NCBI GenBank assembly: GCA_963732485.1
Contig: CAVSZS010000010.1
Location: 7,573 to 71,572 of the forward strand
Direction of reading: 5' to 3'
Length of the DNA: 64,000 nt
DNA from: Candidatus Aminicenantes bacterium
GTDB lineage: Bacteria > Acidobacteriota > Aminicenantia > UBA2199
How positions within the stretch are numbered: the first letter of the stretch is position 1; the number at the start of each line of letters is the position of its first letter. A program made the position numbers and the translations under genes. Under the pieces are notes generated by a model. That model saw only the letters and a list, made by a program, of their open reading frames with translations. It was not told the DNA's origin and ran no database searches. Positions 1 to 64,000 of this stretch are shown piece by piece.

Positions 1-258
1 AGGGCGTCGCGCACCTCCTTCATCATCAGCTCGTTCAGCCGGAAGTGCGGCTTGTGGATGCCCGGGCAGTCGAAGAAGACGGCCTGGCCGCGCTCGGTGG
101 TCTTGATGCCCAGGATCTTGCGCCGCGTGGTCTGGGGCTTGGCCGAGACGATGGCAATCTTGGCCTCCATGACGGCGTTGAGAAAGGTCGACTTGCCGAC
201 ATTGGTGCGCCCGACCAGGGCCACGTAGCCCGAACGCCGCCCCTTATTTTCGCTCATG
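1..258 (-). CDS. era: GTPase Era, N-terminal part (gene continues beyond the window start)
   Basis: Minus-strand translation from ATG at 256-258 reads [51 protein letters not shown] (G1 P-loop [10 protein letters not shown]2 region). Start overlaps the stop of the upstream corC-like gene. Confidence 0.85.
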
Positions 259-1461
259 GTGCACCCTCACGGTCTTGATGCGGTTCTTTTCCATCTCGCG
301 CACCTCGAAAACAAGGCCCAGGACCGTGACCTTGTCCTGAACCGAGGGAATCTTCCCCAGTTTGCTGCTGATCAGCCCGGCCACGGTCTGGTAATCAACG
401 TTCTCGTCGATCTCGATCCCCAGGCCCTCGTTGAGCTCGTAGATGGAGGTGTCGCCGCGCACCGTCCAGCCGTCGCGGTCGCGGGCGATCGGCTCCAGGT
501 CCTCGTCATACTCGTCCTTGATGTCGCCGACGATCTCCTCGATGATGTCCTCCATGCTGATGACGCCGGAGACGCCGCCGAACTCGTCGCTGACGATGGC
601 GAACTTCTGGTTGGTGCGCTGCATTTCCTTCAGCAGCTCCAGGATGCGCATGGTCTCGGGGATGAAGAAGGGCGGGCGCAGGATCTCCTTGATGTTGAAG
701 TCGTCGCGGCCCCAGTAGTCGAGGACGTCCTTGGCCAGGATGATGCCCTCGACGTTGTCCGGCTTGTCGGCGATCACCGGAAAGCGCGACTTCTTCTTCT
801 CGCGGATGGTGGCCACGATCTCATCCAGGCTGGCGTCGATGTGCACGTGGGTCATGTGCACGCGCGGCGTCATGATCTCCTTGACCAGAGTGTCCCCGAA
901 CTCGAGGACGCTCTCGATCATCTCCTGGTCCTCCTTCTCGATGACCCCCTCCTTGGCCCCTTCCTCCAGGAACACCTCGAGCTGCTCGTCGCTGAGCTCT
1001 TCGTTATCGTTCTCCCCGTTATCGACGGGGCTCTCCTTCAGGAAAGTCGAGAAGATGAGGTTCAGGGGATAGAACAGGAACCAGGCCACGGGAAAAAGAA
1101 AGATCAGGGCGCGCAGCACCGCCTCGCGGTTCAGGTAGGCGACGATGTAGAAAATCACGTTGAAGAACACGAGGTAGAACAGGCCGATGAGCAGGATGCG
1201 CAGCGCCGCCGACGGGATCAGCGCGCGCAGCACCCTGAAGGTGCAGAGCATCAGGATGATCTGCAGCACGAAGACGACCGTCTCCAGCGAGTGGATGACC
1301 AGGTCGAACTTCTCCACGAAGTCGAAGCGCGGCAGGCGCCGGCCCTCCATGGCGCCCAGGAACCTGGCCAGCGAGATGCGCGAGAAGCTCTCGAAGCTGC
1401 TCTCCAGGAGGTGGAACAGGACGGCGAAGAGAAAGAGAAGGAACAGTCCGGCGAGGCTCAT
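244..1461 (-). CDS. CorC/TlyC (CNNM) family protein: DUF21 transmembrane + tandem CBS + CorC_HlyC domain
   Basis: 405 aa ORF. Hydrophobic N-terminal ~190 aa, then CBS-pair and C-terminal transporter-associated domain ([16 protein letters not shown]...). Typical position between ybeY and era; ATGA overlap with ybeY. Confidence 0.85.
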
Positions 1462-1874
1462 GGCAGCTCCGCGGCGAATTCTGCGAACAGGCTCTCCTGC
1501 AGAGCCAGCATCTCCCCGTGGTCAGTCTCATGGTCGAGCCCCTTCAGGTGCAGCAGGCCGTGGATCGTCAGCAGCAGCAGCTCCCTGGCCAGCGAATGGC
1601 CATGCTGTTGGGCCTGTTCCCCGGCGACAGGCACGCAGACCAGAACGTCGCCGGCGTAGAGGCCGCCCGGGAGCTTCTCCCCGAGGGGAAAGCTCAGCAC
1701 GTCGGTGGCGGCGTCCTTGCCCCGGTAGGTGCGGTTCAGGACGCGCACCTCTTCCGATCCGGCCAGGCGGATGGTCGCCCCGCCCTCGAGGCCGATGCGG
1801 ACGGCGATCCTGCGGACGATGAAGGGAAACTTTCTGGCGGGCAGGGCGAATTCCTCATGCTGGATGCTGATCAT
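1458..1874 (-). CDS. ybeY: Endoribonuclease YbeY (16S rRNA 3' end maturation)
   Basis: Internal ATG at 1872-1874 gives MISIQHEEF...; motifs TDVLSFP and zinc-binding HGLLHLKGLDHETD (HxxxHxxxxxH). Longer track ORF (to 1997) overlaps pgpH and is rejected. ATGA overlap with upstream gene stop at 1871. Confidence 0.85.
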   Translation of the reverse strand: MISIQHEEFALPARKFPFIVRRIAVRIGLEGGATIRLAGSEEVRVLNRTYRGKDAATDVLSFPLGEKLPGGLYAGDVLVCVPVAGEQAQQHGHSLARELLLLTIHGLLHLKGLDHETDHGEMLALQESLFAEFAAELP

Positions 1875-4147
1875 TCCGCCTTCTCCTTGCTGAAGTCGAA
1901 TCCCGGATAGGAGATGCGCTGGTGATAGATCGAGGCCAGCTTGCCGTAGAAGCTCTTGGCGATGGTGTTCAGCGCCTTGAAGGTCAGGCCGTCGCATTCG
2001 TCGAACTGGTTCTCGGCAATGTCGGAGGCGATGATCTTCTCCACCACGTTGCGGATGTCGTTATCGTCGGGGGCGGAAAGGCTCTTGGACGCCGCCTCCA
2101 CCTGATCGGCCAGCATGATGATGGCTTCCTCCACCTGCTGCGGCTTCTTGCCGGGGTAGCGGAACATGTTCTCGTCGAACTCGTCCAGCTGCCCGGCGCT
2201 GAGCTCCTTGGCGCGGGCGTGGAAAAACTTGACCACCTTGGTGCCGTGGTGCTGGGAGATCGCCTGGCCGACCATGCGGGGCAACTTCAGCTGCTCCGCC
2301 TTTTCCAGGCCGAGGGCGATGTGCGAGATGATCACCTTGGCGCTCTCCAGGGGGGTCAGCCTGCCGTGCGGGTCCTCGTACACCGACTGGTTTTCGGTGA
2401 AGAACTGGGGGTTGTCGATCTTGCCGATGTCGTGGTACAGCGCCATGGCGCGGACCAGCAGCGGCGACAGCTCCAGCTCCTGGGCGGCGGCCTCGGCCAG
2501 CGAGGCCACCATCTGCGAATGGTGGTAGGTGCCCGGGGCCTTCTCCAGCATCTCGCGGAAGCACGGCAGGTTGAGGTTGGTGATCTCGACCAGCTTCAGG
2601 TCGGTTACCAGCTTGAAGATGACCTCCCAGAGCGGGATCATGAAGTTGGCGATGAAGGCCGAGAGCAAAGCGGAAAAGACACCGAGTGCCACGTAAAAGG
2701 CCGCCAGCGCCCAGCCGGTCCCCTCCCCGGTCAGGGCGAACACCAGCGTGGTCAGCATGTTGACCGGCAGCAGCCAGAAGAAAGCGGCCTTGAGGATCGA
2801 GGAGCGCTTCAGGCGCTGGTAATACTCGACGCCGAAGCCGACGGCGAGGTTGCCCGCCAGGACGAACAGCAGGATCTTGAAGTCCCAGCCGCAAACGAAG
2901 CCGCCGATGACGGCATTGATGGACGAGAAGACCACGGCGCTCTGCAAGTCGAACAGGAAAGCGATGATCAGCGAGCCGACGGCAAAGGGAATGCCGTAGG
3001 CCAGGGCGGAGGTGTCCACGTGAATATCGAACGCCACGTTCTTGAGGATCAGCGGGTAGATGAAGAGGGCCAGGCGATAGATCAGGGCGCTGGCGATAAA
3101 GGTCACGCCGGAAACGAAGTTCAGCCGGTTGCGGTTGATGCCGCCGGTCTTGGTCAGCCAGTTCAATCGCCAGAAGAAAAAGAACAGGAGGCTCAGGATC
3201 ACCATGATGAAGAACACGCCGGGGATGCGGTGGGCGCCGGACTTTTCCTCGGCGGCGACCAGCCGGATCAGCCGCAGGTGGTCCTTGCTCAGCTCATCGC
3301 CGCGGCGGAGGACGATTTTGCCTTTTTTCAGGTGGATGAAAACCGGGTTGACCAGCGCCAGGGTTTTTTCCTCCTGAAGACGGGTCAGCACCTTGGAAAA
3401 AGTCACGTTGGTGGAGATAAACTCCAGCAGGATGGGCTCCACCCTTTCTTTTTCCCGCGAATTCAGGCGCGAGCTCGCCAAAAAGGCTTTCAATTTGCCT
3501 TCGATGTCCTTCAGATCGTAATAATCGGCCAAATTGGCCTGAAAATAACCTTTATTCTCGTTATAAACAGTGATCTCGTCGTTGCTTCCCCTGGGAATAC
3601 CGATCCTGGACAACAGAATGCCCTTTTCCTCCCAATTTTTCACTTCGAGCAGCAGGCGGTTGAGGTCGATCTTGGCGAAGGCGTTGGATTGGAGCAGGTC
3701 GGTCAGGTCGGCCGGGCGCAATTCCAGGCCGAAATTTTCGCGGATGCGGGTCTGCACCCCATCCAGGTCCTGTCTTTTCAGCAAAAAGTCCTTGCGGACC
3801 TCTTTGAAGAAACGGAACCACTCGTTCAGCAGCATCTGGCTGCCGGCGATTTTCTGCTCGCTGAATTCGTAGACCGGGATCAGGGCTTCCAAAGCCTGGC
3901 GCCGGTTCTGCTCGGTCATCTCCTTGTCTTCGACAGTCATATCGTTGCGGATGACGATATCGGCGCCGGCGATGTCTCCGGTCTTCAGCCCGGCATCCGG
4001 AATGGAGCGTGCCGGCGGCACATAGCTGACCCAGGCGACGATGACGACGAAAACGGCGCCGATCAGCAGCTTGCCCCAGGACGAACTCTCCTTTTCCGGC
4101 GCTTGCGGCCGCTGCTTTTTCTTTTTCAACTGCAGGTCGAAGTTCAT
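1871..4147 (-). CDS. PgpH/YqfF-like membrane protein: 7TM receptor domain + HD phosphohydrolase (candidate c-di-AMP phosphodiesterase)
   Basis: 758 aa. N-terminal extracytoplasmic region, multi-TM block, C-terminal HD domain (HHSQMVASLAEAAAQELELSPLLVRAMALYHDIGKIDNPQFF). Conserved position phoH-yqfF-ybeY. Confidence 0.8.
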   Translation of the reverse strand: MNFDLQLKKKKQRPQAPEKESSSWGKLLIGAVFVVIVAWVSYVPPARSIPDAGLKTGDIAGADIVIRNDMTVEDKEMTEQNRRQALEALIPVYEFSEQKIAGSQMLLNEWFRFFKEVRKDFLLKRQDLDGVQTRIRENFGLELRPADLTDLLQSNAFAKIDLNRLLLEVKNWEEKGILLSRIGIPRGSNDEITVYNENKGYFQANLADYYDLKDIEGKLKAFLASSRLNSREKERVEPILLEFISTNVTFSKVLTRLQEEKTLALVNPVFIHLKKGKIVLRRGDELSKDHLRLIRLVAAEEKSGAHRIPGVFFIMVILSLLFFFFWRLNWLTKTGGINRNRLNFVSGVTFIASALIYRLALFIYPLILKNVAFDIHVDTSALAYGIPFAVGSLIIAFLFDLQSAVVFSSINAVIGGFVCGWDFKILLFVLAGNLAVGFGVEYYQRLKRSSILKAAFFWLLPVNMLTTLVFALTGEGTGWALAAFYVALGVFSALLSAFIANFMIPLWEVIFKLVTDLKLVEITNLNLPCFREMLEKAPGTYHHSQMVASLAEAAAQELELSPLLVRAMALYHDIGKIDNPQFFTENQSVYEDPHGRLTPLESAKVIISHIALGLEKAEQLKLPRMVGQAISQHHGTKVVKFFHARAKELSAGQLDEFDENMFRYPGKKPQQVEEAIIMLADQVEAASKSLSAPDDNDIRNVVEKIIASDIAENQFDECDGLTFKALNTIAKSFYGKLASIYHQRISYPGFDFSKEKAE

Positions 4148-5085
4148 TTTTCAACCCGCTCGTAGGCCTCGATGATACGCTGGATGAGGGGATGGCGCAC
4201 GATGTCCTTCAGGGACAGGTGCACGACGCCGATGCCCGGCACGTCCTTCAGGATCTTGATGGGCTTGAATATTCCCGATTTCTTGGGCTGCTCCAGGTCG
4301 ATCTGGGTGATGTCGGCGGTGACCACCACCCGCGAGTTCAGGCCGAAGCGCGTCAGGAACATCTTCATCTGCGAGTCGACCGTGTTCTGCCCCTCGTCGA
4401 GGATGATGAAGGCATCGTTGATGGTGCGGCCGCGCATGTAGGCCAGCGGCGCGATCTCGATGATCCCCTTCTCGATCAGTTCCGAGGTGCGCTCGAAGCC
4501 GATCAGAAAGTACAGGGCATCGTAAAGCGGCCGCAGGTAGGGGTTGATCTTCTGCTGGATGTCGCCGGGCAGGAAGCCCAGTTTTTCGCCGGCTTCGACC
4601 ACCGGGCGGGTAAGGACGATGCGCTCCACGCGCTTGGTGATCAGAAAATTCAGGGCCATGGCGATGGCCAGGAAGGTCTTGCCCGTGCCTGCCGGGCCGA
4701 TGCCGAAGACCATGTCGCGGTTCTGGATGGCCTCGACGTAGCAGCGCTGGTTGAAGGTCTTGGGATAGACCTCCTTGCCGTCCACCTTGATGACATGCTT
4801 TTTGAAGATATCCTCTTGGAACTGCTCGAGCTTGCCCTCGGCCTCCAGGTTCAGGCTGAACTGGATGTCATGGTCCTGGAGCTTGCCGTTCTCCTGGTGC
4901 AGCAGCACCAGGTGCTGCAGGTACTTCTTGAACTTGCGCGCCTGGGCGCCGTTGCCCGAGTACATGACCTTGTCGCCGCGCATGGCGATCTCCAGTCCGA
5001 AGGCCTTTTCGATCGCTTCCAGGTTTTTTTGGATCAGGAAGGGAAAATGGTTGCCAAGCCCGTCCGGGCAGATGAACTCTTCCAT
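4144..5085 (-). CDS. phoH: PhoH-like ATPase (YbeZ)
   Basis: 313 aa; Walker A GPAGTGKTFLAIAMAL; PhoH family signature; 4-nt overlap with pgpH-like gene. Confidence 0.85.
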   Translation of the reverse strand: MEEFICPDGLGNHFPFLIQKNLEAIEKAFGLEIAMRGDKVMYSGNGAQARKFKKYLQHLVLLHQENGKLQDHDIQFSLNLEAEGKLEQFQEDIFKKHVIKVDGKEVYPKTFNQRCYVEAIQNRDMVFGIGPAGTGKTFLAIAMALNFLITKRVERIVLTRPVVEAGEKLGFLPGDIQQKINPYLRPLYDALYFLIGFERTSELIEKGIIEIAPLAYMRGRTINDAFIILDEGQNTVDSQMKMFLTRFGLNSRVVVTADITQIDLEQPKKSGIFKPIKILKDVPGIGVVHLSLKDIVRHPLIQRIIEAYERVEK

Positions 5086-5139
5086 TAAAAAAATCCCAGC
5101 GCTGGTCTATTCATTGGCTGAATTATAGGGAGCAATCGG

Positions 5140-5172
5140 CAAAAAGTCAAATCAAGCCCGCCGGCGGCGGGG
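5140..5172 (-). terminator. Putative rho-independent terminator downstream of the DASS transporter gene
   Basis: Minus-strand transcript reads CCCGCC-GCC-GGCGGG hairpin then CTTGATTTGACTTTTT; lies between transporter stop (5174) and the phoH operon promoter region (TATAAT on minus around 5125). Confidence 0.4.
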
Positions 5173-5173
5173 T

Positions 5174-6745
5174 TCAGGCCAACCCGACCAGGGGCAGCAG
5201 CAGGCGCAGCCCGACCCAGATCAGCAACCCGCCGGCCAGGTCGAAGAGAACGCCGGCGCGCATCATTTTTACGATGGGCACCAGTCCCGAGCCGTAGACG
5301 ATGGCATTGGGCGGAGTGGACACCGGCAGCATGAATCCCCAGCTGCAGCCCAGGATGGCGCCCAGCGCCGGCGGCACCGGGTTGATGCCGGCGGCCAGGG
5401 CCACGGAGATGACCACCGGCACGACCATGTTCGCCGCCGCGGTATTGGAGGTCGTTTCGCTGGCGATGACGGCGATGAAGATGGCCGCGAACGTGATGCC
5501 CCACAGCGATTCGGCGCCCGAAAACCGCAGCAGCGTCTGACCGATATGGTCGGCCAGGCGGGTGCTGAACATCAGGTTGCCCAGGCTCAAACCGCCGCCG
5601 AACAGCAACAGGGTTCCCCAATCGATCTCCACCGCCTGCCTCCAGGAGATGGTGAATTCCCTTTTTTTCCAGTCCACTGGCAGCAAAAAGAGCAGCACCG
5701 CCCCGACCAGCGCCGCCGCCGCCTCCGGCAGGTGCCCGGCGTACCATTTGGCGGCAAAAGCGGCCGGTCCGCAGAACACGGCCAGAAATCCCGGGATCAC
5801 CCACAAACAGACCGTCACCAGGAAAGCGGCCAGGGCGTTCTTCTGGCCGCGGCTCCAGGGGCCGAGTTTGGCCAGTTCCTGGCGCACGTACTCGCGGCTG
5901 CCCGCGATCACCGGCATCTCCGGCTTGTGCAGGACGTAGAGCATGAGGAACAGGAGCGCGTACATGGCCAGCAGCATGGGCACGGCGAAGAGCATCCACT
6001 GGAAAAAAGCGATCTTCACGCCGGTGAACTTCTCGATCATGGCCAGGCCGATCAGGTTGGGCGGAGTCCCGACCGGCGTGCCGATGCCCCCGGCCGAGGA
6101 CGCGTAGGCGGCCATCAGCATCATGCCGGTAGCGAAGCGCAAACGGGCCGGGTCGGTCTTTTTGCCGCATTTTTTTTCGAGCAGGCCCGACATGGCCGTA
6201 ATGATGCCGATGCCGATGGGCAGCATCATGGCCGTGGCGGCGGTGTTGCTGATCCACATGGAGATGAAGGCGGAGATGGCCCCATAGGCGAAAAGGATGC
6301 GCCAGGCGCGGTTCCCGATCCAGCTCATGGACATGATGGCGAAGGCGAACCGCCTGTCCAGCCCGTGGGCGCTCATGGCGCGGGCCATGATAAAGGAGCC
6401 GAGGAAAAGAAAAATCGTCGGCTCGGCGAAAGGGGCTAAAACGGTCCTGGCATCGGCGATCCCGGTCAGAATGCACAGGACGGCCCCCAGCAGGGCACTG
6501 ACCGGGATGGGGACCGGCTCGCCGATCCACCAGACGACGACCCAGGCGATGACGGCCGCCAGAGCGTGCGCTTGCGGGCTGGTCCCGGGCATGGGCAGGT
6601 GCCACACGGCCAGGCCCAGGAGTGGTCCCAGAAAGAGGCTCCCCCGCCGGCGCCAGGATTCCACCTTCTCCTCGAAAGGCGAGATCACTTCCGCCGGCTC
6701 ACCGGCAGGGACCGGGGTCGCCTCATTTCCGGGTTTGCTGTTCAT
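5174..6745 (-). CDS. DASS/SLC13 family anion:sodium symporter (dicarboxylate or sulfate permease)
   Basis: 523 aa polytopic membrane protein with duplicated hairpin-loop motifs (SNTAATAMMLPIG ... SETTSNTAAANMVVPV) typical of divalent anion:Na+ symporters. Confidence 0.75.
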   Translation of the reverse strand: MNSKPGNEATPVPAGEPAEVISPFEEKVESWRRRGSLFLGPLLGLAVWHLPMPGTSPQAHALAAVIAWVVVWWIGEPVPIPVSALLGAVLCILTGIADARTVLAPFAEPTIFLFLGSFIMARAMSAHGLDRRFAFAIMSMSWIGNRAWRILFAYGAISAFISMWISNTAATAMMLPIGIGIITAMSGLLEKKCGKKTDPARLRFATGMMLMAAYASSAGGIGTPVGTPPNLIGLAMIEKFTGVKIAFFQWMLFAVPMLLAMYALLFLMLYVLHKPEMPVIAGSREYVRQELAKLGPWSRGQKNALAAFLVTVCLWVIPGFLAVFCGPAAFAAKWYAGHLPEAAAALVGAVLLFLLPVDWKKREFTISWRQAVEIDWGTLLLFGGGLSLGNLMFSTRLADHIGQTLLRFSGAESLWGITFAAIFIAVIASETTSNTAAANMVVPVVISVALAAGINPVPPALGAILGCSWGFMLPVSTPPNAIVYGSGLVPIVKMMRAGVLFDLAGGLLIWVGLRLLLPLVGLA

Positions 6746-6759
6746 GGTGTCCGTCTCCC

Positions 6760-10044
<3,285 letters not shown>

Positions 10045-10050
10045 CTGCCG

Positions 10051-11013
10051 TTAGCGTTTCCCGGCGAAAACCGCTTCCAGCAGGGCCTTGGTGGCATGGC
10101 CCTGGCCCATGGTGAACACGTGGATGCCCGGAACTCCGTAATCGAGCAGCTGTTCGACCAGCCTGGCCATGAAGCGCACGCCGCCGGCAAAGCCCTGCTC
10201 GCGCGTACGGGCGTCCTCGATGAGCCCGACGAGCTCGGAGGGGATGCTGACGTGGAAGGAACTGGGGATGGACTGCATCTGTTTTTTGTTGACCAGGGGT
10301 TTGAGACCGGGGATGATGGGCACCTGGATGCCGATGGCCCTGGCTTTTTCCACGAACTCCTTGTAGAGGTGGAATTCGTAGAACATCTGGGTGATGATGT
10401 ATTCGGCGCCCATGTCGACCTTGTGCTTCAGGTAAAGCAGGTCCTTGTCCAGGTTGGGCGACTCGAAATGCTTCTCGGGGTAGCCGGCCACGCCGATGCA
10501 GAAACTGGTCGGGAAAGGATCCTCCAGCTCGTCGATGTACTGGCCGCGGTTCAGCTGGGCGATCTGCTCGACCAGCTGACCGGCGTATTGGTGGCCGTCC
10601 TTTTCCGCGATATAGCGTGCCTGGCCCGGGGGCGGGTCGCCGCGCAGCGCCAGGATGTTCTTGATGCCCAGGAAATGCAGGTCGATCAGGGTGTCTTCCG
10701 TCTCGTAGCGGTTGAAGCTGCCGCAGATCAGGTGCGGCACCGGCTCGACCCGGAAGCGGTTCTTGATGGCGCTGCAGATGCCGACGGTCCCCGGCTTCTT
10801 GCGCCGCGGCCGGCGGGTGATGACGCCGTCTTTCTCTTCATAGACCATATGCGGCTGGTGGTAGGTGACGTTGATGAATTGGGGATCGAAATGCATGAGC
10901 GGGTCGATGCCCGACAGGATATCGTCCATGTTCTTGCCGCGGTCGGGTGGCGTGATCTCCAGCGAAAACAGCAGCTTGTGGTTCTGGTTCAACCAGTCGA
11001 TCACCTTGGCCAT
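10051..11013 (-). CDS. metF: 5,10-methylenetetrahydrofolate reductase MetF
   Basis: MetF family (MAKVIDWLNQNHKLLFSLEITPP..., FAD-binding fold). Start set at ATG 11011-11013, preceded by GAGGGA SD 5 nt upstream. The longer track ORF (to 11283) and the ATG at 11043 lack an SD. Confidence 0.85.
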   Translation of the reverse strand: MAKVIDWLNQNHKLLFSLEITPPDRGKNMDDILSGIDPLMHFDPQFINVTYHQPHMVYEEKDGVITRRPRRKKPGTVGICSAIKNRFRVEPVPHLICGSFNRYETEDTLIDLHFLGIKNILALRGDPPPGQARYIAEKDGHQYAGQLVEQIAQLNRGQYIDELEDPFPTSFCIGVAGYPEKHFESPNLDKDLLYLKHKVDMGAEYIITQMFYEFHLYKEFVEKARAIGIQVPIIPGLKPLVNKKQMQSIPSSFHVSIPSELVGLIEDARTREQGFAGGVRFMARLVEQLLDYGVPGIHVFTMGQGHATKALLEAVFAGKR

Positions 11014-11078
11014 GACATTCCCTCGGACTTGGATTTGCTGCATGATAGCACAAACAGGGGCTGACGCAAAGCCGAGAT

Positions 11079-11107
11079 CAGTGTTAGTGTTAGTGTTCAG
11101 TGTCAGC
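11079..11107. repeat. Stop-rich heptamer microsatellite (GTGTTAG x3-4); inverted partner at 13320-13350
   Basis: cagtgttagtgttagtgttcagtgtcag; reverse complement closely matches ctgacactgacactgacactgatcac at 13320. AT-rich relative to flanks. Confidence 0.6.
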
Positions 11108-11378
11108 AAGAAACTAAAACGATCGGTGTAGGTAGATGGTTTACGGTGTACGTGAAGAGAGAGGAAATCTGAAGTGTAGATTCCAAATCCAAATTCAAAT
11201 AAGAAGCAATTCAAGCTCCAATTCGATATTCCAAAACGAAAGCCCCATGCGATTGCATTTCTTCGTTTGGGGCATTTGGTCATTGGAATTTGAATTTATT
11301 TGGAATTTGGTGCTGTACTGAATTTTATTCTTACCCTACACCTTACGCCTCATACCCTGCGCCGAGTCAAAGCCCTGC

Positions 11379-12648
11379 TCAGGCTGGTGATAGCAGCACC
11401 AGTGTCTCCAGTTGCGGGGTGCCGGGGAACATATCCAGGACGACGACGCGGCGAAGATGGTAGCCGCTCTGCCGCCAATTGGCCAAAGCCCCGGGGATCT
11501 CTTCGCTGGCGCAGAAAAGGTGCAGCACCCGGCCGGGCCGGCGGCGGGCGATGGAGCGGATCACGGCGTCGTCGGCTCCGCTGCGCGGCGGGTCGAGGAT
11601 CACGTCTTCTTCGCCCGGAGGCAGCGGCGGCGGCAGGATTTCGGCCAGGCGGTTGCGGCTGATGGCCGCGGTGCGGAAATGGACCCGGGCCCCGCCGGGG
11701 AAACGGGCGAGCATGTCGTGGCCGGCGCGGATCGACCCCTCGGCGGCATCGACGGCGATCACCTCCTGGTAACGGTTGCGCAGGCTCAGGGTAAACAGGC
11801 CGTAGCCGCAGTACAGGTCGAGAAGCCGGCCGCGCTTCTCCCCTGTTGTCATGGCCGCGACGTTTTCCAGCAGCCGGGGCAGAATGGACTCGTTGACCTG
11901 GGAGAAAGAGGTGGGCGGGACGGCGAAAACGTCAGTCGCCCAGGCGCAGGCGGAAACGCTCGGGCCCGAAAAGCTTTTTGATGGGGAACGCTCCCCGCGG
12001 GCGGTCGCTCTCCAGGTAATACGGCGACCGGCTCGGGTCCAGGAACAGGAAAAAGGCGATGATGTTCACATCCAGGCCGCGCAGGAGTTCCACCGCCTTC
12101 AGCAGCAGGCGGTGCAGGCCGCGGTCCAGTGACTGCAGGTTAAAAATGACCATGATCTCGTCGTAGGTGCCGCGGAGAATAATGAAGTTCAGCGCCCGGG
12201 CCAGGGCGGCGAAATGCGCTCCTGACAGGAGCTGTTCCAGCGCCGAAAAGACCGTCGCGTGCTCAAGAGGCTCGAGCAGGGCCGACTCTTCGTCGCCCGC
12301 GAAAATCCGCTTGGACGGGTTTTTTCGGCCTGGCCCGCCGGCGCCGGCCCAATGCAGGCAGCGTCTCTTGCTGGTAGTGCGGTAATGGCGGGGACGAGGC
12401 GAAAGGACCAGGTTCTCGGGCCGGCCAGGGAGCTGGTGGTGTTTCCAGAAGCGCGGCAGCGCCTGGTTCTTCAACGCGGTTTCCAGGGCATAGTCCAGGC
12501 CGGCCAGGACTGCCGCGCCGTTGGCGGGCAGCTTTATCCCCTTTTGCGCAGCTTCCAGGCGAATAAACGCCTCGAATGAGCCTTCGGCGATCTGGGTACT
12601 CCCTCTTTCAACCGGTTGTTTCTTGTTTCCGCCCCTAGGAATGCTCAT
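11379..12648 (-). CDS. RlmD/RumA-family 23S rRNA (uracil-5)-methyltransferase, interrupted by a frameshift near 11930 (pseudogene or indel error)
   Basis: C-terminal ORF (11379-11852) has SAM-MTase motifs DLYCGYGLF and DPPRSG. Reading upstream in the same frame continues VFAVPPTSFSQVN (RumA FxQVN motif). The N-terminal 238 aa are in another frame, ending at 11932. Confidence 0.6.
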
Positions 12649-12666
12649 ATCTGCGAATGTAACGGC

Positions 12667-13140
12667 TCACGTACGCAAGGTGGCGACCAGCCGCAGGGGG
12701 TGCAGCAGCAGCTGCAGCGCTTCCAGGATGTCCCGGCAGGCCACGTCGGCCGCCAGCAGGCTGTCGATCGCCGCCCCCTCTTCCTGGATGACCATGATGC
12801 CAAGCCCGGATTTTTCCAGCATGGCGCAGTCGTTTCGGCCGTTGCCGATACAGGCCGTGCGTTCAGCCCCGAGTTCGTCCACATAGCGGGCTTTCTGACC
12901 TGTTTGATCGGCTCCGTGCAGGATGGTAAGCCGGCAGGGAATGCCTTGTACCTCCTGCTCAACGCCGCCAAAGGTTCCGGCAGTGACGATATGAACCTGC
13001 AAATTTGCGGCCAGCTCGCGCAGCAGGTCGGCGACCCCGGGTTTGATCCTGCCGTCGAGGGCCAGGGTGCCGTTCAGGTCGAGGACCAAGTGCTCGATCG
13101 ACAGCTTTTCTCCGCTTCCGGGAATGTCAATTTGGATCAT
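12667..13140 (-). CDS. Small HAD-superfamily hydrolase (soluble P-type-ATPase-like domain, COG4087-like)
   Basis: 157 aa; HAD motif I LVLDLNGTL, C-terminal GNGRNDCAMLEKSGLGI (HAD motif III/IV). Confidence 0.6.
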   Translation of the reverse strand: MIQIDIPGSGEKLSIEHLVLDLNGTLALDGRIKPGVADLLRELAANLQVHIVTAGTFGGVEQEVQGIPCRLTILHGADQTGQKARYVDELGAERTACIGNGRNDCAMLEKSGLGIMVIQEEGAAIDSLLAADVACRDILEALQLLLHPLRLVATLRT

Positions 13141-13270
13141 GAGTATACCTCATGGGAATGAGAACGGATACGGTGTACGTTGAAGGGTAAGCGATGAGAA
13201 AGGCGAATGGCAAAAGGTGAAAGCAGCGAAGAACTCCATGCTTACTGGTATTGCGGTTGCGAATGACTAT

Positions 13271-13978
13271 CTAGCTATCACTACCACTATCACTACCACT
13301 CTGTCTTGTATGGCTCTTGCTGACACTGACACTGACACTGATCACTGATCGGTTCGGACTTGATTTCGCTTTGATATCGGGTATTTTCTCCAAAAACAGG
13401 TATATTTCCCGGCAAACCCAGGCGTCGGTGGCGGCATACAGGATCTGGGCCGGGGCCAGCTCGAAACGTTCCCAGTTGGAGCACTGGGCCCCCTTGGAGA
13501 TGCGAAATCCCAGGAGCTGGGCCGCCAGCGTGCGCACGCCGTTGGCCTTGATCCCCTTTTTCGCCGCCATTTTTCCCAGGTCGATAAAGCCGTCCGGAGC
13601 GAAATCCATGATTTCGTGCAGTTTTTCGATGTCACCGTTCACGGCAACGCCGGTCTTGATGACGCGGTCATCAGAAAACAAAGCGTCCAACACATGCACG
13701 TGCTTCACTTTCTTCAATTGCACGAGAAATACCTTCTTTTTGCCGGCCAGCTGCAGCAACGCCGGGGAAAAATGGTCGCCCACCTTGAAGGTCGGCCGGA
13801 TCTCGATATCAAAGCCCAATATCTTTTCGGCAAGGATTTCGGGCATGGCCAAGCGCAGCTTTTCGTCGCCGTCGATGACCGTCACCGGGCCTTCGTATTT
13901 TTTCAGCGGCAGCAGGTTGATGTCGGCCTTGCTGATGACCGGAGCCGGATGCGGGCGTGAGTGGGGTTGTTGTTCCAT
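13271..13978 (-). CDS. 3'-5' exonuclease domain protein (RNase D / DnaQ-like)
   Basis: 235 aa; DEDDy-type motifs (ILGFDIEIRPTF..., YAATDAWVCREIY). C-terminal residues (SVSVSVSKS...SDSGSDS) are translation of the microsatellite at 13275-13350. Confidence 0.65.
   Translation of the reverse strand: MEQQPHSRPHPAPVISKADINLLPLKKYEGPVTVIDGDEKLRLAMPEILAEKILGFDIEIRPTFKVGDHFSPALLQLAGKKKVFLVQLKKVKHVHVLDALFSDDRVIKTGVAVNGDIEKLHEIMDFAPDGFIDLGKMAAKKGIKANGVRTLAAQLLGFRISKGAQCSNWERFELAPAQILYAATDAWVCREIYLFLEKIPDIKAKSSPNRSVISVSVSVSKSHTRQSGSDSGSDS
13275..13350. repeat. Stop-rich microsatellite block (CTATCACTACCACT x2; TGACAC/TGATCAC x5)
   Basis: ctatcactaccactatcactaccact ... ctgacactgacactgacactgatcactgatc; overlaps the 3' end of the exonuclease gene. 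Confidence 0.6.
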
Positions 13979-14004
13979 GGAGGGGTCATTGTAGCATAAG
14001 AGAA

Positions 14005-14033
14005 GTCAGTAGTCAGTAGACAGTAGTCAGTAG
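14005..14033. repeat. TCAGTAG heptamer repeat arm (agtcagtagtcagtagacagtagtcagtag)
   Basis: Period-7 repeat placing TAG in all three frames; same family as 15071, 39248, 40446, 43243. Confidence 0.65.
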
Positions 14034-14092
14034 AAAGAAAAAGGCAATAAACTGGAAATTGAAGGAAAGAGCAGGAAGGAACAAGAAAGAAA

Positions 14093-14167
14093 TGGCAGGG
14101 CTACGGGGAGTCGAACCCCGGTTTAATGACTGAGAATCACTCGTCCTAACCACTAGACGATAGCCCC
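14093..14167 (-). tRNA. tRNA-Glu (anticodon CUC)
   Basis: Reverse complement GGGGCTATCGTCTAGTGGTTAGGACGAGTGATTCTCAGTCATTAAACCGGGGTTCGACTCCCCGTAGCCCTGCCA. Acceptor 7 bp, anticodon loop TTCTCAG, T-arm GGGGTTCGACTCCCC, encoded CCA. Confidence 0.8.
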
Positions 14168-14184
14168 GGCCGTTATGGAGTTTG

Positions 14185-14258
14185 TGGCTGGGATGCAGGG
14201 ACTCGAACCCCGATCATATGATCCAGAGTCATATGTCCTGCCATTGGACGACATCCCA
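14185..14258 (-). tRNA. tRNA-Gln (anticodon CUG)
   Basis: Reverse complement TGGGATGTCGTCCAATGGCAGGACATATGACTCTGGATCATATGATCGGGGTTCGAGTCCCTGCATCCCAGCCA. Perfect 7-bp acceptor TGGGATG/CATCCCA, anticodon loop CTCTGGA, T-arm CGGGGTTCGAGTCCCTG, CCA encoded. Confidence 0.8.
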
Positions 14259-14268
14259 ACGCAGGGAA

Positions 14269-14298
14269 ATTATACCCGAGATTTTTTTTTCTGTCAAC
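14269..14298 (-). promoter_or_regulatory. Consensus sigma-70 promoter for the tRNA-Gln/tRNA-Glu pair
   Basis: Minus strand: TTGACA (14293-14298) - 17 nt - TATAAT (14269-14274), about 9 nt upstream of the mature tRNA-Gln 5' end. Confidence 0.65.
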
Positions 14299-14332
14299 CG
14301 TTTTTAATCGGCGTCGCAGCAAAAAGCAAGTC

Positions 14333-15013
14333 CTAGGCCTTGGAGGCGCCGTAATACTTGCGGATGAATTTTTCCTGCACGGCGTAGGACCAGTGCACGT
14401 CGCGCAGGAAGAGCGCCGCCGACTGCGGGTCGCCGGCAGCCAGGAAATCGATGATCTCCTGGTGCTCGCGAATCGACGACTCCTCCCACTCCTTGATCCA
14501 TTGCCGCTTCTGCGGAAAATCATAGAGCCGCTTCTTCAGGTTGTTGATGATGCGCTCCAGGTTGCGGTTGCCGCAGAGACTGATGAAGGCATCGTGGAAG
14601 CGCAGGTTCTTGTCATAGAACAGCTCGTAGTCGTCGGCGTCGATCGCCTTCTGCATCTGGCGGTTCAGCATATCCATTTTCTTGACGCCCGCGACACCCA
14701 GCCCGGGAAAGGTGGTTGTCAGGGCCGTGCTCTCCAGGGCGCCGATCACCTGGTAGAATTCGCGTATCTCTTCCAGGGGCAGCGAATTGACGAATATCCC
14801 CCGGCGCGGGCTGATGGTGACAAAGCCCTCCATTTCCAGCTGGATCAGGGCGTCGCGCAATGGCGTCCGGCTGATGCCCAGTTTTTTGGCGGTGGCATCC
14901 ATGTTGATGGTCTCGCCCGGCTGCAGGCGATGCTTCTGGAACTGCTGGCGCAGGTAGTCGTACACCTGTTCTTTCAACGATTTCAGCACCAGGCCGCCCA
15001 TGGCTTTCTGCAT
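14333..15013 (-). CDS. GntR-family transcriptional regulator (FadR/FCD C-terminal domain)
   Basis: N-terminal GntR wHTH (VYDYLRQQ...TINMDATAKKLGISRTPLRDALIQLEMEGFV) + FCD domain. Start at ATG 15011-15013 (MQKAMGG); divergent from the GRE-activase gene. Confidence 0.8.
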   Translation of the reverse strand: MQKAMGGLVLKSLKEQVYDYLRQQFQKHRLQPGETINMDATAKKLGISRTPLRDALIQLEMEGFVTISPRRGIFVNSLPLEEIREFYQVIGALESTALTTTFPGLGVAGVKKMDMLNRQMQKAIDADDYELFYDKNLRFHDAFISLCGNRNLERIINNLKKRLYDFPQKRQWIKEWEESSIREHQEIIDFLAAGDPQSAALFLRDVHWSYAVQEKFIRKYYGASKA

Positions 15014-15070
15014 GGCGGAAGTATAGCGCAGAAAAATAAAACATGGCAAGTCAGGAAAAAAGTAGTCAGT

Positions 15071-15255
15071 AGCCAGTAGTCAGTAGTCACTAGAACAGCA
15101 GCTCAACGAGCTCTATTCTGTACAACCGCCAAGGGCCCGATCCTAAAAAAAATTTAGTCAGTAGAACAGCTAGTGCACGCTCCTACTAGCCACTGACTAT
15201 GCTCTTCCGAGATTGCTCGCTTCTACTGACTACTGGCTACTGACTACTGTCTACT
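15071..15255. repeat. MITE/BIME-like inverted-repeat element built of TCAGTAG heptamers (33-bp arms, 119-bp spacer with nested imperfect palindrome)
   Basis: Left arm agtagtcagtagccagtagtcagtagtcactag (15071-15103); right arm ctactgactactggctactgactactgtctact (15223-15255) is its reverse complement. Near-identical copy at 43243-43350. Confidence 0.7.
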
Positions 15256-15315
15256 CTCTTTCGTTTTTCCTTATTGACAGGACCGCCGATTACTGATATA
15301 TCAGATATCAGAACA

Positions 15316-16229
15316 ATGGCCATGAAGGGCATGATTTTCGATATCAAAAAATTCGCCGTGCATGACGGCCCGGGCATCCGCAGCACCGTTTTTTTCAAAG
15401 GCTGCCCCCTGCGCTGCCTCTGGTGCCACAACCCCGAGGGCATATCCCCGGCCCGGGAGATCATGGTCTTTTCCGGCCGCTGCCTCAAGGGCTGCCGCGA
15501 CTGCCTGGCCGTCTGCCCGCGGGGGGCGCTGGACAAGCGCCGCGGCGCCATCGTCCTCGACCGCTCGCGCTGCGACGGCTGCGGCGCCTGCGCCGACGCC
15601 TGCGCAGCCGAAGCGCTGCAGGCGACGGGGCGGGAAATGAGCGTCAGCGCGGTGCTGGACGAGCTGGCCAGGGACGCCCCTTTTTATCGCGAATCTGGCG
15701 GCGGCGCCACGTTTTCCGGCGGCGAGCCCCTGCAGCAGCCCGAATTCCTGCGCGAGCTCCTGCGGGCCTGCCGCGGGGAAAAGATCTCCACCGTTGTCGA
15801 CACTTCGGGCCAGGCGCCGTATTCAGACTTCGCGAGCATCCTGCCCCTGGCCGACCTGTTCCTCTTCGACCTGAAGATCGTGGACGACGCCCGCCACCTG
15901 ACGCCTGACCGGCGCCTCCAACCGCCTGTTGCTGGCGAACCTGCAAACGCTTTCCCAAGCCGGCGCGCCGCTGGCCGTCCGCCTGCCGCTGGTCCCCGGC
16001 TGCAACGACGCGATTCGCGACCTGGAGCAGGCTGGCCGACTTTTGCGCCGCCCTGCCCCGGCGCCACCCGGTCCATCTTCTCCCGTATCACCGCGGCTAT
16101 ACCGGCAAGCTCAAACGCCTGGGCCGCGACGCGGCGCTCGACGCCACTCTGCCCCCCAAGGCGTCGGACGTGGAGCAGGCCGCCAATATTTTTCGCGCCC
16201 GTGACCTGATCGTAACCATCGGAGGCTGA
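15316..16229 (+). CDS. Glycyl-radical enzyme activating enzyme (radical SAM, PflA-like) carrying two apparent single-base frameshifts (~15900 and ~16033)
   Basis: N-term MAMKGMIFDIKKFAVHDGPGIRSTVFFKGCPLRCLWCHNPE (CxxxCxxC) plus ferredoxin-like Cys clusters. Continues in frame +1 (RLTGASNRLLLANLQTLSQAGAPLAVRLPLVPGCNDAIRDLEQ), then a third frame (LADFCAALPRRHPVHLLPYHRGYTGKLKRLGRD...IVTIGG*) ending TGA 16227-16229. Confidence 0.6.
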
Positions 16230-16230
16230 C

Positions 16231-18601
16231 ATGAACGCCAGGATCAAGAAACTGCGCGCCCGCTCGCTGCGGGCTGTTCCCGCCCTGTCCAGCGAGCGCG
16301 GCCGCCTGCTGACCCGCTATTACCGCAGTGGCGCCGCCGACGGCCTCTCCGTCCCTCGCCAGCGCGCCGGCGCCTTCGCCTTTCTGCTGGCCAACAAGAA
16401 GATCGCCATCCTCCCCGACGAGCTGATCGTCGGCGAACGGGGCCCGGCGGCCAAGGCCACGCCATCCTACCCCGAGATCACCTGCCATTCCCTGCGCGAC
16501 CTGGACGTGCTGGACAGGCGCGAGAAGACCCGCTTCCGGGTCAGCGCCGCGGTCCGCCGCGATTTCGCCGCCGAGATCATCCCCTATTGGCGCGGCAAGA
16601 CCATGCGCGAGAAACTGTTCGCGCACATGGCGCCCGAATGGCTGGCCGCCTACGAGGCGGGAGTGTTCACCGAGTTCATGGAGCAGCGCGCCCCCGGCCA
16701 CACCGTCTGCGGCGAAAAGATCTACGCCAAGGGGCTCCGCGACCTGCAGGCCGAGGTCCGCGCCAGCCTGGCGGCCCTTGATTTCCTTGCCGACCCGCAG
16801 GCGCTGGCCAGGCAGGAGGAGCTGCAGGCCATGGAAACGGTCGCCGAAGGCATGATCGTGTTCGCCGGCCGCCACGCCGCCAAGGCGCGGCAATTGGCCG
16901 CGCGCGAGAAGAACGCCGCCCGCAAGCGGGAATTGCTGCGCATCGCCGCTGTCTGCGAGCTCGTGCCCGCCAATGCCCCGCGCGACTTCCACGAGGCGCT
17001 GCAGCACTACTGGTTCATCCACCTGGGCGTCATCAGCGAAGCCAATCCCTGGGACGCCTTCAATCCCGGCCGCCTCGACCAGCATCTTCTCCCCTTTTAC
17101 CGCCGCGGCCTGGCCGACGGCAGCCTGACCCGCGAAAAGGCCCGCGAACTGCTGCAGGCCTTCTGGGTGAAGTTCAACAACCACCCCTCGCCGCCCAAGA
17201 AGGGGGTCACGGCCGAGGAGAGCGGCACCTACACCGACTTCGCCCTGATCAACACCGGCGGCGTCGACCCCGAGGGCGAGGACGGCGTCAATGAGGTCTC
17301 GTTCCTGATACTGGAAGTGATCGAGGAGATGCGCCTGCTGCAGCCCAGTTCCATGGTGCAGGTGAGCCGCAAGAACCCCGACGCCTTCCTGCAGCGGGCG
17401 CTGAAGATCGTGCGCAGCGGCTTCGGCCAGCCTTCGCTCTTTAATTCCGAGGCGCTGGTGGCGGAAATGCTGCGCCAGGGCAAGTCGCTGGCCGACGCCC
17501 GTTGCGGCGGCGCCTCGGGCTGCGTGGAGACCGGCGCCTTCGGCCGCGAGGCGTACATCCTGACCGGCTACTTCAACCTGGTCAAGGTGCTGGAGATCAC
17601 CCTCAACAACGGCCGCGATCCGCTCAGCGGCAAACGGATCGGCCTGGAGACGGGTGACCCCGAAAGATTCCCGGACTTCGCCGCCCTGCTGGCCGCCTTC
17701 GAGAAGCAGCTGCGCCATTTCGTCGACATCAAGGTGCGCGGCAGCAACATCATCGATCGCCTCTACGCCCGCGACCTGCCGGTCCCCTTCCTCTCGCTGC
17801 TCATCGACGACTGCATCGCGACTGGCAAGGACTACCACGACGGCGGCGCCCGCTACAACACCTCCTACATCCAGGGTGTGGGGCTGGGAACGACCACCGA
17901 CGCCCTGAGCGCCATCCGCAGCCAGGTGTACGATGAAAAAAGCCTGTCCATGAAAACCCTGCACAAGGCGCTGGCCGCGAATTTCCGCGGCAACGAAAAA
18001 ACCCGCCAGCGGCTGCGCAACAAGTCGCCGCGCTACGGCAACGACGACGACCGCGCCGACGATATCACGCGGGCGCTGTTTGAAATGTTTTTCCGCGCCG
18101 TCGATGACCGGCCCAACATGCGCGGCGGCCGCTACCGCATCAACCTCCTGCCCACCACGGTGCACATCTATTTCGGCAGGAAGACCGGCGCCACCCCCGA
18201 CGGGCGCAAGGCCGGCGAGCCGCTTTCCGAGGGCATCTCGCCGGTGCAGGGCGCCGACCGCTGCGGCCCCACGGCGGTGCTCAAGTCGGCGGCCAAGATC
18301 GACCACCTGCGCACCGGCGGCACGCTGCTCAACCAGAAGTTCACCCCGCAGCTCCTTGCCGGCGACGAGGGCATCGCGCGCCTCGGGCCACCTGGTGCGC
18401 GCCTATTTCGGCATGAACGGCCATCACGTGCAGTTCAACGTGGTCGACGCGGCCACCCTGCGCGCCGCCCAGGCGCACCCCGAGAAATACCGCGACCTGA
18501 TCGTGCGCGTGGCCGGCTACAGCGATTACTTCGTCGACATCGGGACGGATTTGCAGGAAGAGATCATCGCGCGCACCGAGCACCAGGAGTTTGGCGAATA
18601 A
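16231..18601 (+). CDS. Glycyl radical enzyme, PFL2/glycerol-dehydratase-like (eliminase type); frameshift near 18385
   Basis: ATG 16231 with GGAGG 5 nt upstream. ~790 aa with GRE fold; Cys-x-Glu active-site loop (CGGASGCVETGAFG); C-terminal glycine-radical motif RVAGYSDYF appears only in the +1 frame after ~18385 (HLVRAYFGMNGHHVQFNVVDAATLRAAQAHPEKYRDLIVRVAGYSDYFVDI...). Extra G in a ctcgggcc run. Confidence 0.7.
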
Positions 18602-18636
18602 CCGGATTTATTAAAGACTCTTTCTTCCACTCGATT

Positions 18637-19107
18637 CTATTCTAGTTTTTTAAAACGCTCAGCTTCCTCATAGTTACCTAAACTTTCGCAAATTTGTGCC
18701 GCTTCTTTAAAACGCCTTTCGTTTTCCAATCTAGTCAGGTAGAACAATTCAATTTCATTTTTATAAACCTGACTCCAATTATAGACACTTCCATTATGAG
18801 ATGTGCGACTATATCCGCTCAAAGCCATTTCGTAAAAACTCTTCTCTTTTCTAAGTTTTCTTATATCATTAACAATAGTTATCAAACCAACCTTGTCAAA
18901 ACAAATAATAGATGTTTTTATGCCCAGTTCCCTTTCTATTGTCGGATGATATTTTTCGGGAATATCAGAGCCATATGCAGCAAGAATTTTCCTGTTCTCA
19001 GAATTCTCTAAAAGTCCAGCTAGAGTCGAATTCATTTCTTCAGTTATTTTTCTGCAAAACTCAACATCGTCTTCAATCTTCTTAGCATTTTTCCTAAATA
19101 TGCTCAT
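18637..19107 (-). CDS. Hypothetical protein on an AT-rich (~35% GC) island; no recognizable domain
   Basis: 156 aa from ATG 19105-19107 (MSIFRKNAKKIEDDVEFCRKITEEMNSTLAGLLENS...). The longer track ORF extends into the adjacent lipoprotein gene and is trimmed. Composition differs strongly from the ~65% GC flanks. Confidence 0.45.
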   Translation of the reverse strand: MSIFRKNAKKIEDDVEFCRKITEEMNSTLAGLLENSENRKILAAYGSDIPEKYHPTIERELGIKTSIICFDKVGLITIVNDIRKLRKEKSFYEMALSGYSRTSHNGSVYNWSQVYKNEIELFYLTRLENERRFKEAAQICESLGNYEEAERFKKLE

Positions 19108-19219
19108 TAATTTAATATATAATGAAACATGAGATGTTGTCAAATTTAGATATTTTTGCGATAAACGTTGGGAAAACAGGAAGGCACGCCAACGCAGATG
19201 AATGAGTCGAGAATTAGCT

Positions 19220-19933
19220 TTATTGTTGCAGCTTAGCGAAACGTAGTGTGATCGACCCAAAGGTCTTTTCCCCTTCATCGTCCTTGACTGCGAATTGGAT
19301 ATCGATGCTTTCTCCAAGTTTTTCAACTGCATCCACATCAAGCTTCCAAGTAAGGAGCCCCGTAGTGGGATCAAGGATGATATTCTGGTCCAGGGGTGAA
19401 ACAAGCTCATAAAAAAGCATGTCGCCGTCGGGATCGCTGGCAGCCACCTTATACTGGATATTTCCGGGAACTTCAAACGCTGCCATCGGGGCCAAGTTGA
19501 GGATGGGCAGGGAATTGCGAACGCGAATGATATCGCTGCGGTGAAAGGGAGAGTCCTGCCGGCCGGCCACGACTCTGGCTTGGCAAAAGAGCCAAGCCCC
19601 TTTTTTCAGGCTGGACTTCTGCATGGTATCGCCGTTGGCCTGCTCGACCTCATGGCCGTTGATGAACCACTGGTATTGGAACTCGACGTTCTCTCTTCCG
19701 GGACTGGCCAGCACCGGCACGGCCGTGACGTCATCCAGTACGGAGGGAGCCTCAGGCGTAAGGGTGAGCGAAATGATGCGCAGGCTCGCATCACCTTTAG
19801 AAGAGACGATTGGCGCTCGCAAGGGCGCGTTTTTTTCTTGATCCAGAATCTGCTGCGCAGAGTTCGCCTTGCCTTTCGAGCAGGATAAAAAGGCCAAAAT
19901 CAGCATGAGAACACCCAGGAATGCATTCTTCAT
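19220..19933 (-). CDS. Exported lipoprotein with cadherin-like/Ig-like (He_PIG-type) domain
   Basis: Signal peptide + lipobox (LAFLSC); C-terminal LFYELVSPLDQNIILDPTTGLLTWK motif typical of putative Ig/cadherin-like domains. SD GGAGGT 8 nt upstream of ATG. Confidence 0.6.
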   Translation of the reverse strand: MKNAFLGVLMLILAFLSCSKGKANSAQQILDQEKNAPLRAPIVSSKGDASLRIISLTLTPEAPSVLDDVTAVPVLASPGRENVEFQYQWFINGHEVEQANGDTMQKSSLKKGAWLFCQARVVAGRQDSPFHRSDIIRVRNSLPILNLAPMAAFEVPGNIQYKVAASDPDGDMLFYELVSPLDQNIILDPTTGLLTWKLDVDAVEKLGESIDIQFAVKDDEGEKTFGSITLRFAKLQQ

Positions 19934-19969
19934 GATTCATACCTCCGGCTTTAGCGCTTTATGCCCATT

Positions 19970-19998
19970 ATTATATGAAGTTTGCATTCCTTTTTCAA
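19970..19998 (-). promoter_or_regulatory. Sigma-70 promoter for the lipoprotein gene
   Basis: Minus strand TTGAAA (19993-19998) - 17 nt - TATAAT (19970-19975). Confidence 0.5.
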
Positions 19999-20017
19999 AT
20001 GGCAGTAGCGTGCCGGC

Positions 20018-20056
20018 TGAATAAAAAGCGGAAGCACCCAAGGGGCGCGCTTCCGC
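20018..20056 (-). terminator. Rho-independent terminator after pilY1
   Basis: Minus-strand transcript: GCGGAAGC-gcgccccttgggt-GCTTCCGC followed by TTTTTATTCA. Confidence 0.6.
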
Positions 20057-20079
20057 CGCTGCACAACTGTTGCCAGTTC

Positions 20080-23000
20080 TTAGCGTTTTTTCTCTTTCCA
20101 GAAGAGTAGTCCGCCGGTATAGGTCAATTTTATATTCATTATCCTCTGGGCAGGCGGGATCGAGGCCAGTTCGGCCGTGCCCTGGATGATGGTGTAGTCT
20201 TTGAACATGCCACCGCCGGCAAAGCGACCGGCTTCCTTGACGCCGGCTACGGTGCCGTCCCCGCAGTAATCGAGACAGATATCGTAGAACGTCATGGTCG
20301 AGTCCTCCGGGGCGTTGCAGTCGTCGGAGGCGGAGGCGGTGTCGGGCGGGCGCTGGTAGGTGTTGAAATAGATGTGGGAACGCAGATATTCATCCGGCAG
20401 GATGACCGGATCGGGATCGAATAACTTCTCGTATTGGGCCGAGTCGGGGAAAGTGAAGTACCAGCCCCACTTGTTGGCGACTTTGATGGAGGTTGCGTTC
20501 AGAGTGTTGTCAGTCCACGAGAGAGCCACCAAGTCGCCGATCAGGATGTCATTTTTTTGCACCGCTTCGTCATTGACCGTAGTGGTACCGTCGCGCAGGG
20601 ACACCAACTTGCCGTAAGTGGGATTGGTGCGCGACCGCGTGCGGTCGCCGGTGCCGAACGTCACCCAGAGGTTGGCGCACTTGTCGAATGCGACGGCGGG
20701 CGGCAGGAAGATGGGATCGAAGCTGCGCACCAGGACCTGCTCCCCATTTAAAAAACCGGGGCCGCCGGAGGACGGGGTCGCCTGGATGGTCAATTCGTTG
20801 TTGGCGCTGTCGACGTTGCCGATTACACCCATGGCGTGGGAGACGGAGCCTATTACGCTCTGGTCCTCGGTATAATTGGCGACGCTGTTGACCCTGACGA
20901 TGGCGCCGCTCACGTTGCTGATGGTGGCGCTGGCGCTATCTGTTAATACATGCTTGAACAATTGGTAGGTTTTCCAGTCGCCTGGTGTGACCTTCGAAAT
21001 GTCGGTTTTAAAGAGATGGCCGGCCACATTACCAAAATAAATGGTGTCCAAATAGCCATTGTTATCGCGGTCCACGGCGGTCAGGCCGGAGGGAATCGAA
21101 TAATTGAACTCGGGCTTCCTGGTCAGGAGCCGCACCCCGGATACGGCGGTGTCGATGGCGACTGTATTCGTATCGTCATCCACGCCGTTGGTCGGGTCGT
21201 ACCCGATCATCCACACCAGCTCGCCACTGGACGCATCGATAACGAAAACGGCCTTGCCTTTCAAGTCGTTCGGGTTTTCGTTGTTGAAGGCGAACCCGGC
21301 GGCAACGACAACGACCCAACGGTCGATGTTCTTCCCGGCGGTGGTGTCGTAATAATTGATCTTGCCGATGATCGGCTTGTCCCAGCTCTCGCCGCTGTAG
21401 GTGCCGTCCTCGAACTTCCACAGCACGTTGGGCTGGCTTTCCACGCTGGTGATGTCCAGGGCATAATAGGCGTTGCCGCCGTGTCGCAGCCCGAAAGCCA
21501 GGATTGTCTTCCATACATTGGAGGCCCCCCGGTAATAGATGTCTTCGGCGCTCATGCGGCCGTCAACAGTGAAGGTGTAATCCCGGTCCACCAGGATGCC
21601 GGTCAGCGACGGCAGGATGGCGTCAGGGATAAAACCCCAGAGCTCCTCGCCGGTCAAAGCGTCGATCTGGTGCAAAACTCCGTCATTGGAACCGGTGTAG
21701 AGTACTTTCCGGCGCGCCGCCTTGTCGGTGAAGAGCTTTTCGTAGCAACGCGCGTCCTCGGTCTTGTCGAGGCCGGAAGTCGTGCCGCAGTCGCTCGGGT
21801 TGAGGCTGCTAAGGTATTTTTTGCCGATCAGAGGCGGCCCGACGTAGGCGATATCGGAATGGAAGATATCGCCTAAAATCTTCCCCAGCGCGGTTGTCCC
21901 GTTGTTCATGGTCGTGATGATGTAGTTGGCGCTGGTGTCGTTCACGGTCAGGCCCAAGGTCTGGAGCGAGTCCCGGTTGGCCAGGGTGAAGGCAACCGGG
22001 GTCGTGTCATTGTTGCTGTATAGATTGCGGGCAGCAGTACGCTCGCTTAATAACGGCGCCGCGTCCCACGTTTCCTTGTCGGCCATTTCGATCGTGCGCT
22101 TGCAGGTCAGGTTGGGATACGTCTCGGAGCGTGGATTAGCGCTCTGGCATTCGAATTCGGTCTCGTATTTCGTGGCGCAATCATCGCCGTCCAGGCCGTC
22201 GTTCTCGAAATCCGGGCACCACACGTCGGTCACCTTGAACGACTGCAGGTGCCCCAGCCAGAACGGGGAATCGGCGGAAAGCTCCGCCGACGGCATGAAG
22301 TAGCCGACATAGGACGCGCCCTCGCCCACGTTGGTGGTCACGCGCTTGGGAGCGGTGAAGGCGGCGAAGGCGAAGTCGCGCAGGTTGATATTGTTGATGA
22401 TCGACGTCAGGGCCGATTTCAGCTGCGTGGCGTTGGAAGCGGTGTAATACTGGCCGCCGCCGTTGCGGGCGGTCTCGGCCAGCATCATGTTGTCCATCGT
22501 CAGGCCGACGACATAGGTCGAGATGGTCTGCTTGCCGATCATGTCGGCGAAGTTCGGGTTGGTTTCCGGGAACAGGTCGTAGTTGTACATCAGGTAGGCC
22601 ACGTCATCGAGATAGTCGCTGCCGTTGGTGTCCCAGCAGGTGTTGCCCGGGCAATAGGTGCGGCTGGAACTGCTCAGGGTGGGGTCGTTGGCATCGAGGT
22701 CGCCCCAGCCGGAAGTACAAACCCCGGTTGTCGAATTAAGGACCATGGGCGCTTTCGAGCTGGTTTTGAAAACGGAATAGTTGTATTTGTAGTCTGTGAA
22801 TTGATCTTGGGTGGACTGGCCGTCGGTGATAATGATCACGTAGCTGTTCCGGCAGTAGGGCTGGATGGGCGTGGCGGCAAGCATTGTGGACGCGGTGCCG
22901 GAGGTGTACTTGGCCGTGTTGGGCATATAAGAGCCGCCTCCCTTGAAATACTTCCAGATGTCGGCCAGCGCCTCGGCGAGGGGCGTCCAGGTCTCGGCGG

Positions 23001-24052
23001 CAACGCCCCCGATGGTGGACTTGAAGGATGCGAGGTCGAAGGAATCCGATATGGAGTATAACTGGCTGGCCGCCGTCGTTGGATGAGGAGAATATGGTCA
23101 AGCCCAGGCGGCAATCCTCGTGCACATCGTCGGCCAGGTTCTGCAGTGTACTGCGGGCGACGCGGATCCTGACCAGGCCGGCCTCCTGCAGGACGCCGTT
23201 CTCGTCGGGGAACTTCCCCTGGTTGGCGCCGCTGGCCCAGGCGCTCACCTCGTTGATCTGGGTTTCCGTGGCATAATAGGCCAGCCACTTCAGGTAATTG
23301 AGGTCATACCGGTTGCCACTGTACCCCTCCTGGGTGGACCCATAAAGCGTGATGGGGATGGATTCCTCATAATTGGAATCGGCAGTTTCGCTGAACGACA
23401 CGCTGTTGTCAGTGGTGTCGATCACTTTGTGGACGTTCAGGTAGAGGTATGGATAGGTCGAGTTGGGGTTGGCGCTGGTCCCGGTCACGGTGATTTCGTA
23501 GTAGTACCTTCTTCTGCTCCCCGAGCCCTCCGTTTTCTGAGCGACATTTGAAATGGTCGCGGTATAGTTACAGCTGCAGACGGAGTTGCTGACATTGCAG
23601 AGGAAAGAGATCACCTGGCCGATCGCAGGTGGCGTGGGGTAATAATACTCGTCGGGGTTGCTGTAATAGACCTTCCATTTGCGCGTAGGACTGGAGCTGA
23701 TTGTGCTGTCCCATTGGGCGTAGGAATCATATTCGCATCTGTAGTTGATCCTGCCGCGGTTGATGTAGAACGTCTTGATCACATTCAGACGGAGGTCGTT
23801 CCAGTTAAAAATACCATCAGTATCGCCAGGCCTAGCTTCGCTCAGTATCGTGTTCGGGTTGTAGCTCGGGTGGAAGATCACGGTCTGCATGGAGCCGGAG
23901 TTGTCCATCAGGACCATGAGGTTGGGCTTGATCTTGTTCGTGCCGGTGACCCCCATGAATAGCTCGCGGTCGTCGGTCAGGCGCTGGGCCCAGGCAGGAC
24001 CCGCCAGGACAATCAACGCCAGGATGAAAAAGAAATACTTTTTTTTCAACAT
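20080..24052 (-). CDS. pilY1: Type IV pilus tip-associated adhesin PilY1 (N-terminal vWA domain + C-terminal beta-propeller), one frameshift near 23045
   Basis: N-terminal ORF: signal peptide, vWA MIDAS LMVLMDNSGSMQ. After ...SSSNDGGQ the frame switches (true continuation QLYSISDSFDLASFKSTIGGVAAETWTPLAEALADIWKYFKGGGSY) into the 948-aa ORF (IIITDGQST, PilY1/PilC propeller). Confidence 0.7.
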
Positions 24053-24064
24053 ATGCGGCCTCCT

Positions 24065-24582
24065 TTAATATCCGGTCAGTAAAATCGAATAAATGCCGGC
24101 TTCGATCTCGGTGTAGGCGGTCTTTTTCCCCATCTTCACCTCAGAGGTGATCGGTACCATCCAGATGATCGGGCTCACGCCGGTGCTCGATCCCGAGCGA
24201 CATGGCGGGAAGCGGCGGCGGCGGAAAGCCGTCGAAGCGGGAGATGGATGCCGCGACGGTGGCCGTTTCATTCTTCAGGGCCTGCATGTCGCTCAGGGAG
24301 CCAGTGATGAAGATCTTGCTCGAGCCCAGGTCATCGTCGATCACGTAGATGTTGTCAAGCCCGTAGCTGAGGCTGGCGATCAGGTCGGGGTTGAGCGTAT
24401 TGCGGATATCCTCGATTACCACCTCCACTCCCTCCACTGCTTTGTAATAGGAGAGCTTTTTCATGAGATTGTTCTGGGTTGTATGGACCTCGGTTGTGCT
24501 GACCGTCAGCCCGGCCACCAGGATCAGCGACAGGATCAGTCGTGGCGATGATCGCCAGTACGAGCATGCTTCCTTTTTCCAT
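24065..24582 (-). pseudogene. PilX-like minor pilin, at least two frameshifts
   Basis: MEKGSMLVLAIIATT... (prepilin-like N-terminus) continues in two other frames (ILSLILVAGLTVSTTEVHTT...; ...SGSSTGVSPIIWMVPITSEVKMGKKTAYTEIEAGIYSILLTGY*). Confidence 0.45.
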
Positions 24583-24591
24583 GTTGTTCTC

Positions 24592-25648
24592 CTATATCTT
24601 GATGTTAAAATTGCGCGGCTGCACCAAGAAGGTGAAGATCCTGTAATTGAACTTGCCGGGAGGCAGCAATTCTTCGCTGCGGTCGGCCAGCTGCGGCAAC
24701 GGATAAGTGATCGTCCCCTTGCCCGGGTAGTCGTCGGTGAGGGCCACAATGTTGGCTGTCATTTCCTTCACAGTCTTCAATCGCAAGGCATTCAGCAGGT
24801 TGTCCAGGGAAACGCTGCCATTTTTGGAGATAATAATCGTCCTGGTAACCGATATGTTTGGAAAATTCGGGTAGGCGGTATATACCAGCTGCATATCCCA
24901 GACATTCTCGGCAATGATCCCTTTCGACGCGGTGCTGGCGGCGGCGAGCACGTCGGCCTCGCCGTTGCAGTCGGTAACGCGCACCAGCTCGCGCACGTTG
25001 CGTCCCTTGGCGTTGTCGTAGCGCTCCTGAACCAGATAGATGCTGAATTCACTCAAGCGCATGACCGGAGCATTGATCGGGTAGGTCACGGCATTACCCA
25101 TGACCGTCTCCGGGTCGTTGTAATTGGGCGGTGTTCAGCAGCCCGGAGTAATAGACCGGGGTGGCTTCCATGGTGAGCGAGGTGGCGCTGACGCCGGCTA
25201 CTGCGAAGACATAGAAGCCTTCGGGCGCCGATCAGTGCTGCCCTGGTCGCCGATGGCCCAGGCCGGTGTGGCATTGGTGTTGTTGAGCAGCAGGGTGGAA
25301 GATGACGGGGTCGCGATAGCGGTGAGTTTGCTGACAGCGTTGGGGTCGCCGCTGGCCACGATCACGCCGTCGGGGAAGCTGGTGTTGTTCAGCGGGTAGA
25401 TGCCGCTGAAATAAGGCGGCGTGGACAGAAAGCCGCCGGTGTTGGTCAGGGTCATCACGGCGCCGGCGTTCTTCAACTCCGAGCTGAACACCGACATCAG
25501 GAAACGCGACTCCTGAGTCTGGCGCACCCGCGCCTGCTCGGTGCCCGAGACATCGCGATAATACATGATCATCAGGTAAACGGCGCTCATGATGATCATC
25601 ATCAGCACCAGGACGACCATGGATTCCACCAGTGTAAAGCCCTTGCGT
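24592..25648 (-). pseudogene. PilW-like minor pilin; N-terminal pilin segment and C-terminal segment in different frames
   Basis: N-term MHNA(K)GFTLVESMVVLVLMMIIMSAVYLMI needs an A inserted in gcaaggg to put the start codon in frame; 150-aa N-terminal block (25198-25648) and 169-aa C-terminal block (24592-25101) are out of frame. Confidence 0.45.
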
Positions 25649-25649
25649 T

Positions 25650-26068
25650 GTGCATGTCAGCCTCCCCGCCTCGAGGTCAGGACGACGCGGAAGGGGTAGC
25701 GTATCGCCGCGGTTTCCGTATTCGACCGTCACCTGGATCGTCAGCATCGAAGCCGATGCCATCCATAGTGAGCACCGTAGTTCGTCGGTATTGGTTGTCC
25801 TTGTTGGGATTGCTGGTCACAGGAGTGGACAAGCGTTTGTTCTCTTCCACCAGTATTCGATGTTTGCCGGCGGCATCTGCGACGCCGGATACTTGAGATA
25901 CTCCTCCATTTTGCTTTCGGCCAGGGAGATGGCCATGTTCTTGGCTCCGGCGTAACGGTTCGTGACCATCTGCTGGGTGAAGCCGGACAGGATGCCGACC
26001 ACGACGAAGATGACGATGGTCATGGCCAGCAGAGCCTCGACCAGGGTAAAGCCGTTAGTTTTTTTCAA
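25650..26068 (-). pseudogene. PilV/PilE-like pilin, frameshifted after ~83 aa
   Basis: MKKTNGFTLVEALLAMTIVIFVVVGILSGF (class III signal peptide, G/FTLVE cleavage-methylation motif); reading frame ends at 25817 but the pilin body should continue. Confidence 0.45.
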
Positions 26069-26567
26069 CTTTCAACCCTCCGTAAGGAAGTATTTGGATG
26101 GTGCGGTCGTAGGCGATTTCGTCCGTTGACAGGCCCCGCCCTTTGCGGATAAAGAAGCGCAAGGAGGTGCCGCTGGGACTCACCGTGAGATCGATGGGCA
26201 GGGGGCGTACCTCGCCGGTGGAGTTGATGGCGAAGTCGCTCACCTCGCCGGAGTTGAAGAACGTCCGGTCCGATAACGGCCGGATGGTCTTTACCAGGGT
26301 CCAGGTGGTGGGGTCGGTGATGTCGGTCTGCTTGGAAATGATATAGGAGAGGCCGTCAGAGGAGAAGGTGATGGCCACGTAGCGGTTCTCGGACGAGGCG
26401 ATCAGCTTGGCCTGCGAAAAATCGGCCAGGAAATTGTTGATCAGCCCAGTGATGCGCGAATTGGCCGTCACACTTCTCGCCGATGCGCGCCACCATGACG
26501 ATGAGCACGGCGAGCATGACCATGGTGATCAGCAGTTCCACCAGCGTAAAACCTCTCTTTTTTTGTC
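26055..26567 (-). pseudogene. FimT/GspH-like minor pilin, two frameshifts (one in an A7 run)
   Basis: atgacaaaaaaagagag then frame slip to GFTLVELLITMVMLAVLIVMVARIGE; GspH-like C-terminal body (26055-26471) in a third frame. Confidence 0.45.
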
Positions 26568-26929
26568 ATCGATTTCTCCTATTTAGTAAAGCATTATCCA
26601 TGCCAAACGCACAGGGCCAGCGAAGGAAAACGACGCGAAAAGCGTGCCTGACTGGCGATCATGACGAAAACTACCGGAGTCGGCAAGAATTAGTATTGAA
26701 AATAATTTGGGTATATTTTATACAACTGTAAGGCTCTCTCCATATTCAGCCCCCACGAACGGGCCAGCGCCCTATCTATTTTTTTTGTTGAGCAGCAAAG
26801 AGATGGTGAAGAAAAAGAGCAGGTTCAGCAGGATGGCGGCGAATAACCGGTAAAAGTCGACGACTCGGAGCACCTCCACGGCGCGCCTTTATCCCCTCTC
26901 CCCTCGGTCCCCTGCCGGGTCTCCGGACG

Positions 26930-27661
26930 TCACGATTTGATCTTGAAGCGCAGGCCGCTGAAGACAAAGGTCAGGGCGTTGAAAAGCAGGCCGAGCAGCG
27001 CGCCGAGGACGGCGAAGGCCAGGAAGCCCGCGATGCCGCCGAGGGCGCCGAAGAACAACCCGCCCAGGAACTTGCCGCGCATCTCCTGGAGCATGACCGG
27101 AAACTGGTAGATCAGGTCGCCGAGCAGGTTGAAGATGCCGAACGAGGCGCCGAAGATGACCCCGAGGACCAGTCCGAGCCCGCCCAGAAAAATGACCAGC
27201 GAAAAAACGCGCACCGAGCGGATATGGATCTCGTCGCCGGCCATGCGGCGTTCCGGCTTGGTTGTCCCGGCCTTGGGGCTGGCGCCGCAGAAACGGCAAT
27301 ACGCGTCGTGCTCGTCCATGCGCGAATGGCAGAAGCGGCACAGCGTTTCCGGCTTCTCGCCGACCGCTTCTTCTTTTGCCGCCACGGCCGGCCGGGGTCT
27401 TTCAACTGTAGCGGCCTCGGGCTGCAGCACGAGCGGCGTCGCCTCGTGCTCGTATGGGTCGGCGGAATTCCAGGCGCTGCCGTCGTACATGTACCAGCCC
27501 CCGGTCTTGCCGCCGAGCATCCAGAAACGGTTCTCGTCGTCGCGGAGCATCATTTTCTTCAGCTCGGACTTCATGTCCTCGGCCGAGACCTCACCGGAGG
27601 CGTGGCGCTCCTTCAGATCTTTATAAAGCCTTTCGAGGTCCCTGAACTTTTTCGCTTCCAT
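26930..27661 (-). CDS. Zinc-ribbon (CxxC-x10-CxxC) membrane protein, hypothetical; occupies the dedD-like position downstream of folC
   Basis: ATG 27659-27661 (MEAKKFRDLERLYKDL...); LCRFCHSRMDEHDAYCRFCG zinc ribbon; C-terminal glycine-zipper TM region. Confidence 0.55.
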   Translation of the reverse strand: MEAKKFRDLERLYKDLKERHASGEVSAEDMKSELKKMMLRDDENRFWMLGGKTGGWYMYDGSAWNSADPYEHEATPLVLQPEAATVERPRPAVAAKEEAVGEKPETLCRFCHSRMDEHDAYCRFCGASPKAGTTKPERRMAGDEIHIRSVRVFSLVIFLGGLGLVLGVIFGASFGIFNLLGDLIYQFPVMLQEMRGKFLGGLFFGALGGIAGFLAFAVLGALLGLLFNALTFVFSGLRFKIKS

Positions 27662-28958
27662 GCTTTTTCCTCCGCGCGCCATGCGCGAGCGCAACGGCCC
27701 TTAACCCGCCTACCAGGTATAATGAACCGCACCCTATTATAGTTCTTTTGAATTTTTTTGCAACCGCCAGGGCCTGCGCGGGATCGCGCGCTACGAGGCA
27801 CTTCCTGCCCGGAAAGTAGCGCGCCAGCTCCCCGGAAGGCAGCGCCCGCGGCGAAGCGGGCGCGCACAGGACAACGTGGGCCGCCAGCGGCGCCAGCATG
27901 CGGGCCATGCCGGGATACTGCTTGTCGCACAGGACACCGAACAGCAGCGTGAAGCCGCGGATGTTCTCCTCGCGCAGGTAATCCGTCAGGACGCGGATGC
28001 CGGCGCGGTTGTGGCCGCCGTCGAGGATGACAGGCGGCCGGCCGCCCAGGATTTCGATGCGCGCCGGGATGGTCATGTCGCGGATGCCGGCGCGAATGGC
28101 GCCGTTGCTGATCGCCAGGCCCCGTTCCTTCAGCGCGTCGATGGCGGCCACGGCCATGGCTGCGTTGCGGGCCTGGTGGCGGCCGCGCTGTGTTACGCGG
28201 AAGCGGTATTCATGGCTGGCACTGAAGTAGCGGCAGGCGTAGCCGCCGCGTTTTTTTTCGACTTCCAGGCGCCGGGGCGGGGCAAAGGCCTCGATCAGGG
28301 GCGCGGACGCGGCGCGGGCCGCGTCGCGAATGACGTGCGCCGCCGTCGTGCGCGGCGGGCAGCCGCTGACAATGGGCACGCCCGGGCGCGCGATGCCGGC
28401 CTTTTCCGCGGCGATGGCGGCCAGGGTCTTGCCCAGGATGTCCATATGGTCCATGGCGATGTTGGTGATCAGCGAAATCTCGGGCGTCACCGTGCTGGTG
28501 GCATCCAGGCGTCCGCCCAGGCCCACTTCCAGCACCACCCAATCCGCCCGGCGCCGGGCGAAATGATACAGGGCGGCCAGGAACAGGGTCTCGAAAAAAG
28601 TGGGAAGGTTGGCGATCGCGCCTTCGGCCAGCAGCGGCGCGGACAGGTCGCGGACGGCGCTGATCGCGCGGGCGAACGCGGCGGGCGCGATCGGTTCCCC
28701 GTCCAGGCGGATGCGCTCGCGCACGTCCTGCAGGTGCGGCGAAGTGAACAGGCCTACCCGCCAGCCGGCAGCCTGCAGGATGGCGGCGATGTAATGCGAG
28801 GTGGAACCCTTGCCGTTGGTGCCGGCGACCTGCACGTACCTGGCGCCGCCGCGGGCAAAGGGCGCCCGCTCGATTACGCGGCGGATATTTTCCAGCGAAA
28901 GCTTGCCGGTTTCTCCCTGTATCTGGTTCAGGTAGGAAAGTGCCGCGGCATAGCGCAT
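27621..28958 (-). CDS. folC: Folylpolyglutamate synthase / dihydrofolate synthase
   Basis: Mur-ligase fold: P-loop VAGTNGKGST, SPHL..., HN..AAIA motifs; 445 aa. Confidence 0.85.
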   Translation of the reverse strand: MRYAAALSYLNQIQGETGKLSLENIRRVIERAPFARGGARYVQVAGTNGKGSTSHYIAAILQAAGWRVGLFTSPHLQDVRERIRLDGEPIAPAAFARAISAVRDLSAPLLAEGAIANLPTFFETLFLAALYHFARRRADWVVLEVGLGGRLDATSTVTPEISLITNIAMDHMDILGKTLAAIAAEKAGIARPGVPIVSGCPPRTTAAHVIRDAARAASAPLIEAFAPPRRLEVEKKRGGYACRYFSASHEYRFRVTQRGRHQARNAAMAVAAIDALKERGLAISNGAIRAGIRDMTIPARIEILGGRPPVILDGGHNRAGIRVLTDYLREENIRGFTLLFGVLCDKQYPGMARMLAPLAAHVVLCAPASPRALPSGELARYFPGRKCLVARDPAQALAVAKKFKRTIIGCGSLYLVGGLRAVALAHGARRKKHGSEKVQGPRKAL

Positions 28959-28982
28959 CGCCCGCTCAGCAGCGAAAACCGC

Positions 28983-29216
28983 TTAGTTGTCCTGCCCGCC
29001 CTCGCCGTCCTCGAATTCGTTCTTGACGCCCAGGATGTTGGAAGCGCCGTCATAGATCAGGCGGGTGGCTTTCTTCTGTTCCTGCAGTTGCGCAATGACG
29101 TCCTTGACCCGGGCCAGCTCTTCCTCGATCTTGGCGTCGATTATCTCAATCTGCTTCTTCGCTTCCCGGAGAGTGGATTCATAGAACGCCTTGGCCTCGA
29201 TCTTCAGTTTTTCCAT
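28983..29216 (-). CDS. Small coiled-coil protein (77 aa), hypothetical
   Basis: Heptad-rich (KIEAKAFYESTLREAKKQIEIIDAKIEEELARVKDVIAQLQEQKK), acidic tail; tightly packed between folC and the kinase gene. Confidence 0.45.
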   Translation of the reverse strand: MEKLKIEAKAFYESTLREAKKQIEIIDAKIEEELARVKDVIAQLQEQKKATRLIYDGASNILGVKNEFEDGEGGQDN

Positions 29217-29228
29217 CAGTTCACCTCG

Positions 29229-32200
29229 TTATTTTTTTATTGTCATCGGAACGGTTTTCCAAACTTTGACCCGCAATGAATCCTTGACGGCCGGCTTGTA
29301 CTTCCAGGTCTTGATCAGTTCGCTCAGGATGGTGTTCAGCTGGCCGACATTGGATTTCTGCAGCAGGCGCACGGTCTCCACGTCGCCGTTGTGATTGATC
29401 AGCACGGTGAACATCAGGGTCTGATCGCCCTGCATGCTGCTGCGCACGGAGGCGGGAATGTTCGGCCCCGGAGTGGAGATGGCGACGGGCGCGGTGTCGA
29501 CGTTGTTCATGGGGACGATGTCGCCTTCCTTGATGCGGTTCTGCTCGGCGCGCTTCAGCTCGTCGGCCTTATTGCGGTCCTCTTCTTCCTTCTTCAGGCG
29601 GTCGGCCTCCTCCTGCTTCTTGCGGCTTTCCTCTTCCTGCTGCAAGCGGGCGGTTTCTTCAAGCTTCAGGCGCTCTTCCTCATCCTTTTTCAGGCGATCA
29701 GCCTCTACTTTCTTGCGCCGGTCTTCCTGGATTTTTTTCTTTTCCTCTTCGGCCTGGATCTGTTTCAGCTCCTCTTCCTGCTTTAGTTTCGCCTCGTCCA
29801 GCAGCTTCTGGGTGGCGGCGAGCTCATCGGCGATCTTCTTCATCGCCGGGGTCTGGGTGTCGGCGGGCGCCGGCAGGCCGGCGGCCGTGGTGGCGCCTGC
29901 GGCCTGGGTAACGGGCTTGCGATCGACGGCCGGGGCCGCGGGCTTGTTGAGCACGAAGAAATACACTCCGGCGGCGATGGCGCCGACCAGCAGCACGACG
30001 GCCAACGGCAGCAGGGGGAATTTTTTCTTTTCCTTTTCCAGTTCATGAAAAAGGGATTCGGGCTTGAACAGCTCTTTTTCCGGCACGGCCTGCCTTTTGG
30101 CTGCGACCGGGGCTTTGTCGTCGTCGAAATTGATGCTGACGGCGGCTCCAGACGGCGCCGGCCGGGGAACCGGCGGCGGCGGCATGGGGGGCGGGGGCAC
30201 GACCTGGATCTCCGGCAGCGGCTTCGGCTTTTCCGCCGGCGGCATGGGCTTGGGGATTTCGCGCACCTTGGGAGTGTACGGCAGGGGCTTCAGGTCGACC
30301 TTGATCCCCTCGCGATGGATGTCGCCTTCGAATAGACTGTAGATGAAATGAGAGAGGTGGACCGGGCTCGGGGCGCGGTCGTACTTCTTGTGTATGAAGG
30401 CCTCCAGGTCGGCGATCATGGCCGCGGCGCTCTGGTAGCGCTTGTCGCACTCTTTGCTCAACGCGGTCAGGAGAATCTTTTCCAGCATCGGGTCGATGTC
30501 GGGATTGACCTGGCGCGGCGGGATGATCTCGCCGTTCTGCACCTTCTTGAGCACCATCATTTCCGTGGTGTCCAGGAACAGCTTCTTGCCGGTCAGCAGT
30601 TCGAACAGCACCACGCCTGCCGAATAGAGGTCGGAGCGGTAATCGATGCCGCTCTCGCCGCAGGCCTGCTCCGGGGACATATAGAGCAGTTTGCCTTTGA
30701 GCGCCCCCGACAGCGTCTGGTGGATCTTGATCGCGGCCTTGGAAACGCCGAAATCGGTCAGCTTGACCTCGCCGTTGTAGGAGATCAGGATGTTGGGCGG
30801 CGAAACGTCGCGGTGGACGATCTCCAGCGGGCGGCCGCGGCTGTCCTTGGCCTTGTGGGCGTAATTCAGCGCCTCGAGTATCTTGATGGTCAGCGAGATG
30901 GCGATCTCTTCGGGGAACCACTTGTCATGCTCGCGCAACCGGGTCTGGATCTCGCGCAGGTCCTTGCCCAGCACGTATTCCATGGCGATAAAATAGTAAT
31001 TGTCCTTGCGCCCCAGGTCGTAGATCTGGACGATGTTGGGATGCGAGAGCTCGGCCGCGATCTTGGCCTCGTCGACGAGCATCTCGATATACTTGTCGTC
31101 CTCGCCGTAGCCGGAGAGGATCTTCTTGATGGCGATCACCTTTTCGAAGCCCTTGACCCCCTTTTTCTTGGCCTTGTAGATCTCGGCCATGCCGCCGCGG
31201 GCGATCATGCCCAGCAGGACGTAATCCCCCACTTCGTTGGGGTTGTCCGCGGGAGCGACCTTGATCTCGGGCATCGCCTCCGCGACCGCCCTGGCCTCGG
31301 GCACAGGCACCGGAGCCGACGTCAGGGGCTTGGCCGCCGGTGGTTCTACGCGCAGGATGTCTTCACCCAGCTCGATCACTTCGTCCTGGATGGTCTCGTG
31401 GATCTCTTTGACCATGACCTTTTCCGCTGGCGGTGGCGCCGGCCGCGGCTCGAGTTTCACGGTCACCTTCGTCGGGGGCGGCGGCGGCGGTTCGGGGCGC
31501 GGCGCCGCGGGGGGTACGATCACGGTCGGCTTGGCGGGGGCGGCGCTTTTCTTCTGCAGGCCGAGCCCGGAAAGGGTGTCTTCGAATTTGCGGGCGATAT
31601 CGTCCTCGATCTTGCGCATCTGGCTGCCCGGGGCTTCGCGCTTGACCTGGTGCGGGCGCAGGCCCTCAATACTGGCGTCGATCCTCCCGGCGCTGGAGGC
31701 CGGGACGGAGCCGGCTGCGGGCGCGGCAACGGTTTTTTTGGGTTGGCGCAGGCTGTCCAGGTCGAAGGCCGCGGTCGGGGCGGGCCGGCTGTCCGCTTTT
31801 CTCGGCGCGGCGGCAGGCTGCGGCTCGACCTTGAGAAGCACGGTGCGGCCGGGGTCGGCCGGGCGCGCTTCCGGCTTCTTGGCCGGCGGTTCCGCTTTCT
31901 TGGGGGCGGCCTTGCCGCCCTCGCCCAGGTCGATCTCAAACGCGGGGACACTGTCCATCTTCTGGATGATATCGCCGAAAATGTCGGCGGAGCTCAGCTT
32001 GTTCTCCTCGTCGTCATCGAATTTCGGCGCCGGGATCTTGGCCGTGTCGAACACGGGGATGCGGGTGTTCGCCACGGCGGCGGTGGGGGCCAGTTCAGCT
32101 TCCGTCACATTGAGCAGATCCAGCACGCGTTTGCGCAGCTTGTCGCGGTCCAGGGGCTTTTCAAAAAAATCGCTGGCCCGGTACTGGGTGATGGCCTGGT

Positions 32201-32471
32201 GGCGGTATTCCGTCCCCTTGTAGATGGCGCTGATGATTATGATCTTCATGGCCGGGTAGTCCTGGGAAACGGCCAACGACAGGTTGAAACCGTGGAAGCG
32301 CGGCAGCATGGCCGCGGTGATCATCAGGTCGTACTGGTGGTCGCGCAACAGTTGCTTGGCCGTCTCGCCGTCGCTGGCGACCGCCACGGCGAACGCCGGG
32401 GCGTGGAAAAGCTCTTTCACGGCATGTATGGTCGATTCGTCGTATTCCACCAGCAAAATGTTCTTGGTCAT
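29229..32471 (-). CDS. Multidomain Ser/Thr protein kinase: degenerate N-terminal receiver domain, Hanks kinase domain, single TM, KE-rich coiled coil, C-terminal TonB_C-like domain
   Basis: REC-like fold with phosphoacceptor Asp replaced (DLMITAAMLP); kinase motifs GxGxxA-like loop, HRDVSPPNIL, DFG, SPEQ; Pro-rich linkers; TM FPLLPLAVVLLVGAIAAGVYFFVL; C-term GDQTLMFTVLINHNGDVETVRLLQKSNVGQLNTILSELIKTWKYKPA (TonB C-terminal fold signature). Confidence 0.75.
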   Translation of the reverse strand: MTKNILLVEYDESTIHAVKELFHAPAFAVAVASDGETAKQLLRDHQYDLMITAAMLPRFHGFNLSLAVSQDYPAMKIIIISAIYKGTEYRHQAITQYRASDFFEKPLDRDKLRKRVLDLLNVTEAELAPTAAVANTRIPVFDTAKIPAPKFDDDEENKLSSADIFGDIIQKMDSVPAFEIDLGEGGKAAPKKAEPPAKKPEARPADPGRTVLLKVEPQPAAAPRKADSRPAPTAAFDLDSLRQPKKTVAAPAAGSVPASSAGRIDASIEGLRPHQVKREAPGSQMRKIEDDIARKFEDTLSGLGLQKKSAAPAKPTVIVPPAAPRPEPPPPPPTKVTVKLEPRPAPPPAEKVMVKEIHETIQDEVIELGEDILRVEPPAAKPLTSAPVPVPEARAVAEAMPEIKVAPADNPNEVGDYVLLGMIARGGMAEIYKAKKKGVKGFEKVIAIKKILSGYGEDDKYIEMLVDEAKIAAELSHPNIVQIYDLGRKDNYYFIAMEYVLGKDLREIQTRLREHDKWFPEEIAISLTIKILEALNYAHKAKDSRGRPLEIVHRDVSPPNILISYNGEVKLTDFGVSKAAIKIHQTLSGALKGKLLYMSPEQACGESGIDYRSDLYSAGVVLFELLTGKKLFLDTTEMMVLKKVQNGEIIPPRQVNPDIDPMLEKILLTALSKECDKRYQSAAAMIADLEAFIHKKYDRAPSPVHLSHFIYSLFEGDIHREGIKVDLKPLPYTPKVREIPKPMPPAEKPKPLPEIQVVPPPPMPPPPVPRPAPSGAAVSINFDDDKAPVAAKRQAVPEKELFKPESLFHELEKEKKKFPLLPLAVVLLVGAIAAGVYFFVLNKPAAPAVDRKPVTQAAGATTAAGLPAPADTQTPAMKKIADELAATQKLLDEAKLKQEEELKQIQAEEEKKKIQEDRRKKVEADRLKKDEEERLKLEETARLQQEEESRKKQEEADRLKKEEEDRNKADELKRAEQNRIKEGDIVPMNNVDTAPVAISTPGPNIPASVRSSMQGDQTLMFTVLINHNGDVETVRLLQKSNVGQLNTILSELIKTWKYKPAVKDSLRVKVWKTVPMTIKK

Positions 32472-32531
32472 TTCTTACTCCTGTTGGACCGGCCCCGGCC
32501 CTCTCCAGCCCGGGCGGGTCCGGGCGCCGCC

Positions 32532-33032
32532 TTACAAGATCTCTCTACCGGCATATTTTTCGAACATGCGGATCTTGTCCCTGACCTTGAAGGTGATGGG
32601 CATGTTGATCATGGTCAGCAGGAAGCCGCTGACGAAAAAGTGGAACGTGCGCGCGTACGGCATGCCCAGCAGGGTGATGAGCAGGCCGAAGATGGCGATG
32701 ACCTCGGCAAACGAAAGCAGGACGATGTCGATGACCCGCCAGCGCTGCAGCAGGGCGGCCAGGGTGAAGTCCTCGCGGACCAGGCGCGGGGAAAAGTAGA
32801 TCGTCTTGCGCACAGCCAGGACGGCGATGATCAGCATGATCGCTATGATGTTCAGGATGCTCCAGGCGTCGCGCACTCCGCGGTTGGGGGGACGGTTCCC
32901 GGCGAGCAGGTAGGCGACCAGGGCATAGGCGACGATCGACGCCAGCAGGGACAGGCTGATGATCATCGTCAGCCGCGACTCGCGGCGAATGTGTTCCCTT
33001 TCTATTTTTTGTTTTTCAAATTCTGCCAGCAT
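32532..33032 (-). CDS. Hypothetical 4-TM membrane protein
   Basis: 166 aa, four predicted TM helices; first gene of the kinase/folC minus-strand block. Confidence 0.45.
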   Translation of the reverse strand: MLAEFEKQKIEREHIRRESRLTMIISLSLLASIVAYALVAYLLAGNRPPNRGVRDAWSILNIIAIMLIIAVLAVRKTIYFSPRLVREDFTLAALLQRWRVIDIVLLSFAEVIAIFGLLITLLGMPYARTFHFFVSGFLLTMINMPITFKVRDKIRMFEKYAGREIL

Positions 33033-33117
33033 GCCATTGCTTTACCATAACTATCCCTTGATTGTCAATAATCCGCAACTTCAAAAAAAATGCCCCGCGC
33101 GCCGGCGCGGGAAGCGA

Positions 33118-33146
33118 TTGACTTTTACCCGCTTTCACGATATAAG
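33118..33146 (+). promoter_or_regulatory. Sigma-70 promoter upstream of purF
   Basis: TTGACT (33118-33123) - 17 nt - TATAAG (33141-33146); ATG at 33156. Confidence 0.45.
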
Positions 33147-33155
33147 AAGGGCATC

Positions 33156-34631
33156 ATGTGCGGAGTATTGGGAATTTTCTCTAGCGAGCCGGTCATCGGC
33201 CCGCTGTACACCGGGTTGCTGACCCTGCAGCATCGCGGCCAGGATTCGGCCGGCATCCTCACCTTCGACGGCCGCTACCACCTGAAGAAGGGCAACGGCC
33301 TGGTGCGCGATATTTTCGACGAGCACAACATCCAGCGGCTCAAGGGCACCGTCGGCCTCGGCCACACCCGCTACCCCACCGTGGGCGAAGGCTCGGGGGA
33401 GGACGCCCAGCCGTTCTGGCTGAACCACCCCTATGGCATCGCCGCCGTTCACAACGGCAACGTGGTGAACTTTTTCGAGCTGAAGAAGGAACTGTTCGAA
33501 AAATCCCACAAGATCATCAATTCCAACTGCGATGTCGAGGTCATCCTCAATGTGTTCGCCGAGGCGCTGGAGAAGGACGCGCGCCAGGAGATCACCCCGG
33601 AAAGCGTCTTCAGCGCCATCCGCCAGGTTTACAAGCGGGTGAAGGGCGCGTATTCGGTGGTGTTCCACATCGCCGGCAAGGGCATGGTCGGCTTTCGCGA
33701 ACCCTACGGCGTGCGCCCCCTGCTGTTCGGCATTGATCGCCGGCAAATGCTTCCCGGATTCGGCTTCGCCTCGGAGAGCGTCACCCTCGACCTGCTGGGT
33801 TTTTCCGACATCCGCGACGTCCCCCCCGGCTCGGCCATTTACATCGATGAGAACCGCGTGGTCCACGAAAAAAAGCTGCAGGCCGCCCCTTTCCGCCCCT
33901 GCATTTTCGAGTATATTTATTTCGCCCGCCCCGATTCCTACCTGAACAAGATCAACGTCTACCAGTCGCGCGTGGACCTGGGCAAGAAGCTGGCCCGCGT
34001 CATCCAGAAAAGCGGCCTGGAGATCGACGTGGTGGTGCCGGTTCCCGACTCATCGCGGCCGGCGGCCATCGAGATCGCCCGCCTGCTGAAGCTGAAATAC
34101 CGCGAGGGGCTGGTAAAGAACCGCTACATCGGCCGCACCTTTATCATGCCCGGCGACCAGGTCCGCCAGCGCACGATCCGCCACAAGCTGAACCCCATTG
34201 CCGACGTGTTCCAGGACAAGAACGTGCTGATCGTGGACGATTCGATCGTGCGCGGCAACACCTCGCGCTCCATCATCCAGATGGTGCGCCAGGCCGGCGC
34301 CAGCAAAGTATATTTCGTCTCCTACTCCGCCCCGCTGACCAATCCCTGCGTCTACGGCATTGACATGCAGACCAAGTCCGAGTTCATCGCCAACGGGGCG
34401 AGCGAGGCGGAGATCGCCGCCCGCATCGGCGCCGACCGCGTGCTCTACCAGGACGTCCATGACATGGAGCAGGCGGTGCGGCGGCAGAACCCGGCCATCC
34501 GCCACTTCTGCACGGCCTGTTTCTCCGGCAAGTACCCGACCGGCGACGTGTCGCGGAACTACCTGGACCAGATCGAGCAGGAGCGCGAACAGCTGAAGCT
34601 GAAGCAGAAGGAACTGGCCCTGAAATTTTGA
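33156..34631 (+). CDS. purF: Amidophosphoribosyltransferase
   Basis: Starts MCGVLGIFS (N-terminal nucleophile Cys); GATase type II + PRTase (VLIVDDSIVRGNTS), C-terminal Fe-S cysteines. Confidence 0.9.
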   Translation: MCGVLGIFSSEPVIGPLYTGLLTLQHRGQDSAGILTFDGRYHLKKGNGLVRDIFDEHNIQRLKGTVGLGHTRYPTVGEGSGEDAQPFWLNHPYGIAAVHNGNVVNFFELKKELFEKSHKIINSNCDVEVILNVFAEALEKDARQEITPESVFSAIRQVYKRVKGAYSVVFHIAGKGMVGFREPYGVRPLLFGIDRRQMLPGFGFASESVTLDLLGFSDIRDVPPGSAIYIDENRVVHEKKLQAAPFRPCIFEYIYFARPDSYLNKINVYQSRVDLGKKLARVIQKSGLEIDVVVPVPDSSRPAAIEIARLLKLKYREGLVKNRYIGRTFIMPGDQVRQRTIRHKLNPIADVFQDKNVLIVDDSIVRGNTSRSIIQMVRQAGASKVYFVSYSAPLTNPCVYGIDMQTKSEFIANGASEAEIAARIGADRVLYQDVHDMEQAVRRQNPAIRHFCTACFSGKYPTGDVSRNYLDQIEQEREQLKLKQKELALKF

Positions 34632-35743
34632 TGCACAGCCACCTGCCGATCTCCGGTTCCCTGGGTGAATTCGACTTCGCCGCCATCCTCGCCCGCATGC
34701 ACGCCCAGGCGCTGGACGGGCAATTGAAGGTCAGCGCCGCCCGCTCCACCAAGACGCTCTGGCTGCAGGACGGCTGCATCGTGTTTGCCCAGTCCAGCCT
34801 GACCGACGACTCCCTGGGCAGTTCGCTGCTGCGCCGCGGCCTCATCACCGCGCCGCAACTGGAAAAGAGCCGCGAACGCATGAAGCGCGGCAAGTGCCGG
34901 CAGGGCCGGGCGCTGCTGGAAATGGGGCTGCTCTCTTCCGAGCAGCTGTGGAGCGAGATCGCCGCCCAGCTGCGCGCCATCGTTTTTTCCCTGTTCCCCC
35001 TGCGCGCCGGCCGCTACGACATCGGCCGGCTGCCCGAAAGCGGCCGGGAGAACATCCAGCTGGCGCTGCCGGTGGCGACGGCGATCCTCGAAGGCGTGCG
35101 CCTCATCCTCGACAAGGAGTTCATCGAGAGCCGCTTCGAGCCCGGCATGGCCCTTTACCCCTCCCCGGACCGCTGCATCGGCGCCGTGGCCCTGAAGCCG
35201 CACGAAGCCCATGTGCTCTCCCTGGTGGCCGAGGCCACCCCGCTGGAGGAGGTCGTGGAACGCAGCGAGCTGCTGCGCTGCGATACGCTCAAGGTTCTCT
35301 ATTCTCTTCTGAAACTCGAGATGATCTGCGACCGCAAGCAGACGGGCCGGGCCCCGACACCGCACGCCCTGCCCAACCCGCCCACCACCTTCACCTCCTT
35401 CGACGAGGTTCTGCAGCATTACAACTCCAAGTTCGAGACCATCTACCGGGTACTCTCCAAGGAGATCGGGCCGGTGGCCCATTCCATCCTCACCGATGCC
35501 ATCACCTCCATCCAGGAATCCATCCCTGCCTGTTTCCAGAGCCTGGAGATCCGCCCCGACGGGCGCATCGATGAAAAATCGGTGATGAAGAGCGTCTGGT
35601 ACGAGAATTTCGCCGACAACAGCGGCGAATTCCTGCGTGGGCTCGAGGAGATCCTCTACGCCGAGGTCTTCGCGGTCAAGCGCCACCTGGGCAAAGAACA
35701 TGAGGCATCGATCCTGAAATGGATCAGAAAGTCCGGAAATTGA
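34631..35743 (+). CDS. DUF4388 domain protein
   Basis: N-terminal GSLGEFDFAAILARMHAQALDGQLKVSAARSTKTLWLQDGCIVFAQSS matches the DUF4388 pattern; TGATG overlap with purF stop. Confidence 0.55.
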   Translation: MHSHLPISGSLGEFDFAAILARMHAQALDGQLKVSAARSTKTLWLQDGCIVFAQSSLTDDSLGSSLLRRGLITAPQLEKSRERMKRGKCRQGRALLEMGLLSSEQLWSEIAAQLRAIVFSLFPLRAGRYDIGRLPESGRENIQLALPVATAILEGVRLILDKEFIESRFEPGMALYPSPDRCIGAVALKPHEAHVLSLVAEATPLEEVVERSELLRCDTLKVLYSLLKLEMICDRKQTGRAPTPHALPNPPTTFTSFDEVLQHYNSKFETIYRVLSKEIGPVAHSILTDAITSIQESIPACFQSLEIRPDGRIDEKSVMKSVWYENFADNSGEFLRGLEEILYAEVFAVKRHLGKEHEASILKWIRKSGN

Positions 35744-35807
35744 CGCGCCTGCGCCAGCAACTGGTATTCCTGGCCGTGCTGTGCGCCGCCCTCTTCGCCC
35801 TCTCCTG

Positions 35808-36710
35808 ATGCAACCCGTCATCCAGATCCTGGGGCCGACCGGGGCCGGCAAGAGCCGGGTGGCGCTCGCGGTCGCCGCCGCCGTCAATGGCGAGATCATC
35901 TCCGCCGACTCGGTCCAGGTCTATACCGGGTTCGACATCGGCAGCGACAAGCTCAGCCCGGACGACCGGCGCGGCATTCCCCACCACCTGATCGACATCA
36001 TCCCCGGCTGCGAGCAGTTCAACGCCAGCCGGTTTCTCGATCTCTCCTTCGCCGTTGCCGAAGAAATATTCGCGCGCGGCCGGCTGCCGGTGGTCTGCGG
36101 CGGCACCGGCCTCTACCTGCGCGTCATGATGCGCGGCATCTTCCCGGAGAACAAGGACGACGCCCGACGCGTGGAGCTGAAGCAGGCAGCAGCCGCCCGC
36201 GGCTGGGATGCCCTGTACAAAGAGCTCGCGGCCATCGATCCCGCCTATGCCCGCAAGATCGGCGCCAATGACCACCTGCGCCTGCTGCGCGCCCTGGAGA
36301 TCTATCACAACAACGGCCTGCCCCCCAGCGAGGCCTTCCGGCTCAGCCGCTCGCCGTTTGCCGGCCGTCCCTTCATCCGCATCGGCCTGCACGTCGAGAG
36401 GGAAAAACTGTACCGCGCCATCGAGGCGCGCGTGGAGCGCATGCTGGCCGCCGGACTCGTCGACGAGGTCAGGCGCCTGCTGCAACAGCGCCCGGCCTCG
36501 TGCCCCCCGTTCCGCTCCCTGGGTTACAAGGAAATCGCGGCCCATCTCGGCGGCGAAACCGACCTGGCGACGGCAACCGAACTGATCCGCCGCCATTCGC
36601 GCCAGTTCGCCAAAAGGCAGCTCACCTGGTTCCGCGCCGAAAAAGACATCCGCTGGTTCCCCGCCGACGACCTGGAAGCCATCATCGGCTCGATACGCCA
36701 ATGCCTGTAG
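35808..36710 (+). CDS. miaA: tRNA dimethylallyltransferase
   Basis: P-loop [40 protein letters not shown]; start MQPVIQILG. Confidence 0.85.
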
Positions 36711-37957
36711 AGCGCGCCCTGACCTGCGGCTGGTTCACCCTGCAGCGCCAGGAAGCCGAGATCGCTTCCGCCATGGCCGAATTGCAGGCCCTATGCCGCG
36801 CCGCCGGGGCAACGGTGGTCGGGCAGGCCTGGCAGAAGCGCCCGGTCCCCGACCGCCGTTTCCTGGTCGGGATGGGCAAGGTAGAGGAACTCAAGCGCCT
36901 GGCCGGCGTGCACAACGCCGGGCTGGTCGTGTTCGACAATGTCCTGACCACCCTGCAGCAACGCAACCTGGAAGAGGAACTTGGGCTAAAGGTTATCGAC
37001 CGCAGCCGCCTGATCCTTGACATCTTCGCCTCCCGCGCCCGCAGCCAGGAGGGCAAGCTCCAGGTCGAGCTGGCCCAGCTGCTCTACCTGCTGCCGCGCC
37101 TGACCGGCAAGGGCGTTTCACTCTCGCGCCTCGGCGGCGGCATCGGCACGCGCGGCCCCGGCGAAAGCAAGCTGGAGACCGACCGCCGGCAGATCAAGGT
37201 CAAGATCACCCGCATCCGCCAGAAGCTGAAGGGAGTGACGCGCAACCGCGACCTGCAGCGCCAGAACCGCCGCGCGCTGCCCGTGCCCCTGGTGGCCCTG
37301 GTCGGCTACACCTCGGCCGGCAAATCGACCCTGTTCAAGGCCCTCACCGGCGAAAACGTCTTCATCTCCGACCAGCTGTTCGCCACCCTCGATCCCCTGC
37401 TGCGCCGCGTCGACCTGCATGATTCCCACCCCGGTTATTATTTCATCCTATCCGATACCGTGGGCTTCATCCGCGACATGCCCGCCGAGTTGTTCACCTC
37501 CTTCACCGCCACCCTGGAAGAAGTGCGCCAGGCCGACCTGGTGCTGCACGTGGTCGACATGACCAACCCCGACTGGCAGGGGCAGAAGGCCGAGGTGGAG
37601 AAGGTCCTGCGCCAGATGGCCGTCGACGCTGCCAGGCTGGTCGTGGTTTTTAACAAGATCGACCTCTGCGCCGACGGCGAGAGCCTGGGCGACAGGGGCG
37701 AGCCCGGCCAGGTATACGTCTCCGCCACCCGCGGCACCGGCCTGGCGACGCTGAAAGAGGAAATCTTCAAGCGCTATTTTTCCGATTACGGTGCCTATAC
37801 CGTAGACGTGGAAGACGAGCAGCAATTGGACGCCCTGAGCCGCTGGGCCATCGTGCTGGAAAAGAACCGCGTCGAGAACGGCTACCAGGCCGCGGTTTTA
37901 TGTTCGCTGGAAAAAATGCTACAATTCAGGGAATCTCACGGAGGTGTGATCCGATGA
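36701..37957 (+). CDS. hflX: GTPase HflX
   Basis: HflX N-domain (GKVEELKRL...), G-domain [31 protein letters not shown]; 10-nt overlap with miaA; no hfq between. Confidence 0.85.
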
Positions 37958-39252
37958 AAGCGATCCTGCCGGCAGCGCTCATCCTGTTTTTCGTCGCCTG
38001 CGGCGGCGTGAAGCCCGTCACTGTCGATTTCCATCTCCCGGCCGTCGAGAGCGGCACATTCCTCGACTCGTACTATCGCCTGGGCTGGGAGCAGCTGCGC
38101 CAGGGCGACAGCGAGTCCGCCTACCGCTCCTTCCAGCTCAGTGAAGCGCCGCTGGACAAGAAGCAGGCCGCGTTCGGCTACGTTTTCCTGGCGCGCAAGA
38201 AATTCAGCGCCGCCGCCGACCAGTTCGCCAACTCATTGGCGACCAATCCCGGCAACATCGAGGCCGGCATGGGCCAGGCCATGATCCTGGAACTCGAGGG
38301 GCGCATGGCCGAAGCCTACCGCGCTTACGGCGACCTGGCGCTCAAGGCCGCCGATGACGCCTGGATCAAGCTGAAATACGAGTCGATCCGCTCGAGTTCC
38401 ACCCAGGGCCACCTGCTGGAGGCGGAGCGCGTGAAAGCCACTGACAAGGGCAAGTATATCCGCGAGCTGGAGCAGGCGGCCTTCTTTTCCCCCGATCTGG
38501 CCGCCATCACCCTGCAGATCGCCGACCATTACTACAATGAAGGCGACTGGCGGCGCAGCCTGCCGTATTACGAAGCCGTTCAGGAAAAAGAGCCGTACAA
38601 CGAGGCCGTGCTGCTGAAGCTGGCGGCGCTCTATGAAAAGAAGGAAAATTTCGACCTGGCCATCGTCACCCTGGACCGCCTGCTGGCGCTGAAAGCCGGT
38701 GACCCCTTCCTGGAAGCCGAGAAGCAGCGGGTACGCGAACGCTTCCAGGAGCTGACCCTGCCCGAAAAGTTCAAGAAGATATTCTTCAAGGCCGAGATCA
38801 ACCGCGAAGAACTGGCGGCGCTGGTCGGCTTTTATTTCGAGCGCCATATCGCGCTCGACCTGGCCCCGGAGATCCTCACCGACATCGACGGCTCGTTCGC
38901 CCGTGAGCAGATCATCAAGACCGTGACCGCCGGCATCATGCATGCCCGCCCCGACCACACCTTCCAGCGCTTCGCCGCCCCCGACCGCGCCGCCTTCGCC
39001 GCCACGCTGAACGCCCTGATCGATTACCTGAAGGGCAAGGGGCGCGAACTGCGCTTCACGCCGCTGTCGCCGGCCCCGCTCATCGCCGACCTCTCGCCGC
39101 TGCACAAGGATTTCCAGGGCATCTCCTCGCTGGTCAATTCCCAGGTGCTGGCGCTCGACAGCCAGGGCAATTTCAACCCCACAGACCCCGTCGCCCCCGG
39201 CGAGGTCATTACCGCTCTCAAGAAGATCTTGAACGCAATAGAGAATCAGTAG
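37954..39252 (+). CDS. TPR-repeat lipoprotein
   Basis: [18 protein letters not shown] (lipobox FVAC), multiple TPR-like repeats; ATGA overlap with hflX stop. Confidence 0.6.
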
Positions 39253-39289
39253 CTAGTAGTTAGTAGATAGTAGTTAGTAGACTGTAGGA
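39248..39289. repeat. Heptamer repeat arm (TAGTAG family: cagtagctagtagttagtagatagtagttagtagactgtagg)
   Basis: Inverted partner at 40446-40478; the pair brackets the lower-GC gene 39543-40226. Confidence 0.65.
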
Positions 39290-39542
39290 AGGCACTAGAC
39301 GATTTCGAAGAAAGAATTATTTGTAGGGAAAATTGACCTGCTCCCATTACTTCATTCCCTCCGATGTAATAATGAAAGACCTGATCCCAATGCCACGTGA
39401 CCCCAATCCCACACGAGGGCGCAAACCATCCTGGTAAAACCTGGGGATGAGCCCTAAGCTCCATTCTTGACTTTTGGATGCCCCCGGCATACCATCAGGA
39501 TTGAAATACGTAGCCCGTCTGACACAGCACGAGGAACTCATC

Positions 39543-40226
39543 ATGATCAAAACCTATTCATGGGTCGCCCTATGGATCACCCTGATGACGGCCGGTCTGG
39601 CCGCAAGCAAAAAGCCGGCGGTCATCTCTCTAAAAGATTTCACATCCGTGAAAGAATGGGTCCTGGAAATCACCTGGCATGCCAAGGACAACTTCGAAGA
39701 CAGTGACTTCAGCGCCAAGCTGGACATGAGCGCTAGCGCCCGGTTTTACCTCAAAAGACTGGATCATCAGGACGCCTGGGGCCGCTGGGAAGTCCAAAAA
39801 CTGCAGACATCAAATCTGGTCTACAAGGCAAACCTCATCGACAAGCGCAGGGGCCAAGGCCTCGATTACCAAGGGCTTTCGACCCCGCCCCTCATGTCGG
39901 TGGCCAATTTCCAGGTGGGCGGGGAAACCCCGGGCTACCAATTGGCCTGCCAAGTGATGTTCCCGGCTCAGGTAAAAGGCCCCCCCCTGGGCAGCATGGA
40001 CTCTCCCCTGATGCTCACGACCACCCAAATGGGGCCTAAACCCGTTTTTTGCACAGGCCCCCTTCCAGAATCCGGCACCACCATCTCCGGCAGCGCCGTC
40101 ATCCAAGCTGCCGTCACACCCTTCGGCACCAGCCGGGCACCGCAAACCCGAGTTGGGATTCAGTATGTCCTTAAGCCATACATCGAGCTGGCGCCCCTTA
40201 CCCCACTCAAAAAACCCAAGCGTTGA
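39543..40226 (+). CDS. Hypothetical secreted protein (signal peptide, no known domain), lower GC (~50%) than flanks
   Basis: MIKTYSWVALWITLMTAGLAASKKP...; bracketed by inverted heptamer-repeat arms at 39248 and 40446. Confidence 0.5.
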   Translation: MIKTYSWVALWITLMTAGLAASKKPAVISLKDFTSVKEWVLEITWHAKDNFEDSDFSAKLDMSASARFYLKRLDHQDAWGRWEVQKLQTSNLVYKANLIDKRRGQGLDYQGLSTPPLMSVANFQVGGETPGYQLACQVMFPAQVKGPPLGSMDSPLMLTTTQMGPKPVFCTGPLPESGTTISGSAVIQAAVTPFGTSRAPQTRVGIQYVLKPYIELAPLTPLKKPKR

Positions 40227-40445
40227 GACCTGTCTTTTCGAAGAGCCTAAGGAACACCGGGGTCACGTCTCCAGATTCCAGAAATCAGCATCTCGATTCA
40301 CCTCGGTATTTCATCCCCAGCATTTCTCCAATCTCACGTAAACCTAGAGCCGTGTGTTTCCGCAGCCGATGCATGAACATTCTCGATAGTGCAACAATCG
40401 ATGAAAATTGACAATTTATAATACCTAGTTCGTTCAGTCCCTCTT

Positions 40446-40478
40446 CTACTGACTACTGACTACTGACTACTGACTACT
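40446..40478. repeat. CTACTGA heptamer repeat arm (x4.5), reverse orientation of TCAGTAG
   Basis: ctactgactactgactactgactactgactact. Confidence 0.65.
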
Positions 40479-40518
40479 TTCTTCCTGCAATCTGCCGCTG
40501 GACGCGGCAAGCGGTTTG

Positions 40519-40527
40519 TGGTATAAT
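40519..40527 (+). promoter_or_regulatory. Extended -10 promoter element (TGgTATAAT) ~140 nt upstream of deaD
   Basis: tgtggTATAATtcag; implies a long 5' UTR as in cold-shock DEAD-box helicase genes. Confidence 0.4.
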
Positions 40528-40669
40528 TCAGATTAAGTTGGCAATTGATCGCCCGGAAAAGGACACGAATTCCCCGAACCTGAAACAACGACCGTCCCCT
40601 TTGGCGCGCTCGCTCCCCGATCGAATCCCGGCTTGTAGGCGCGCCTGAGGCTTACTAAAGGAGAACACC

Positions 40670-42379
40670 TTGCATAAATTACTTTTTTCGGCTTCCGACC
40701 TGCCCGAAGACATCAAGAAAGCGCTGGCGGAAATGGGCTTCGAGGAGGCCACCCCCATCCAGTCGCTGGCCATCCCCGCCGCCCGCCAGGGCCGCGATAT
40801 CATCGGCCAGGCCCAGACCGGCACCGGCAAGACCGCGGCCTTCGGCATCCCGCTGCTGGAAAAGATCGATGTCCAGCAGCGCCATATCCAGGCGCTGGTC
40901 CTCTGCCCCACCCGCGAGCTGGCCATCCAGGTCGCCGAGGAGTTCAAGCGCCTGGGCGCCTACAAGCGCAAGCTGGGGATCGTGCCCGTCTATGGCGGCC
41001 AGCCCATCGAACGCCAGCTGCAGGCGCTGCGCAAGGGGGCGCAGGTCGTCGTCGGCACCCCGGGGCGGGTCATGGACCATCTGCAGCGCGGCACCATCGC
41101 CCTCGACCGCCTGCAGCTGCTCGTCCTCGACGAAGCCGACGAAATGCTCAACATGGGCTTCATCGAGGATATCGAGACCATCCTCAAGACCGTCCCCGCC
41201 AGCCGCCAGACGCTGCTGTTCGCGGCCACCATGCCGGCGCCGATCCTGGCCATCACCAAGCGCTACCTGAAGGACCCGCAGCTGCTGTCGGTGGTCCACG
41301 AGCAGTTGACCGTTCCCAACATCGAGCAGGCCTACGTGGAGGTCCGGGAACAGCAAAAACTTGAGGCCCTCTCGCGCCTCCTCGATACGCTGAACACCGA
41401 GCTGTCGCTGGTTTTCTGCAATACCAAGAAGCGCGTCGACGAGGTCGTCGCCGCCCTCAACACCCGAGGCTACCAGGCCGAGGGGCTGCATGGCGACCTG
41501 AACCAAATCCAGCGCGACCGGGTGATGAACCACTTCCGCAAGGGTGACTTCGCCATCCTGGTCGCCACCGACGTCGCCGCCCGCGGCATCGACGTCAGCG
41601 GCATCGACGTCGTCTTCAACTACGACCTGCCCTGGGACGAGGAAGACTATGTCCATCGCATCGGCCGCACCGCCCGGGCCGGCAAGAGCGGCCGCTCCTA
41701 TACCTTCGTCAGCAACCGCGACCTGCGCAAGCTGCGCGATATCCAGCGCTTCACCGGCACCCATATCCGCCGCCAGCAGATCCCCTCACTGCGCGACGTC
41801 GAGGTTTCCCGCCAGGAGGCCTTTATCGAGAAGGTCAACGGCATTCTCGAAGGCGGCCTTGCCGACCGCCATCTGCGCCTGGCTGAGCGCCTGCTCAGCG
41901 GCGACACCCCGTCGCTCGATGTGACCGCCGCCCTGGTCGGCCTGCTGATCGGCCCGGAACCGGCGCCGGCAACGGAAGACATGAGCAATCTCCGCGAAAG
42001 CGAGGACGACGGCAGCCGCGTGACGGTGATAGCGGCGGTCGGCCGCGAGCACCGGGTCTCCCCCGGCGACATCGTCGGCGCCATTACCGGCGAGACCGGG
42101 TTGACCGGCAAGTCCATCGGCGCCATCCGCATATTCGACCACGTCAGCTTCATCGACATCCCGACCAACACCGCCCAGCGTGTGATCGAGATCATGAACC
42201 GCAGCACCATCCGCAACGTCGCCCCCGAGATGCGCCTGGCCGAGGCCAACGAGATGCCCGTCAGCGCGAAAAAGAGGCCTGGCAAGCCGGGCGCGGCGCC
42301 GGAGCGGCGTATTTACGACAAGAAGCCCTTCGCCAAAACGGGCGCGAAAAAGTTCAAAAAGAAATACGCCCACGGCTGA
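40670..42379 (+). CDS. deaD: DEAD-box ATP-dependent RNA helicase (DeaD/CsdA-like) with DbpA-type C-terminal RNA-binding domain
   Basis: TTG start with AAGGAG 7 nt upstream; Q-motif, AQTGTGKT, PTRELA, DEAD, SAT, HRIGRTARAG; C-terminal DbpA domain and basic tail. Confidence 0.85.
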   Translation: MHKLLFSASDLPEDIKKALAEMGFEEATPIQSLAIPAARQGRDIIGQAQTGTGKTAAFGIPLLEKIDVQQRHIQALVLCPTRELAIQVAEEFKRLGAYKRKLGIVPVYGGQPIERQLQALRKGAQVVVGTPGRVMDHLQRGTIALDRLQLLVLDEADEMLNMGFIEDIETILKTVPASRQTLLFAATMPAPILAITKRYLKDPQLLSVVHEQLTVPNIEQAYVEVREQQKLEALSRLLDTLNTELSLVFCNTKKRVDEVVAALNTRGYQAEGLHGDLNQIQRDRVMNHFRKGDFAILVATDVAARGIDVSGIDVVFNYDLPWDEEDYVHRIGRTARAGKSGRSYTFVSNRDLRKLRDIQRFTGTHIRRQQIPSLRDVEVSRQEAFIEKVNGILEGGLADRHLRLAERLLSGDTPSLDVTAALVGLLIGPEPAPATEDMSNLRESEDDGSRVTVIAAVGREHRVSPGDIVGAITGETGLTGKSIGAIRIFDHVSFIDIPTNTAQRVIEIMNRSTIRNVAPEMRLAEANEMPVSAKKRPGKPGAAPERRIYDKKPFAKTGAKKFKKKYAHG

Positions 42380-42401
42380 ACCGACCGGGCCAAGGCAGCA
42401 C

Positions 42402-42440
42402 GGGTAAAAAAAAAGGGCGGCTTTTTCGGCCGCCCTTCCG
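42402..42440 (-). terminator. Rho-independent terminator between convergent deaD and Met-rich gene (strong for minus strand, hairpin shared)
   Basis: Minus-strand transcript AAGGGCGGC-cgaaaaa-GCCGCCCTT followed by TTTTTTTTTACC. Confidence 0.7.
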
Positions 42441-42461
42441 TAAAAAACTCTTGATTTTCGC

Positions 42462-43184
42462 TTATTTTCCGCGCATGTCGTCCATGGAGAGGGTTTTCTG
42501 CTTGCTGAAGCCGACGGGCACGGAATAGGTTCCGGCCGGGGCGGGCTTCTGGGAGATCTCCACGACCTGGCTGGCTACGCGCATCTTGCTGCCCATCATG
42601 TCCATGGACATTTCCGAAGCCACCTGGAAGCCGGCGATCTTGGCGAACTCGGCGATGGCCGCGTCGTCCATGAACTGCATCTTGGAGACGTTGCTGTACA
42701 TCTTGGTGAATATTCTCCAGTCAAAGGGCACGTCGGTGGAGGCCCAGACCTTCATCTTCATCTGCATCATCATCATGTTCATGTCCACGTCATAGCCGGC
42801 GCAGTTCCACTGGCTGATCCTCTTGGTCTGGCCATTGGCATTGACCTTGACCGTCACCTTCATCATGTTGGCCATGGAGGCGGCTTCCGGGGGCAGGAGC
42901 TTGGTCATATCCAGCGGCAGGGCCGTTTCCACGTAGTTCTTGTCCTTCAGGTTGACGACATACATGAGCTTCTTGGTCATGTCCATGATCATCACCCTGT
43001 CGCCGGTCCTGTTGGCCAGCTGATTGTTGTTCAGCCACTGCTCGGTCACTTCGTCCTTGGCAGGCTGGTTCTGGCCCATCATGGAGAAGGCGTCGGTGTG
43101 GACGTTGGTCTTGATATACACGTCGGCGGGCAGCAGCAGCGCTATTGCCAGGACGACAATCACCATAAATAATGCTTTTTTCAT
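42462..43184 (-). CDS. Methionine-rich (~12% Met) secreted/periplasmic protein, DUF4412-like; possible Cu(I)-binding or Met-sink protein
   Basis: Signal peptide MKKALFMVIVVLAIALLLPA; Met clusters MNMMMMQMKMK, MSMDMMGSKM, MANMMK. Confidence 0.55.
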   Translation of the reverse strand: MKKALFMVIVVLAIALLLPADVYIKTNVHTDAFSMMGQNQPAKDEVTEQWLNNNQLANRTGDRVMIMDMTKKLMYVVNLKDKNYVETALPLDMTKLLPPEAASMANMMKVTVKVNANGQTKRISQWNCAGYDVDMNMMMMQMKMKVWASTDVPFDWRIFTKMYSNVSKMQFMDDAAIAEFAKIAGFQVASEMSMDMMGSKMRVASQVVEISQKPAPAGTYSVPVGFSKQKTLSMDDMRGK

Positions 43185-43242
43185 GATTCCTCCTTGAGAA
43201 CGGAAATCATAGCCCCGGGAGCTGGTTTTGTCAAGAAGGAGA

Positions 43243-43350
43243 GTAGTCAGTAGCCAGTAGTTAGTAGTCAGTAGAACGACAAAGAATTGGACTGTACACT
43301 TGCATTTCGTCCAGTTCTCGCAACTACTGTCTACTGACTACTGACTACTT
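43243..43350. repeat. Second copy of the MITE/BIME-like TCAGTAG inverted-repeat element (33-bp arms, 49-bp spacer)
   Basis: agtagtcagtagccagtagttagtagtcagtag ... ctactgtctactgactactgactact; left arm differs by ~2 nt from 15071-15103. Confidence 0.7.
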
Positions 43351-43482
43351 TTCCTGCTTTGAAACTTTTTGCCCTTTTCATGCGTATTATATTTGGAAGA
43401 AGAAGGAAGGGTTGGCTTCGTACCCCCCCTCTCCCTCCTGAAGGCCTATTGCTTCCTTCTTCTTCCATTCATTCCGACCTCA

Positions 43483-43700
43483 GTGAAAAGTGATTAGTGA
43501 AAAGTGATTTGTAAGAGCCAAACAAAAATCCCTTCGATCTCCTATCTGAACTAAGTGAAAAGTGATTAGTGAAAAGTGATTTGTCAAAACCAAAGAGCAA
43601 CTACTTCGATCACCAGCACGATTGAAATTTATTCTGTTTGATTGCCGCTTCTCTCTACTTTTTACTTTTCACTTTTCACTTTTCACTAATTCTTTGCTTT
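43483..43700. repeat. Tandem ~70-bp duplication each containing GTGAAAAGTGATTA x2, plus inverted partner CTTTTCACTTTTCACTTTTCACTAAT
   Basis: Copies at ~43483-43545 and ~43554-43615; inverted arm 43655-43700; stop codons in all six frames. Confidence 0.65.
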
Positions 43701-43710
43701 CGACGCTCTC

Positions 43711-43740
43711 TTGACACCCATTCGTCATTCCCCCATAATC
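43711..43740 (+). promoter_or_regulatory. queF promoter; predicted leaderless or near-leaderless transcript
   Basis: TTGACA (43711-43716) - 18 nt - CATAAT (43735-43740); ATG at 43746 only 5 nt downstream; no SD. Confidence 0.5.
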
Positions 43741-43745
43741 GGACC

Positions 43746-44147
43746 ATGAAAATAGAAGACATTACGAAATACCTGCAATCCATCCGCCAGGACGCTTTTT
43801 TCATCGACTACGACGTGCTGGAGACCGAGCCCTTCGACAACAAGGACAAGGAAACCAAGGTGGAGATCGTCAATCCCGAGTTCACCTCGCTCTGCCCGCG
43901 CACCGGCCTTCCCGATTACGGCACCATCCGCATCCGCTACACCCCGGAAAAACTGATCGTCGAATTGAAATCCCTCAAGTATTATTTCCTGCAATACCGC
44001 AACGCCGGCATATTCTACGAAAGCCTGTGCAAGCTGATCCTCAAGCACCTGGTCAAGAAAGTGCATCCCGTCGAGATGACGGTCGAGGCCGAGTTCACGC
44101 CCCGGGGCGGGTTGACGACCAAGGTCATTTCGAGCTACAAGAAATAA
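43746..44147 (+). CDS. queF: NADPH-dependent 7-cyano-7-deazaguanine reductase
   Basis: 133 aa; QueF signature EFTSLCPRTGLPDYGTIRIRY (Cys nucleophile). Confidence 0.85.
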   Translation: MKIEDITKYLQSIRQDAFFIDYDVLETEPFDNKDKETKVEIVNPEFTSLCPRTGLPDYGTIRIRYTPEKLIVELKSLKYYFLQYRNAGIFYESLCKLILKHLVKKVHPVEMTVEAEFTPRGGLTTKVISSYKK

Positions 44148-44320
44148 GAATCCGTAATTCGTAATTCGTAAACCGTAATTCGAGAAGAGTTGTTATTGCG
44201 GACTACAAGAAATAAGAATCCGTAAATCGTAATTCGTAAGCTGTAATTCGAGAAGAAATGTTTTTTGCTCGCGTGTTTTTCTTTTCTTCCGAATCACTAA
44301 TCACGAATTACGAATCACTT
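44135..44320. repeat. Tandem 68-bp duplication spanning the last codons of queF (CGTAATT heptamers) plus inverted partner
   Basis: ctacaagaaataagaatccgtaattcgtaattcgtaaaccgtaattcgagaaga (44135-44188) and 90%-identical copy (44203-44256); inverted arm cgaatcactaatcacgaattacgaatcac (44288-44320). Confidence 0.65.
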
Positions 44321-44331
44321 AGTTCCTATCA

Positions 44332-45975
44332 TTAAAGCTCCCTCGCCATCCACGCTTTCCTGCCGCGGCGATAGTAATACGCGATCAGGACGGCGTTGAA
44401 CAGGAGAAAGCCGGCGAACCAGGCGCTGATCTCGGCATAGGGAACGGCCTGGCGGGTGAAGCGCTGCCAGTAGAAGAGCCCCACCGGCCGCACCAGCATG
44501 AGAATGCCGCCGACCAGGTAGATCATGCTCCAGAGCATATAGGAGATGCCCTGCTTGGAGACGATCACGTGCTCGGGCGACAGCGGGTTGGTCTCGTTGG
44601 TCTCGATGCCCAGCACCAGGGAAAGGACGGTCAGGAAGACGATGGCCGGAGTCAGGAAGAACAGGGCCATGACGCGCGTGAAGGCGTCGAAATGCAGGGC
44701 CAGGTCGCCCAGGGCGTAGAGAGCGAAGCCGACGAACAGCAGCGGCAGCAGATGGAACAGGAGTTTGAAGCGGTAGAATTTCAACTTGTCGACAGGTGAG
44801 CTGAAGATGTGGACCTGCCCGGGGCCCTCGCCGGGGATGGAGGTGAAGGTGAAGCGCGAGTTCAAGCCGGAGACGATGAAGACCGCCATGATCAGATTCA
44901 GGTAGGAAACAAAATTCTTTACCGACGGATGCGGCAGGGGAATCATTTTCATGTTGATGACGAAAACGGCAACCAGGGCGCCGACGATGAGCAGCTGCGA
45001 CCATTGCGCCGGCGTGCGCAGGAAAGTCTTGATCTCCTTGCGCAGCAGCGGCCGGTAGCCGCCCCGGGGGTCCAGCGGTCGCCAGCGCGACTTGTAGTAG
45101 CCCTTGCCGCCCCGGTTCAGTTTGTCGAACAGCTGCAGGTAGAACTTTTTGCGCAGCCAGACAACCAGCGCCAGCAGGGCGGCGACCAGCATGACGAAAA
45201 GGCCGATGGTCTTCCAGAAGGGAACGCTGCGGCCATCGGCGCTCAGGCTCATCGCCCTGGCCAGCCATGAGAATGGGAAATAATAGAAGACCTTCAGGTC
45301 CAGGGAGCCCATGTATTTCAGCACATTGTCGATTTCGCTCGGTTCCAGAAACCGCTCGGGCCGCAGCAGCCGCAGAAAGACCACGATGGAGGAGATCAGG
45401 ATGATGGAAAACACCGAGAGCACCGGCTGCAGGCGGCGCACCGAAAAAAAAGCCGGGATGATCAGCCCGAGCGCGATCCCGGCCAGTACCCCGCAGGCGA
45501 TGAAAAGCAGGAAGGCCAGCAGCACCTGCATGACCTGGCCGAATCCGGGAGCGAAATAACGGCAATAGAAAAAGAGGATCGGCAGCGAAAAGAAAACCAC
45601 CATGGCCGAGCTGTAGGTCGTGGTCTCCAGCATTTTCCAGGCAAAGGCGCTGCGGATCGGCAGGGGCGTGGAAAAGAGGAAATGCAGGTCGCGCGATATG
45701 AAGAACACGTCGAGCGCGGTCAGCAGCGCCGAGAGCAGCAGCATGGAAAACAGGGTCATGAAGATCATCATCAGCAGCTTTTCGGCCAGGAACACCCTGA
45801 AGACCCGGGGAAACTCCTGGACCTGCGCCAGGTAGCCGAAAATCTTGTAGAAGAAAAATCCGAGCACCAGCATGAAAAAAATCCCCAGCAGCAGGAACAG
45901 GATGTATTTTTTCTTTTCGCCGCGCACCAGGGCGTTGCGCAGCTGATGATATTTAAGCTTCAGCAGACTTTTCAT
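44332..45975 (-). CDS. Polytopic membrane protein, putative ABC-2-type exporter permease
   Basis: 547 aa, ~12 TM helices; 23-nt overlap with upstream ABC ATPase gene. Confidence 0.55.
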   Translation of the reverse strand: MKSLLKLKYHQLRNALVRGEKKKYILFLLLGIFFMLVLGFFFYKIFGYLAQVQEFPRVFRVFLAEKLLMMIFMTLFSMLLLSALLTALDVFFISRDLHFLFSTPLPIRSAFAWKMLETTTYSSAMVVFFSLPILFFYCRYFAPGFGQVMQVLLAFLLFIACGVLAGIALGLIIPAFFSVRRLQPVLSVFSIILISSIVVFLRLLRPERFLEPSEIDNVLKYMGSLDLKVFYYFPFSWLARAMSLSADGRSVPFWKTIGLFVMLVAALLALVVWLRKKFYLQLFDKLNRGGKGYYKSRWRPLDPRGGYRPLLRKEIKTFLRTPAQWSQLLIVGALVAVFVINMKMIPLPHPSVKNFVSYLNLIMAVFIVSGLNSRFTFTSIPGEGPGQVHIFSSPVDKLKFYRFKLLFHLLPLLFVGFALYALGDLALHFDAFTRVMALFFLTPAIVFLTVLSLVLGIETNETNPLSPEHVIVSKQGISYMLWSMIYLVGGILMLVRPVGLFYWQRFTRQAVPYAEISAWFAGFLLFNAVLIAYYYRRGRKAWMAREL

Positions 45976-46690
45976 GGTCCAGCACCGTCTGGAAATAAAA
46001 CTCCTCCAGGGTCCCCTGTCCGGCCAGGGACATCAGCTCCTCCAGCCCGCCCTGGACAATGATGCGGCCGTCGACGATGACGCCGATGCGCCGGCATACT
46101 TCCTGGGCCAGGGTGAGGATGTGGGTGGCGAATAGGACGGCCGTGCCCCGGCCGGCGACTTCCTTGAGGTATTTCTTGAATTTTTTCCCGACCAGCGGGT
46201 CGATGGAGACCAGCGGCTCGTCGAGCAGCAGCAGCTTCGGTTCCACGGCCAGGGCCTGGGCGATGAGCAGCTTCTGCCGAGTGCCGGCCGAGTAATTCTC
46301 CACCAGCTCTGTCCGGTACTCCTCGAACTCGAAATACTTGAAAAAGAAATCGATCTTTTCCCGGCGTTTGGCATAGGGGATCTTGTACAGGTCGGCGTAG
46401 AAATTCAGGTGCTCTTCGCCGCTCAGCTTGTTATACAGGAACGGCTGGTCGGGAACATAGGCGATCGACCGTTTCAGCTCGTGGTGTTCGCGATGGTACG
46501 CCTGGCCATCGACGACGACGCGCCCCGCATCCGGGGCCAGCAGGCCGGCCAGGATCTTCAGCGTGGTGGTCTTGCCCGCCCCGTTCGGACCCAGCAGCCC
46601 GTAGATTTCGCCGGGCGCCAGGGAGAACGTGACGTCCTTCAGCGCTTCCCTATTGCCGAATTTTTTTTGTAAATTTGTAACGTGGAGCAT
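45953..46690 (-). CDS. ABC transporter ATP-binding protein
   Basis: MLHVTNLQKKFG..., Walker A GPNGAGKTT, signature LSGGEHL-like (YSAGTRQKL), Walker B LLLLDEP, H-loop ATHIL. Confidence 0.8.
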   Translation of the reverse strand: MLHVTNLQKKFGNREALKDVTFSLAPGEIYGLLGPNGAGKTTTLKILAGLLAPDAGRVVVDGQAYHREHHELKRSIAYVPDQPFLYNKLSGEEHLNFYADLYKIPYAKRREKIDFFFKYFEFEEYRTELVENYSAGTRQKLLIAQALAVEPKLLLLDEPLVSIDPLVGKKFKKYLKEVAGRGTAVLFATHILTLAQEVCRRIGVIVDGRIIVQGGLEELMSLAGQGTLEEFYFQTVLDHEKSAEA

Positions 46691-46855
46691 ACGGGCATTG
46701 TAGCATATCGAAGAATAAAGCGAACTACGTGACGCGTGACGCGCCCGGTTGCCGCATCGTTGTTGACAAATTTGTTTCCGTGTGGGAACCTCCAACCTTG
46801 AAAGGAGGAGCCGAATGGCGTTACATGAGTCATGTTCATATTTCGGGTTAACTCA

Positions 46856-47746
46856 ATGCCCCAGATGAAAAACTTTCTTTTCTTCTGTTTGCTGCTTTTG
46901 GAAACCGCCGCTTTTCTTTCTGCTACAATAAAGCATGAATTTCAACTTGCGCTGCACTACTCTATGCCCTTTTTTGATTATCAATTTCAGAATAACGTTC
47001 AACCCCACTTGCTATATAGCGATCCCCTCAGCTCTTCATCAAAACAGACCTTGAACTTCAATGAGCAAAATCAAATACAATTCTCCATGGCCTATAATCT
47101 TTTTTTCTCATCCCGGAACGGAATGCAGATAAAATTCACTGCCGGTTCTGGTCGCTTGGATGGTGAAAATTCCGATGTTGCCCTTAGCCTTGATTATATT
47201 GGCCACCAGCCGCCCTCCTATGAACCGAAGGAAACCCACTACCAGGATGCTCTGGCATGGCCTGCAACTGAAGGAAAAGTCACGCATACTGCTTTAAGCC
47301 TTAATTATCTGCACAGTTTTCAGCTCCATAACGCCTTGCAGTTAAGGACATCAGCCGGATTTTCCCTTGCCAGCCAATCACTTAATTTCAAGTATCTTGC
47401 GTATACCGGATTCATTTTAGGCGGCCACTCCGTTTTATTTGTGGACACCTATATGCTTGAAGCTTTGGGTAAAAATATTGTCCAGCCGGGAATAAACGGT
47501 TCCCTGCAACTGGTTATTAAACTCTCTTCCCGGATCTCGTTTTTATTTGATTCAGAAATTATTCTTACTCCTTTGCGAAATATTTCATTGCAAATTTCCG
47601 ATCAGGCACTGTTATATCCAGACACTCCCATAACGTTAACCCGGGATAATTTGCAGGAAATAAACACGAGCATGCCAGTAGCTCCCTTAAAATATAATGG
47701 TTCCAGATGCAGCGCGAATTTTGGCCTGCTGATCAAATTAAATTAA
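46856..47746 (+). CDS. Hypothetical exported protein, possibly outer-membrane beta-barrel; AT-rich (~42% GC) island
   Basis: Signal peptide MPQMKNFLFFCLLLLETAAFLSA (alternative start ATG 46865); alternating amphipathic beta-strand pattern; low GC vs flanks. A 17-codon uORF with perfect AAAGGAGG SD (46815-46868) ends in ATGA at 46865. Confidence 0.45.
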   Translation: MPQMKNFLFFCLLLLETAAFLSATIKHEFQLALHYSMPFFDYQFQNNVQPHLLYSDPLSSSSKQTLNFNEQNQIQFSMAYNLFFSSRNGMQIKFTAGSGRLDGENSDVALSLDYIGHQPPSYEPKETHYQDALAWPATEGKVTHTALSLNYLHSFQLHNALQLRTSAGFSLASQSLNFKYLAYTGFILGGHSVLFVDTYMLEALGKNIVQPGINGSLQLVIKLSSRISFLFDSEIILTPLRNISLQISDQALLYPDTPITLTRDNLQEINTSMPVAPLKYNGSRCSANFGLLIKLN

Positions 47747-47813
47747 TTTAAAACCATAAAATCTATCGGTCTTCATTCAAACTACTTATTGCTATAAAAG
47801 TTTTTTAAATTCT

Positions 47814-49861
47814 TTACTTTTCTGTGAATGTCCAGCAGCCGTCCCAATTCTCCGGCGGGTTGTCCAACAGGTACTGGCAGCGCTTGGCGAAGACCTGTGC
47901 CGGCCCATCGGCGGTTAGCGCCGCGAAGACGTGCCGGGCGGCGGCGAAATCTCCGGCAAAATACAACTGCAGTCCCCTCTCAAACTCCGCCAGGGGGCCG
48001 GACGCGTCCGCGGGCATGTCGGCCTGCGCCGCCACCACTTCGAATATCTCCTCGGCCACCTGCTTGCCCTTGACGCGCACGCGGTCGAGGCGGCGCAGGA
48101 CCAGCTCTCCCGCCGCCATCCGCGCCGAGAGCGAGCCGCAGATGACCCGGGTGCCATACTGCTTGTTGATCCCCTCCAGGCGTGAAGCCAGGTTGACGGC
48201 GTCGCCGATGACCGTGTATTCGAAGCGCCGGCGCGAACCGATGTTGCCCACGATGACCTCGCCGCTGTTGACGCCCACGCGCATGCCCAGGCGCGGCAGG
48301 CCGGCGGCCTCGAATTCGTCGTTCAGCGCCAGCAGCTTCTCCTGGCAGCGCAGGGCCGCGCGCATGGCGAGCGCGGCCTGGCGCTCGGCGGGCAGCGGCG
48401 CCCCCCAGAAGGCCATGATGGCGTCGCCCTCGAACTTGTTGACAAAGCCGCCCTCTTCCATGATCACCGCGGTCATGCGGTCGAGGTAGGTGTTGAGAAT
48501 GCCGACCACTTCCTCGGCGGGACGCTTTTCCGAAATGCTGGTGAAGCCGGCCAGGTCGGAGAAAAATACGGTCACCGTCTTTTTTTCGCCGCCCAGGTGC
48601 AGGCCGGCGGGGTTTTTCTTGATCTCGGCCAGCAGCGAGTCGGACATGTAGCCCTTGAAGGCGCTCTCGATGAACTTCTTTTCGCGGCGCACGCACCTGG
48701 TAGCGGACATAGGCGTCGTAGCCGGAGCAGACGACCAGGCCCAGGAACAAGGGGATGAAATCCAGGTCGAGGCCGGCGCGGAACAGGAGAAAATTCCCGG
48801 CCAGGGCCAGGACGATGATGATCAGCGCCGCCAGCAGCTGCCAGGTCAACGCCTTGATCCTGCGCAGGAACAAGTTCAGCAGGACGATTGCCAGCAGGAC
48901 CAGCAGCCACTGCAGCCAGGGATGCGGCCACGCGGACGAAGTCGCGCTGCAGCAGGTTGGCCAGCGCCGTGGCGTGCAGTTCAAACCCGCTGCCGTCGGC
49001 ATTGACCGGGGTGGCGCGGTTGTCCAGCAGGCCGGTCGCCGTGGCCCCGATGATGACGATCTTGTCCTTGATTTCGGCAAGCGGTACGAGCGGTGCCTCG
49101 CCCGCATCGCGCCTGACCTGCGACTGGATCAGCTCGGATATCGCGTAGGTGCGGAAACTGTTCTTGCGGTAAAAACGGAGATTCAAGCCGCCGTCGGCGG
49201 CGAAGGGGACCTTCTCCAGTTCGAGTCCCGGGTCGGCGTACAGGGCCACGGCCAGGGCGAAGGAAGGATAAACGCGTTGGCCGCGGCGCGTGAAATGCCG
49301 GACGCGGCGGTAGATGTGGTCTCGTTCGGGGTCTGCCTGCACGTTGCCGCCGCCGCGCGCTGCGGAGCGCAGCAGGGGCAGCGGCAGCTGCACCGGCCCC
49401 TCGCGGACCGGCAGCCGCGACAGCGGAGGCGCGGCAGACAAGGCGAACCGCTCCACCGCGATCGCGCCGGCGCCCCCCTCTCCGCTCAGGAAGACCAGCG
49501 GCAGGAATACGCGCCCGGACCTGTTCATCGAGGCTGCCAGCCAATCGTCCTCGCCGTCATAGAGGCCGGGTTCGCTGAAAACCAGGTCGACGGCTACGGC
49601 CTTGGCGCCGGCCGCGGCAAGATAGTCGATGGCCCGCGCGTACAGGCTGCGCGGCCAGGGCCAGGAGACATTGAATTCGCGGCTGTAAAAATCGATGCTC
49701 CCCTGGTCGATCTTGACCAGGACGACTCGGGGCGGGGCGGGCGGGCTGAACAGGCGGACCTTCTGATCGTAGATCTTCGCCTCGTACAGGGTGGAGAAAA
49801 GGCTGCCCAGGGAAAAGGTGACGGCGAAGATCAGCGCCGTCGACAGCCAGAAGCGCTTCAA
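47814..49861 (-). CDS. CHASE2 sensor domain - TM - class III adenylate/guanylate cyclase, with two apparent frameshifts (~48930 and ~48700)
   Basis: CHASE2 extracytoplasmic domain (49861 down to ~48950), TM block PWLQWLLVLLAIVLLNLFLRRIKALTWQLLAALIIIVLALAGNFLLFRAG in a second frame, cyclase catalytic domain (FSDLAGFTSISE..., FEGDAIMAFWGAP, RVGVNSGEVIVGNIG) in a third. Confidence 0.65.
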
Positions 49862-50004
49862 TTTCAGCGGCGGGGAACGGAGCGGCGGAACCTGGCGGTC
49901 CGGGCCTGTCTGCCGTCCTGGCCCGCTCCCGGCGTGACGCTGGCCGAAACGTAGGCGATGCGCTTGGCGGCGGCGGGATGGGCCGAAAAGACCTTGGCTT
50001 TTTT

Positions 50005-50697
50005 CTACTCGACGGCCTTGACCTTCTCCAGCATGGCCAGCAGCGCCCCGGGCTCGTAGCCGGCCGCGGCCAGCAGTTCCAGGGCGCCGAGGTCGGCGTC
50101 CTTCTCCTGGGTGCGGGAATAGCCTTTCTGCAGGAGCGTGCCGCTGATGTCCATGACCGAATCCTGGAAGACCCCCATGACCCGGCTGCCGGAACCCATG
50201 GCCTCACCGGCGGTGAACGTGCCCAGCGCCTTCATGCGCTGGGACTTGATCGCCTTCAGCGGGTCCTTGGACACGATGTGCTGGATCTCGTGGGCCAGGA
50301 TGGCCGCCAGTTCGTCTTCGTCGGCGGCCATGGCGACGATGCCGCGCGTGAGCAGGATGATGCCCCCGGGCGCGGACAAGGCGTTGGCTTCAGCGCTGTC
50401 CAGCAGGGCGAAATGATAGCCGCCGTAGATCTCGGGCCGTCCCGACCTCAGGACCAGGGCCTGGCCGATCAGGTTCAGGTAGCGGGTGAGCTCGCCGTTC
50501 TTCCACAGCGGATACTGGCTCAGGATGTTGGCCGCGACCGCGCGGCCGATATAATATTCCTCTTCCTCGGTGATCTTGTGGGTAGCGCTGGAAATCAGGT
50601 TCACGCCCTTCTTGGCCTTGCTCAGCTTGCTCAGGCTGACCGGAGGCTTCCAGGACAGCAAGAGCGCGCACACGGCGATCAGGAGCAGCTTCTTCAT
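50005..50697 (-). CDS. M48-family zinc metallopeptidase (BepA/LoiP-like, short form)
   Basis: GGGAGG SD 6 nt before ATG (MKKLLLIAVCALLL signal peptide); HEIQH zinc motif; ATGA overlap with upstream reading frame. Confidence 0.7.
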   Translation of the reverse strand: MKKLLLIAVCALLLSWKPPVSLSKLSKAKKGVNLISSATHKITEEEEYYIGRAVAANILSQYPLWKNGELTRYLNLIGQALVLRSGRPEIYGGYHFALLDSAEANALSAPGGIILLTRGIVAMAADEDELAAILAHEIQHIVSKDPLKAIKSQRMKALGTFTAGEAMGSGSRVMGVFQDSVMDISGTLLQKGYSRTQEKDADLGALELLAAAGYEPGALLAMLEKVKAVE

Positions 50698-51148
50698 TTC
50701 AGCCTCCCTTCGCGGATGAACGGCGCCAGCGCCGTCAGGGCTGCGTTCTGAGTCCATGATCCATTCCAGGTCGGCGAAGTTGTAGCCCTTGCCGCCGCGC
50801 AGTTTCTTTTCATTGCCCTCGTTGAACCCTTTGGCGGCCAGGGCCAGCTCGTCCTGGCTGGCCCCTTTCTTGCCGGGGACCATGCCGCCCAGGGTCACCT
50901 TGCTTTCGCTGACAGCCGTCTGGTGGATATAGCCCTTCTGGCCGCCGGGGGCGCGTACCAGGTACCAGCTCCCCTGCGTCTCGAGCAGCTCCAGTTTCAT
51001 CCCCTTCTGCACGCTGAGCTAGGCTGGCCGAAAGAAAATCGGGCTTGGCCAGCAGTTGCGAGCGCATGACCTGGACCACCAGTCCCTTCCCGGCCAGCAG
51101 CAGCGCCGCCGCGGCCAGGAAAAGCAGCAACCACGCTTTTGTTTTCAT
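50694..51148 (-). CDS. Secreted SH3b-domain protein, at least one frameshift
   Basis: Signal peptide MKTKAWLLLFLAAAALLLAG in one frame; SH3b-like GSWYLVRAPGGQKGYIHQTAV in another; a third frame ends ...FIREGRLK* in ATGA with the M48 start. Confidence 0.4.
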
Positions 51149-51232
51149 TGAGCTACCTCGTTGTCGGCACGGATGATTCCCGACGGATTATAATGCAAGT
51201 GGGGCGGGTTTTCAACCGCGGCGAAAGAGGGC

Positions 51233-52078
51233 TCAGCTGTAGAACGCCCGCAGCTGGTGCTCCTGTTCCTTGAGCTCGCGGGCGAGGGCCTCTTTTTTCT
51301 TCAGGGCGATCTCGGTGGCGATGGCGTTCAACAGCACCGAGAGGGCGGAAATGGACGTGGTGAACAGGATGTTTTCGCGCGGGATCTTCAGGATCAGCGA
51401 GGCGAACGGCGCCAGCGGCGCGTACTCGTTGTCGGTGAGCACGACGATCCGCAACCCGCGCCGGTGGGCCAAACGGGCGAACTCCACCGTGCTTTTCGAA
51501 TAAGGGAAGAAACTGGAAAAAATGACGAGCTCGTCGCGGCCGATGCCGAGGATCTTTTCCTCGACCGGCATATGGCCCTCGTCGAGGCTGTGGGTCTCTT
51601 TCTGGATCTGGCTGAAGGTATAGGCGATCAGGTTGGAAAAAATGGCCGAGATGCCCACGCCGAACGTATAGACGCGCGTCGCCCCCTCCACCCATTCGAC
51701 CAGTTTCTGGAACGTCTCCTCGCTGACGGCCGACAGCAGGTGGTTGATGTTCTTGACGTCCTGGCGGGCGGCCTGGATCAGCGGCTTCTTGCCGCTCAGG
51801 TCGGTCTGCAGGGCCAGGAAGCGCTCCACCGGGTTGACGATGCGGCGGATGTGCTCGCCGCGCACCTGGTTCTTGAAATCATGAAAGCCCTTGCAGGCCA
51901 GCTTGCGGGTCAAGCGCGTGATGCTGGCCATGGAGACGTTGGATTTCTGGGCGATGGTCTCAATGGAAAGCAGAGGGATCTCGGCCCAGTTGTCGATCAG
52001 GAAATTCGCCAGCCGCTGCTGGGTCCGCGAGAAACCCTCCATGCCCTTGCTGATCTCATCGTGCAGGTTCCGTTTCAT
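51233..52078 (-). CDS. RpiR/MurR-family transcriptional regulator (HTH_6 + SIS domain)
   Basis: MKRNLHDEISKGMEGFSRTQQRLANFLIDNWAEIPLLSIETIAQKSNVSMASITRLTRKL (HTH) + SIS domain. Confidence 0.75.
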   Translation of the reverse strand: MKRNLHDEISKGMEGFSRTQQRLANFLIDNWAEIPLLSIETIAQKSNVSMASITRLTRKLACKGFHDFKNQVRGEHIRRIVNPVERFLALQTDLSGKKPLIQAARQDVKNINHLLSAVSEETFQKLVEWVEGATRVYTFGVGISAIFSNLIAYTFSQIQKETHSLDEGHMPVEEKILGIGRDELVIFSSFFPYSKSTVEFARLAHRRGLRIVVLTDNEYAPLAPFASLILKIPRENILFTTSISALSVLLNAIATEIALKKKEALARELKEQEHQLRAFYS

Positions 52079-52222
52079 GCTTTTCCCTCCGGCCATGCCG
52101 CGCCGCACCCAATCAGGCAAGGCGCCAAAAAAGAAAGATCCCTTCCCGGCCAGGGGCCGGGAAGGGATCGTTGACGTTTCTCAGGCGGAAGCGCGGCGCG
52201 CGGCCGGCGACCACCCATCACC

Positions 52223-55139
52223 CTAGAAATTGAGGCGGAAGCCGAACTGGAAGATGCCTGGATTGAGCTCTTTGGTGACCAGCCCGAAAGACGGCGTGCC
52301 GAACTGCGCGCCCTTGGCCAGAATGGTGCCGTTGTTGGTCAGGTTGTAGGCATCGACGAAGACGGTCGCCGAGGTGCGGCCGTCGGAGCCCAGCGGGAAT
52401 TTTTTCTCCACTCCCAGGTTCATCGTCCAGAAAGCGGGCAGGCGGTCATCGCCGAATTTCTTGCCGGCTTCGTAAAGATATTGGTAAGAACCGCCCTTGA
52501 TCTTTTTCGCGGACTGGGCGTAATTGCCGAGGATATAGCCCTCCTGGGCGGATATGACCGCAGAAAGAGAGATGTCCCATGGCAATTGATAGAGGCCGGA
52601 CAGCTTGAACTGCCAGCGCGAGTTCACGTAAACGTCCGCGGCGCCGCGAATGGAGCGCGGTGAGTAGGGGGCGCCGTTCAGGAAGTCAAAATTGGTCATG
52701 TTGAAGGTTTCATCGGGATCCAGGACGTTTTTCCAGTCCTGATAGATGAACGAGGCGTCGCCCATCCAATTCTTGGAGAATTTCTTGGTCAGGGCCACTG
52801 CAGCGCCAGGTAGCGGTTGTAGGTCTTGCTGCCGTAGTTGGTGAAATAGGATCCCACCGGAACGGCCAGGCGGTCCCAGACATCCACTACGGTGCCGTTT
52901 ACCGTCTGCGTGGTCTTTCTTGTACCAGTTCGCCTTGGTCTCGAGGGTGCCCTCATCATCCATGATGCCGATCTCGCGATCCAGGTTGTGCTGCTTTTTA
53001 TAGAAGCCGGTTATGGAAACGGCCAGGTCCTCGACCAGCTGTTTTTCGAAGCTCAACGTCAGCTTCGTCCAGCAGCGGCGTGTTGTACTTGCTGTCGAAA
53101 CGGGCGTTGGTGTGTCCGGTCTTGTAGTCGATGTTGGGGTGTAATAGGCGTAGGGGTAGATGTCATACCCGTAATAGGACGAGCTCCTCGTAGGTGGGGA
53201 TGCCGTCGCCGTTATCGCCGTACCAGTAGATGTCGATCTCGCGGGTGGGCAAGATCGGGTAGGCAATGCTGGTGCCGACGCGCGAGCCGTAGCGGGCCAC
53301 GGAAAACTTGAGCACGTTCTTGCCGTTGCCGCTGAAGTCGTAGGTCAGGGAGAAGCGCGGTGAAAAGGACTTGAAACTGGGGACGGTGTATTCCTGGACG
53401 GTCAACGGCCCGAGCAGATCAGAGAAGAACGCCTCGCCGTTGTGGGCGGGATCCTTCTTGTCCACCCAGGTGAAGCCGGGCAGGTCGGTCTTGTTGACCC
53501 GCGCCGCTGCATGTCATAGCGCAGGCCGAGGCTCAGGGTCAGTTTCTTGAAAGTCGCCGTGTCCGATACGTACCCCGAGAGGCGCTTGAAAGAGATGTCG
53601 ATTTTGTTGTCGGGAACCAGCCAGATGCCGTACGAGACGTCGAGAAGTCGCCGTAGTACGAACCGGCCAGCATGCGCTGGTTGGGGTAAATGGTGTTGGA
53701 AACGTTGTCGGCGGTGTTGTATTCCACGCCGAAACGGAGCTCGTGATCGCCGCCCAGCAGCTTTTCCACGAAAAGGTTGCCTTCGAGCTGGGCGTCCATT
53801 TGCTTGACGCTGCCCGACCAATTGGTGGCCGAACCGTTTTGCTTGATGTACGACTTGCTCCAGCGATAGGAGTCATTGCCCACTTCGTGGCCGGTGAGCG
53901 GGTCGCGGCTGGAGCCGTTCGGGTCAAAGGTGAAAGCCTGATTGATGAAGCCGATGCGGGCGTTCAGCATGAGGTTGCCCAGTATCTGCTGCACGTTGCC
54001 GATACCAATAGTAGTTGGGCATGTTCTGCACGCGCCAGGCGTCGGTCGTTACCTGGGAAATCGAATAGCTCGATTTCGGCAGGTAGGCATTGTTGAATTT
54101 CTTGTCGTAGGAAAGGCTGAATTCCGCCGAGGTTTCGCCGAACTGGGCATTGATTTTGGTATAGCCGTTCGTCAGAAAATAGGCGGCGTCATCGTTGCTC
54201 ATCGAGCGGGCATGGATGTCCTGGGCGCTCCAGGTCCCGAACCACCACAGCTTGTCCTTCTTGATCGGACCGCCCAGGCTGGCGCCGTACTGGTAGAGGC
54301 GGTTAATGCCCGGAACCGTATAGGGAGTGACGGGAGGCGCTTCCGGAGCGTCCTGCTTCATTTCCCAGGCCTTGTCCTCGGCATAGAGATGGAAATCGCC
54401 GGCGATCTTGTTGCCGCCGCGCTTGGAGACGAAGTTGATCTGCACGCCGCCGGTCTGGGCGGTGATGTCCGTCGAGCCCATGGAGACCTGCAGTTCCTCG
54501 TAGTTGTTCACGTCAAGGTAGCCGGTCGATGTGCCCACGGTGGACAGGGAACTGTTGTCGATGCCGTCGACGCTCCACACGGTATCGGCCGTAGCTGCTG
54601 CCGCCGGCATTGGGATGCGATTGCTGCCCGGACTCGCTGCCGCCGACGTCGGCCGCGTCGTTCATGATGCCGGGAACCATGCTGAGCACCGACCAGGGGT
54701 TGCGGGCGCTGGGCAGCGACTGCAGGGCTTCCTTGGTGACGTTCATGCCCACGGAGGTGCGGCGCGTGTCGACCACGTTGGCCTTGCCCGTGACCACGAT
54801 CTCTTCCTTGATGGTGGTCGTTTCCATGGGGATGGTCAGCGTGATGTTCTTGCCGGCATACAGGCGGATGCCCTTGCGCAGGACGGTTTTGAAGCCATCC
54901 AGCTCGAACCTCAGCTCATAATTCCCGGGCAGCAGGCGCAGGAAGCGGAAATTGCCCTCCTCCGAGGTCACCGCAGTCTGGGTGCCAAGGACATCGGCGG
55001 TCATGGTCACCGCCACTCCGGGAATGGCCGAACCGTCGGGCAGGACCACGGAGCCGTAGATGTCAGCCGTGGTCTGCTGGGCCGATAGCCCGGCGGCAAG
55101 GAAAAGCAATGCACCGACCAACACAACCCATTTTTTCAT
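52223..55139 (-). pseudogene. TonB-dependent outer-membrane receptor (CarboxypepD_reg + plug + barrel) broken by >=6 frameshifts
   Basis: Signal peptide MKKWVVLVGALLFLAAGLSAQ, plug domain, barrel fragments in alternating frames (e.g. ETKANWYKK / TQTVNGTVVDVWDRLAVPVGSYFTNYGSKTYNRYLALQ / ALTKKFSKNWMGDASFIYQDW), C-terminal ...IFQFGFRLNF. Confidence 0.6.
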
Positions 55140-55379
55140 GAGTTCCTCCATTTGATTTTTTATAAAAAAAGGATCTTGTTTAACTGAAACAGGACCGCTC
55201 GGGACACGCATAGGGACAGGTATAGAATAATAATTTTCAAAAGTCAATAATGAAAATTAGTTTTCGTTTTTTTAAGGCGCCGAAGCCGGACAGCAAGCGT
55301 CTTGACTGTCCCACCCCCGTCGTGCTACAAGTCCGCAGGCGGCTCAGGCGCGCCGCCAGCCATGAAAAGGAGGTCGAAC

Positions 55380-56735
55380 ATGCGTGCCAGTCATCGTACG
55401 GAATTAAAAAGGAATTTGGCCCTGGGCCTGCTGGCGATCGGCCTGCTGCTGGGCCCTGCGCAGCCCGAAGCCATAGCAGCCGGTGACAAGAAGTTGGACT
55501 GGGACCAGAGCCGCTCGGTCTATAACCGCCGCATTCATCCTCCGCTGCCAATCGAGAAAGTGGACTGGGAAGCCCGGGTCTCGGGCCTGTTGCGCGAGGA
55601 ACCGGGAGACATCGTCATTACCTGCGTGGGCGACATGATATTCAACGAGCAGATCAGCCTGCGGCGCGAAGCGGAACGCCGCCAGCTTCTGCGCATCATG
55701 CAGGAGGCCGACATCGCCTACGGCAACCTCGAGTTTTCCCTCAACGACCGCCCCGACCTGCAGCGGCCGTTCTACAACTTCCGGGCGCCGCTGGAGTTTG
55801 CCTGGGAGGTCGCCGCCATCGGCATCAACCTGGTCAGTATGGCCAACAACCACGCACTGGACTTCGGGCCCGAGGGTCTCGCGGAATGCCTGAAGGCACT
55901 GGACCATGCCGGCATTGCCCATGCCGGCGCCGGCCTCACGCTGGCCGCGGCGCACGAACCGGCAACCAAGAAGGTGCAGAGCCAAAAAACTGCCTTTGCG
56001 GCGCTTTCCTACATGCGCTACTGGACGATGAAATACCGCAGCCGCGACGCCGGCGCTCCGGGACTGGCCACCATCGACCCGGCGGAGATCCTGGTTGCAG
56101 GAGCAGACGGCCAGGTGGCGGCGATCGAGGGACCGCTTGCCGGCGACATCCGCCGCATGGAGGACGACATCGTGCTGGCCAAGCGCCACAACGATATCGT
56201 CATGGTCGCCCTGCACAACCACGACCTCAGCCACCATCGCGCCTACGGCATACAGGACACGACGCCCGCGAACGACCGGATCATGTATCGCCGCGCCATC
56301 GACGCCGGCGCCGACATGGTGATCGGCAGCGGGCCGCATGTCCTGCGTGCGATCGAATTTTACAAGGGCAAGCCCATTTTCTTCAGCCTGAGTAATTTCA
56401 TCTACCAGTACCGCACCCCGGATAAGATCCCGGTCGACCTGATCCACCAGCGGGACGGCGAGATCGCGCGTCCGGCGAACGTTTCCGTTTGGGACCGTCG
56501 CGACCAGCCCCAGACCTTCGAGGGCGTCATGCTGCGCCTGACCATCAACAAGGAAACGCTCAAGCGCATCGAGCTCATCCCATTCACGATCGACGACGAG
56601 GGGCCTTTGTACGGAATGCCGCGCCTGGCCAGCGACAAAAGGGGAAAAGAGATCATCGCTACTCTGCAGCGGCTTTCGCTGCCGGCTGGCACAAAAATCA
56701 TTTCCAGGGGCTGGTATGCCGAAGTGGAGTTCTGA
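55380..56735 (+). CDS. CapA/PGA_cap-family metallophosphatase-like protein (poly-gamma-glutamate capsule synthesis family)
   Basis: AGGAGG 6 nt before ATG 55380; signal peptide; family motifs GDMIFNE..., NLVSMANNHALDFG, GIAHAGAG. Confidence 0.7.
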   Translation: MRASHRTELKRNLALGLLAIGLLLGPAQPEAIAAGDKKLDWDQSRSVYNRRIHPPLPIEKVDWEARVSGLLREEPGDIVITCVGDMIFNEQISLRREAERRQLLRIMQEADIAYGNLEFSLNDRPDLQRPFYNFRAPLEFAWEVAAIGINLVSMANNHALDFGPEGLAECLKALDHAGIAHAGAGLTLAAAHEPATKKVQSQKTAFAALSYMRYWTMKYRSRDAGAPGLATIDPAEILVAGADGQVAAIEGPLAGDIRRMEDDIVLAKRHNDIVMVALHNHDLSHHRAYGIQDTTPANDRIMYRRAIDAGADMVIGSGPHVLRAIEFYKGKPIFFSLSNFIYQYRTPDKIPVDLIHQRDGEIARPANVSVWDRRDQPQTFEGVMLRLTINKETLKRIELIPFTIDDEGPLYGMPRLASDKRGKEIIATLQRLSLPAGTKIISRGWYAEVEF

Positions 56736-57036
56736 GACCGTCCCTGTCCATGAGCGCAGTCACGCAAGCCTTGACTTCGATCCCAATGATGGTATGATTT
56801 TTTTAAAGGAGTGACTCATCGCTGGACACATACGCTCTTTCCGCCTGCTGGGCATCCTGGCCCTGTGCGCCACGGCAGGGGCGTGGCCCCAGCTTATTCC
56901 CGCCGGCGCCGAAAGCCGGGGGCAGGCTCTCAACATACTCCTGATCACCATCGACACCCTGCGCTATGACCGGATCGGATTCCTGGACTCCCGCCATGCC
57001 AAGACGCCGAACCTGGACGCCCTGGCCCGCGCCTCC

Positions 57037-58977
57037 ATGGTCTTTACCCGCGCCTTTGCCCACAACCCGGTCACTCTCCCCTCGCATGCCAACATCCTGA
57101 CGGGCGCCACCTCTCTCTATCACGGCGTCAGCGACAACACCGGGTTCAAGCTGGACAAGAAATTCCTGACCCTGCCGCAGTACCTGCGCGGCCGCAGCTA
57201 TGCGACCGCCGCCTTCATCGGCGCCTTCCCGCTGGATTCCCGTTTCGGCCTGGACCAGGGGTTCGACCTCTACGACGACTACTACGGCACCCGCAACGAG
57301 CGCGAATTCTTTTTCGCGGAAAGGCCGGCGGAAAAAGTCATCGCCCCGGCCATGGCCTGGATCGGCAGGCAGTCCGGCAAGTGGTTCGGCTGGGTGCATT
57401 TGTTCGATCCCCACCAACCCTATCTGCCGCCCTCCCCTTTCAAGGAACAATATGCCGGCGATCCCTATTCGGGGGAAGTGGCCTATCTGGATGCCCAGTT
57501 GGGCGTGCTCTTCGATTTTCTGCGGGCCAGGCGCCTGCTGGAGAAGACGGTCGTCATCGTAACCGCCGACCATGGCGAAGCGCTGGGCGAAAAAGGCGAG
57601 GATACGCACTCGTATTACGCCTACAACAACACCATCCATGTGCCGCTGTTCCTCCACGTGCCCGGGGCTGTCCCGCGAACCTGCGCCCAGAACGTGTGCC
57701 ACGCCGACATTTTCCCGACCCTGTGCGCAATCCTAGGCCAGAAGCCCCCGCCTGGCCTGCAGGGCGAGTCCTTGCTGGACATCGCGGCGACGGGAAAGCG
57801 ACGATCGGCGGAAATTTATTTCGAGTCCCTGACCGCCTGGCTGAACCGCGACTGGGCGCCCCTGCGCGGCTTCATCGCCGGCGACAGCAAGTTCATCGAC
57901 CTGCCGCTCAAGGAAGTATATGACCTGAAAACCGACATGGGTGAAGAGCGCAATCTGGCGGGCAACAGCCGGATCGGGCCCATGAAGGACACCCTGAACC
58001 GGCTGATGCGCAGGTTGAAAAATCCGCTGGCAGGCAATCGGGAAAAACGCCTGGACCCGGAAACGCAGAAACGCCTGCAAGCGCTGGGCTACATCGCCGA
58101 GAACTGGTCCGCGGGGCGAAAAAAACAATACACGGAAAAAGACGACCTGAAAACCCTGCTGCCTCTGCAAAGCAAATTGCTCGACGGGGTCGGCCTGTTC
58201 CAGTCCGGCGACTTTCCCGCCGCGGAAAAAACGATCCGCGTGGTGATCGCCGCCAGCCCGAGCTTCATCCTGGCATACACCCATCTGGCGACCATGTACA
58301 AGGAAACGGGCAAGCCCGGCGCGGCCATTGGCGTCCTGGAGCAGGGATTGGAGAAAAATCCCGGCAACATCCTCCTGCTGGCCAAGCTGGGCATCGTACT
58401 GGCGGACAGCGGCGACTGGCGGCGCGCCATCCCCATCCTCGAGGACTGCGTCCGCCAGGAGGACATCGACCCGGAAAAATTCAATTTTCTCGGCATCGCC
58501 TACTATCAGGGCGGGGAACTGGAGAAAGCGCTGCAAAGCTACGCCCGCGCCCTGGAGCTGGATCACAACAACGCCGCGGTCTACAGCAACATCGGCGGCG
58601 TGCACCTGGCGCTCTTCGCGCGCCACCAGGATCGGCAGGAGCTGGCCCGCGCCGAACGCGAGTTCAACAAGGCCCTGGAGATCGATCCCAAGCTGTTCTC
58701 CGCCTGCAACGGCCTGGGGATCATCTACAAGAAAAGCGGCCGCCCGGCCGAGGCCATCGCCAGCTGGCGCAAGGCCCTGGCCATCAAGCCCGATTTCGAC
58801 CTGGCACTGATCAACCTCGGCATCACACTGCTCGAGGAGGGCCGTGCCGACGAAGCCCTGGACGCTTTCCTGGACTACCGCCACAGGTTCTCGCCCAGGC
58901 TGCCGGAGAGCGAGAGGCAGCGCATCGAGCGCCTGATCGCCGAGGCCAGGGCCAAGCTCGCATCCCCTGAAAAATAA
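57037..58977 (+). CDS. Sulfatase-family (alkaline-phosphatase superfamily, PF00884-like) enzyme fused to C-terminal TPR repeats; true N-terminus lies upstream (~56811) in another frame
   Basis: Catalytic region AHNPVTLPSHANILTG has Thr where sulfatases have the FGly Cys (LtaS/EptA-like Thr nucleophile). Upstream in frame NILLITIDTLRYDRIGF and signal-like RSFRLLGILALCATAGA without an in-frame start; a frameshift in a T-run (ctcttt) is likely. Then 5-6 TPR repeats. Confidence 0.6.
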   Translation: MVFTRAFAHNPVTLPSHANILTGATSLYHGVSDNTGFKLDKKFLTLPQYLRGRSYATAAFIGAFPLDSRFGLDQGFDLYDDYYGTRNEREFFFAERPAEKVIAPAMAWIGRQSGKWFGWVHLFDPHQPYLPPSPFKEQYAGDPYSGEVAYLDAQLGVLFDFLRARRLLEKTVVIVTADHGEALGEKGEDTHSYYAYNNTIHVPLFLHVPGAVPRTCAQNVCHADIFPTLCAILGQKPPPGLQGESLLDIAATGKRRSAEIYFESLTAWLNRDWAPLRGFIAGDSKFIDLPLKEVYDLKTDMGEERNLAGNSRIGPMKDTLNRLMRRLKNPLAGNREKRLDPETQKRLQALGYIAENWSAGRKKQYTEKDDLKTLLPLQSKLLDGVGLFQSGDFPAAEKTIRVVIAASPSFILAYTHLATMYKETGKPGAAIGVLEQGLEKNPGNILLLAKLGIVLADSGDWRRAIPILEDCVRQEDIDPEKFNFLGIAYYQGGELEKALQSYARALELDHNNAAVYSNIGGVHLALFARHQDRQELARAEREFNKALEIDPKLFSACNGLGIIYKKSGRPAEAIASWRKALAIKPDFDLALINLGITLLEEGRADEALDAFLDYRHRFSPRLPESERQRIERLIAEARAKLASPEK

Positions 58978-59044
58978 TGAGACGCGCGTCTAGCCCAACA
59001 TTGAAAACCTCCGCGTTTCCCGGATGGCGGAACGTGGCCAGCGC

Positions 59045-59063
59045 TGCGAACCCCGCATTCGCA
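59045..59063 (+). promoter_or_regulatory. Candidate enhancer (UAS) palindrome TGCGAA-N7-TTCGCA ~95 bp upstream of the sigma-54 promoter
   Basis: tgcgaaccccgcattcgca; perfect 6-bp inverted half-sites. Confidence 0.4.
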
Positions 59064-59143
59064 AAAATCCGCGAAAAGACGCAAACCTTAGCGTGCGCGC
59101 CTGATCCGGCCGTGAAAAACCCCAGCAAAACCGCGGGTTGGAA

Positions 59144-59161
59144 TTGGCATCCTTCATGCTT
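59144..59161 (+). promoter_or_regulatory. Sigma-54 (-24/-12) promoter
   Basis: tTGGCATccttcATGCTt: GG-N10-GC spacing, ~32 nt upstream of ATG 59193. Confidence 0.55.
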
Positions 59162-59192
59162 TCAGGATAGTGAAAGCAAAAAGGAGGTACCA

Positions 59193-59618
59193 ATGAAAAA
59201 CTTTGGTTTGGTCATCTTGGTGTTGGTGGCGATCGCCGGCACGACATCCGCCTTTGCCGCCGGGGTTCAGGATGAGGCGCCCTCCCAGCCGCTCACGCGT
59301 CCGGAAGTTCTTCAGCGCTTCGGCTTCGTCGACGAGGACGGTGACGGCATCAACGACCTGGCCCGGGATTCCGACAATGACGGCATTCCCAACTGCCTGG
59401 ACAGCGACTGGGTCCGCCCGCGTGACGGCAAGGGCTTCCAGTCCAAGTACGGCTACAACCACCAGAACGTCAACAAGCAGGGTGGCGGGCCGTTCAATTA
59501 CAATTATAATTACACCTGGAGCCACAACTGGGCCACCAACAGCAATCCCAACTTCTGCAACCAGACGGATCCGAATGTCAGCACCAACCGCAACCGGAGA
59601 TCCAACCGCAAACACTGA
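59193..59618 (+). CDS. Small secreted calcium-binding protein (thrombospondin-type-3-like DxDxDG repeats) with Asn-rich tail
   Basis: AAGGAGG SD; signal peptide MKNFGLVILVLVAIAGTTSAFAAG; DEDGDGINDLARDSDNDGIPNCLDSD; NYNYNYTWSHNWATNSNPNF. Confidence 0.6.
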   Translation: MKNFGLVILVLVAIAGTTSAFAAGVQDEAPSQPLTRPEVLQRFGFVDEDGDGINDLARDSDNDGIPNCLDSDWVRPRDGKGFQSKYGYNHQNVNKQGGGPFNYNYNYTWSHNWATNSNPNFCNQTDPNVSTNRNRRSNRKH

Positions 59619-60916
59619 TGCGCTGCCAGCAGACACTGAACAAGGTCACGGGGAGAGCACGGTTCTCCCTGTGGCTCGTTTTTTTCCTCTGGGCATCCAG
59701 CATCGCCGCGGAGAGCAAGTTTACCCTTTCCCCCTACCTGGACCTCGGCTATTCCGATAATATTTTCTGGGACATGACGAGCGTGGGCGATGCGACATTT
59801 TCCCCGGGACTGGGGCTCGATCTGCAAACGGGTTCCTGCAATTTCTTCCTGGATGCCGACGGCAAGGTCTATCAAAACAACGATTATTTGAATTCCTCCA
59901 TGGTCGCAGGAGGCTTCAGCCTGTTCAAGGTGTTTTCTCCGCGCACGTCGCTTTACGTCCAGCCGGACATCACCCTGATCCGTTTCCAGGGCGACCTGTC
60001 TTATCTGGACTCAACGGCCCCGGGCGTGGCCTTCGGCATCAAGCACGCCCTGTCCGATCACGTGTTCAGCCGTCTCATCCTCGCTTTGCGGCACAGCGAT
60101 TACCTTAACGAGGATTCCTATGACCGGATCCGGCTGTCAAGCTCACTGGAGCTGAGCGCCTTTTTCAATACCCAGACCACGGTGCGCTTCACCCTGGGAA
60201 TGAACTACCTCTTATTCCCCCATATCCTCACCCAGGTTCCGTCCACGGCCGTCAACGCCGCCCGGGACGATCAGGCTTCGGCCGCAGCCAACTTCGATCC
60301 CGGCGCCCACCGCGGCAAGCCCGTACCTCCCGCCCCCCCGACCCCGCCGCTGCCGCCAACACCCCCGACGCCGCCGTCGCCCTCCGATCCTCCCGCCCCG
60401 CTGCCGGGAACGGAAACCGTGCCCGTCTCCACGATCATCGACCTGGCCATCCCCCAGCCGTATGTCGTCGTGCGCGTCGCCCAGGGGCTGGGGTTCAAGA
60501 CGGGACTTGTCGCCGAGTTCATGTACCGCAAGAACCAGGCCCTGCTGCAGGGCATGCAGGCCATCGGCGCCTCCGAATGGGCGCTGGAGCAAACCGAGGA
60601 AGATTTCTTCTGGCAGGGAACGCGTTTCTCCATCGGCGTCAAGACGGAGGCATTCCTGGACCTGGAAGTGGCCCTGGACCTCTCCTTTTCCAGCAAGCAG
60701 TACCAGGGGATCGAAGCCCTGAACCTCGACGGCGTCCCGCTCCAGCCGCTGGTCTTCCGCTCCGACACCCAGTCGCAGGCCAACCTGCGCATATCCAGGA
60801 GATTCGGAAGCCTTGGCCTGTTCGTCGCCGGCAGCTACCGGAAAAACCGATCCAACGATTTGTATTTCCAATACGATTTCTTTACAATCTCGGGAGGGGT
60901 GGATATTTCCATCTGA
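59618..60916 (+). CDS. Hypothetical exported protein, putative outer-membrane beta-barrel with Pro-rich internal segment
   Basis: TGATG overlap with upstream gene; signal peptide; PVPPAPPTPPLPPTPPTPPSPSDPPAPLPG linker; alternating beta-strand pattern. Confidence 0.5.
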   Translation: MRCQQTLNKVTGRARFSLWLVFFLWASSIAAESKFTLSPYLDLGYSDNIFWDMTSVGDATFSPGLGLDLQTGSCNFFLDADGKVYQNNDYLNSSMVAGGFSLFKVFSPRTSLYVQPDITLIRFQGDLSYLDSTAPGVAFGIKHALSDHVFSRLILALRHSDYLNEDSYDRIRLSSSLELSAFFNTQTTVRFTLGMNYLLFPHILTQVPSTAVNAARDDQASAAANFDPGAHRGKPVPPAPPTPPLPPTPPTPPSPSDPPAPLPGTETVPVSTIIDLAIPQPYVVVRVAQGLGFKTGLVAEFMYRKNQALLQGMQAIGASEWALEQTEEDFFWQGTRFSIGVKTEAFLDLEVALDLSFSSKQYQGIEALNLDGVPLQPLVFRSDTQSQANLRISRRFGSLGLFVAGSYRKNRSNDLYFQYDFFTISGGVDISI

Positions 60917-60922
60917 AAGGAC

Positions 60923-61369
60923 ATGGCCAAGATCAGATTTTTTCTTGCCGCTATGCTGCTGCTGGCACCGTCTCTGCGACCCCAGCAAGCCGGCTTTCAT
61001 TTTTTCGATCCCAAGAACCTGGTCGAAATTCAGGGCACGGTGCAGCGCATCGATCTCGAGGAAACGTACGGCAAGAGAGCCCGCTTCCTCGTGCTGACGG
61101 TCATGGGCGCGAACCAGATCCCGTACCGGGTGGAGATCTGCCCGCAATGGTTCCTCGAGAACAACATCGCCGTGGGCATGAAGATCCGCATTCACGGCTC
61201 CCTGCTGGCTGAAACCGGCGAGAATGCCTACCTGATCGCCCAGGAGATCTCGCTGCAGGGAGAGCGCATCGCCCTGCGCGACCGCCGCGGCTTTCCCCTG
61301 TGGAGCCAGCACGGCAGCATGGACGGGAGCGGCGACAGGAAAGGACCCGGCAGACGCGGCAAACGGTGA
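60923..61369 (+). CDS. Small periplasmic protein, possibly OB-fold (BOF/YgiW-like)
   Basis: Signal peptide MAKIRFFLAAMLLLAPS; ~130-aa mature region; basic tail. Confidence 0.4.
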   Translation: MAKIRFFLAAMLLLAPSLRPQQAGFHFFDPKNLVEIQGTVQRIDLEETYGKRARFLVLTVMGANQIPYRVEICPQWFLENNIAVGMKIRIHGSLLAETGENAYLIAQEISLQGERIALRDRRGFPLWSQHGSMDGSGDRKGPGRRGKR

Positions 61370-62592
61370 AGGTCAGCGCCAGGTATATCGCCGTCGTTGT
61401 CGCTCTCAGCCTGGCCAGCATCGCCCTCTTTTATTTCCTGAACCTGAGCAACCGCCGCGCGGTGGAGGCCAAGGCCATGGACCTGGCCATCTCCGAGGGC
61501 CAGACCATCGAGAAGGTCCTGGGCAAGGCGGCGGCCGGGCTGCTGGGCCAGGGAGATGCGCCCCTGATCCGTTTCATGGACGAGATCTTCGCCAATGAGC
61601 AGGTCATTTATGTGGCCATCAAGCGCTCGGGACGCCTGCTGCACGCCGCATCCAAATACGAGGGGTACCTGCCTTTGGGCGCCGAGCCCCAACCCGTCAG
61701 GACCTTCAGTTCTCCCCTGGGTGAAATCATCGAGGTGAACGCAACGCTGCGCGATCGTTCCGGGCTGAATTATAGCGCTCATATCGGTTATTTTTTTTCC
61801 GCCATCGAGGAGATACGGCGAGCCGCCAAAAGGAGCCTGCTGCTGCTGACGCTGCTGCAGGCAGCCATCGTGCTTGTGCTGGTTGGCTTTCTTTTCAGCT
61901 TCAACCGGCAGATGGGGAGCAAGGAGATCGAGATCCAGAAGGAGAAAGAGGAGAAGGCCAGGCTCCAGGAAATCTCGCTGATCACGGCCGGGATCAACCA
62001 CGAGATACGCAACCCGCTCCACTCCCTGTACCTGAGCTACCAGATGCTGGAGCCCCGACTCGACCCGGCCGATGCCGAAGCCGCATTCCACAGCCTCGCG
62101 CTCAAGCGGGAGATCAAGCGCATCCAGGACATCATCGAGCGCTTCTCCACCCTTACCCACTCCCTGCCCGTGCGCCGGCATGCCATCGACCTGGCGCAAT
62201 TTTTTTCCGAGCGCCAGGCCGCCTGGGCGGCGCTGGAGACCGGGACGCGCGTCAGCGTCGAACTGGAGGCGGGGGCGCGCCTGGTCAGCGACCGCGATCT
62301 GCTGGCGCAGGTCCTGGACAACATCGTGCGCAACGCGGCCGAGGCCGGCGCCGGCAGCATCGCCATCCGCCTCTTTACCCGCAAGGGAACCGTGCACCTG
62401 TCCATCCGGGACGACGGCCCGGGAATCAAAGCGGAGCAGTTGAAATTCATTTTTGATCCCTTTGTGTCGTTCAAATCCAGGGGCAGCGGCATCGGGCTGG
62501 CTCTGGCCAGGAAGATCGTCCTGCAACTGGGCGGCACGATCGAAGCGACGAGCGTGGAAGGCCGGGGCGCCGAGTTCATTATCCGTTTATGA
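61366..62592 (+). CDS. Sensor histidine kinase (TM sensor region + HisKA + HATPase_c)
   Basis: GTG 61366 overlapping the upstream TGA (alternative ATG 61300); H-box ITAGINHEIRNPLHSL, N/G boxes (VLDNIVRNAAEAG, DDGPGI, GSGIGLALA). Confidence 0.75.
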   Translation: MKVSARYIAVVVALSLASIALFYFLNLSNRRAVEAKAMDLAISEGQTIEKVLGKAAAGLLGQGDAPLIRFMDEIFANEQVIYVAIKRSGRLLHAASKYEGYLPLGAEPQPVRTFSSPLGEIIEVNATLRDRSGLNYSAHIGYFFSAIEEIRRAAKRSLLLLTLLQAAIVLVLVGFLFSFNRQMGSKEIEIQKEKEEKARLQEISLITAGINHEIRNPLHSLYLSYQMLEPRLDPADAEAAFHSLALKREIKRIQDIIERFSTLTHSLPVRRHAIDLAQFFSERQAAWAALETGTRVSVELEAGARLVSDRDLLAQVLDNIVRNAAEAGAGSIAIRLFTRKGTVHLSIRDDGPGIKAEQLKFIFDPFVSFKSRGSGIGLALARKIVLQLGGTIEATSVEGRGAEFIIRL

Positions 62593-62604
62593 TAGAATAC
62601 CCTC

Positions 62605-63972
62605 ATGCCTAGCGAACGCCGCCTGCTGATCATCGAAGACGAGGAAGGGGCGGCCCGCGCCCTGGAAAAATTCTTCCGCCAGAAGGGATTTGCGGTCCAG
62701 GCGGCGGCGAGCGGCGAAGTGGGGCTCGACGCTTTCCGTGCGCGGACACCCGATGCGGTGCTGCTCGATTTCAAGCTGCCGGGCATGGACGGGGAACAGG
62801 TCTTCTCCAGGATGAAGGGATTGCAGCCGCTCGTCCCGGTCATCATCATGACCGCGTTCGGCGAGATCGAGCGGGCGGTGCGTCTGCTCAAGGCGGGGGT
62901 CTTCCACTATATCACCAAGCCGTTCGAACTGGACGTGCTGCTGCACCTGGTCGAGGAGGCGACGGGCAAATCGGCCCTGGCCAGGGAGAACGCCCGCCTG
63001 CAGGAAAAACTGCAGGGCCGGTACTCGTTCGCCAACTTCATCTATCGCTCGGAGGTCATGGCCGAAACGGTCAACCTGGCGATGCGCGTGGCGGATTCGG
63101 AGGCCACGGTGCTGATCGGGGGCGAAAGCGGCACCGGCAAGGAAGTGCTGGCCAATATCATCCATTTCGCATCTTCCAGGAAAAACGGCCCCTTCGTCAA
63201 GGTCAACCTGGCCGCCCTGCCGACCACGCTCATTGAAGCCGAGCTGTTCGGGCATGAGCGCGGGGCTTTCACCGGAGCCGATAAAAGCCGCACCGGCAGG
63301 TTCGAGGAGGCCGACGGCGGCACGATATTCCTCGATGAGATCGGCGACCTGCCCCTGGAAACGCAGATCAAGCTGCTGCGCGTCATCCAGGAAAGGGAGA
63401 TCGTCCGCCTGGGAGCCAACAAACCCGTGGCGATCGATATCCGGCTCATCTCCGCCACGCACCGCGACCTGGCCGCGGAAGTGCGGCGGCATACCTTCCG
63501 CGAGGACCTCTTTTTCCGCATCAACATCATCACCATCCCCATGCCGCCGCTGCGCCAGCGCCGGGAGGACATCCCGTTCCTGGCCGAGCATTTCCTTAGA
63601 AAATTCTCGGACCGCGAAAAAAAGCCTCTGCGCGCCCTCAACCGAAAAGCGCTGAATTCGCTGGCCGGGTACGGGTTCCCGGGCAATGTCCGTGAGCTGG
63701 AGAACATCATCGAGCGCGCGGTGATTTTGGCCCGGAATGAAGAGATCGGCGAAGAGGACCTGCCGCTCCTTTCCGCGGGCAGCGACCCGACAAAGGATCT
63801 CGCCGGCGCAGACCTGCCCCTCCCGGAAAAAGTACGCGAGTTCGAGAGGGCGCTGATCCGCAATGCCCTGGAAAAGAACCGCTACGTCGGGACGAAAACA
63901 GCCAGGGAACTCGGCATCTCGGAATCCACGCTGCGCTACAAGATGGAAAGCCTGGGCCTCAAGCCAGGCTGA
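62605..63972 (+). CDS. Sigma-54-dependent response regulator (NtrC family: REC + AAA+ sigma-54 activator + Fis-type HTH)
   Basis: REC domain with phosphoacceptor region (AVLLDFKLPGMDG), Walker A GESGTGKE, GAFTGA motif, ESTLRYKM HTH. Confidence 0.85.
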   Translation: MPSERRLLIIEDEEGAARALEKFFRQKGFAVQAAASGEVGLDAFRARTPDAVLLDFKLPGMDGEQVFSRMKGLQPLVPVIIMTAFGEIERAVRLLKAGVFHYITKPFELDVLLHLVEEATGKSALARENARLQEKLQGRYSFANFIYRSEVMAETVNLAMRVADSEATVLIGGESGTGKEVLANIIHFASSRKNGPFVKVNLAALPTTLIEAELFGHERGAFTGADKSRTGRFEEADGGTIFLDEIGDLPLETQIKLLRVIQEREIVRLGANKPVAIDIRLISATHRDLAAEVRRHTFREDLFFRINIITIPMPPLRQRREDIPFLAEHFLRKFSDREKKPLRALNRKALNSLAGYGFPGNVRELENIIERAVILARNEEIGEEDLPLLSAGSDPTKDLAGADLPLPEKVREFERALIRNALEKNRYVGTKTARELGISESTLRYKMESLGLKPG

Positions 63973-64000
63973 GCGCCCACCTCACTTCGTCGGATCGAAT

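Follow-up and report, generated by a model that had tools for sequence, protein, structure and literature searches.

The element at 15061-15255 of the window, by which we mean the whole 64-kb stretch of DNA analysed here, has in our estimation an even chance of belonging, as a member without an ORF, to a widespread class of intergenic palindromes, IVS-like or REP-like in kind. As we would define it, this class consists of two convergent tandem heptanucleotide arrays, purine-rich and C-poor inward and pyrimidine-rich outward, placed around a free, fast-changing centre. It would take in the GGGAATC pairs of Xanthomonas and the MTYCTGA pairs of Geobacter, and would include a 'loaded' form in which the loop of the hairpin holds a gene encoding a PF05635 (S23p/Avd-like) protein, as in the intervening sequences (IVS) of 23S rRNA. 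Four of the observations reported below are new: a single hexamer core, CAGTAG, recurs across many phyla with strict polarity; among relatives the arms outlast the centres, the copy number and even the heptamer family; the centres accept insertions; and heptamer arrays are the typical flanks of S23p genes.

Inverted heptamer arrays in the window and their setting

Seven arrays of the (N)CAGTAG heptamer were identified in the window. Six of them form three inverted pairs and one stands alone; all are intergenic, and low in GC in a window of 60% GC. Tandem Repeats Finder and reading of the sequence indicated that each CAGTAG arm is a direct array of 7-nt units, and identified further heptamer and hexamer families, similarly arranged, around queF and at 11.0-11.4 kb. 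A pattern scan of the window with the two-unit probe TCAGTAGTCAGTAG, allowing up to two mismatches, resulted in 22 matches against 0.05 expected from shuffled sequences. The original prediction of a dispersed repeat family in intergenic DNA was borne out. It had been based on two copies, both of which are real, and had overlooked three further CAGTAG arrays (14001-14033 and the pair 39246-39287/40446-40480) as well as the families around queF and at 11.0-11.4 kb. The arrays and the features associated with them are, in order of position:

11078-11362: inverted arrays of short period, nested within one another, in the spacer that separates the MTHFR and tRNA-U5-methyltransferase genes, with AGTGTT hexamers, outer arms GGTGTAG... 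/ ...CTACACC and inner arms TCCAAAT / ATTTGGA
13275-13348: hexamer arrays
14001-14033, plus strand: solo array of the CAGTAG family, between tRNA-Glu and the 3'-5' exonuclease gene
15061-15093, plus strand: 5' (left) arm of module 1, units AGTAG, TCAGTAG, CCAGTAG, TCAGTAG, TCACTAG
15094-15222: centre of module 1 (129 nt), with a sub-hairpin of its own containing partial arm copies (ttagtcagtag ... ctactagccactgacta)
15223-15255, minus strand: 3' (right) arm of module 1, units CTACTGA, CTACTGG, CTACTGA, CTACTGT, CTACT
39246-39287, plus strand: 5' arm of module 2, degenerate AGTAGNT units
39338-40412, plus strand: insertion in the centre of module 2 (1,075 bp), with an ORF at 39543-40226 (227 aa)
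40446-40480, minus strand: 3' arm of module 2, perfect (CTACTGA) x4.7
43242-43349: module 3, with left arm 43242-43274 (plus), centre 43275-43322 (48 nt) and right arm 43323-43349 (minus)
43482-43690: module of a second family just upstream of the queF promoter, with left arms of AGTGAAA/AGTGATT, duplicated in tandem over ~72 bp (43482-43509 and 43553-43581), and a right arm of ACTTTTC/ACTTTTT at 43657-43690
44149-44318: module of a third family where queF and an ABC gene converge, with left arms of AATTCGT, duplicated in tandem over 68 bp together with the queF stop region (44149-44182 and 44217-44250), and a right arm of CGAATCA/CGAATTA at 44290-44318

The left arm of module 1 is AGTAGTCAGTAGCCAGTAGTCAGTAGTCACTAG. 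Its near identity over 33 bp with the left arm of module 3 had been recognised correctly, with coordinates displaced by 10 nt for the former and by 1 nt for the latter. The reverse-complement partners of both arms are also present, but the spacer of module 1 is 129 nt in length and not 119 nt as proposed, and that of module 3 is 48 nt. Strong hairpin potential, likewise predicted, was confirmed: an inverted-repeat comparison of the module 1 arms gave 26/26 complementary positions between 15061-15086 and 15223-15248, and the region 15055-15262 has a predicted fold of -80 kcal/mol (z = -8.3). Terminal inverted repeats are present, with window arms complementary at 26/26 positions and, over 36 nt, at 81%. 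The AGTGAAA/AGTGATT and AATTCGT modules bracket queF, with tandem duplications of arm plus flank at 43474-43617 and 44137-44272. The arrays at 11078-11362 are intergenic filler of a like kind and are variable among relatives too.

The modules coincide exactly with the DNA left free between stop codons and the -35 boxes of promoters. Module 1 is located between the divergent GntR and activase promoters; 12 nt separate the start of its left arm from the -35 box of the minus-strand GntR promoter, and its right arm ends 18 nt ahead of the TTGACA in the promoter of the glycyl-radical-enzyme activase gene. Module 3 adjoins a -35 box, that of the minus-strand promoter of the DUF4412 gene, and module 2 has its right arm ~20 nt upstream of a promoter-like site of the DEAD-box helicase gene. 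The solo array itself provides a -35 hexamer: its unit CTGACT, read on the minus strand, takes this position in the promoter-like site of the exonuclease gene, CTGACT-17-TACAAT. At the other end of module 2, the TPR gene located upstream (37900-39252) has as its stop codon the first TAG of the array at 39246 (39250-39252). Two of the three CAGTAG pairs stand between divergent promoters, neither of which directs transcription across them, and modules in that position, for example 15061-15255, are probably untranscribed passengers. A bidirectional terminator, one of the roles originally suggested, does not suit the window copies: besides the divergent position of two pairs, no GC-rich stem-loop followed by a T-run (intrinsic terminator) was found at any window module. 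The window does contain a canonical bidirectional terminator, at 42411-42439, and no module coincides with any terminator.

Searches against Rfam at the gathering threshold identified two tRNAs only in the whole window, and the E-value mode applied to 43150-44400 gave only sub-threshold look-alikes of miRNA hairpins. No rRNA was found in the window by Rfam, every copy being located between protein or tRNA genes, and no gene for a candidate binding protein was found adjoining the window copies.

The element had been described as a six-frame translational stop block. TAG does occur in every frame of the 5' arm; the claim of TGA in every frame of the other strand holds for units with T at the variable position, but CTACTGG and CTACTGT contain no stop. 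Across families, stops were found in the 5' arm in 12 of 20, compared with 11.8 expected from composition. The stop block is therefore inseparable from the purine-rich, C-poor bias of the arm, and we rejected it both as a special feature and as the primary selected one.

Turnover of modules among relatives

Homologues of GntR and QueF assign the window to an Aminicenantes-like member of the Acidobacteriota. Orthologous loci of relatives were gathered through homologues of window genes. Among these relatives the arms persist while centres, unit number and even heptamer family change. The spacer between the GntR and activase genes has conserved flanks; here L127 (85% GntR identity) contains CAGTAG arms, as in the window, with an unrelated centre, L125 contains one direct GTTCGAN array, and in L121 (98%) and in L122 and L123 (90%) the very site of module 1 is held by 350-450 bp of other REP-like palindromes. 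The solo array at 14001 is kept in L121 with one unit fewer. The arms of module 3 were retained in L130 and L132 around centres of 46 and 104 nt, which are unrelated to each other and to the 48-nt centre of the window, and the module is absent from L131. Upstream of queF, where the window has AGTGAAA arms, L130 has the AGTGAAA family and L132 the GCAAGGY family. At the 3' end of queF, the AATTCGT arms of the window correspond to GCGTGAC arms in L130 and L132 and to AGTGATG arms in L131, amounting to three different heptamer families among four lineages. Copy-number polymorphism was evident from the arms of L127, L130 and L132, which differ in unit number. The centre of module 1 is unrelated to the centres of the other copies and of the orthologous loci. 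Some module, of whatever family, is usually retained at a given gene boundary.

The arms at 39246 and 40446 enclose 1.16 kb in the window. In L130 the same arms surround a centre of ~100 nt, indicating that the pair is a true module whose centre was invaded in the window. The 1,075-bp insertion (39338-40412) is flanked by a 10-bp direct repeat, GAAAATTGAC, at 39328-39337 and 40403-40412, and is absent from L130; its ORF of 227 aa had no Pfam match. At the arm boundaries, checked in the window and at orthologous filled, empty or replaced sites, no target-site duplication was found.

Replacements and insertions thus have a hot spot in the centre. The arms behave as simple-sequence repeats at the DNA level, with copy-number change between strains, tandem duplication and partly independent evolution. 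Turnover this fast fits the absence of any host function equally well.

Distribution, polarity and association with S23p genes

The pattern (CAGTAGN)x3 was found at a minimum of 120 loci in a set of species-representative genomes; the matches listed include Pyrinomonadaceae and other Acidobacteriota, Planctomycetota, Verrucomicrobiota, Bacteroidota, Chloroflexota, cyanobacteria (including Microcoleus and Tychonema) and Mesorhizobium. The same pattern occurred in at least 120 viral contigs, and the exact 20-mer AGTAGTCAGTAGCCAGTAGT in at least 120 metagenome contigs ranging from 28 to 70% GC. Among the matches listed, close CAGTAG pairs had the polarity 5'-(NCAGTAG)n...(CTACTGN)n-3' in 130 cases and the reverse in 4, with a median spacer of 46-64 nt. 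Three permuted control cores gave 26-39 viral loci that were seldom paired; CAGTAG arrays are at least 3-5 times commoner than these controls, and 40% of them are paired compared with 3-23% of control arrays. The conservation of the hexamer core is a hint that some factor recognises the sequence.

Solo arrays adjoining gene 3' ends carried CAGTAG in the sense strand in 55 cases vs 12, and the stop codon of the gene was a TAG of the array in 75 of 131 cases. For arrays spaced by the length of a gene, CTACTG upstream with CAGTAG downstream ('-+') was found 41 times and the opposite arrangement ('+-') 9 times. Carrier genomes contain several heptamer families each, and 218 of their 254 short-period arrays have a period of 7. 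In these other families too, the purine-rich, stop-bearing arm was the 5' arm in 15 pairs vs 1. Only ~6 similar pairs were present among 110 distinct centres. In other genomes, classic hairpins of the bidirectional-terminator type, in which a GC-rich stem stands between a 5' A-tract and a 3' T-tract, make up approximately 18-21% of the centres, the remaining ~80% being without terminator features; a terminator in the centre, being found in only about one-fifth of modules elsewhere and in none of the window, was rejected as an explanation. The variable seventh base is often unmirrored between arms, which indicates that pairing is not the sole constraint on them and possibly not the chief one. 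Some arms mirror each other perfectly and others have been homogenised independently, and with so mixed a result the mirrored variable base was rejected as proof of selection for pairing.

PF05635 is the family of S23p, the Avd-like protein of 23S-rRNA intervening sequences. Only three PF05635 genes were present in ~3 Mb of fetched loci (in L138, L233 and L033), and each is enclosed exactly by two arms, CAGTAG on the left and CTACTG on the right; the left arm in L138 is identical over 26 nt to 15061-15086 of the window. Two further loci were chosen irrespective of repeats. A TPR-S23p-carA locus from the Pyrinomonadaceae has CAGTAG arms, and an S23p-dprA locus (L474) has arms of the Geobacter type, TCAGAAG/CTTCTGA, so that 5/5 close PF05635 loci lie between such arms. 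A search for S23p homologues scored 8,000 candidates, all of them significant. Flanking inverted tandem-repeat arms were found at 68% of 25 distant PF05635 loci from viral contigs vs 1% of controls (400 random pseudo-genes); most arms of the distant loci have 7-nt units, which belong to many families, and the 5' arm is the purine-rich one.

Searches of the window and of 13 loci from relatives by tblastn and HMM detected neither a PF05635 gene nor the remnant of one, and the idea that the centres are decayed S23p genes was rejected on those grounds. Within the nine far '+-' pairs of the fetched loci no transposase was found, and three of the nine enclose PF05635 genes. The shared arms suggest a link between the window modules and the loaded, S23p-bearing form; since the window and the loci of its relatives lack the gene, this link is one of arms and not of demonstrated shared ancestry.

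Known heptamer systems and competing explanations

Tandem heptamers, which among long simple-sequence repeats are the most frequent in bacteria, were described in cyanobacteria in 1990, and we know of no accepted function for them since. REP and BIME elements of enterobacteria and pseudomonads are extragenic, often right after stop codons or within operons; they form inverted pairs with short linkers whose transcripts form hairpins, they serve as insertion targets and they differ in presence or absence between strains. The REP unit is in itself an imperfect palindrome of 20-40 nt, and REPs are tied to RAYT (Y1) transposases. The REP/BIME-like character originally proposed is apt as regards the niche, CAGTAG modules being extragenic inverted pairs with short linkers, often near stop codons. 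It fails for the unit, as a single CAGTAG arm is a direct array that becomes palindromic only as a pair. No RAYT transposase was evident among the ORFs examined in the 64-kb window.

The original prediction regarded the architecture as undescribed. This was wrong, as convergent heptamer pairs are a class already published for Xanthomonas (PMC4692102) and Geobacter metallireducens (PMC2700814), with heptamers in an inverted-repeat stem published for the 23S rRNA IVS of Coxiella (PMC4990558). For the strings CAGTAG and CTACTG themselves, literature matches were primer sequences only. Rehm et al. (2015; PMC4692102) described 70-75 convergent GGGAATC heptamer pairs per Xanthomonas genome, in X. 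campestris and X. axonopodis with the G-rich strand as the sense strand just past the upstream stop codon, and read them as quadruplex-forming. As with CAGTAG modules, these are tandem heptamers of mostly ~4 units in intergenic DNA, their length varies between species while the single or paired type is kept, and no function has been assigned to them either (PMC4692102). The CAGTAG modules share with them the convergent arrays on opposite strands, the purine-rich strand directed inward and the proximity to an upstream stop codon. The GGGAATC unit has G-tracts, the basis of a G-quadruplex in Xanthomonas-type pairs, whereas NCAGTAG has no GG(G) run; and the S23p link, the turnover of centres and the reach across phyla, found here for CAGTAG, are absent from the Xanthomonas report (PMC4692102).

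In G. metallireducens, Aklujkar et al. (2009; PMC2700814, Additional file 9) listed as 'class 3 putative global regulator binding sites' eight pairs of five tandem MTYCTGA units on opposite strands, 75-110 bp apart, and proposed binding of an IHF/HU-type protein, for one genome and with no comparative data. Their polarity is that of CAGTAG (left TCAGxAx, right xTxCTGA; PMC2700814), the units ATTCTGA and CTCCTGA are one or two bases away from CTACTGA, and it is arms of the CTTCTGA type that flank the PF05635 gene in L474. Among other tandem heptamers, the cyanobacterial STRR and the TAACTGA repeats of Beggiatoaceae resemble CAGTAG in being intergenic and patchy across phyla and in having stops in all frames of one orientation (MacGregor, 2015; PMC4679880). 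They differ in being mostly long solo direct arrays or standing directly upstream of start codons, with only one inverted heptamer pair reported from the Beggiatoa genome (PMC4679880). The window arrays are of the STRR/LSSR type in having three or more tandem 7-nt units, an intergenic location and several families per genome. Heptamers are the dominant long simple-sequence repeat according to MacGregor (2015; PMC4679880), including the work reviewed there, among it that of Mrazek (2007) as cited by that author.

A possible function is suggested by the IVS of Coxiella burnetii 23S rRNA, in which 2-3 GACAGAT heptamers precede the S23p ORF, RNase III cuts at the first repeat and the number of repeats varies among strains; the IVS is considered to be selfish, and whether it is mobile is unknown (Warrier et al., 2016; PMC4990558). 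The IVS of C. burnetii and Leptospira have, like the CAGTAG modules, a long inverted-repeat stem with tandem heptamers (PMC4990558), and the PF05635 ORF of their loop has its counterpart in modules elsewhere whose arms are identical to those of the window. IVS are located in helix 45 or 25 of 23S rRNA and their excision by RNase III is proven (PMC4990558), whereas the window copies share the heptamer stem but are intergenic, with no S23p ORF in the loop. If transcribed, the arms would pair into an RNA stem of 26-35 bp, a length compatible with RNase III excision. By analogy with the heptamer-repeat stem of the Coxiella IVS, this stem may be a substrate of RNase III, and it may bar read-through, with the 5' arm setting UAG in all three frames ahead of it. 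A function as RNase III stem or read-through barrier is our inference.

Several other explanations were weighed. That the arrays are chance similarities or an assembly artefact of a low-complexity region has a negligible likelihood: two genes in the window do contain frameshifts, as is typical of long-read assemblies, but 22 matches stand against 0.05 expected, CAGTAG arrays recur elsewhere in the window, in relatives and at 120 or more loci in each of three public collections, and a cross-assembly comparison, in which the arrays were found at orthologous sites in independent assemblies of relatives, Illumina as well as long-read, refutes this reading. A classical MITE, that is, a non-autonomous transposon with heptamer arrays as terminal inverted repeats and a transposase encoded elsewhere, was among the original suggestions and would account for inverted arms of fixed polarity, for dispersed intergenic copies and for arm variants common to several loci, such as AGTAGTCAGTAGCCAGTAGT. 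We consider it very improbable and, in the strict sense, contradicted by the data. Centres are unrelated, with only ~6 similar pairs among 110; orthologous loci retain arms and not centres; arm boundaries show no target-site duplication; solo arms are common; and gene-length spacing is mostly '-+' (41 vs 9), with no enclosed transposase and no transposase-bearing partner in the fetched loci. An unlikely but more serious contender is a mutational by-product with neither host nor element function, in which slippage arrays in neutral spacer would be inverted by hairpin-templated strand switching and would grow as far as stop codons and -35 boxes; as part of the same unlikely account, the turnover of centres would result from palindromes that break in the middle and are then repaired sloppily. 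The copy-number changes, tandem duplications, family swaps and centre replacements among close relatives are what it would produce, as are modules that fill exactly the space between functional sites, stop codons no commoner than composition predicts and arms homogenised independently. It does not explain why one hexamer core with one polarity is found in many phyla at 28-70% GC, why CAGTAG is at least 3-5 times commoner and more often paired (40% vs 3-23%) than permuted cores, why the arrays associate specifically with PF05635 genes, or why polarity is also kept in divergent contexts, where no filter on ORF extension operates.

Selection by the host for a boundary device, a bidirectional terminator or insulator whose 5' arm halts ribosomes in three frames before the stem is melted, appears distinctly unlikely. 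The GC-rich, tract-flanked stems that form ~18-21% of centres elsewhere speak for it, together with the arrays adjoining stop codons, the sense-strand bias of solo CAGTAG (55 vs 12) and a polarity, purine-rich 5' and pyrimidine-rich 3', that matches the canonical bidirectional terminator at 42411-42439. However, the window modules lack a GC stem and T-run, two of them lie between divergent promoters, where there is nothing to terminate, the genome uses ordinary terminators elsewhere, ~80% of centres have no terminator features, and composition accounts for the stop content. Quite improbable, in our view, are operator arrays, in which the heptamer would be the site of a small polymerising DNA-binding protein that regulates or insulates the flanking promoters; candidates would be an omega/ribbon-helix-helix protein on WATCACW, IHF/HU as for Geobacter, or a pentameric S23p protein. 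Arms that end 12-20 nt from -35 boxes, the -35-like CTGACT supplied by the solo array, a conserved hexamer core with a free seventh base and arms of ~4-5 units would fit such a site. The AATCACT/TTTCACT arrays next to the CAGTAG modules also fit the omega heptad consensus, WATCACW, although TCAGTAG does not. Binding of a regulator was the proposal of the Geobacter authors too (PMC2700814). Against this stand the many heptamer families per genome, swapping at one site, which would need many cognate proteins, the location of most modules elsewhere at gene 3' ends and not at promoters, and the lack of a candidate binding protein encoded beside the window copies. Further ideas on the role of such modules include Chi-like protection of a broken palindrome centre, a cruciform acting as a supercoil sink between divergent promoters, DnaG priming trinucleotides (CTA/CTG), Rho utilisation sites and the codon preference of RelE for CAG/UAG.

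The interpretation we favour remains that of an ORF-less module of the widespread palindromic class. A broader and highly speculative extension of it, which we would not expect to prove correct, is that the heptamer hairpins of many phyla (STRR-like, Xanthomonas, Geobacter and CAGTAG) are the dispersed ORF-less form of one selfish IVS family, whose loaded form encodes a pentameric PF05635 protein that would recognise arms of about five units and, with a reverse transcriptase or nuclease acting in trans, create or spread them. One way of doing so might be to copy a 7-nt template reiteratively onto 3' ends, which would account for the telomere-like fixed polarity together with the unrelated centres.

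For annotation, the results are a warning that the intergenic DNA of carrier genomes is built from modules that supply stop codons and -35-like hexamers to their neighbours. S23p/PF05635, a very large orphan protein family, is now tied to heptamer arrays, and the polarity rule together with this link makes the old heptamer puzzle testable. If the hypothesis of one selfish IVS family were true, the 35-year-old heptamer puzzle and the orphan S23p family would have a common answer.

PF05635 genes within inverted heptamer arms

Inverted arms of tandem heptamer repeats enclosed a gene of PF05635 (S23p, the 23S rRNA intervening-sequence protein, Avd-like) in their loop at all five close loci, and the same arrangement was found at 68% of 25 distant loci compared with 1% of controls. 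The genes lie in the fetched loci as follows.

L138, 220-640: PF05635 gene in arm loop
L233, 1278-1771: PF05635 gene in arm loop
L033, 716-1173: PF05635 gene in arm loop
L474, 1380-1930: PF05635 gene in arm loop
L481, L483, L484 and L491, each ~1400-1900: PF05635 genes in arm loops
L492-L524: PF05635 genes in arm loops

No account of PF05635 genes in heptamer-arm loops outside rRNA genes was found in the literature.

Surroundings of queF and the GntR/activase spacer

Upstream of queF, at 43350-43472 of the window, lies a hairpin, GGAAGAAGAAGGAAG...CTTCCTTCTTCTTCC, with a C-rich loop, preceded by a promoter-like box, TATTAT. The hairpin is kept in the relatives L130, L131 and L132, including those cases in which the heptamer modules are different. 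It had no Rfam match and could be a small RNA or a leader. Two tandem duplications, of ~72 bp (43474-43617) and ~68 bp (44137-44272), each copied one heptamer arm with its flank, the latter repeating the final codons of queF together with its stop (ctacaagaaataa). At 43482-43690 and 44290-44318, the units AATCACT/TTTCACT and AATCACG fit WATCACW, the heptad to which the omega repressor of inc18 plasmids binds, a fit that is probably coincidental.

In close relatives, the spacer between GntR and the glycyl-radical-enzyme activase gene carries three to four copies of REP-like palindromic repeats (GGGGGTGAGTTG...CAACTCATCCCC and CCCTTCTCTT..AAGAGAAGGGG) where the window has a heptamer module:

L121, 9540-9990
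L122, 5400-5760
L123, 1-420

Gene ends, an insertion and low-GC islands

In both the activase gene (15274-16209) and the glycyl-radical enzyme gene (16231-18645), the reading frame changes near the 3' part; the true C-terminus, ...RVAGYS..., lies in a different frame and ends near 18603. This suggests either indel errors from long reads or pseudogenes; L121 is similarly fragmented. Hexamer arrays at 13271-13350 (CTGACA, CTATCA/CTACCA) fall within the exonuclease ORF, at its 3' end, and encode a tail, ...SVSVSVS...SGSDSGSDS. Because relatives differ here, the true stop may be upstream.

39328-40412: 1,075-bp insertion and its bounding repeat
39543-40226: ORF of 227 aa within it, secreted-looking, without Pfam match

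The insertion is missing from L130 and has a 10-bp direct repeat, GAAAATTGAC, at its boundaries; its ORF has promoter-like sites of its own. Neither terminal inverted repeats nor a transposase was found for the insertion. Two islands at 38-43% GC (18561-19424 and 46619-47881), not flanked by heptamer arrays, were likely horizontally acquired. Their ORFs (18637-19476, minus; 46832-47746, plus) had no Pfam match.

CAGTAG modules with a terminator core

Some CAGTAG modules resemble one another in their GC-rich terminator core, GGCGGCGCGC...GCGCGCCGCC, which is accompanied by an A-tract and a T-tract. These modules, found at L005, L036, L044, L058, L090 and L109 (Pyrinomonadaceae and other Acidobacteriota), may represent a true repeated sub-family combining arm and terminator.

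Follow-up and report, generated by a model that had tools for sequence, protein, structure and literature searches.

The question raised by this locus is what a bacterial Ser/Thr kinase does with a C-terminal domain of the TonB type. The window, i.e., the whole 64,000-nucleotide stretch of Aminicenantes DNA that was analyzed, contains at 29229..32471 an open reading frame of 1080 aa on the reverse (−) strand, the strand of all the features described below. It starts with ATG, has an AGGAG about 8 nt 5′ of this codon, and shares the start MTKNILLVEYD with its homologs. An earlier note on this DNA had given exactly these coordinates, and the gene architecture that it described is real, as confirmed by the reading frame, the domain matches and the recovery of all the strings quoted there (DLMITAAMLP at 48-57, HRDVSPPNIL at 553-562, DFG at 573-575, SPEQ at 599-602 and the C-terminal TVLINHNGDVETVRLLQKS...WKYKPA). 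The protein consists of a pseudo-receiver (1-125), a linker, a kinase (413-700), a Pro-rich juxtamembrane segment, a transmembrane (TM) helix (818-841), a spacer of ~135 aa and a TonB_C domain (978-1080). Of the interpretation proposed earlier, the pseudo-receiver and TonB_C assignments have survived, while a coiled coil, a fully intact kinase core and a unique fusion have not. In terms of architecture and topology, the product is very probably a bitopic inner-membrane receptor Ser/Thr kinase of uncultured Aminicenantes (Acidobacteriota), whose N-terminal 817 residues are cytoplasmic and whose TonB_C arm is periplasmic. Its most likely function is that of a receptor kinase which reaches across the periplasm and docks a partner in the envelope via β-strand addition. 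The whole explanation, comprising architecture, topology and docking-and-relay mechanism, is given a probability of roughly 0.45, and the mechanism on its own is put forward tentatively.

The topology follows from one hydrophobic segment, residues 818-841 (29949..30020), the only one with a KD hydropathy above 1.6 (peak 2.71), for which AF2 predicts a helix at 821-841; the single TM helix proposed earlier is thereby supported. KKK occurs just before it, and such a basic cluster on the N-terminal side fits an N-in topology. The helix contains neither Ser nor His, His is absent from the TM window in 104 of the 109 homologs, and no SHLS motif was found there. Because SHLS is the motor-binding motif (PMC12204202), through which TonB or TolA is coupled to ExbBD or TolQR, the protein does not appear to be an energy-transducing TonB.

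On the periplasmic side, a flexible Ala/Pro/Thr-rich segment (842-894, 29790..29948; pLDDT below 50 over 842-889 in the AF2 model) precedes an ER/K-rich spacer (895-977, 29541..29789), predicted as one unbroken 83-residue helix with pLDDT 58-78. This part had been described as a charged, KE-rich coiled coil of ~130 aa. The charged stretch measures ~110 aa (876-985), with 60% charged and 16% hydrophobic residues and 38 i/i+4 opposite-charge pairs, and the coiled coil was rejected for want of heptad periodicity, as hydrophobic a/d occupancy never rises above 25% in any register. Composition and the moderate-confidence AF2 helix make the segment look like an ER/K single α-helix. In the clade of the window, the spacer is therefore made up of about 50 flexible residues and this predicted 83-residue helix, roughly 12 nm. 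Among 109 homologs, the distance from TM to TonB_C is conserved (118-212 aa, median 145), while the composition alternates between the ER/K type and a Pro-rich type, the latter in more distant family members, which would be expected if the spacer's reach and stiffness were important but its sequence were not.

The last 103 residues (978-1080, 29232..29540) comprise the TonB_C domain and a conserved N-terminal extension, KEGDIVP..VD..PV.ISTP.P. The Pfam TonB_C profile matches residues 1018-1075 with 21.4 bits in the whole protein, below its GA of 24.6, and with 26.5 bits, above it, in a scan restricted to the last 103 aa; NCBIfam tonB_Cterm scores 23.1. When the family profile was compared with PDB sequences, the top 14 matches were all TonB CTDs (1xx3, E = 9e-5). 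The AF2 model of the domain has a pLDDT of 94.7, and the top 17 Foldseek matches in the PDB are all C-terminal domains of TonB, FusB or HasB, the best being 6i97_D (TM 0.85, rmsd 1.8 Å). The assignment made earlier is thus borne out by profile and fold alike, and SPOR or PEGA, named at that time as domains that would speak against it, did not emerge. Within the domain, entropy is lowest in the last β-strand (1066-1078), where V1068, K1069 and W1071 are invariant; K1063, just upstream of the strand, is invariant too. The conservation of the strand could come in part from fold constraints. TonB-type CTDs bind their targets via β-strand addition (PMC12204202), and homology to TonB suggests that this domain does the same.

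The target might be the TonB box of ligand-loaded TBDTs, so that receptor occupancy would be turned into Ser/Thr phosphorylation, as a phospho-analogue of FecA-FecR-FecI. The fold is nearest to TonB CTDs solved in TBDT complexes (6i97 FoxA-TonB, 2gsk BtuB-TonB and 2grx FhuA-TonB), PxIPA in the clade has its counterpart in PQYPA of TonB, conservation peaks in the strand that corresponds to the TonB-box-pairing one, and the spacer is long enough for the outer membrane. TBDTs are encoded in Aminicenantes genomes, in one locus (L003) ~9 kb away, but none is conserved beside the kinase gene in 35 loci. Furthermore, the positions of Q160, Y163 and R166 are occupied by G, I and S in the window and fall in the least conserved region of the domain, and the 3-6 tandem TonB_C domains of paralogous proteins fit poorly with one-to-one docking of TonB boxes. 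On balance, TBDTs are unlikely to be the partners.

At the opposite end, residues 1-125 (32097..32471) form an aspartate-less receiver (REC) domain, matched by Pfam Response_reg over 5-116 with 61.7 bits in the whole protein (GA 30.2) and 65.5 bits for the domain alone, and modeled as a (βα)5 fold with pLDDT ~94. In the alignment with CpxR, the acceptor D51 corresponds to A53 and the acidic pair DD to E9-Y10. Of 113 homologs, 112 have Ala at the acceptor position and one has Glu. The T-site residue S81 and the K-site residue K105 are retained, and the motif ITAAMLPRFHGF is nearly invariant. The earlier note was right to call this domain a pseudo-receiver, and a REC domain devoid of the acceptor Asp corresponds to the definition of a PsR/ALR (PMC12632262). 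It would be unable to accept a phosphoryl group from a histidine kinase, and its role is most likely that of a regulatory, dimerization or output-docking module.

The cytoplasmic linker that follows (126-412, 31236..32096; ~290 aa here, 148 to 356 aa among 109 homologs) contains 16% Ala and 16% Pro and has pLDDT below 50 save for one short helix. Two motifs are conserved in it. The first, LSSADIFGDII (159-169, 31965..31997), is invariant at F165 and D167 and reaches at least 90% conservation at D163 and G166 in a 66-sequence alignment, in a part of the linker that is otherwise unalignable. The second, RKIEDDIARKFEDTLSGLGL (286-305, 31557..31616), has T299, G302, L303 and G304 invariant and K287, I288, E289, I292, E297, L300 and S301 at least 90% conserved; AF2 predicts a helix at 285-298, and the motif is a candidate phospho-site or docking helix.

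The full architecture is kept in more than 100 homologs with 41-85% identity, all from Aminicenantes/Acidobacteriota MAGs, as are the 33 genome loci of the family; together with the fixed gene block around the kinase, this indicates selection on the whole architecture. The block is operon-like and comprises five genes with gaps of 60, 12, 24 and −74 nt. A 166-aa membrane protein (32532..33032) lies 60 nt upstream of the kinase, directly adjacent in 34 of 35 loci, and an acidic helical protein of 77 aa (28983..29216), with GAGG upstream of its ATG, lies 12 nt downstream, directly adjacent in 31 of 35; neither matches a Pfam family. The 77-aa protein is 65-99% identical even where the kinases share only ~43%, and is a candidate partner or substrate. 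The block is completed by a FolC-like Mur-ligase gene (27621..28958; Pfam Mur_ligase_M and Mur_ligase_C; 30/35 loci) and, as its last gene, a ~250-aa Zn-ribbon/membrane protein (26930..27694; weak Zn-ribbon matches; 29/35 loci). The conserved block and the scanned genes of the window include none for TBDT, ExbB/ExbD, PP2C or FHA. Minor-pilin and PilY1 genes come after the block in the window and in loci L001 and L003.

No description of a kinase-TonB_C fusion was found in the literature, and this design, conserved throughout an uncultured Aminicenantes lineage, has never been studied before. It is, nevertheless, less singular than first supposed, given that other, independent Pkinase proteins carry 1-4 TonB_C domains, in tandem repeats of 2-4 in other Acidobacteriota kinases. 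TonB_C is also found on M56/BlaR1-like proteins and on kinase-less relatives that combine this REC subtype with TM-TonB_C, and it is therefore a reusable periplasmic module in the phylum. Clearly degenerate kinase-TonB_C paralogs that lack HRD..N exist as well, including one within the same Aminicenantes genome of 9.1 Mb. The design is thus one of several fusions of TonB domains with signaling proteins in Aminicenantes, rather than a one-off oddity.

The kinase-less relatives, where the arm plus REC constitutes a unit of its own, are consistent with an arm that merely anchors or localizes the protein at the outer membrane or at a trans-envelope machine, e.g., the nearby type IV pilus, regulation being left to the pseudo-receiver and linker. 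The position of the pilin and PilY1 genes agrees with this, although pilus genes are absent beside the block in L002. Pseudo-receivers such as FrzS are described in one account as localization and recruitment modules (PMC9811614). The conservation of the TonB_C strand fits sensing and anchoring alike and does not separate them; pure anchoring is judged rather unlikely.

The Hanks-type kinase domain (413-700, 30372..31235) is matched by Pfam Pkinase over 420-682 with 137.8 bits (GA 31.7, E = 5.9e-40), and among solved structures StkP (E = 1e-39) and PknB (E = 1e-35) come closest to it. Invariant in 66 homologs are K449, E468, D555, N560, D573-F-G, T586, S599-P-E, D610 and R678. The catalytic loop reads HRD[VI]SPPN in 120/120 homologs, with Ser557 in place of the Lys (HRDLKPQN in the aligned StkP motif), and the Gly loop is altered to A-R-G-G-M-A. 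In the full-length AF2 model the N-lobe is of low confidence (pLDDT below 50 for 379-457). The core that was first called intact does possess HRD, DFG and SPEQ and departs from that description at these two places. As judged from the sequence, every catalytic residue is kept except the catalytic-loop Lys, and this change and the Gly loop leave the activity of the putative kinase unproven. The Pro-rich juxtamembrane segment (701-817, 30021..30371; 23% Pro, ending in KEKKK, pLDDT below 50 over 749-818) leads from the kinase to the membrane and is 112-224 aa long in the family.

The closeness to StkP and PknB, both PASTA kinases, invites the idea of a sensor of envelope growth, whose TonB_C would bind peptidoglycan or muropeptides and whose kinase would regulate envelope synthesis or division. 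The tandem TonB_C of other Acidobacteriota kinases echo PASTA repeats, TonB has been reported to associate with peptidoglycan, and the gene resides in a housekeeping block with FolC. Yet the profile scan detected no PASTA, SPOR, LysM or OmpA_C-like domain, NCBIfam PknB_PASTA_kin reaches only 260.6 against a cut-off of 450 and spans the kinase part alone, the block contains no cell-wall synthesis genes, and the 12-nm rigid spacer seems built to reach past the peptidoglycan layer, all of which makes a cell-wall ligand improbable.

It is more improbable still that the fold is a pseudokinase or scaffold, in which loss of the catalytic-loop Lys and of two Gly-loop glycines abolishes phosphotransfer and leaves an interaction or allosteric module. 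Ser557 in all 120 homologs, the ARGGMA loop and the degenerate paralogs would suit this, but active kinases without the catalytic-loop Lys do exist, and the invariance of K449, E468, D555, N560, DFG, SPE, D610 and R678 down to 41% identity is difficult to account for in a kinase that no longer catalyzes. A genuine energy-transducing TonB paralog working with ExbB/ExbD, with the kinase regulating or reporting transport, would share the TonB_C fold and the periplasm-spanning spacer, but is disfavored to the point of near dismissal by a TM helix that lacks SHLS-type Ser/His and is not N-terminal, by the 817-aa cytoplasmic portion before it, and by the lack of exbBD genes nearby.

The preferred reading, a receptor kinase that docks an envelope partner across the periplasm, would operate as follows. 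The periplasmic arm copies TonB domains II and III, i.e., a spacer of conserved length and then the TonB_C fold, and would reach across the periplasm passively, not driven by the proton motive force. There, β-strand addition would let TonB_C dock an extended peptide that a periplasmic or outer-membrane partner exposes, with the most conserved strand (1066-1078) as the docking edge. As in kinases of the PknB/StkP type, engagement or clustering of the partner would shift the kinase to another oligomeric state, whereupon it would autophosphorylate its activation loop (T586, invariant) and next phosphorylate cytoplasmic targets, candidates being the kinase's own linker motif (T299/S301), its own pseudo-receiver and the co-located 77-aa protein.

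Among known systems, PknB and StkP have the same order of N-terminal Hanks kinase with a conserved activation-loop Thr, long juxtamembrane linker, one TM helix and small C-terminal extracytoplasmic α/β domain(s). They differ in having PASTA repeats instead of TonB_C on a long rigid spacer, HRDLKPxN instead of HRDVSPPN, and neither the added N-terminal pseudo-receiver nor the ~290-aa linker; moreover, the host here belongs to the Aminicenantes (Acidobacteriota) and, given its genes for TonB-dependent receptors, possesses an outer membrane. TonB of E. coli and P. aeruginosa, HasB and FusB likewise have a globular CTD joined to a TM anchor by a domain II that spans the periplasm, and the Pro-rich spacer of the more distant kinases resembles that of TonB. 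Unlike in TonB, the TM helix lacks SHLS and comes only after 817 residues, ExbBD genes are missing from the vicinity, the spacer in the clade of the window is of the ER/K helix type, the region of the YP motif has diverged (IP, and G for Q160), and identity to solved TonB-type CTDs is low (14-20%).

With FrzS, CikA-PsR and RitR the N-terminal domain shares a receiver fold without the acceptor Asp, a degraded acidic pocket and the retained T and K; RitR-type ALRs are targets of Hanks kinases. Unlike these, it belongs to the same polypeptide as a Hanks kinase and a membrane anchor, and has the invariant signature MLPRFHGF and IYKGxEY, common only to the kinase-less REC-TM-TonB_C proteins. The FecA-FecR-FecI system is unrelated in sequence, FecR is an anti-sigma factor, and contact is made through the TBDT signaling domain and not a TonB_C domain; the likeness is conceptual and here hypothetical, namely a bitopic inner-membrane protein whose periplasmic C-terminus touches an outer-membrane protein and informs the cytoplasm. 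Finally, in the BlaR1-like Peptidase_M56-TonB_C proteins (B. thetaiotaomicron TonB1 and TonB10), TonB_C is also the periplasmic module of a presumed signal transducer, and the closest relatives of the kinase's TonB_C subtype include M56 proteins that carry 3-4 copies of the domain; their sensor is of the metalloprotease type and has no pseudo-receiver, whereas the output here is a Hanks kinase with a pseudo-receiver.

The kinase is encoded on the minus strand at 29229..32471, as the earlier note described, by an ORF of 1080 codons that opens with ATG and has an AGGAG about 8 nt 5' of it. In the alignment all homologs share the opening MTKNILLVEYD, and every sequence string quoted in that note was found in the product. 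An exact-sequence look-up of the protein returned no record, and the homologs P0001, P0109 and P0068 were used instead; a scan for sigma-70 promoters and terminators performed no better than on shuffled sequence. The sole hydrophobic segment of the protein (residues 818-841) has KEKKK just before it, which places the kinase in the cytoplasm and the C-terminus in the periplasm. More than 100 full-length homologs (41-85% identity) have the REC + Pkinase (+ TonB_C) layout; those with names are labelled "protein kinase" or "TonB family protein" and come from Candidatus Aminicenantes or Acidobacteriota MAGs. A scan of one genome per species gave 33 loci encoding the family, all in MAGs of Aminicenantes/Acidobacteriota type, some of them evidently mislabelled as to bin; no locus comes from a cultured organism, so that functional work would need heterologous systems. 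The protein represents an uncharacterised form of receptor-type Hanks kinase that is conserved across Aminicenantes.

The C-terminus had been proposed to be a TonB_C domain, and this assignment holds. Pfam TonB_C matches residues 1018-1075 of the whole protein with 21.4 bits, below the GA of 24.6, and exceeds it (26.5 bits) when the last 103 residues are scanned alone, in which case weak matches to TonB_2, tonB_Cterm and the AgmX/PglI tail also appear. A profile built from 47 family C-termini and run against all PDB sequences found TonB C-terminal domains in all of its top 14 matches (1xx3, E = 9e-5), and the alignment begins near residue 150 of E. coli TonB, which lies in the pre-CTD segment. 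The AlphaFold2 model obtained from the alignment of these 47 C-termini has a mean pLDDT of 94.7, and Foldseek against the PDB places TonB, FusB and HasB C-terminal domains at positions 1-17, the best being the FoxA-bound P. aeruginosa TonB CTD (6i97_D; TM 0.85, rmsd 1.8 Å, 88 columns); TolA domain III comes after these, with much weaker scores. SPOR and PEGA were rejected as identities of the C-terminus, as neither profile matched the last 103 residues. Profile, AlphaFold2 and Foldseek, three independent tests, agree that the C-terminus is a TonB_C domain. Variability within it is lowest (mean entropy 1.1-1.2) in its last strand, 1066-1078, and in the WKYKPAxK before that, the counterparts of the strand of E. 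coli TonB that pairs with the TonB box, and highest (2.5) in the α1 region, where TonB has its Q160/YP region.

The C-terminal profile was also searched against 1.84 billion representative proteins, giving 9026 matches at E <= 1e-3 and 869 at E <= 1e-10; the best 137 new matches were classified locally, and a sample of them was checked by Pfam. Among these best 137 are the family itself; independent REC-less kinases whose HRDVKPxN is canonical and which continue with a TM helix and one to three TonB_C domains (e.g., P0137, HEX9639142.1 from an Acidobacteriota MAG, and P0171); degenerate kinases with two to four TonB_C domains; kinase-less proteins with a REC domain of the subtype seen in the window protein, a TM helix and TonB_C, in which the acceptor position is Glu (LVEAMLPKKHGF); BlaR1-like Peptidase_M56 proteins with three to four TonB_C domains; and secreted proteins with three to six in tandem. 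One degenerate kinase, P0136 (UCH95681.1), lacks HRD..N, continues with a TM helix and four TonB_C repeats, and is encoded by the same genome as family member P0109 (L002; CP070627, a 9.1-Mb Aminicenantes). The kinase-less proteins P0212, P0222, P0240, P0256 and P0257 are 570-710 aa long; in them REC is followed by an extended linker and a single TM helix, and then by a spacer and a TonB_C with a high score (about 75 bits), an architecture which suggests that REC-TM-TonB_C is an independent module. Matches of 270-330 aa with a TM helix and TonB_C (P0130, P0131, P0133, P0134 and P0139) were considered as canonical TonBs closely related to this domain, a reading that was dropped: their TM-to-domain spacing of about 150 aa and bit scores near those of the family suggest contig-truncated C-terminal fragments of family kinases.

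The kinase-TonB_C fusion is therefore recurrent rather than unique, since other kinases carry one to four TonB_C domains, and the domain is also found on kinase-less REC-TM proteins and BlaR1-like proteins. Judged from these architectures, TonB_C in Acidobacteriota behaves as a modular periplasmic binding domain. The result bears on annotation, as many Acidobacteriota and Bacteroidota proteins labelled "TonB family protein" probably do not transduce energy. Literature searches for kinase + TonB fusions found no relevant paper.

The kinase gene belongs to a conserved block of five genes, which encode a 166-aa membrane protein (34/35 loci), the kinase (35/35), a 77-aa acidic helical protein (31/35), FolC (30/35) and a Zn-ribbon/membrane protein of about 250 aa (29/35), most absences being contig ends; the gaps between them in the window are 60, 12, 24 and -74 nt. 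The 77-aa protein (28983..29216, minus strand) begins 12 nt past the kinase stop codon and has no Pfam family match. Its identity stays at 65-99% across its loci, even where that of the kinase is about 43%; given this retention while the kinase diverges, it is the leading candidate if the kinase has a dedicated partner or substrate. The 166-aa protein (32532..33032, minus strand), directly 5' of the kinase, is a multi-pass membrane protein with no Pfam match. Its gene and purF diverge, in the window as well as at the 21 loci that yielded purF.

The low variability of the strand that would pair with a TonB box is in keeping with the proposal of the earlier note that the domain docks specifically on the TonB boxes of TBDTs. 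Neither the conserved block nor the 25 window ORFs scanned contain genes for a TBDT, ExbB/ExbD, PP2C or FHA protein; docking restricted to TBDTs is a rather unlikely reading, if the best of the alternatives. A canonical TonB/ExbB/ExbD cluster among the small minus-strand ORFs at 11.4-14 kb was rejected, as these encode a methyltransferase fragment, a HAD-like protein, an exonuclease, etc.; twenty window ORFs other than these gave no TBDT, ExbBD, PP2C or FHA match. In the L002 genome the sequence downstream of the kinase includes, at a distance of about 3.7 kb, a gene for a PP2C phosphatase.

A frameshift near 23061-23069 interrupts a PilY1 homolog of the window (20080..24052, minus strand): frame -1 (24043..23069) matches residues 2-322 of the PilY1 of the homologous locus L001, frame -2 (23061..20083) matches residues 325-1335, and the tail of the 438-aa ORF (22736..24052) resembles out-of-frame Arg/His-rich sequence. 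Either the gene is a pseudogene or the assembly is in error here. The minor-pilin/PilY1 cluster lies on the opposite side of the kinase block from a gene for a PATAN/DUF4388-domain protein (34628..35743, plus strand; E = 1.4e-17), which sits between purF and miaA and is syntenic in the closer clade only (20/35 loci). Motility regulation is what PATAN proteins are usually associated with. Between miaA and the PATAN gene a 29-codon ORF was called at two loci, L001 (3772..3861) and L003 (5558..5647); the kinases there share only 44-85% identity with the window kinase. The regions 6760..11283 (minus strand) and 15274..18645 (plus strand) hold a housekeeping context that includes B12-dependent methionine synthase (MetH), MTHFR, and a pyruvate-formate-lyase-like glycyl-radical enzyme with its activase, which fits an anaerobic lifestyle.

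PASTA domains of Gram-positive receptor kinases sense the cell wall, and the window kinase might likewise sense peptidoglycan, the more so as the best PDB matches to its kinase domain, and its nearest solved structures, are StkP and PknB. Pfam found no PASTA repeats in the window protein, and the PASTA kinase profile NF033483 reached 260.6 against a cut-off of 450, covering the kinase part alone. The ectodomains of relatives of the REC-less kinase P0137 vary (PEGA/CarboxypepD_reg, TPR, PD40 and TonB_C), and PEGA is present on other Acidobacteriota kinases. Peptidoglycan sensing appears doubtful for the window protein.

At the N-terminus, the receiver fold is recognised by Pfam Response_reg (PF00072, residues 5-116; 61.7 bits vs GA 30.2) and modelled by AlphaFold2 as (βα)5 with pLDDT of about 94. 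In the alignment with CpxR, E9-Y10 replace the acidic pair DD and A53 replaces the phosphoacceptor D51; among homolog receivers the acceptor position is Ala in 112/113 and Glu in 1/113, and the surrounding ITAAMLPRFHGF is nearly invariant. The T and K sites are retained as S81 (invariant) and K105 (at least 90% conserved). A receiver missing at least one of DD, D, T and K has been defined as a pseudo-receiver (PsR), and one without D as an aspartate-less receiver (ALR), in a recent review (PMC12632262). As DD and D are both absent, the domain is classed by its residues as an ALR-type pseudo-receiver, a receiver fold with no phosphoacceptor, as had been claimed. The linker from REC to the kinase is disordered save for two conserved motifs, LSSxDIFGDII (residues 159-169) and RKIEDDIARKFEDTLSGLGL (residues 286-305), with T299, G302, L303 and G304 of the latter invariant. 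A purely anchoring arm, with regulation via the pseudo-receiver, is an alternative that we regard as less likely than docking.

The kinase domain (Pfam Pkinase PF00069, residues 420-682; 137.8 bits vs GA 31.7, E = 5.9e-40) retains, invariant in 66 homologs, K449 (β3 Lys), E468 (αC Glu), D555 (HRD), N560, D573 (DFG) and E601 (SPE), and D610, R678 and the activation-loop T586 are likewise invariant in the kinase alignment. By profile and catalytic residues the protein is assigned to the Hanks-type (eukaryote-like) Ser/Thr protein kinases. The core had been called intact, which is true of these residues and not of two other elements: the catalytic loop is HRD[VI]SPPN in 120/120 homologs, vs HRDLKPQN in the aligned StkP, so that Ser replaces the catalytic-loop Lys (HRDxKxxN), and the Gly loop of the window kinase is A-R-G-G-M-A, not the canonical GxGxxG. 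Both replacements might be expected of a pseudokinase scaffold, and the invariance of the other catalytic residues makes that reading unlikely.

Three traits define TonB and TolA: their TM helix is N-terminal and bears SHLS, the motif that binds the motor; their domain II spans the periplasm; and their CTD engages its target via β-strand addition (PMC12204202). In the window protein the TM helix lies 817 residues from the N-terminus, SHLS is absent from 818-841, as are Ser and His altogether, and in 104/109 homologs the TM window is free of His. The arm is for these reasons most likely passive, and a real ExbBD-coupled TonB, which the CTD fold alone might suggest, is disfavoured.

The spacer between TM helix and CTD measures 118-212 aa (median 145; 109 homologs) and is of the ER/K type in the clade of the window kinase (Pro/Gly-free runs of 90-116 aa) or Pro-rich in more distant members (10-21% Pro), with a similar length range. 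That the length is kept while one stiff chemistry can stand in for another is an argument for the spacer acting as a reach-setting rod. Residues 876-985 are 60% charged and 16% hydrophobic, with 38 i/i+4 opposite-charge pairs, and the full-length AlphaFold2 model has a single unbroken helix at 895-977 (pLDDT 58-78), a predicted ER/K single α-helix of about 12 nm. The coiled coil previously assigned to this segment was rejected, as there is no heptad periodicity and no register exceeds 25% hydrophobic a/d positions. The earlier interpretation is thus partly supported: its domain calls were right, and its coiled coil and intact core need correction.

We infer that the passive TonB-like arm spans the periplasm and that β-strand addition would let its TonB_C domain dock onto a partner in the envelope that offers an extended peptide. 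By analogy with PknB/StkP, engagement of the partner, or clustering, would alter kinase oligomerisation and activation-loop phosphorylation, with the kinase's own linker motif or pseudo-receiver, plus the 77-aa neighbour, as likely outputs. A bolder version, which we consider improbable (roughly 15%), is a motor-independent trans-envelope Ser/Thr phospho-signalling in which the arm reads TonB-box-like strand exposure on outer-membrane proteins, and TonB_C is a general periplasmic sensor class of Acidobacteriota. If so, ligand-loaded TonB-dependent receptors would be among the proteins read, directly yielding cytoplasmic phosphorylation. Carried singly or in tandem by kinases, pseudo-receiver proteins and BlaR1-like sensors, TonB_C would then be to diderms what PASTA is to Gram-positive bacteria.

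To our knowledge, the understanding of receptor-type Hanks kinases is almost confined to Gram-positive bacteria, and we know of little exploration of the routes by which outer-membrane or periplasmic information reaches Ser/Thr phosphorylation in diderms. The family is a concrete, conserved candidate for such signalling, with the reach-and-dock hardware of TonB and no motor-coupling motif, and it shows TonB_C to be a reusable sensor or anchor module, attached in Acidobacteriota to kinases, pseudo-receiver proteins and BlaR1-like proteins. PASTA kinases (PknB/Stk1 family) carry extracellular PASTA repeats, whereas the window kinase is without them. Opposite to TonB and TolA, which have their SHLS TM helix at the N-terminus, its TM helix is neither N-terminal nor provided with SHLS; it matches them in the fold of the CTD and in a domain II-like spacer, which in the more distant family members is Pro-rich, as in classical TonB.

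Follow-up and report, generated by a model that had tools for sequence, protein, structure and literature searches.

Integron cassettes carry at their 3' end an attC site, an imperfect palindrome with RYYYAAC and GTTRRRY core sites that the empty site lacks, and their arrays adjoin an attI site and the gene of the tyrosine integrase IntI. MITEs have terminal inverted repeats and a target-site duplication, lack an ORF and occur in multiple similar copies. RAYT-mobilised REP and REPIN sequences number from tens to hundreds per genome and also flank a cognate RAYT gene. In cyanobacteria, the heptameric STRR repeats are said to occur with embedded SDR elements. Extragenic palindromes of the REP, BIME and REPIN kind are insertion hot spots for IS elements (PMC3116915, PMC3733652, PMC1525189). 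TAACTGA repeats have been described in Beggiatoaceae, cyanobacteria and Bacteroidetes, and the BOGUAY genome has 169 direct sets and one inverted set (PMC4679880). The TIRYT (TIRtron; subclass 2.1, TnpA(REP)-like) Y1 transposases are characterized by a Bac_DnaA_C or HTH tail and by terminal inverted repeats with the tip consensus GGGGWSAS, and their sharply defined published group comes from Acidobacteria (PMC3733652, PMC6006769). The locus discussed here shares traits with each of these systems and differs from each.

The DNA analysed, a 64-kb stretch from a Candidatus Aminicenantes bacterium (hereafter the window), contains on the forward strand a TPR lipoprotein gene (37900-39252 in the ORF list, likely start ATG at 37951, Pfam TPR_19/TPR_16) with 97 orthologues across Aminicenantes. 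Further downstream lies deaD (40670-42379), preceded by a promoter-like site, TGGACG-17-TG-TATAAT (40499-40527), and a conserved 5' leader; this forward-strand region (40499-42379) is conserved in the comparison loci L006, L012, L017 and L042. The original prediction placed between these two genes a single gene without recognisable domains (39543-40226), bracketed by two inverted heptamer arrays at 39248 and 40446; the arrays were confirmed by TRF and by the sequence, and the encoded protein has no Pfam, NCBIfam or confident PDB match. The left arm (39248-39287, forward strand) is an imperfect (AGTAGNN) array of ~5.7 units (AGTAGCT, AGTAGTT, AGTAGAT, AGTAGTT, AGTAGAC, TGTAG), reported by TRF with period 7, 4.7 copies and 88% matches. 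It starts within the end of the TPR gene, taking in part of the final sense codon and the TAG stop (39250-39252), which falls within the first heptamer. The right arm (40446-40485, forward strand) combines a perfect (CTACTGA)x4.7 array (40446-40478, 100% matches in TRF) with a conserved outer flank, TTCTTCC. The two arrays are mutual reverse complements (AGTAGTC vs GACTACT), their complementarity reaching 0.82 in the best ungapped pairing, and TAGTAGNTAGTAG occurs six times in the 64-kb window at up to one mismatch, vs 0.02 copies expected from shuffles. Orthologues of the left arm occupy the same place in L006, L008, L009, L010, L013, L017 and L042, which include relatives with and without the gene, and those of the right arm were found in L006, L008, L009, L012, L017 and L042; in L012 the left arm is truncated to 11 nt.

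Period-7 arrays were detected by TRF at 14004, 15061, 15223, 39248, 40446, 43242, 43323, 43553, 43657, 44149 and 44290, and all of them are intergenic or overlap a stop codon only (ORF map, read by eye). Seven AGTAG-type arms are distributed over four loci of the 64-kb window, together with other heptamer flavours. Cargo-free palindromes of the same kind are located at 15061-15255 and 43242-43349, and palindromes of other flavours at 43482-43687 and 44149-44318. Neither this recurrence of the array pair at other intergenic sites nor the transposon remnants described below had been recognized in the original prediction. Within the window the inverted pairs lie 36-136 nt apart and fold into long hairpins (RNA folds, z-scores of -5 to -9) with stems of ~26-33 bp bordered by A-rich and T-rich outer flanks. 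These outer flanks (CAGGAAAAA / TTTTTCCTG) belong to the palindrome, no target-site duplication being recognisable there, and the inner flanks are partly conserved (GAACGGCRCTNNACGA...TCGTTSAG). The general form is an A-rich flank, (AGTAGTC)n, a loop of ~50-135 bp, (GACTACT)n and a T-rich flank. Palindromes of this form occupy the DNA between gene ends and promoters, outside transcription units. One of them, a resident, non-coding intergenic element of a kind typical of this Candidatus Aminicenantes lineage, has the two arrays at the TPR-deaD junction as its arms.

Within the library covered, a literature search on the array sequences and on intergenic repeats of Aminicenantes returned no report of such arrays for Aminicenantes. 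Like REP and REPIN sequences, the palindromes occur in several intergenic copies, pair two inverted units across a short spacer, fold into hairpins, stay outside coding regions and contain GTAG, which is also the tag carried by the largest REP super-family. In contrast, their arms are tandem 7-nt arrays that are not individually palindromic, whereas a REP is a 20-40-bp self-complementary unit; GTAG appears once per heptamer and not at one end, as the REP tag (GTAG or CGTC) does; the heptamers vary between loci and strains; and no RAYT gene flanked by arrays was found in the window. With the TAACTGA and STRR repeats they share tandem 7-nt units in three or more copies at exclusively intergenic positions, and with TAACTGA also a common ACTGA core (CTACTGA vs TAACTGA), stop codons in every frame and a patchy phylogenetic distribution. 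They differ from TAACTGA in being complementary inverted pairs with co-varying arms and in the coexistence of several heptamer flavours. By our own reading, five of the seven window arms read CTACTGA toward the adjacent gene start, but they form inverted pairs mostly upstream of predicted promoters. The palindromes have no ORF; their size (~110-200 bp), ~30-bp terminal inverted repeats and multiple intergenic copies recall MITE, Correia and ERIC elements, but their arms consist of simple-sequence repeats that vary in length, and no autonomous element sharing these ends came to light.

The co-variation of the arms is seen in the palindrome upstream of queF, absent from L006. Its heptamers are AGTGAAA/AGTGATT in the window and L042, AGTGACA/AGTAACG in L017 and GGCGCAA in L043, and arm complementarity is 0.72-0.87 within a locus vs 0.45-0.78 across flavours. 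Orthologous palindromes at this place change their heptamer between genomes while each arm pair stays complementary, that is, the arms co-evolve. Growth and shrinkage of the arms probably occur via replication slippage of the 7-nt unit, and complementarity may be kept either by selection on the hairpin or by hairpin-templated correction.

This conserved complementarity, together with the long stems and their A-rich and T-rich flanks, could also indicate that the arrays work as RNA or DNA signals, the bracketed gene being regulated by long-range pairing of the arms; bidirectional terminators or insulators, RNase III stems and binding arrays for a protein are possible variants. Every heptamer contains a stop codon and the 7-nt period brings stops into all three frames (read from the sequence). 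Moreover, 22 IMG/VR contigs carry related (CTACTGA)n arrays a short way ahead of start codons, resembling the TAACTGA repeats of Beggiatoaceae (PMC4679880). On the other hand, a simple scan found no terminator between 39000 and 40800, several palindromes precede both promoters of a divergent pair, a position at which transcripts are not expected, and the strain-variable heptamers at one locus argue against a sequence-specific binding protein. Rfam searches of 38900-44500 at E up to 1 gave only chance miRNA-like hairpin matches, all below the gathering thresholds. A regulatory role, including that of terminator or insulator, is considered unlikely, with a real chance of being correct all the same.

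The unit had initially been likened to a mobilisable cassette or a recombination-delimited insertion, with a search of relatives for empty sites with a single repeat arm as the suggested check. The presence/absence polymorphism does exist: four orthologous TPR-deaD junctions are empty (L006, L008, L009 and L042) and the site is filled in three independent assemblies (the window, L012 and L017), the identical inserted protein being encoded also on a 1374-bp Logan contig. The empty junctions, however, keep both arms, which are separated by 78-118 bp of gene-free DNA. The loop measures 78 bp in L008, whose TPR gene has 97.4-98.6% nt identity to the window, and also in L042, where the order TPR-palindrome-deaD-DUF4412-queF is contiguous; it is ~106 bp long in L006 and 112 bp in L009. 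The insert itself spans ~1065 bp (39338-40402), with boundaries good to a few bases to tens of bases, the spacer homology being short and diverged; these four relatives lack it, and L012 and L017 match it at 96-98.5% identity. It is flanked by a 10-bp direct repeat, GAAAATTGAC (39328-39337 and 40403-40412), which occurs only at these two places in the 64-kb window vs 0.18 occurrences expected, while the empty site of L042 has a single GAAAATCAAT. To the left, the segment 39288-39337, which ends with the first copy of the repeat, is homologous to the loops of empty sites (BLASTN and MAFFT against L008, L009, L010 and L042); to the right, the second copy and the following agttcgttcagtccctctt (together 40403-40445) are likewise homologous to empty sites. 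A 9-bp repeat, TTTCGAAGA (39303-39311 and 40236-40244), was rejected as a target-site duplication: it is the left copy, and not the right one, that is followed by the rest of the ancestral spacer. No inverted repeats of a DDE transposon were seen by eye at the ends of the 1065-bp insert.

These boundaries bear on whether the heptamer arrays are themselves attC-like or TIR-like recombination sites that delimit and mobilise a one-gene cassette. In the window, inverted arms bracket exactly one intact gene, and further arms enclose two tRNA genes plus a GntR gene (13999-14035 / 15221-15257) and queF (43548-43581 / 44292-44325). In L009, L012 and L017 a change in synteny or nucleotide identity coincides exactly with the arms: across the palindrome, from its left to its right side, identity to L017 rises from 83-95% to 94-99% and identity to L012 from 82-88% to 94-99.6%. 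Most of the comparison loci are metagenome contigs, in which chimeric joins can arise at repeats. In L012 the junction falls outside any repeat, and L017 is apparently a long-read-type assembly, judged only from indel-type errors. Against arrays as recombination sites, both arms persist at empty sites, the insert ends inside the loop at GAAAATTGAC, other arm pairs carry no cargo, and homologues of the gene occur elsewhere without arrays. The resemblance to an integron cassette, namely a single, mostly orphan gene with imperfect inverted repeats that is present or absent at a fixed site, is offset by further differences: no attC-type core sites are found in the arms by inspection, a promoter-like site of its own precedes the gene, the repeats stand on both sides, and no integrase, recombinase or transposase domain was detected by Pfam in the 29 window ORFs tested (13-57 kb). 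It is thus highly improbable that the arrays mobilise the gene; an acquired polymorphic insertion is what survives of the cassette idea, and a role of the arrays as its delimiters or mobilisers is not supported.

The inserted gene (39543-40226, forward strand) encodes a 227-aa secreted, all-beta protein (AF2 model, pLDDT 86.9) with a hydrophobic N-terminal signal-like segment, and belongs to a conserved unannotated family. Its 28 homologues share 43-98% identity, and the family alignment has 21 invariant residues; no paralogue was found within the window. Upstream of the gene are a promoter-like site, TTGACT-17-TACCAT (39467-39495, forward strand), common to the upstream region of the L001 homologue, and a likely ribosome-binding site, GAGGA (39531-39535, read from the sequence). 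The original prediction contrasted a gene of ~50% GC with a ~65% background. The contrast holds in GC3, which is 69.7% in the gene and atypical vs 85.7% and 88.8% in its neighbours; its size was overstated, as the gene has 57.3% GC vs 60.5% for the window (TPR gene 62.8%, deaD 65.5%, whole unit 39248-40478 52.3%). Homologues stand in unrelated gene contexts: in L001 the homologue follows aconitase and precedes PD40 and ABC genes, and in L005 it is also near PD40. No heptamer arrays were found around the homologues (L001-L005, L018), and the idea that arms and gene travel together was therefore rejected.

The signatures of mobile DNA are located between the arrays and the gene and correspond to the ends of TIRYT elements. 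Downstream of the gene, a 29-bp 3' terminal inverted repeat, GGGGTCACGTCTCCAGATTCCAGAAATCA (TIR-B, 40259-40287, forward strand), begins with GGGGTCAC, has its tip facing the gene, matches exactly the TIR pattern of L013 and L015, and is unique in the window as a full TIR. It adjoins the decayed 3' end of a TIRYT transposase gene (40288-40395, reverse strand) that encoded the Bac_DnaA_C HTH domain. This remnant keeps ~30-45 codons, has a ~110-bp internal deletion and is 80% identical over 30 aa to the Bac_DnaA_C protein of L013 (tblastn, E=1e-10) and 89-91% identical to L013 by BLASTN. In L013 a TIRYT gene, represented by its C-terminal part and running off the contig end, occupies the same palindrome loop, and the intact family is represented in L015, where Y1_Tnp and Bac_DnaA_C lie between a pair of 30-bp TIRs. 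Upstream of the gene, a remnant of a 5' TIR (TIR-A, 39363-39404, reverse strand) also has its tip facing the gene. Its first tip, at 39388, is mutated to GGGATCAGG, and a second tip, GGGGTCACG, ending at 39404, arises from a 16-bp tandem duplication (TRF, 16-bp repeat at 39382-39412). The 9-mer tip alone is not statistically compelling (three copies vs 1.44 expected), and TIR-A is credible only because its sequence (39363-39388/39404) equals the GGGGTCAGG end of L012, where the TIR borders on a Y1 transposase of which the first 37 codons are kept. TIR-A and TIR-B have only their first 12 nt in common, with one mismatch in the window, so the two remnants may come from different elements.

The tip of TIR-B fits the GGGGWSAS consensus, and the adjacency of a 29-bp TIR to the 3' end of a Bac_DnaA_C-domain ORF is the arrangement of TIRYT elements. 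In contrast to these, the window retains decayed ends only, with the tips facing a passenger gene instead of enclosing a transposase; no Y1 gene was recovered from the window by tblastn with a Y1 domain as query, and the window has no intact Y1_Tnp + HTH ORF. The presence of TIRYT DNA in the loop, in L013 as in the window, is a further likeness to REP and REPIN sequences, into which mobile elements insert, but the element in the loop has its own TIRs unrelated to the arms, and the Y1 elements of L013 and L015 carry GGGGTCA TIRs.

Based on the available evidence, a resident palindrome that received TIRYT-associated foreign DNA in its loop is the probable explanation of the locus as a whole. The window genome's ancestor would have received ~1.07 kb of foreign DNA in the loop between the TPR lipoprotein gene and deaD, and with it a promoter-bearing secreted-protein gene removed from its usual operon and sandwiched by the 5' and 3' ends of one or more TIRYT-type Y1 (HUH) transposons that have since decayed. 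The event would have left the 10-bp duplication, and delivery most likely occurred by TIRYT-associated mobilisation. The permuted order, with the Y1 5' end and its TIR tip, the gene, and then a TIR tip with the HTH 3' end, would be expected from two tandem elements flanking the gene or from a re-integrated circularised element-plus-gene. The filled allele would then have passed among diverged strains by homologous recombination, with the palindrome as breakpoint, in line with the identity shifts seen there in L012 and L017. Some observations fit this history less well. We know of no target-site duplications produced by HUH Y1 transposases, and the GAAAATTGAC repeat thus misfits a simple TIRYT transposition; the tandem or circular model requires several later deletions; and, to our knowledge, neither mobility nor cargo capture has ever been demonstrated for TIRYT elements.

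The 10-bp direct repeat could equally mediate the precise deletion of an ancestral insert, and this raises the converse possibility that gene and transposon remnants are ancestral and the empty sites arose by loss, stimulated by the palindrome or via the repeat. Deletion is favoured by long palindromes as well as by short direct repeats, and deletions do occur at this locus, as illustrated by the shortened left arm of L012 and the ~110 bp lost from the HTH remnant. However, empty sites are found in four lineages whose TPR genes have 82-98% nt identity, and the insert diverged only about 1.5-3% where TPR genes differ by 7-17%. The transposon ends, the atypical GC3 and the conserved PD40 and ABC neighbourhood of the gene family elsewhere also argue for acquisition. 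Loss of an ancestral insert is therefore regarded as unlikely, and gain of the insert in the loop appears to be the direction of the change.

A broader proposal extends the loop insertion to the whole palindrome family, which would represent undescribed, lineage-specific, self-maintaining hairpins acting as landing pads for HUH/Y1 transposons and their passenger genes. The loop of an intergenic hairpin would repeatedly capture foreign DNA and seed recombination between strains, and the GTAG-containing arms would take the role that GTAG-tagged REPs have for RAYTs. The three loop contents at one locus, the breaks of identity and synteny at the arms and the co-variation of the arms are compatible with this proposal but do not demonstrate it; as a general statement it is held to be quite unlikely.

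For annotation, loop insertion into a resident palindrome means that the unit is not to be taken for an integron-like cassette: the repeats are resident hairpins and the gene is a transposon-associated insertion. The arrays mark recombination and synteny breakpoints and probably break short-read assemblies, many homologue contigs being only 0.9-1.3 kb long, which is relevant to MAG quality and strain-level analysis of Aminicenantes. A passenger gene between TIRYT ends, polymorphic as an empty and a filled allele whose flanks are 98% identical, provides a concrete test case in an uncultured phylum. In addition, an intergenic palindrome family whose arms change between strains yet stay complementary offers a natural case for the study of palindrome maintenance, for which slippage plus hairpin-templated correction, or selection, are the candidate routes.

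Exactly one gene (39543-40226) is enclosed, as the original prediction stated, by two arrays of tandem heptamers, a left one of imperfect units at 39248-39287 (AGTAGCT, AGTAGTT, AGTAGAT, AGTAGTT, AGTAGAC and TGTAG) and a right one of perfect units at 40446-40478, (CTACTGA)x4.7. The two arrays are mutually reverse-complementary (best ungapped complementarity 0.82), and TAGTAGNTAGTAG is present in 6 copies in the window, allowing at most one mismatch, vs 0.02 expected. The start of the left array is contained in the last sense codon and TAG stop of the TPR lipoprotein gene, the stop being supplied by the first heptamer (39248-39252); the same occurs in loci L006, L008, L012, L013, L017 and L042 and holds for all the compared genomes possessing the palindrome (the inverted arm pair around a loop). 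In L011, devoid of the palindrome, the TPR C-terminus differs (…SIGE*, position 6290) and 40 bp separate the TPR stop from deaD. About 20 bp separate the right array from a downstream promoter-like site (TGGACG-17-TG-TATAAT), which is followed by the deaD leader.

Orthologous TPR junctions were taken from genomes and metagenomes, the closest genome records being CAWGGP010000009.1 (an Aminicenantes MAG) and one "Acidobacteria bacterium" MAG, and were sorted into four groups. Empty junctions with both arms were found in L008 (78-bp loop; TPR and hflX with 97.4-98.9% nucleotide identity to the window), L042 (a 24.9-kb contig with a 78-bp loop and full synteny TPR-palindrome-deaD-DUF4412-queF), L006 (loop of ~106 bp) and L009 (112-bp loop), which to the right of the palindrome (1592-2500) has a different, convergent, predicted lipoprotein gene (302 aa). 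Filled junctions with the same gene and internal structure are those of the window, L012 (a JGI contig) and L017 (a 45.8-kb ENA contig with the order miaA-hflX-TPR-gene-deaD-DUF4412-queF); beyond these, a 1374-bp Logan contig encodes an identical protein. L013 is differently filled, with the left arm, 25 bp, a terminal inverted repeat (TIR; GGGGTCAGGTCTCCAGATTCCAGAAATCA) and, on the minus strand, a gene with a Bac_DnaA_C HTH domain at its end. The AGTAG palindrome is lacking in L011, in L041, with other heptamers (CTTTTGC, CCCTCAC) at 4797-5126, and in L043, where deaD is missing altogether (4595-5486). Since empty sites keep both arms, these are resident, with the gene a presence/absence polymorphism in their loop. 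The proposal that the arrays are the ends of a mobilisable cassette is contradicted by these junctions: empty sites exist, as had been anticipated, but they carry both arms and not a single one.

Among the window, L012 and L017, identity over the insert and the deaD side is 96-98.5%, and on the TPR side identity to the window is only 82-88% in L012 and 83-95% in L017, a mosaicism to be read with the caveat that short-read contigs may be chimeric assemblies; L008 is near-identical to the window on the TPR side (98-99%) yet empty. The L012 junction, which falls outside any repeat, and L017, which appears to be a long-read-type assembly from its indel-type errors, weigh against this caveat. By the identity shift between the two sides, the palindrome sits at a recombination breakpoint; in L009, L041 and L043, gene order downstream of TPR is broken exactly at or after its position. 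An explanation in which the arrays themselves act as recombination sites has to be set beside this breakpoint and beside the persistence of both arms at empty junctions, and is considered very improbable.

Both spacers, the left one at 39288 to about 39337 and the right one at about 40403-40445, show homology to the empty-site loops. The 10-mer GAAAATTGAC has only two copies in the 64-kb window (39328-39337 and 40403-40412, same strand; 0.18 expected) and the empty site of L042 has one GAAAATCAAT at the matching position, bounding the insert at about 1065 bp. It contains a TIR-A remnant (39363-39404; minus-strand reading GGGATCAGGTCTTTCATTATTACATC) with a second tip, GGGGTCACG, made by a 16-bp tandem duplication, a promoter-like site (39467-39495) followed by a predicted GAGGA ribosome-binding site, the gene (39543-40226), TIR-B (40259-40287; GGGGTCACGTCTCCAGATTCCAGAAATCA, a single occurrence in the window) and the decayed 3' end of a minus-strand HTH-domain ORF (40288 to about 40395). 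The same TIR-A sequence with an intact tip (GGGGTCAGG) is found in L012, and 46 nt beyond it a Y1 transposase is preserved for its first 37 codons (MARPLRIEFPGAVYPITSRGNERKKIYLNDHDREIF), with 50% identity to the Y1 domain of L015 (tblastn, E=3e-7). The HTH remnant shares 80% aa identity with L013 (89-91% at the nucleotide level flanking a ~110-bp deletion). Locus L015 shows the intact family, with Y1_Tnp (PF01797) and Bac_DnaA_C bounded by 30-bp TIRs, which matches the published TIRYT/TIRtron family, otherwise named TnpA(REP)-like subclass 2.1, with the TIR consensus GGGGWSAS (PMC3733652, PMC6006769).

Both TIR tips point toward the gene, and the order (Y1 5' end + TIR tip), gene, (TIR tip + HTH 3' end) is a circular permutation of the normal element. 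We infer that this order goes back either to a gene once located between two tandem elements or to a circularised element-plus-gene that would have re-integrated; both origins would require later deletions. The most likely account of the locus, and one we hold to be probable, is that a resident heptamer-array palindrome received a TIRYT-associated insertion in its loop.

The product (227 aa) has a signal-peptide-like N-terminus and no match in Pfam or NCBIfam, in agreement with its description as a secreted, domain-less protein. It belongs to a conserved family (28 homologues, 43-98% identity, 21 invariant residues) and the AlphaFold2 model is confident and all-beta (pLDDT 86.9), with no convincing match in a PDB comparison. 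The gene does stand out in GC, though less than claimed, with 57.3% GC (GC3 69.7%) and not ~50%, compared with 62.8% (85.7%) for the TPR gene, 65.5% (88.8%) for deaD, 52.3% for the whole unit (39248-40478) and 60.5% for the window. In L001/L002 (~86-88% aa identity) the homologue follows the aconitase small subunit and immediately precedes a PD40-like gene and an ABC ATPase; the others lie after aconitase_C (L003), after recQ (L004) and near a PD40-like gene (L005), and no heptamer arrays were found around them in L001-L005. The window and L001 are homologous at the nucleotide level only over 39488-40211 (85%), promoter hexamers also being common to both by eye, and neither a paralogue nor a PD40 partner was found in the window. 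Together with the low GC3, these limits and contexts indicate the probable transplantation of one gene, promoter included, out of its usual operon. The predicted acquisition thus gains support from the variable presence at TPR junctions, the low GC3 and the homologues in other contexts; that the gene is ancestral at this locus, the empty junctions being products of later deletions, is unlikely.

In the L018 homologue (71% identity) a tip-like motif, GGGGTCAC, lies 330 bp downstream of the stop, just before the contig end (1207-1263), and many homologues are on contigs of only 0.9-1.3 kb, which hints at assembly-breaking repeats commonly lying beside genes of this family. Two other ORFs, 18637-19476 (minus strand; GC 38%, GC3 39%) and 46832-47746 (plus strand; GC 42%, GC3 45%), deviate in composition far more than the inserted gene; neither has a significant Pfam match and they are likely recent foreign acquisitions. 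A second small secreted-protein gene, encoding DUF4412 (42462-43184, minus strand), lies downstream of deaD with low GC1 and GC2 (GC 56%) and normal GC3 (87%).

AGTAGTC/CTACTGA arrays were located by TRF and a pattern scan at four loci in the window: one lone arm at 14001-14033 (adjoining tRNA-Glu and tRNA-Gln and 22 nt upstream of a 3'-5' exonuclease gene), and the pairs 15061-15093 with 15223-15255 (palindrome 15052-15265), 39248 with 40446, enclosing the inserted gene, and 43242-43274 with 43324-43349 (palindrome 43236-43356). Pairs of other flavours are AGTGAAA/AGTGATT (43482-43589) facing ACTTTTC (43654-43687; palindrome 43482-43690) and CGTAATT (44149-44250) facing CGAATCA (44290-44318; palindrome 44149-44325), and the repeats noted also include hexamer arrays (CTACCA, CTGACA; listed spans include 13275-13348). 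The AGTAG-type arm comes first in every pair of that type; by inspection, the palindrome often continues outward (CAGGAAAAA...TTTTTCCTG) and slightly inward (GAACGGCRCTNNACGA...TCGTTSAG). Long hairpins are predicted for the array pairs (z-scores -5 to -9). Heptamer arrays thus recur in the genome of this Candidatus Aminicenantes bacterium and are not peculiar to the inserted gene. According to the ORF map they occupy intergenic regions of all three kinds, convergent, divergent and co-directional, mostly outside predicted promoters. A role of the arrays as RNA or DNA signals regulating the gene, a reading compatible with TIRYT-associated insertion, is rather unlikely. One long-range arm pair, 1185 nt apart, encloses the two tRNAs and a GntR gene, and another, 710 nt apart, encloses queF; a 68-bp tandem duplication (44135-44270) copied the final queF codons (ctacaagaaataa) and the adjoining CGTAATT array.

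An integron cassette was rejected: attC core sites are absent by inspection, the repeats persist without the gene, and no integrase domain was detected in the 29 window ORFs tested (13-57 kb). The palindromes resemble REP/REPIN elements in their inverted-pair hairpin architecture, intergenic location and use as insertion target, REPs being documented IS hot spots (PMC1525189); however, the arms here are tandem heptamers whereas each REP arm is one palindromic unit, and the window yielded no RAYT cognate to the heptamer palindromes. In sequence, the arrays come closest to the TAACTGA repeat of Beggiatoaceae, cyanobacteria and Bacteroidetes, described without the inverted pairing and arm covariation seen here (PMC4679880), and none of the papers in the library searched reports these or similar repeats in Aminicenantes. 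Arrays of (AGTAGTC)n/(CTACTGA)n, up to ~12 units, are present in 22 IMG/VR contigs classed as viral (L019-L040; GC 49-66%), several of which have more than one array; the inspected contigs show them mostly in one orientation, between co-directional genes and a few bases upstream of start codons, with tight hairpin pairs in a few (L030, L031).

Upstream of queF, a ~77-nt hairpin element (43393-43469; GGAAGAAGAAGGAAG...GGCTTCGTACC.CCCTC.CCCTCCTGAA...CTTCCTTCTTCTTCC) is conserved in 5/5 genomes (L017 ~7895-7968, L042 ~7820-7893, L043 ~5697-5770 and L006 ~9238-9313, the last without heptamer arrays); it had no Rfam match above threshold and may act as a terminator or regulatory element, or encode a small RNA.

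Between DUF4412 and queF a second palindrome occupies the same position with conserved flanks and different heptamers by genome: AGTGAAA/AGTGATT in the window (43482-43690) and L042 (7905-8050), AGTGACA/AGTAACG in L017 (7975-8175), GGCGCAA/GGTGCAA in L043 (5770-5900) and none in L006 (9313-9372). Complementarity between left and right arms is 0.72-0.87 within a locus vs 0.45-0.78 across flavours. Conservation of complementarity and not of sequence is the pattern of a structure-conserving turnover, which argues against a sequence-specific binding protein and favours maintenance of the arms by hairpin/cruciform selection, or by concerted evolution via slippage and hairpin-templated correction.
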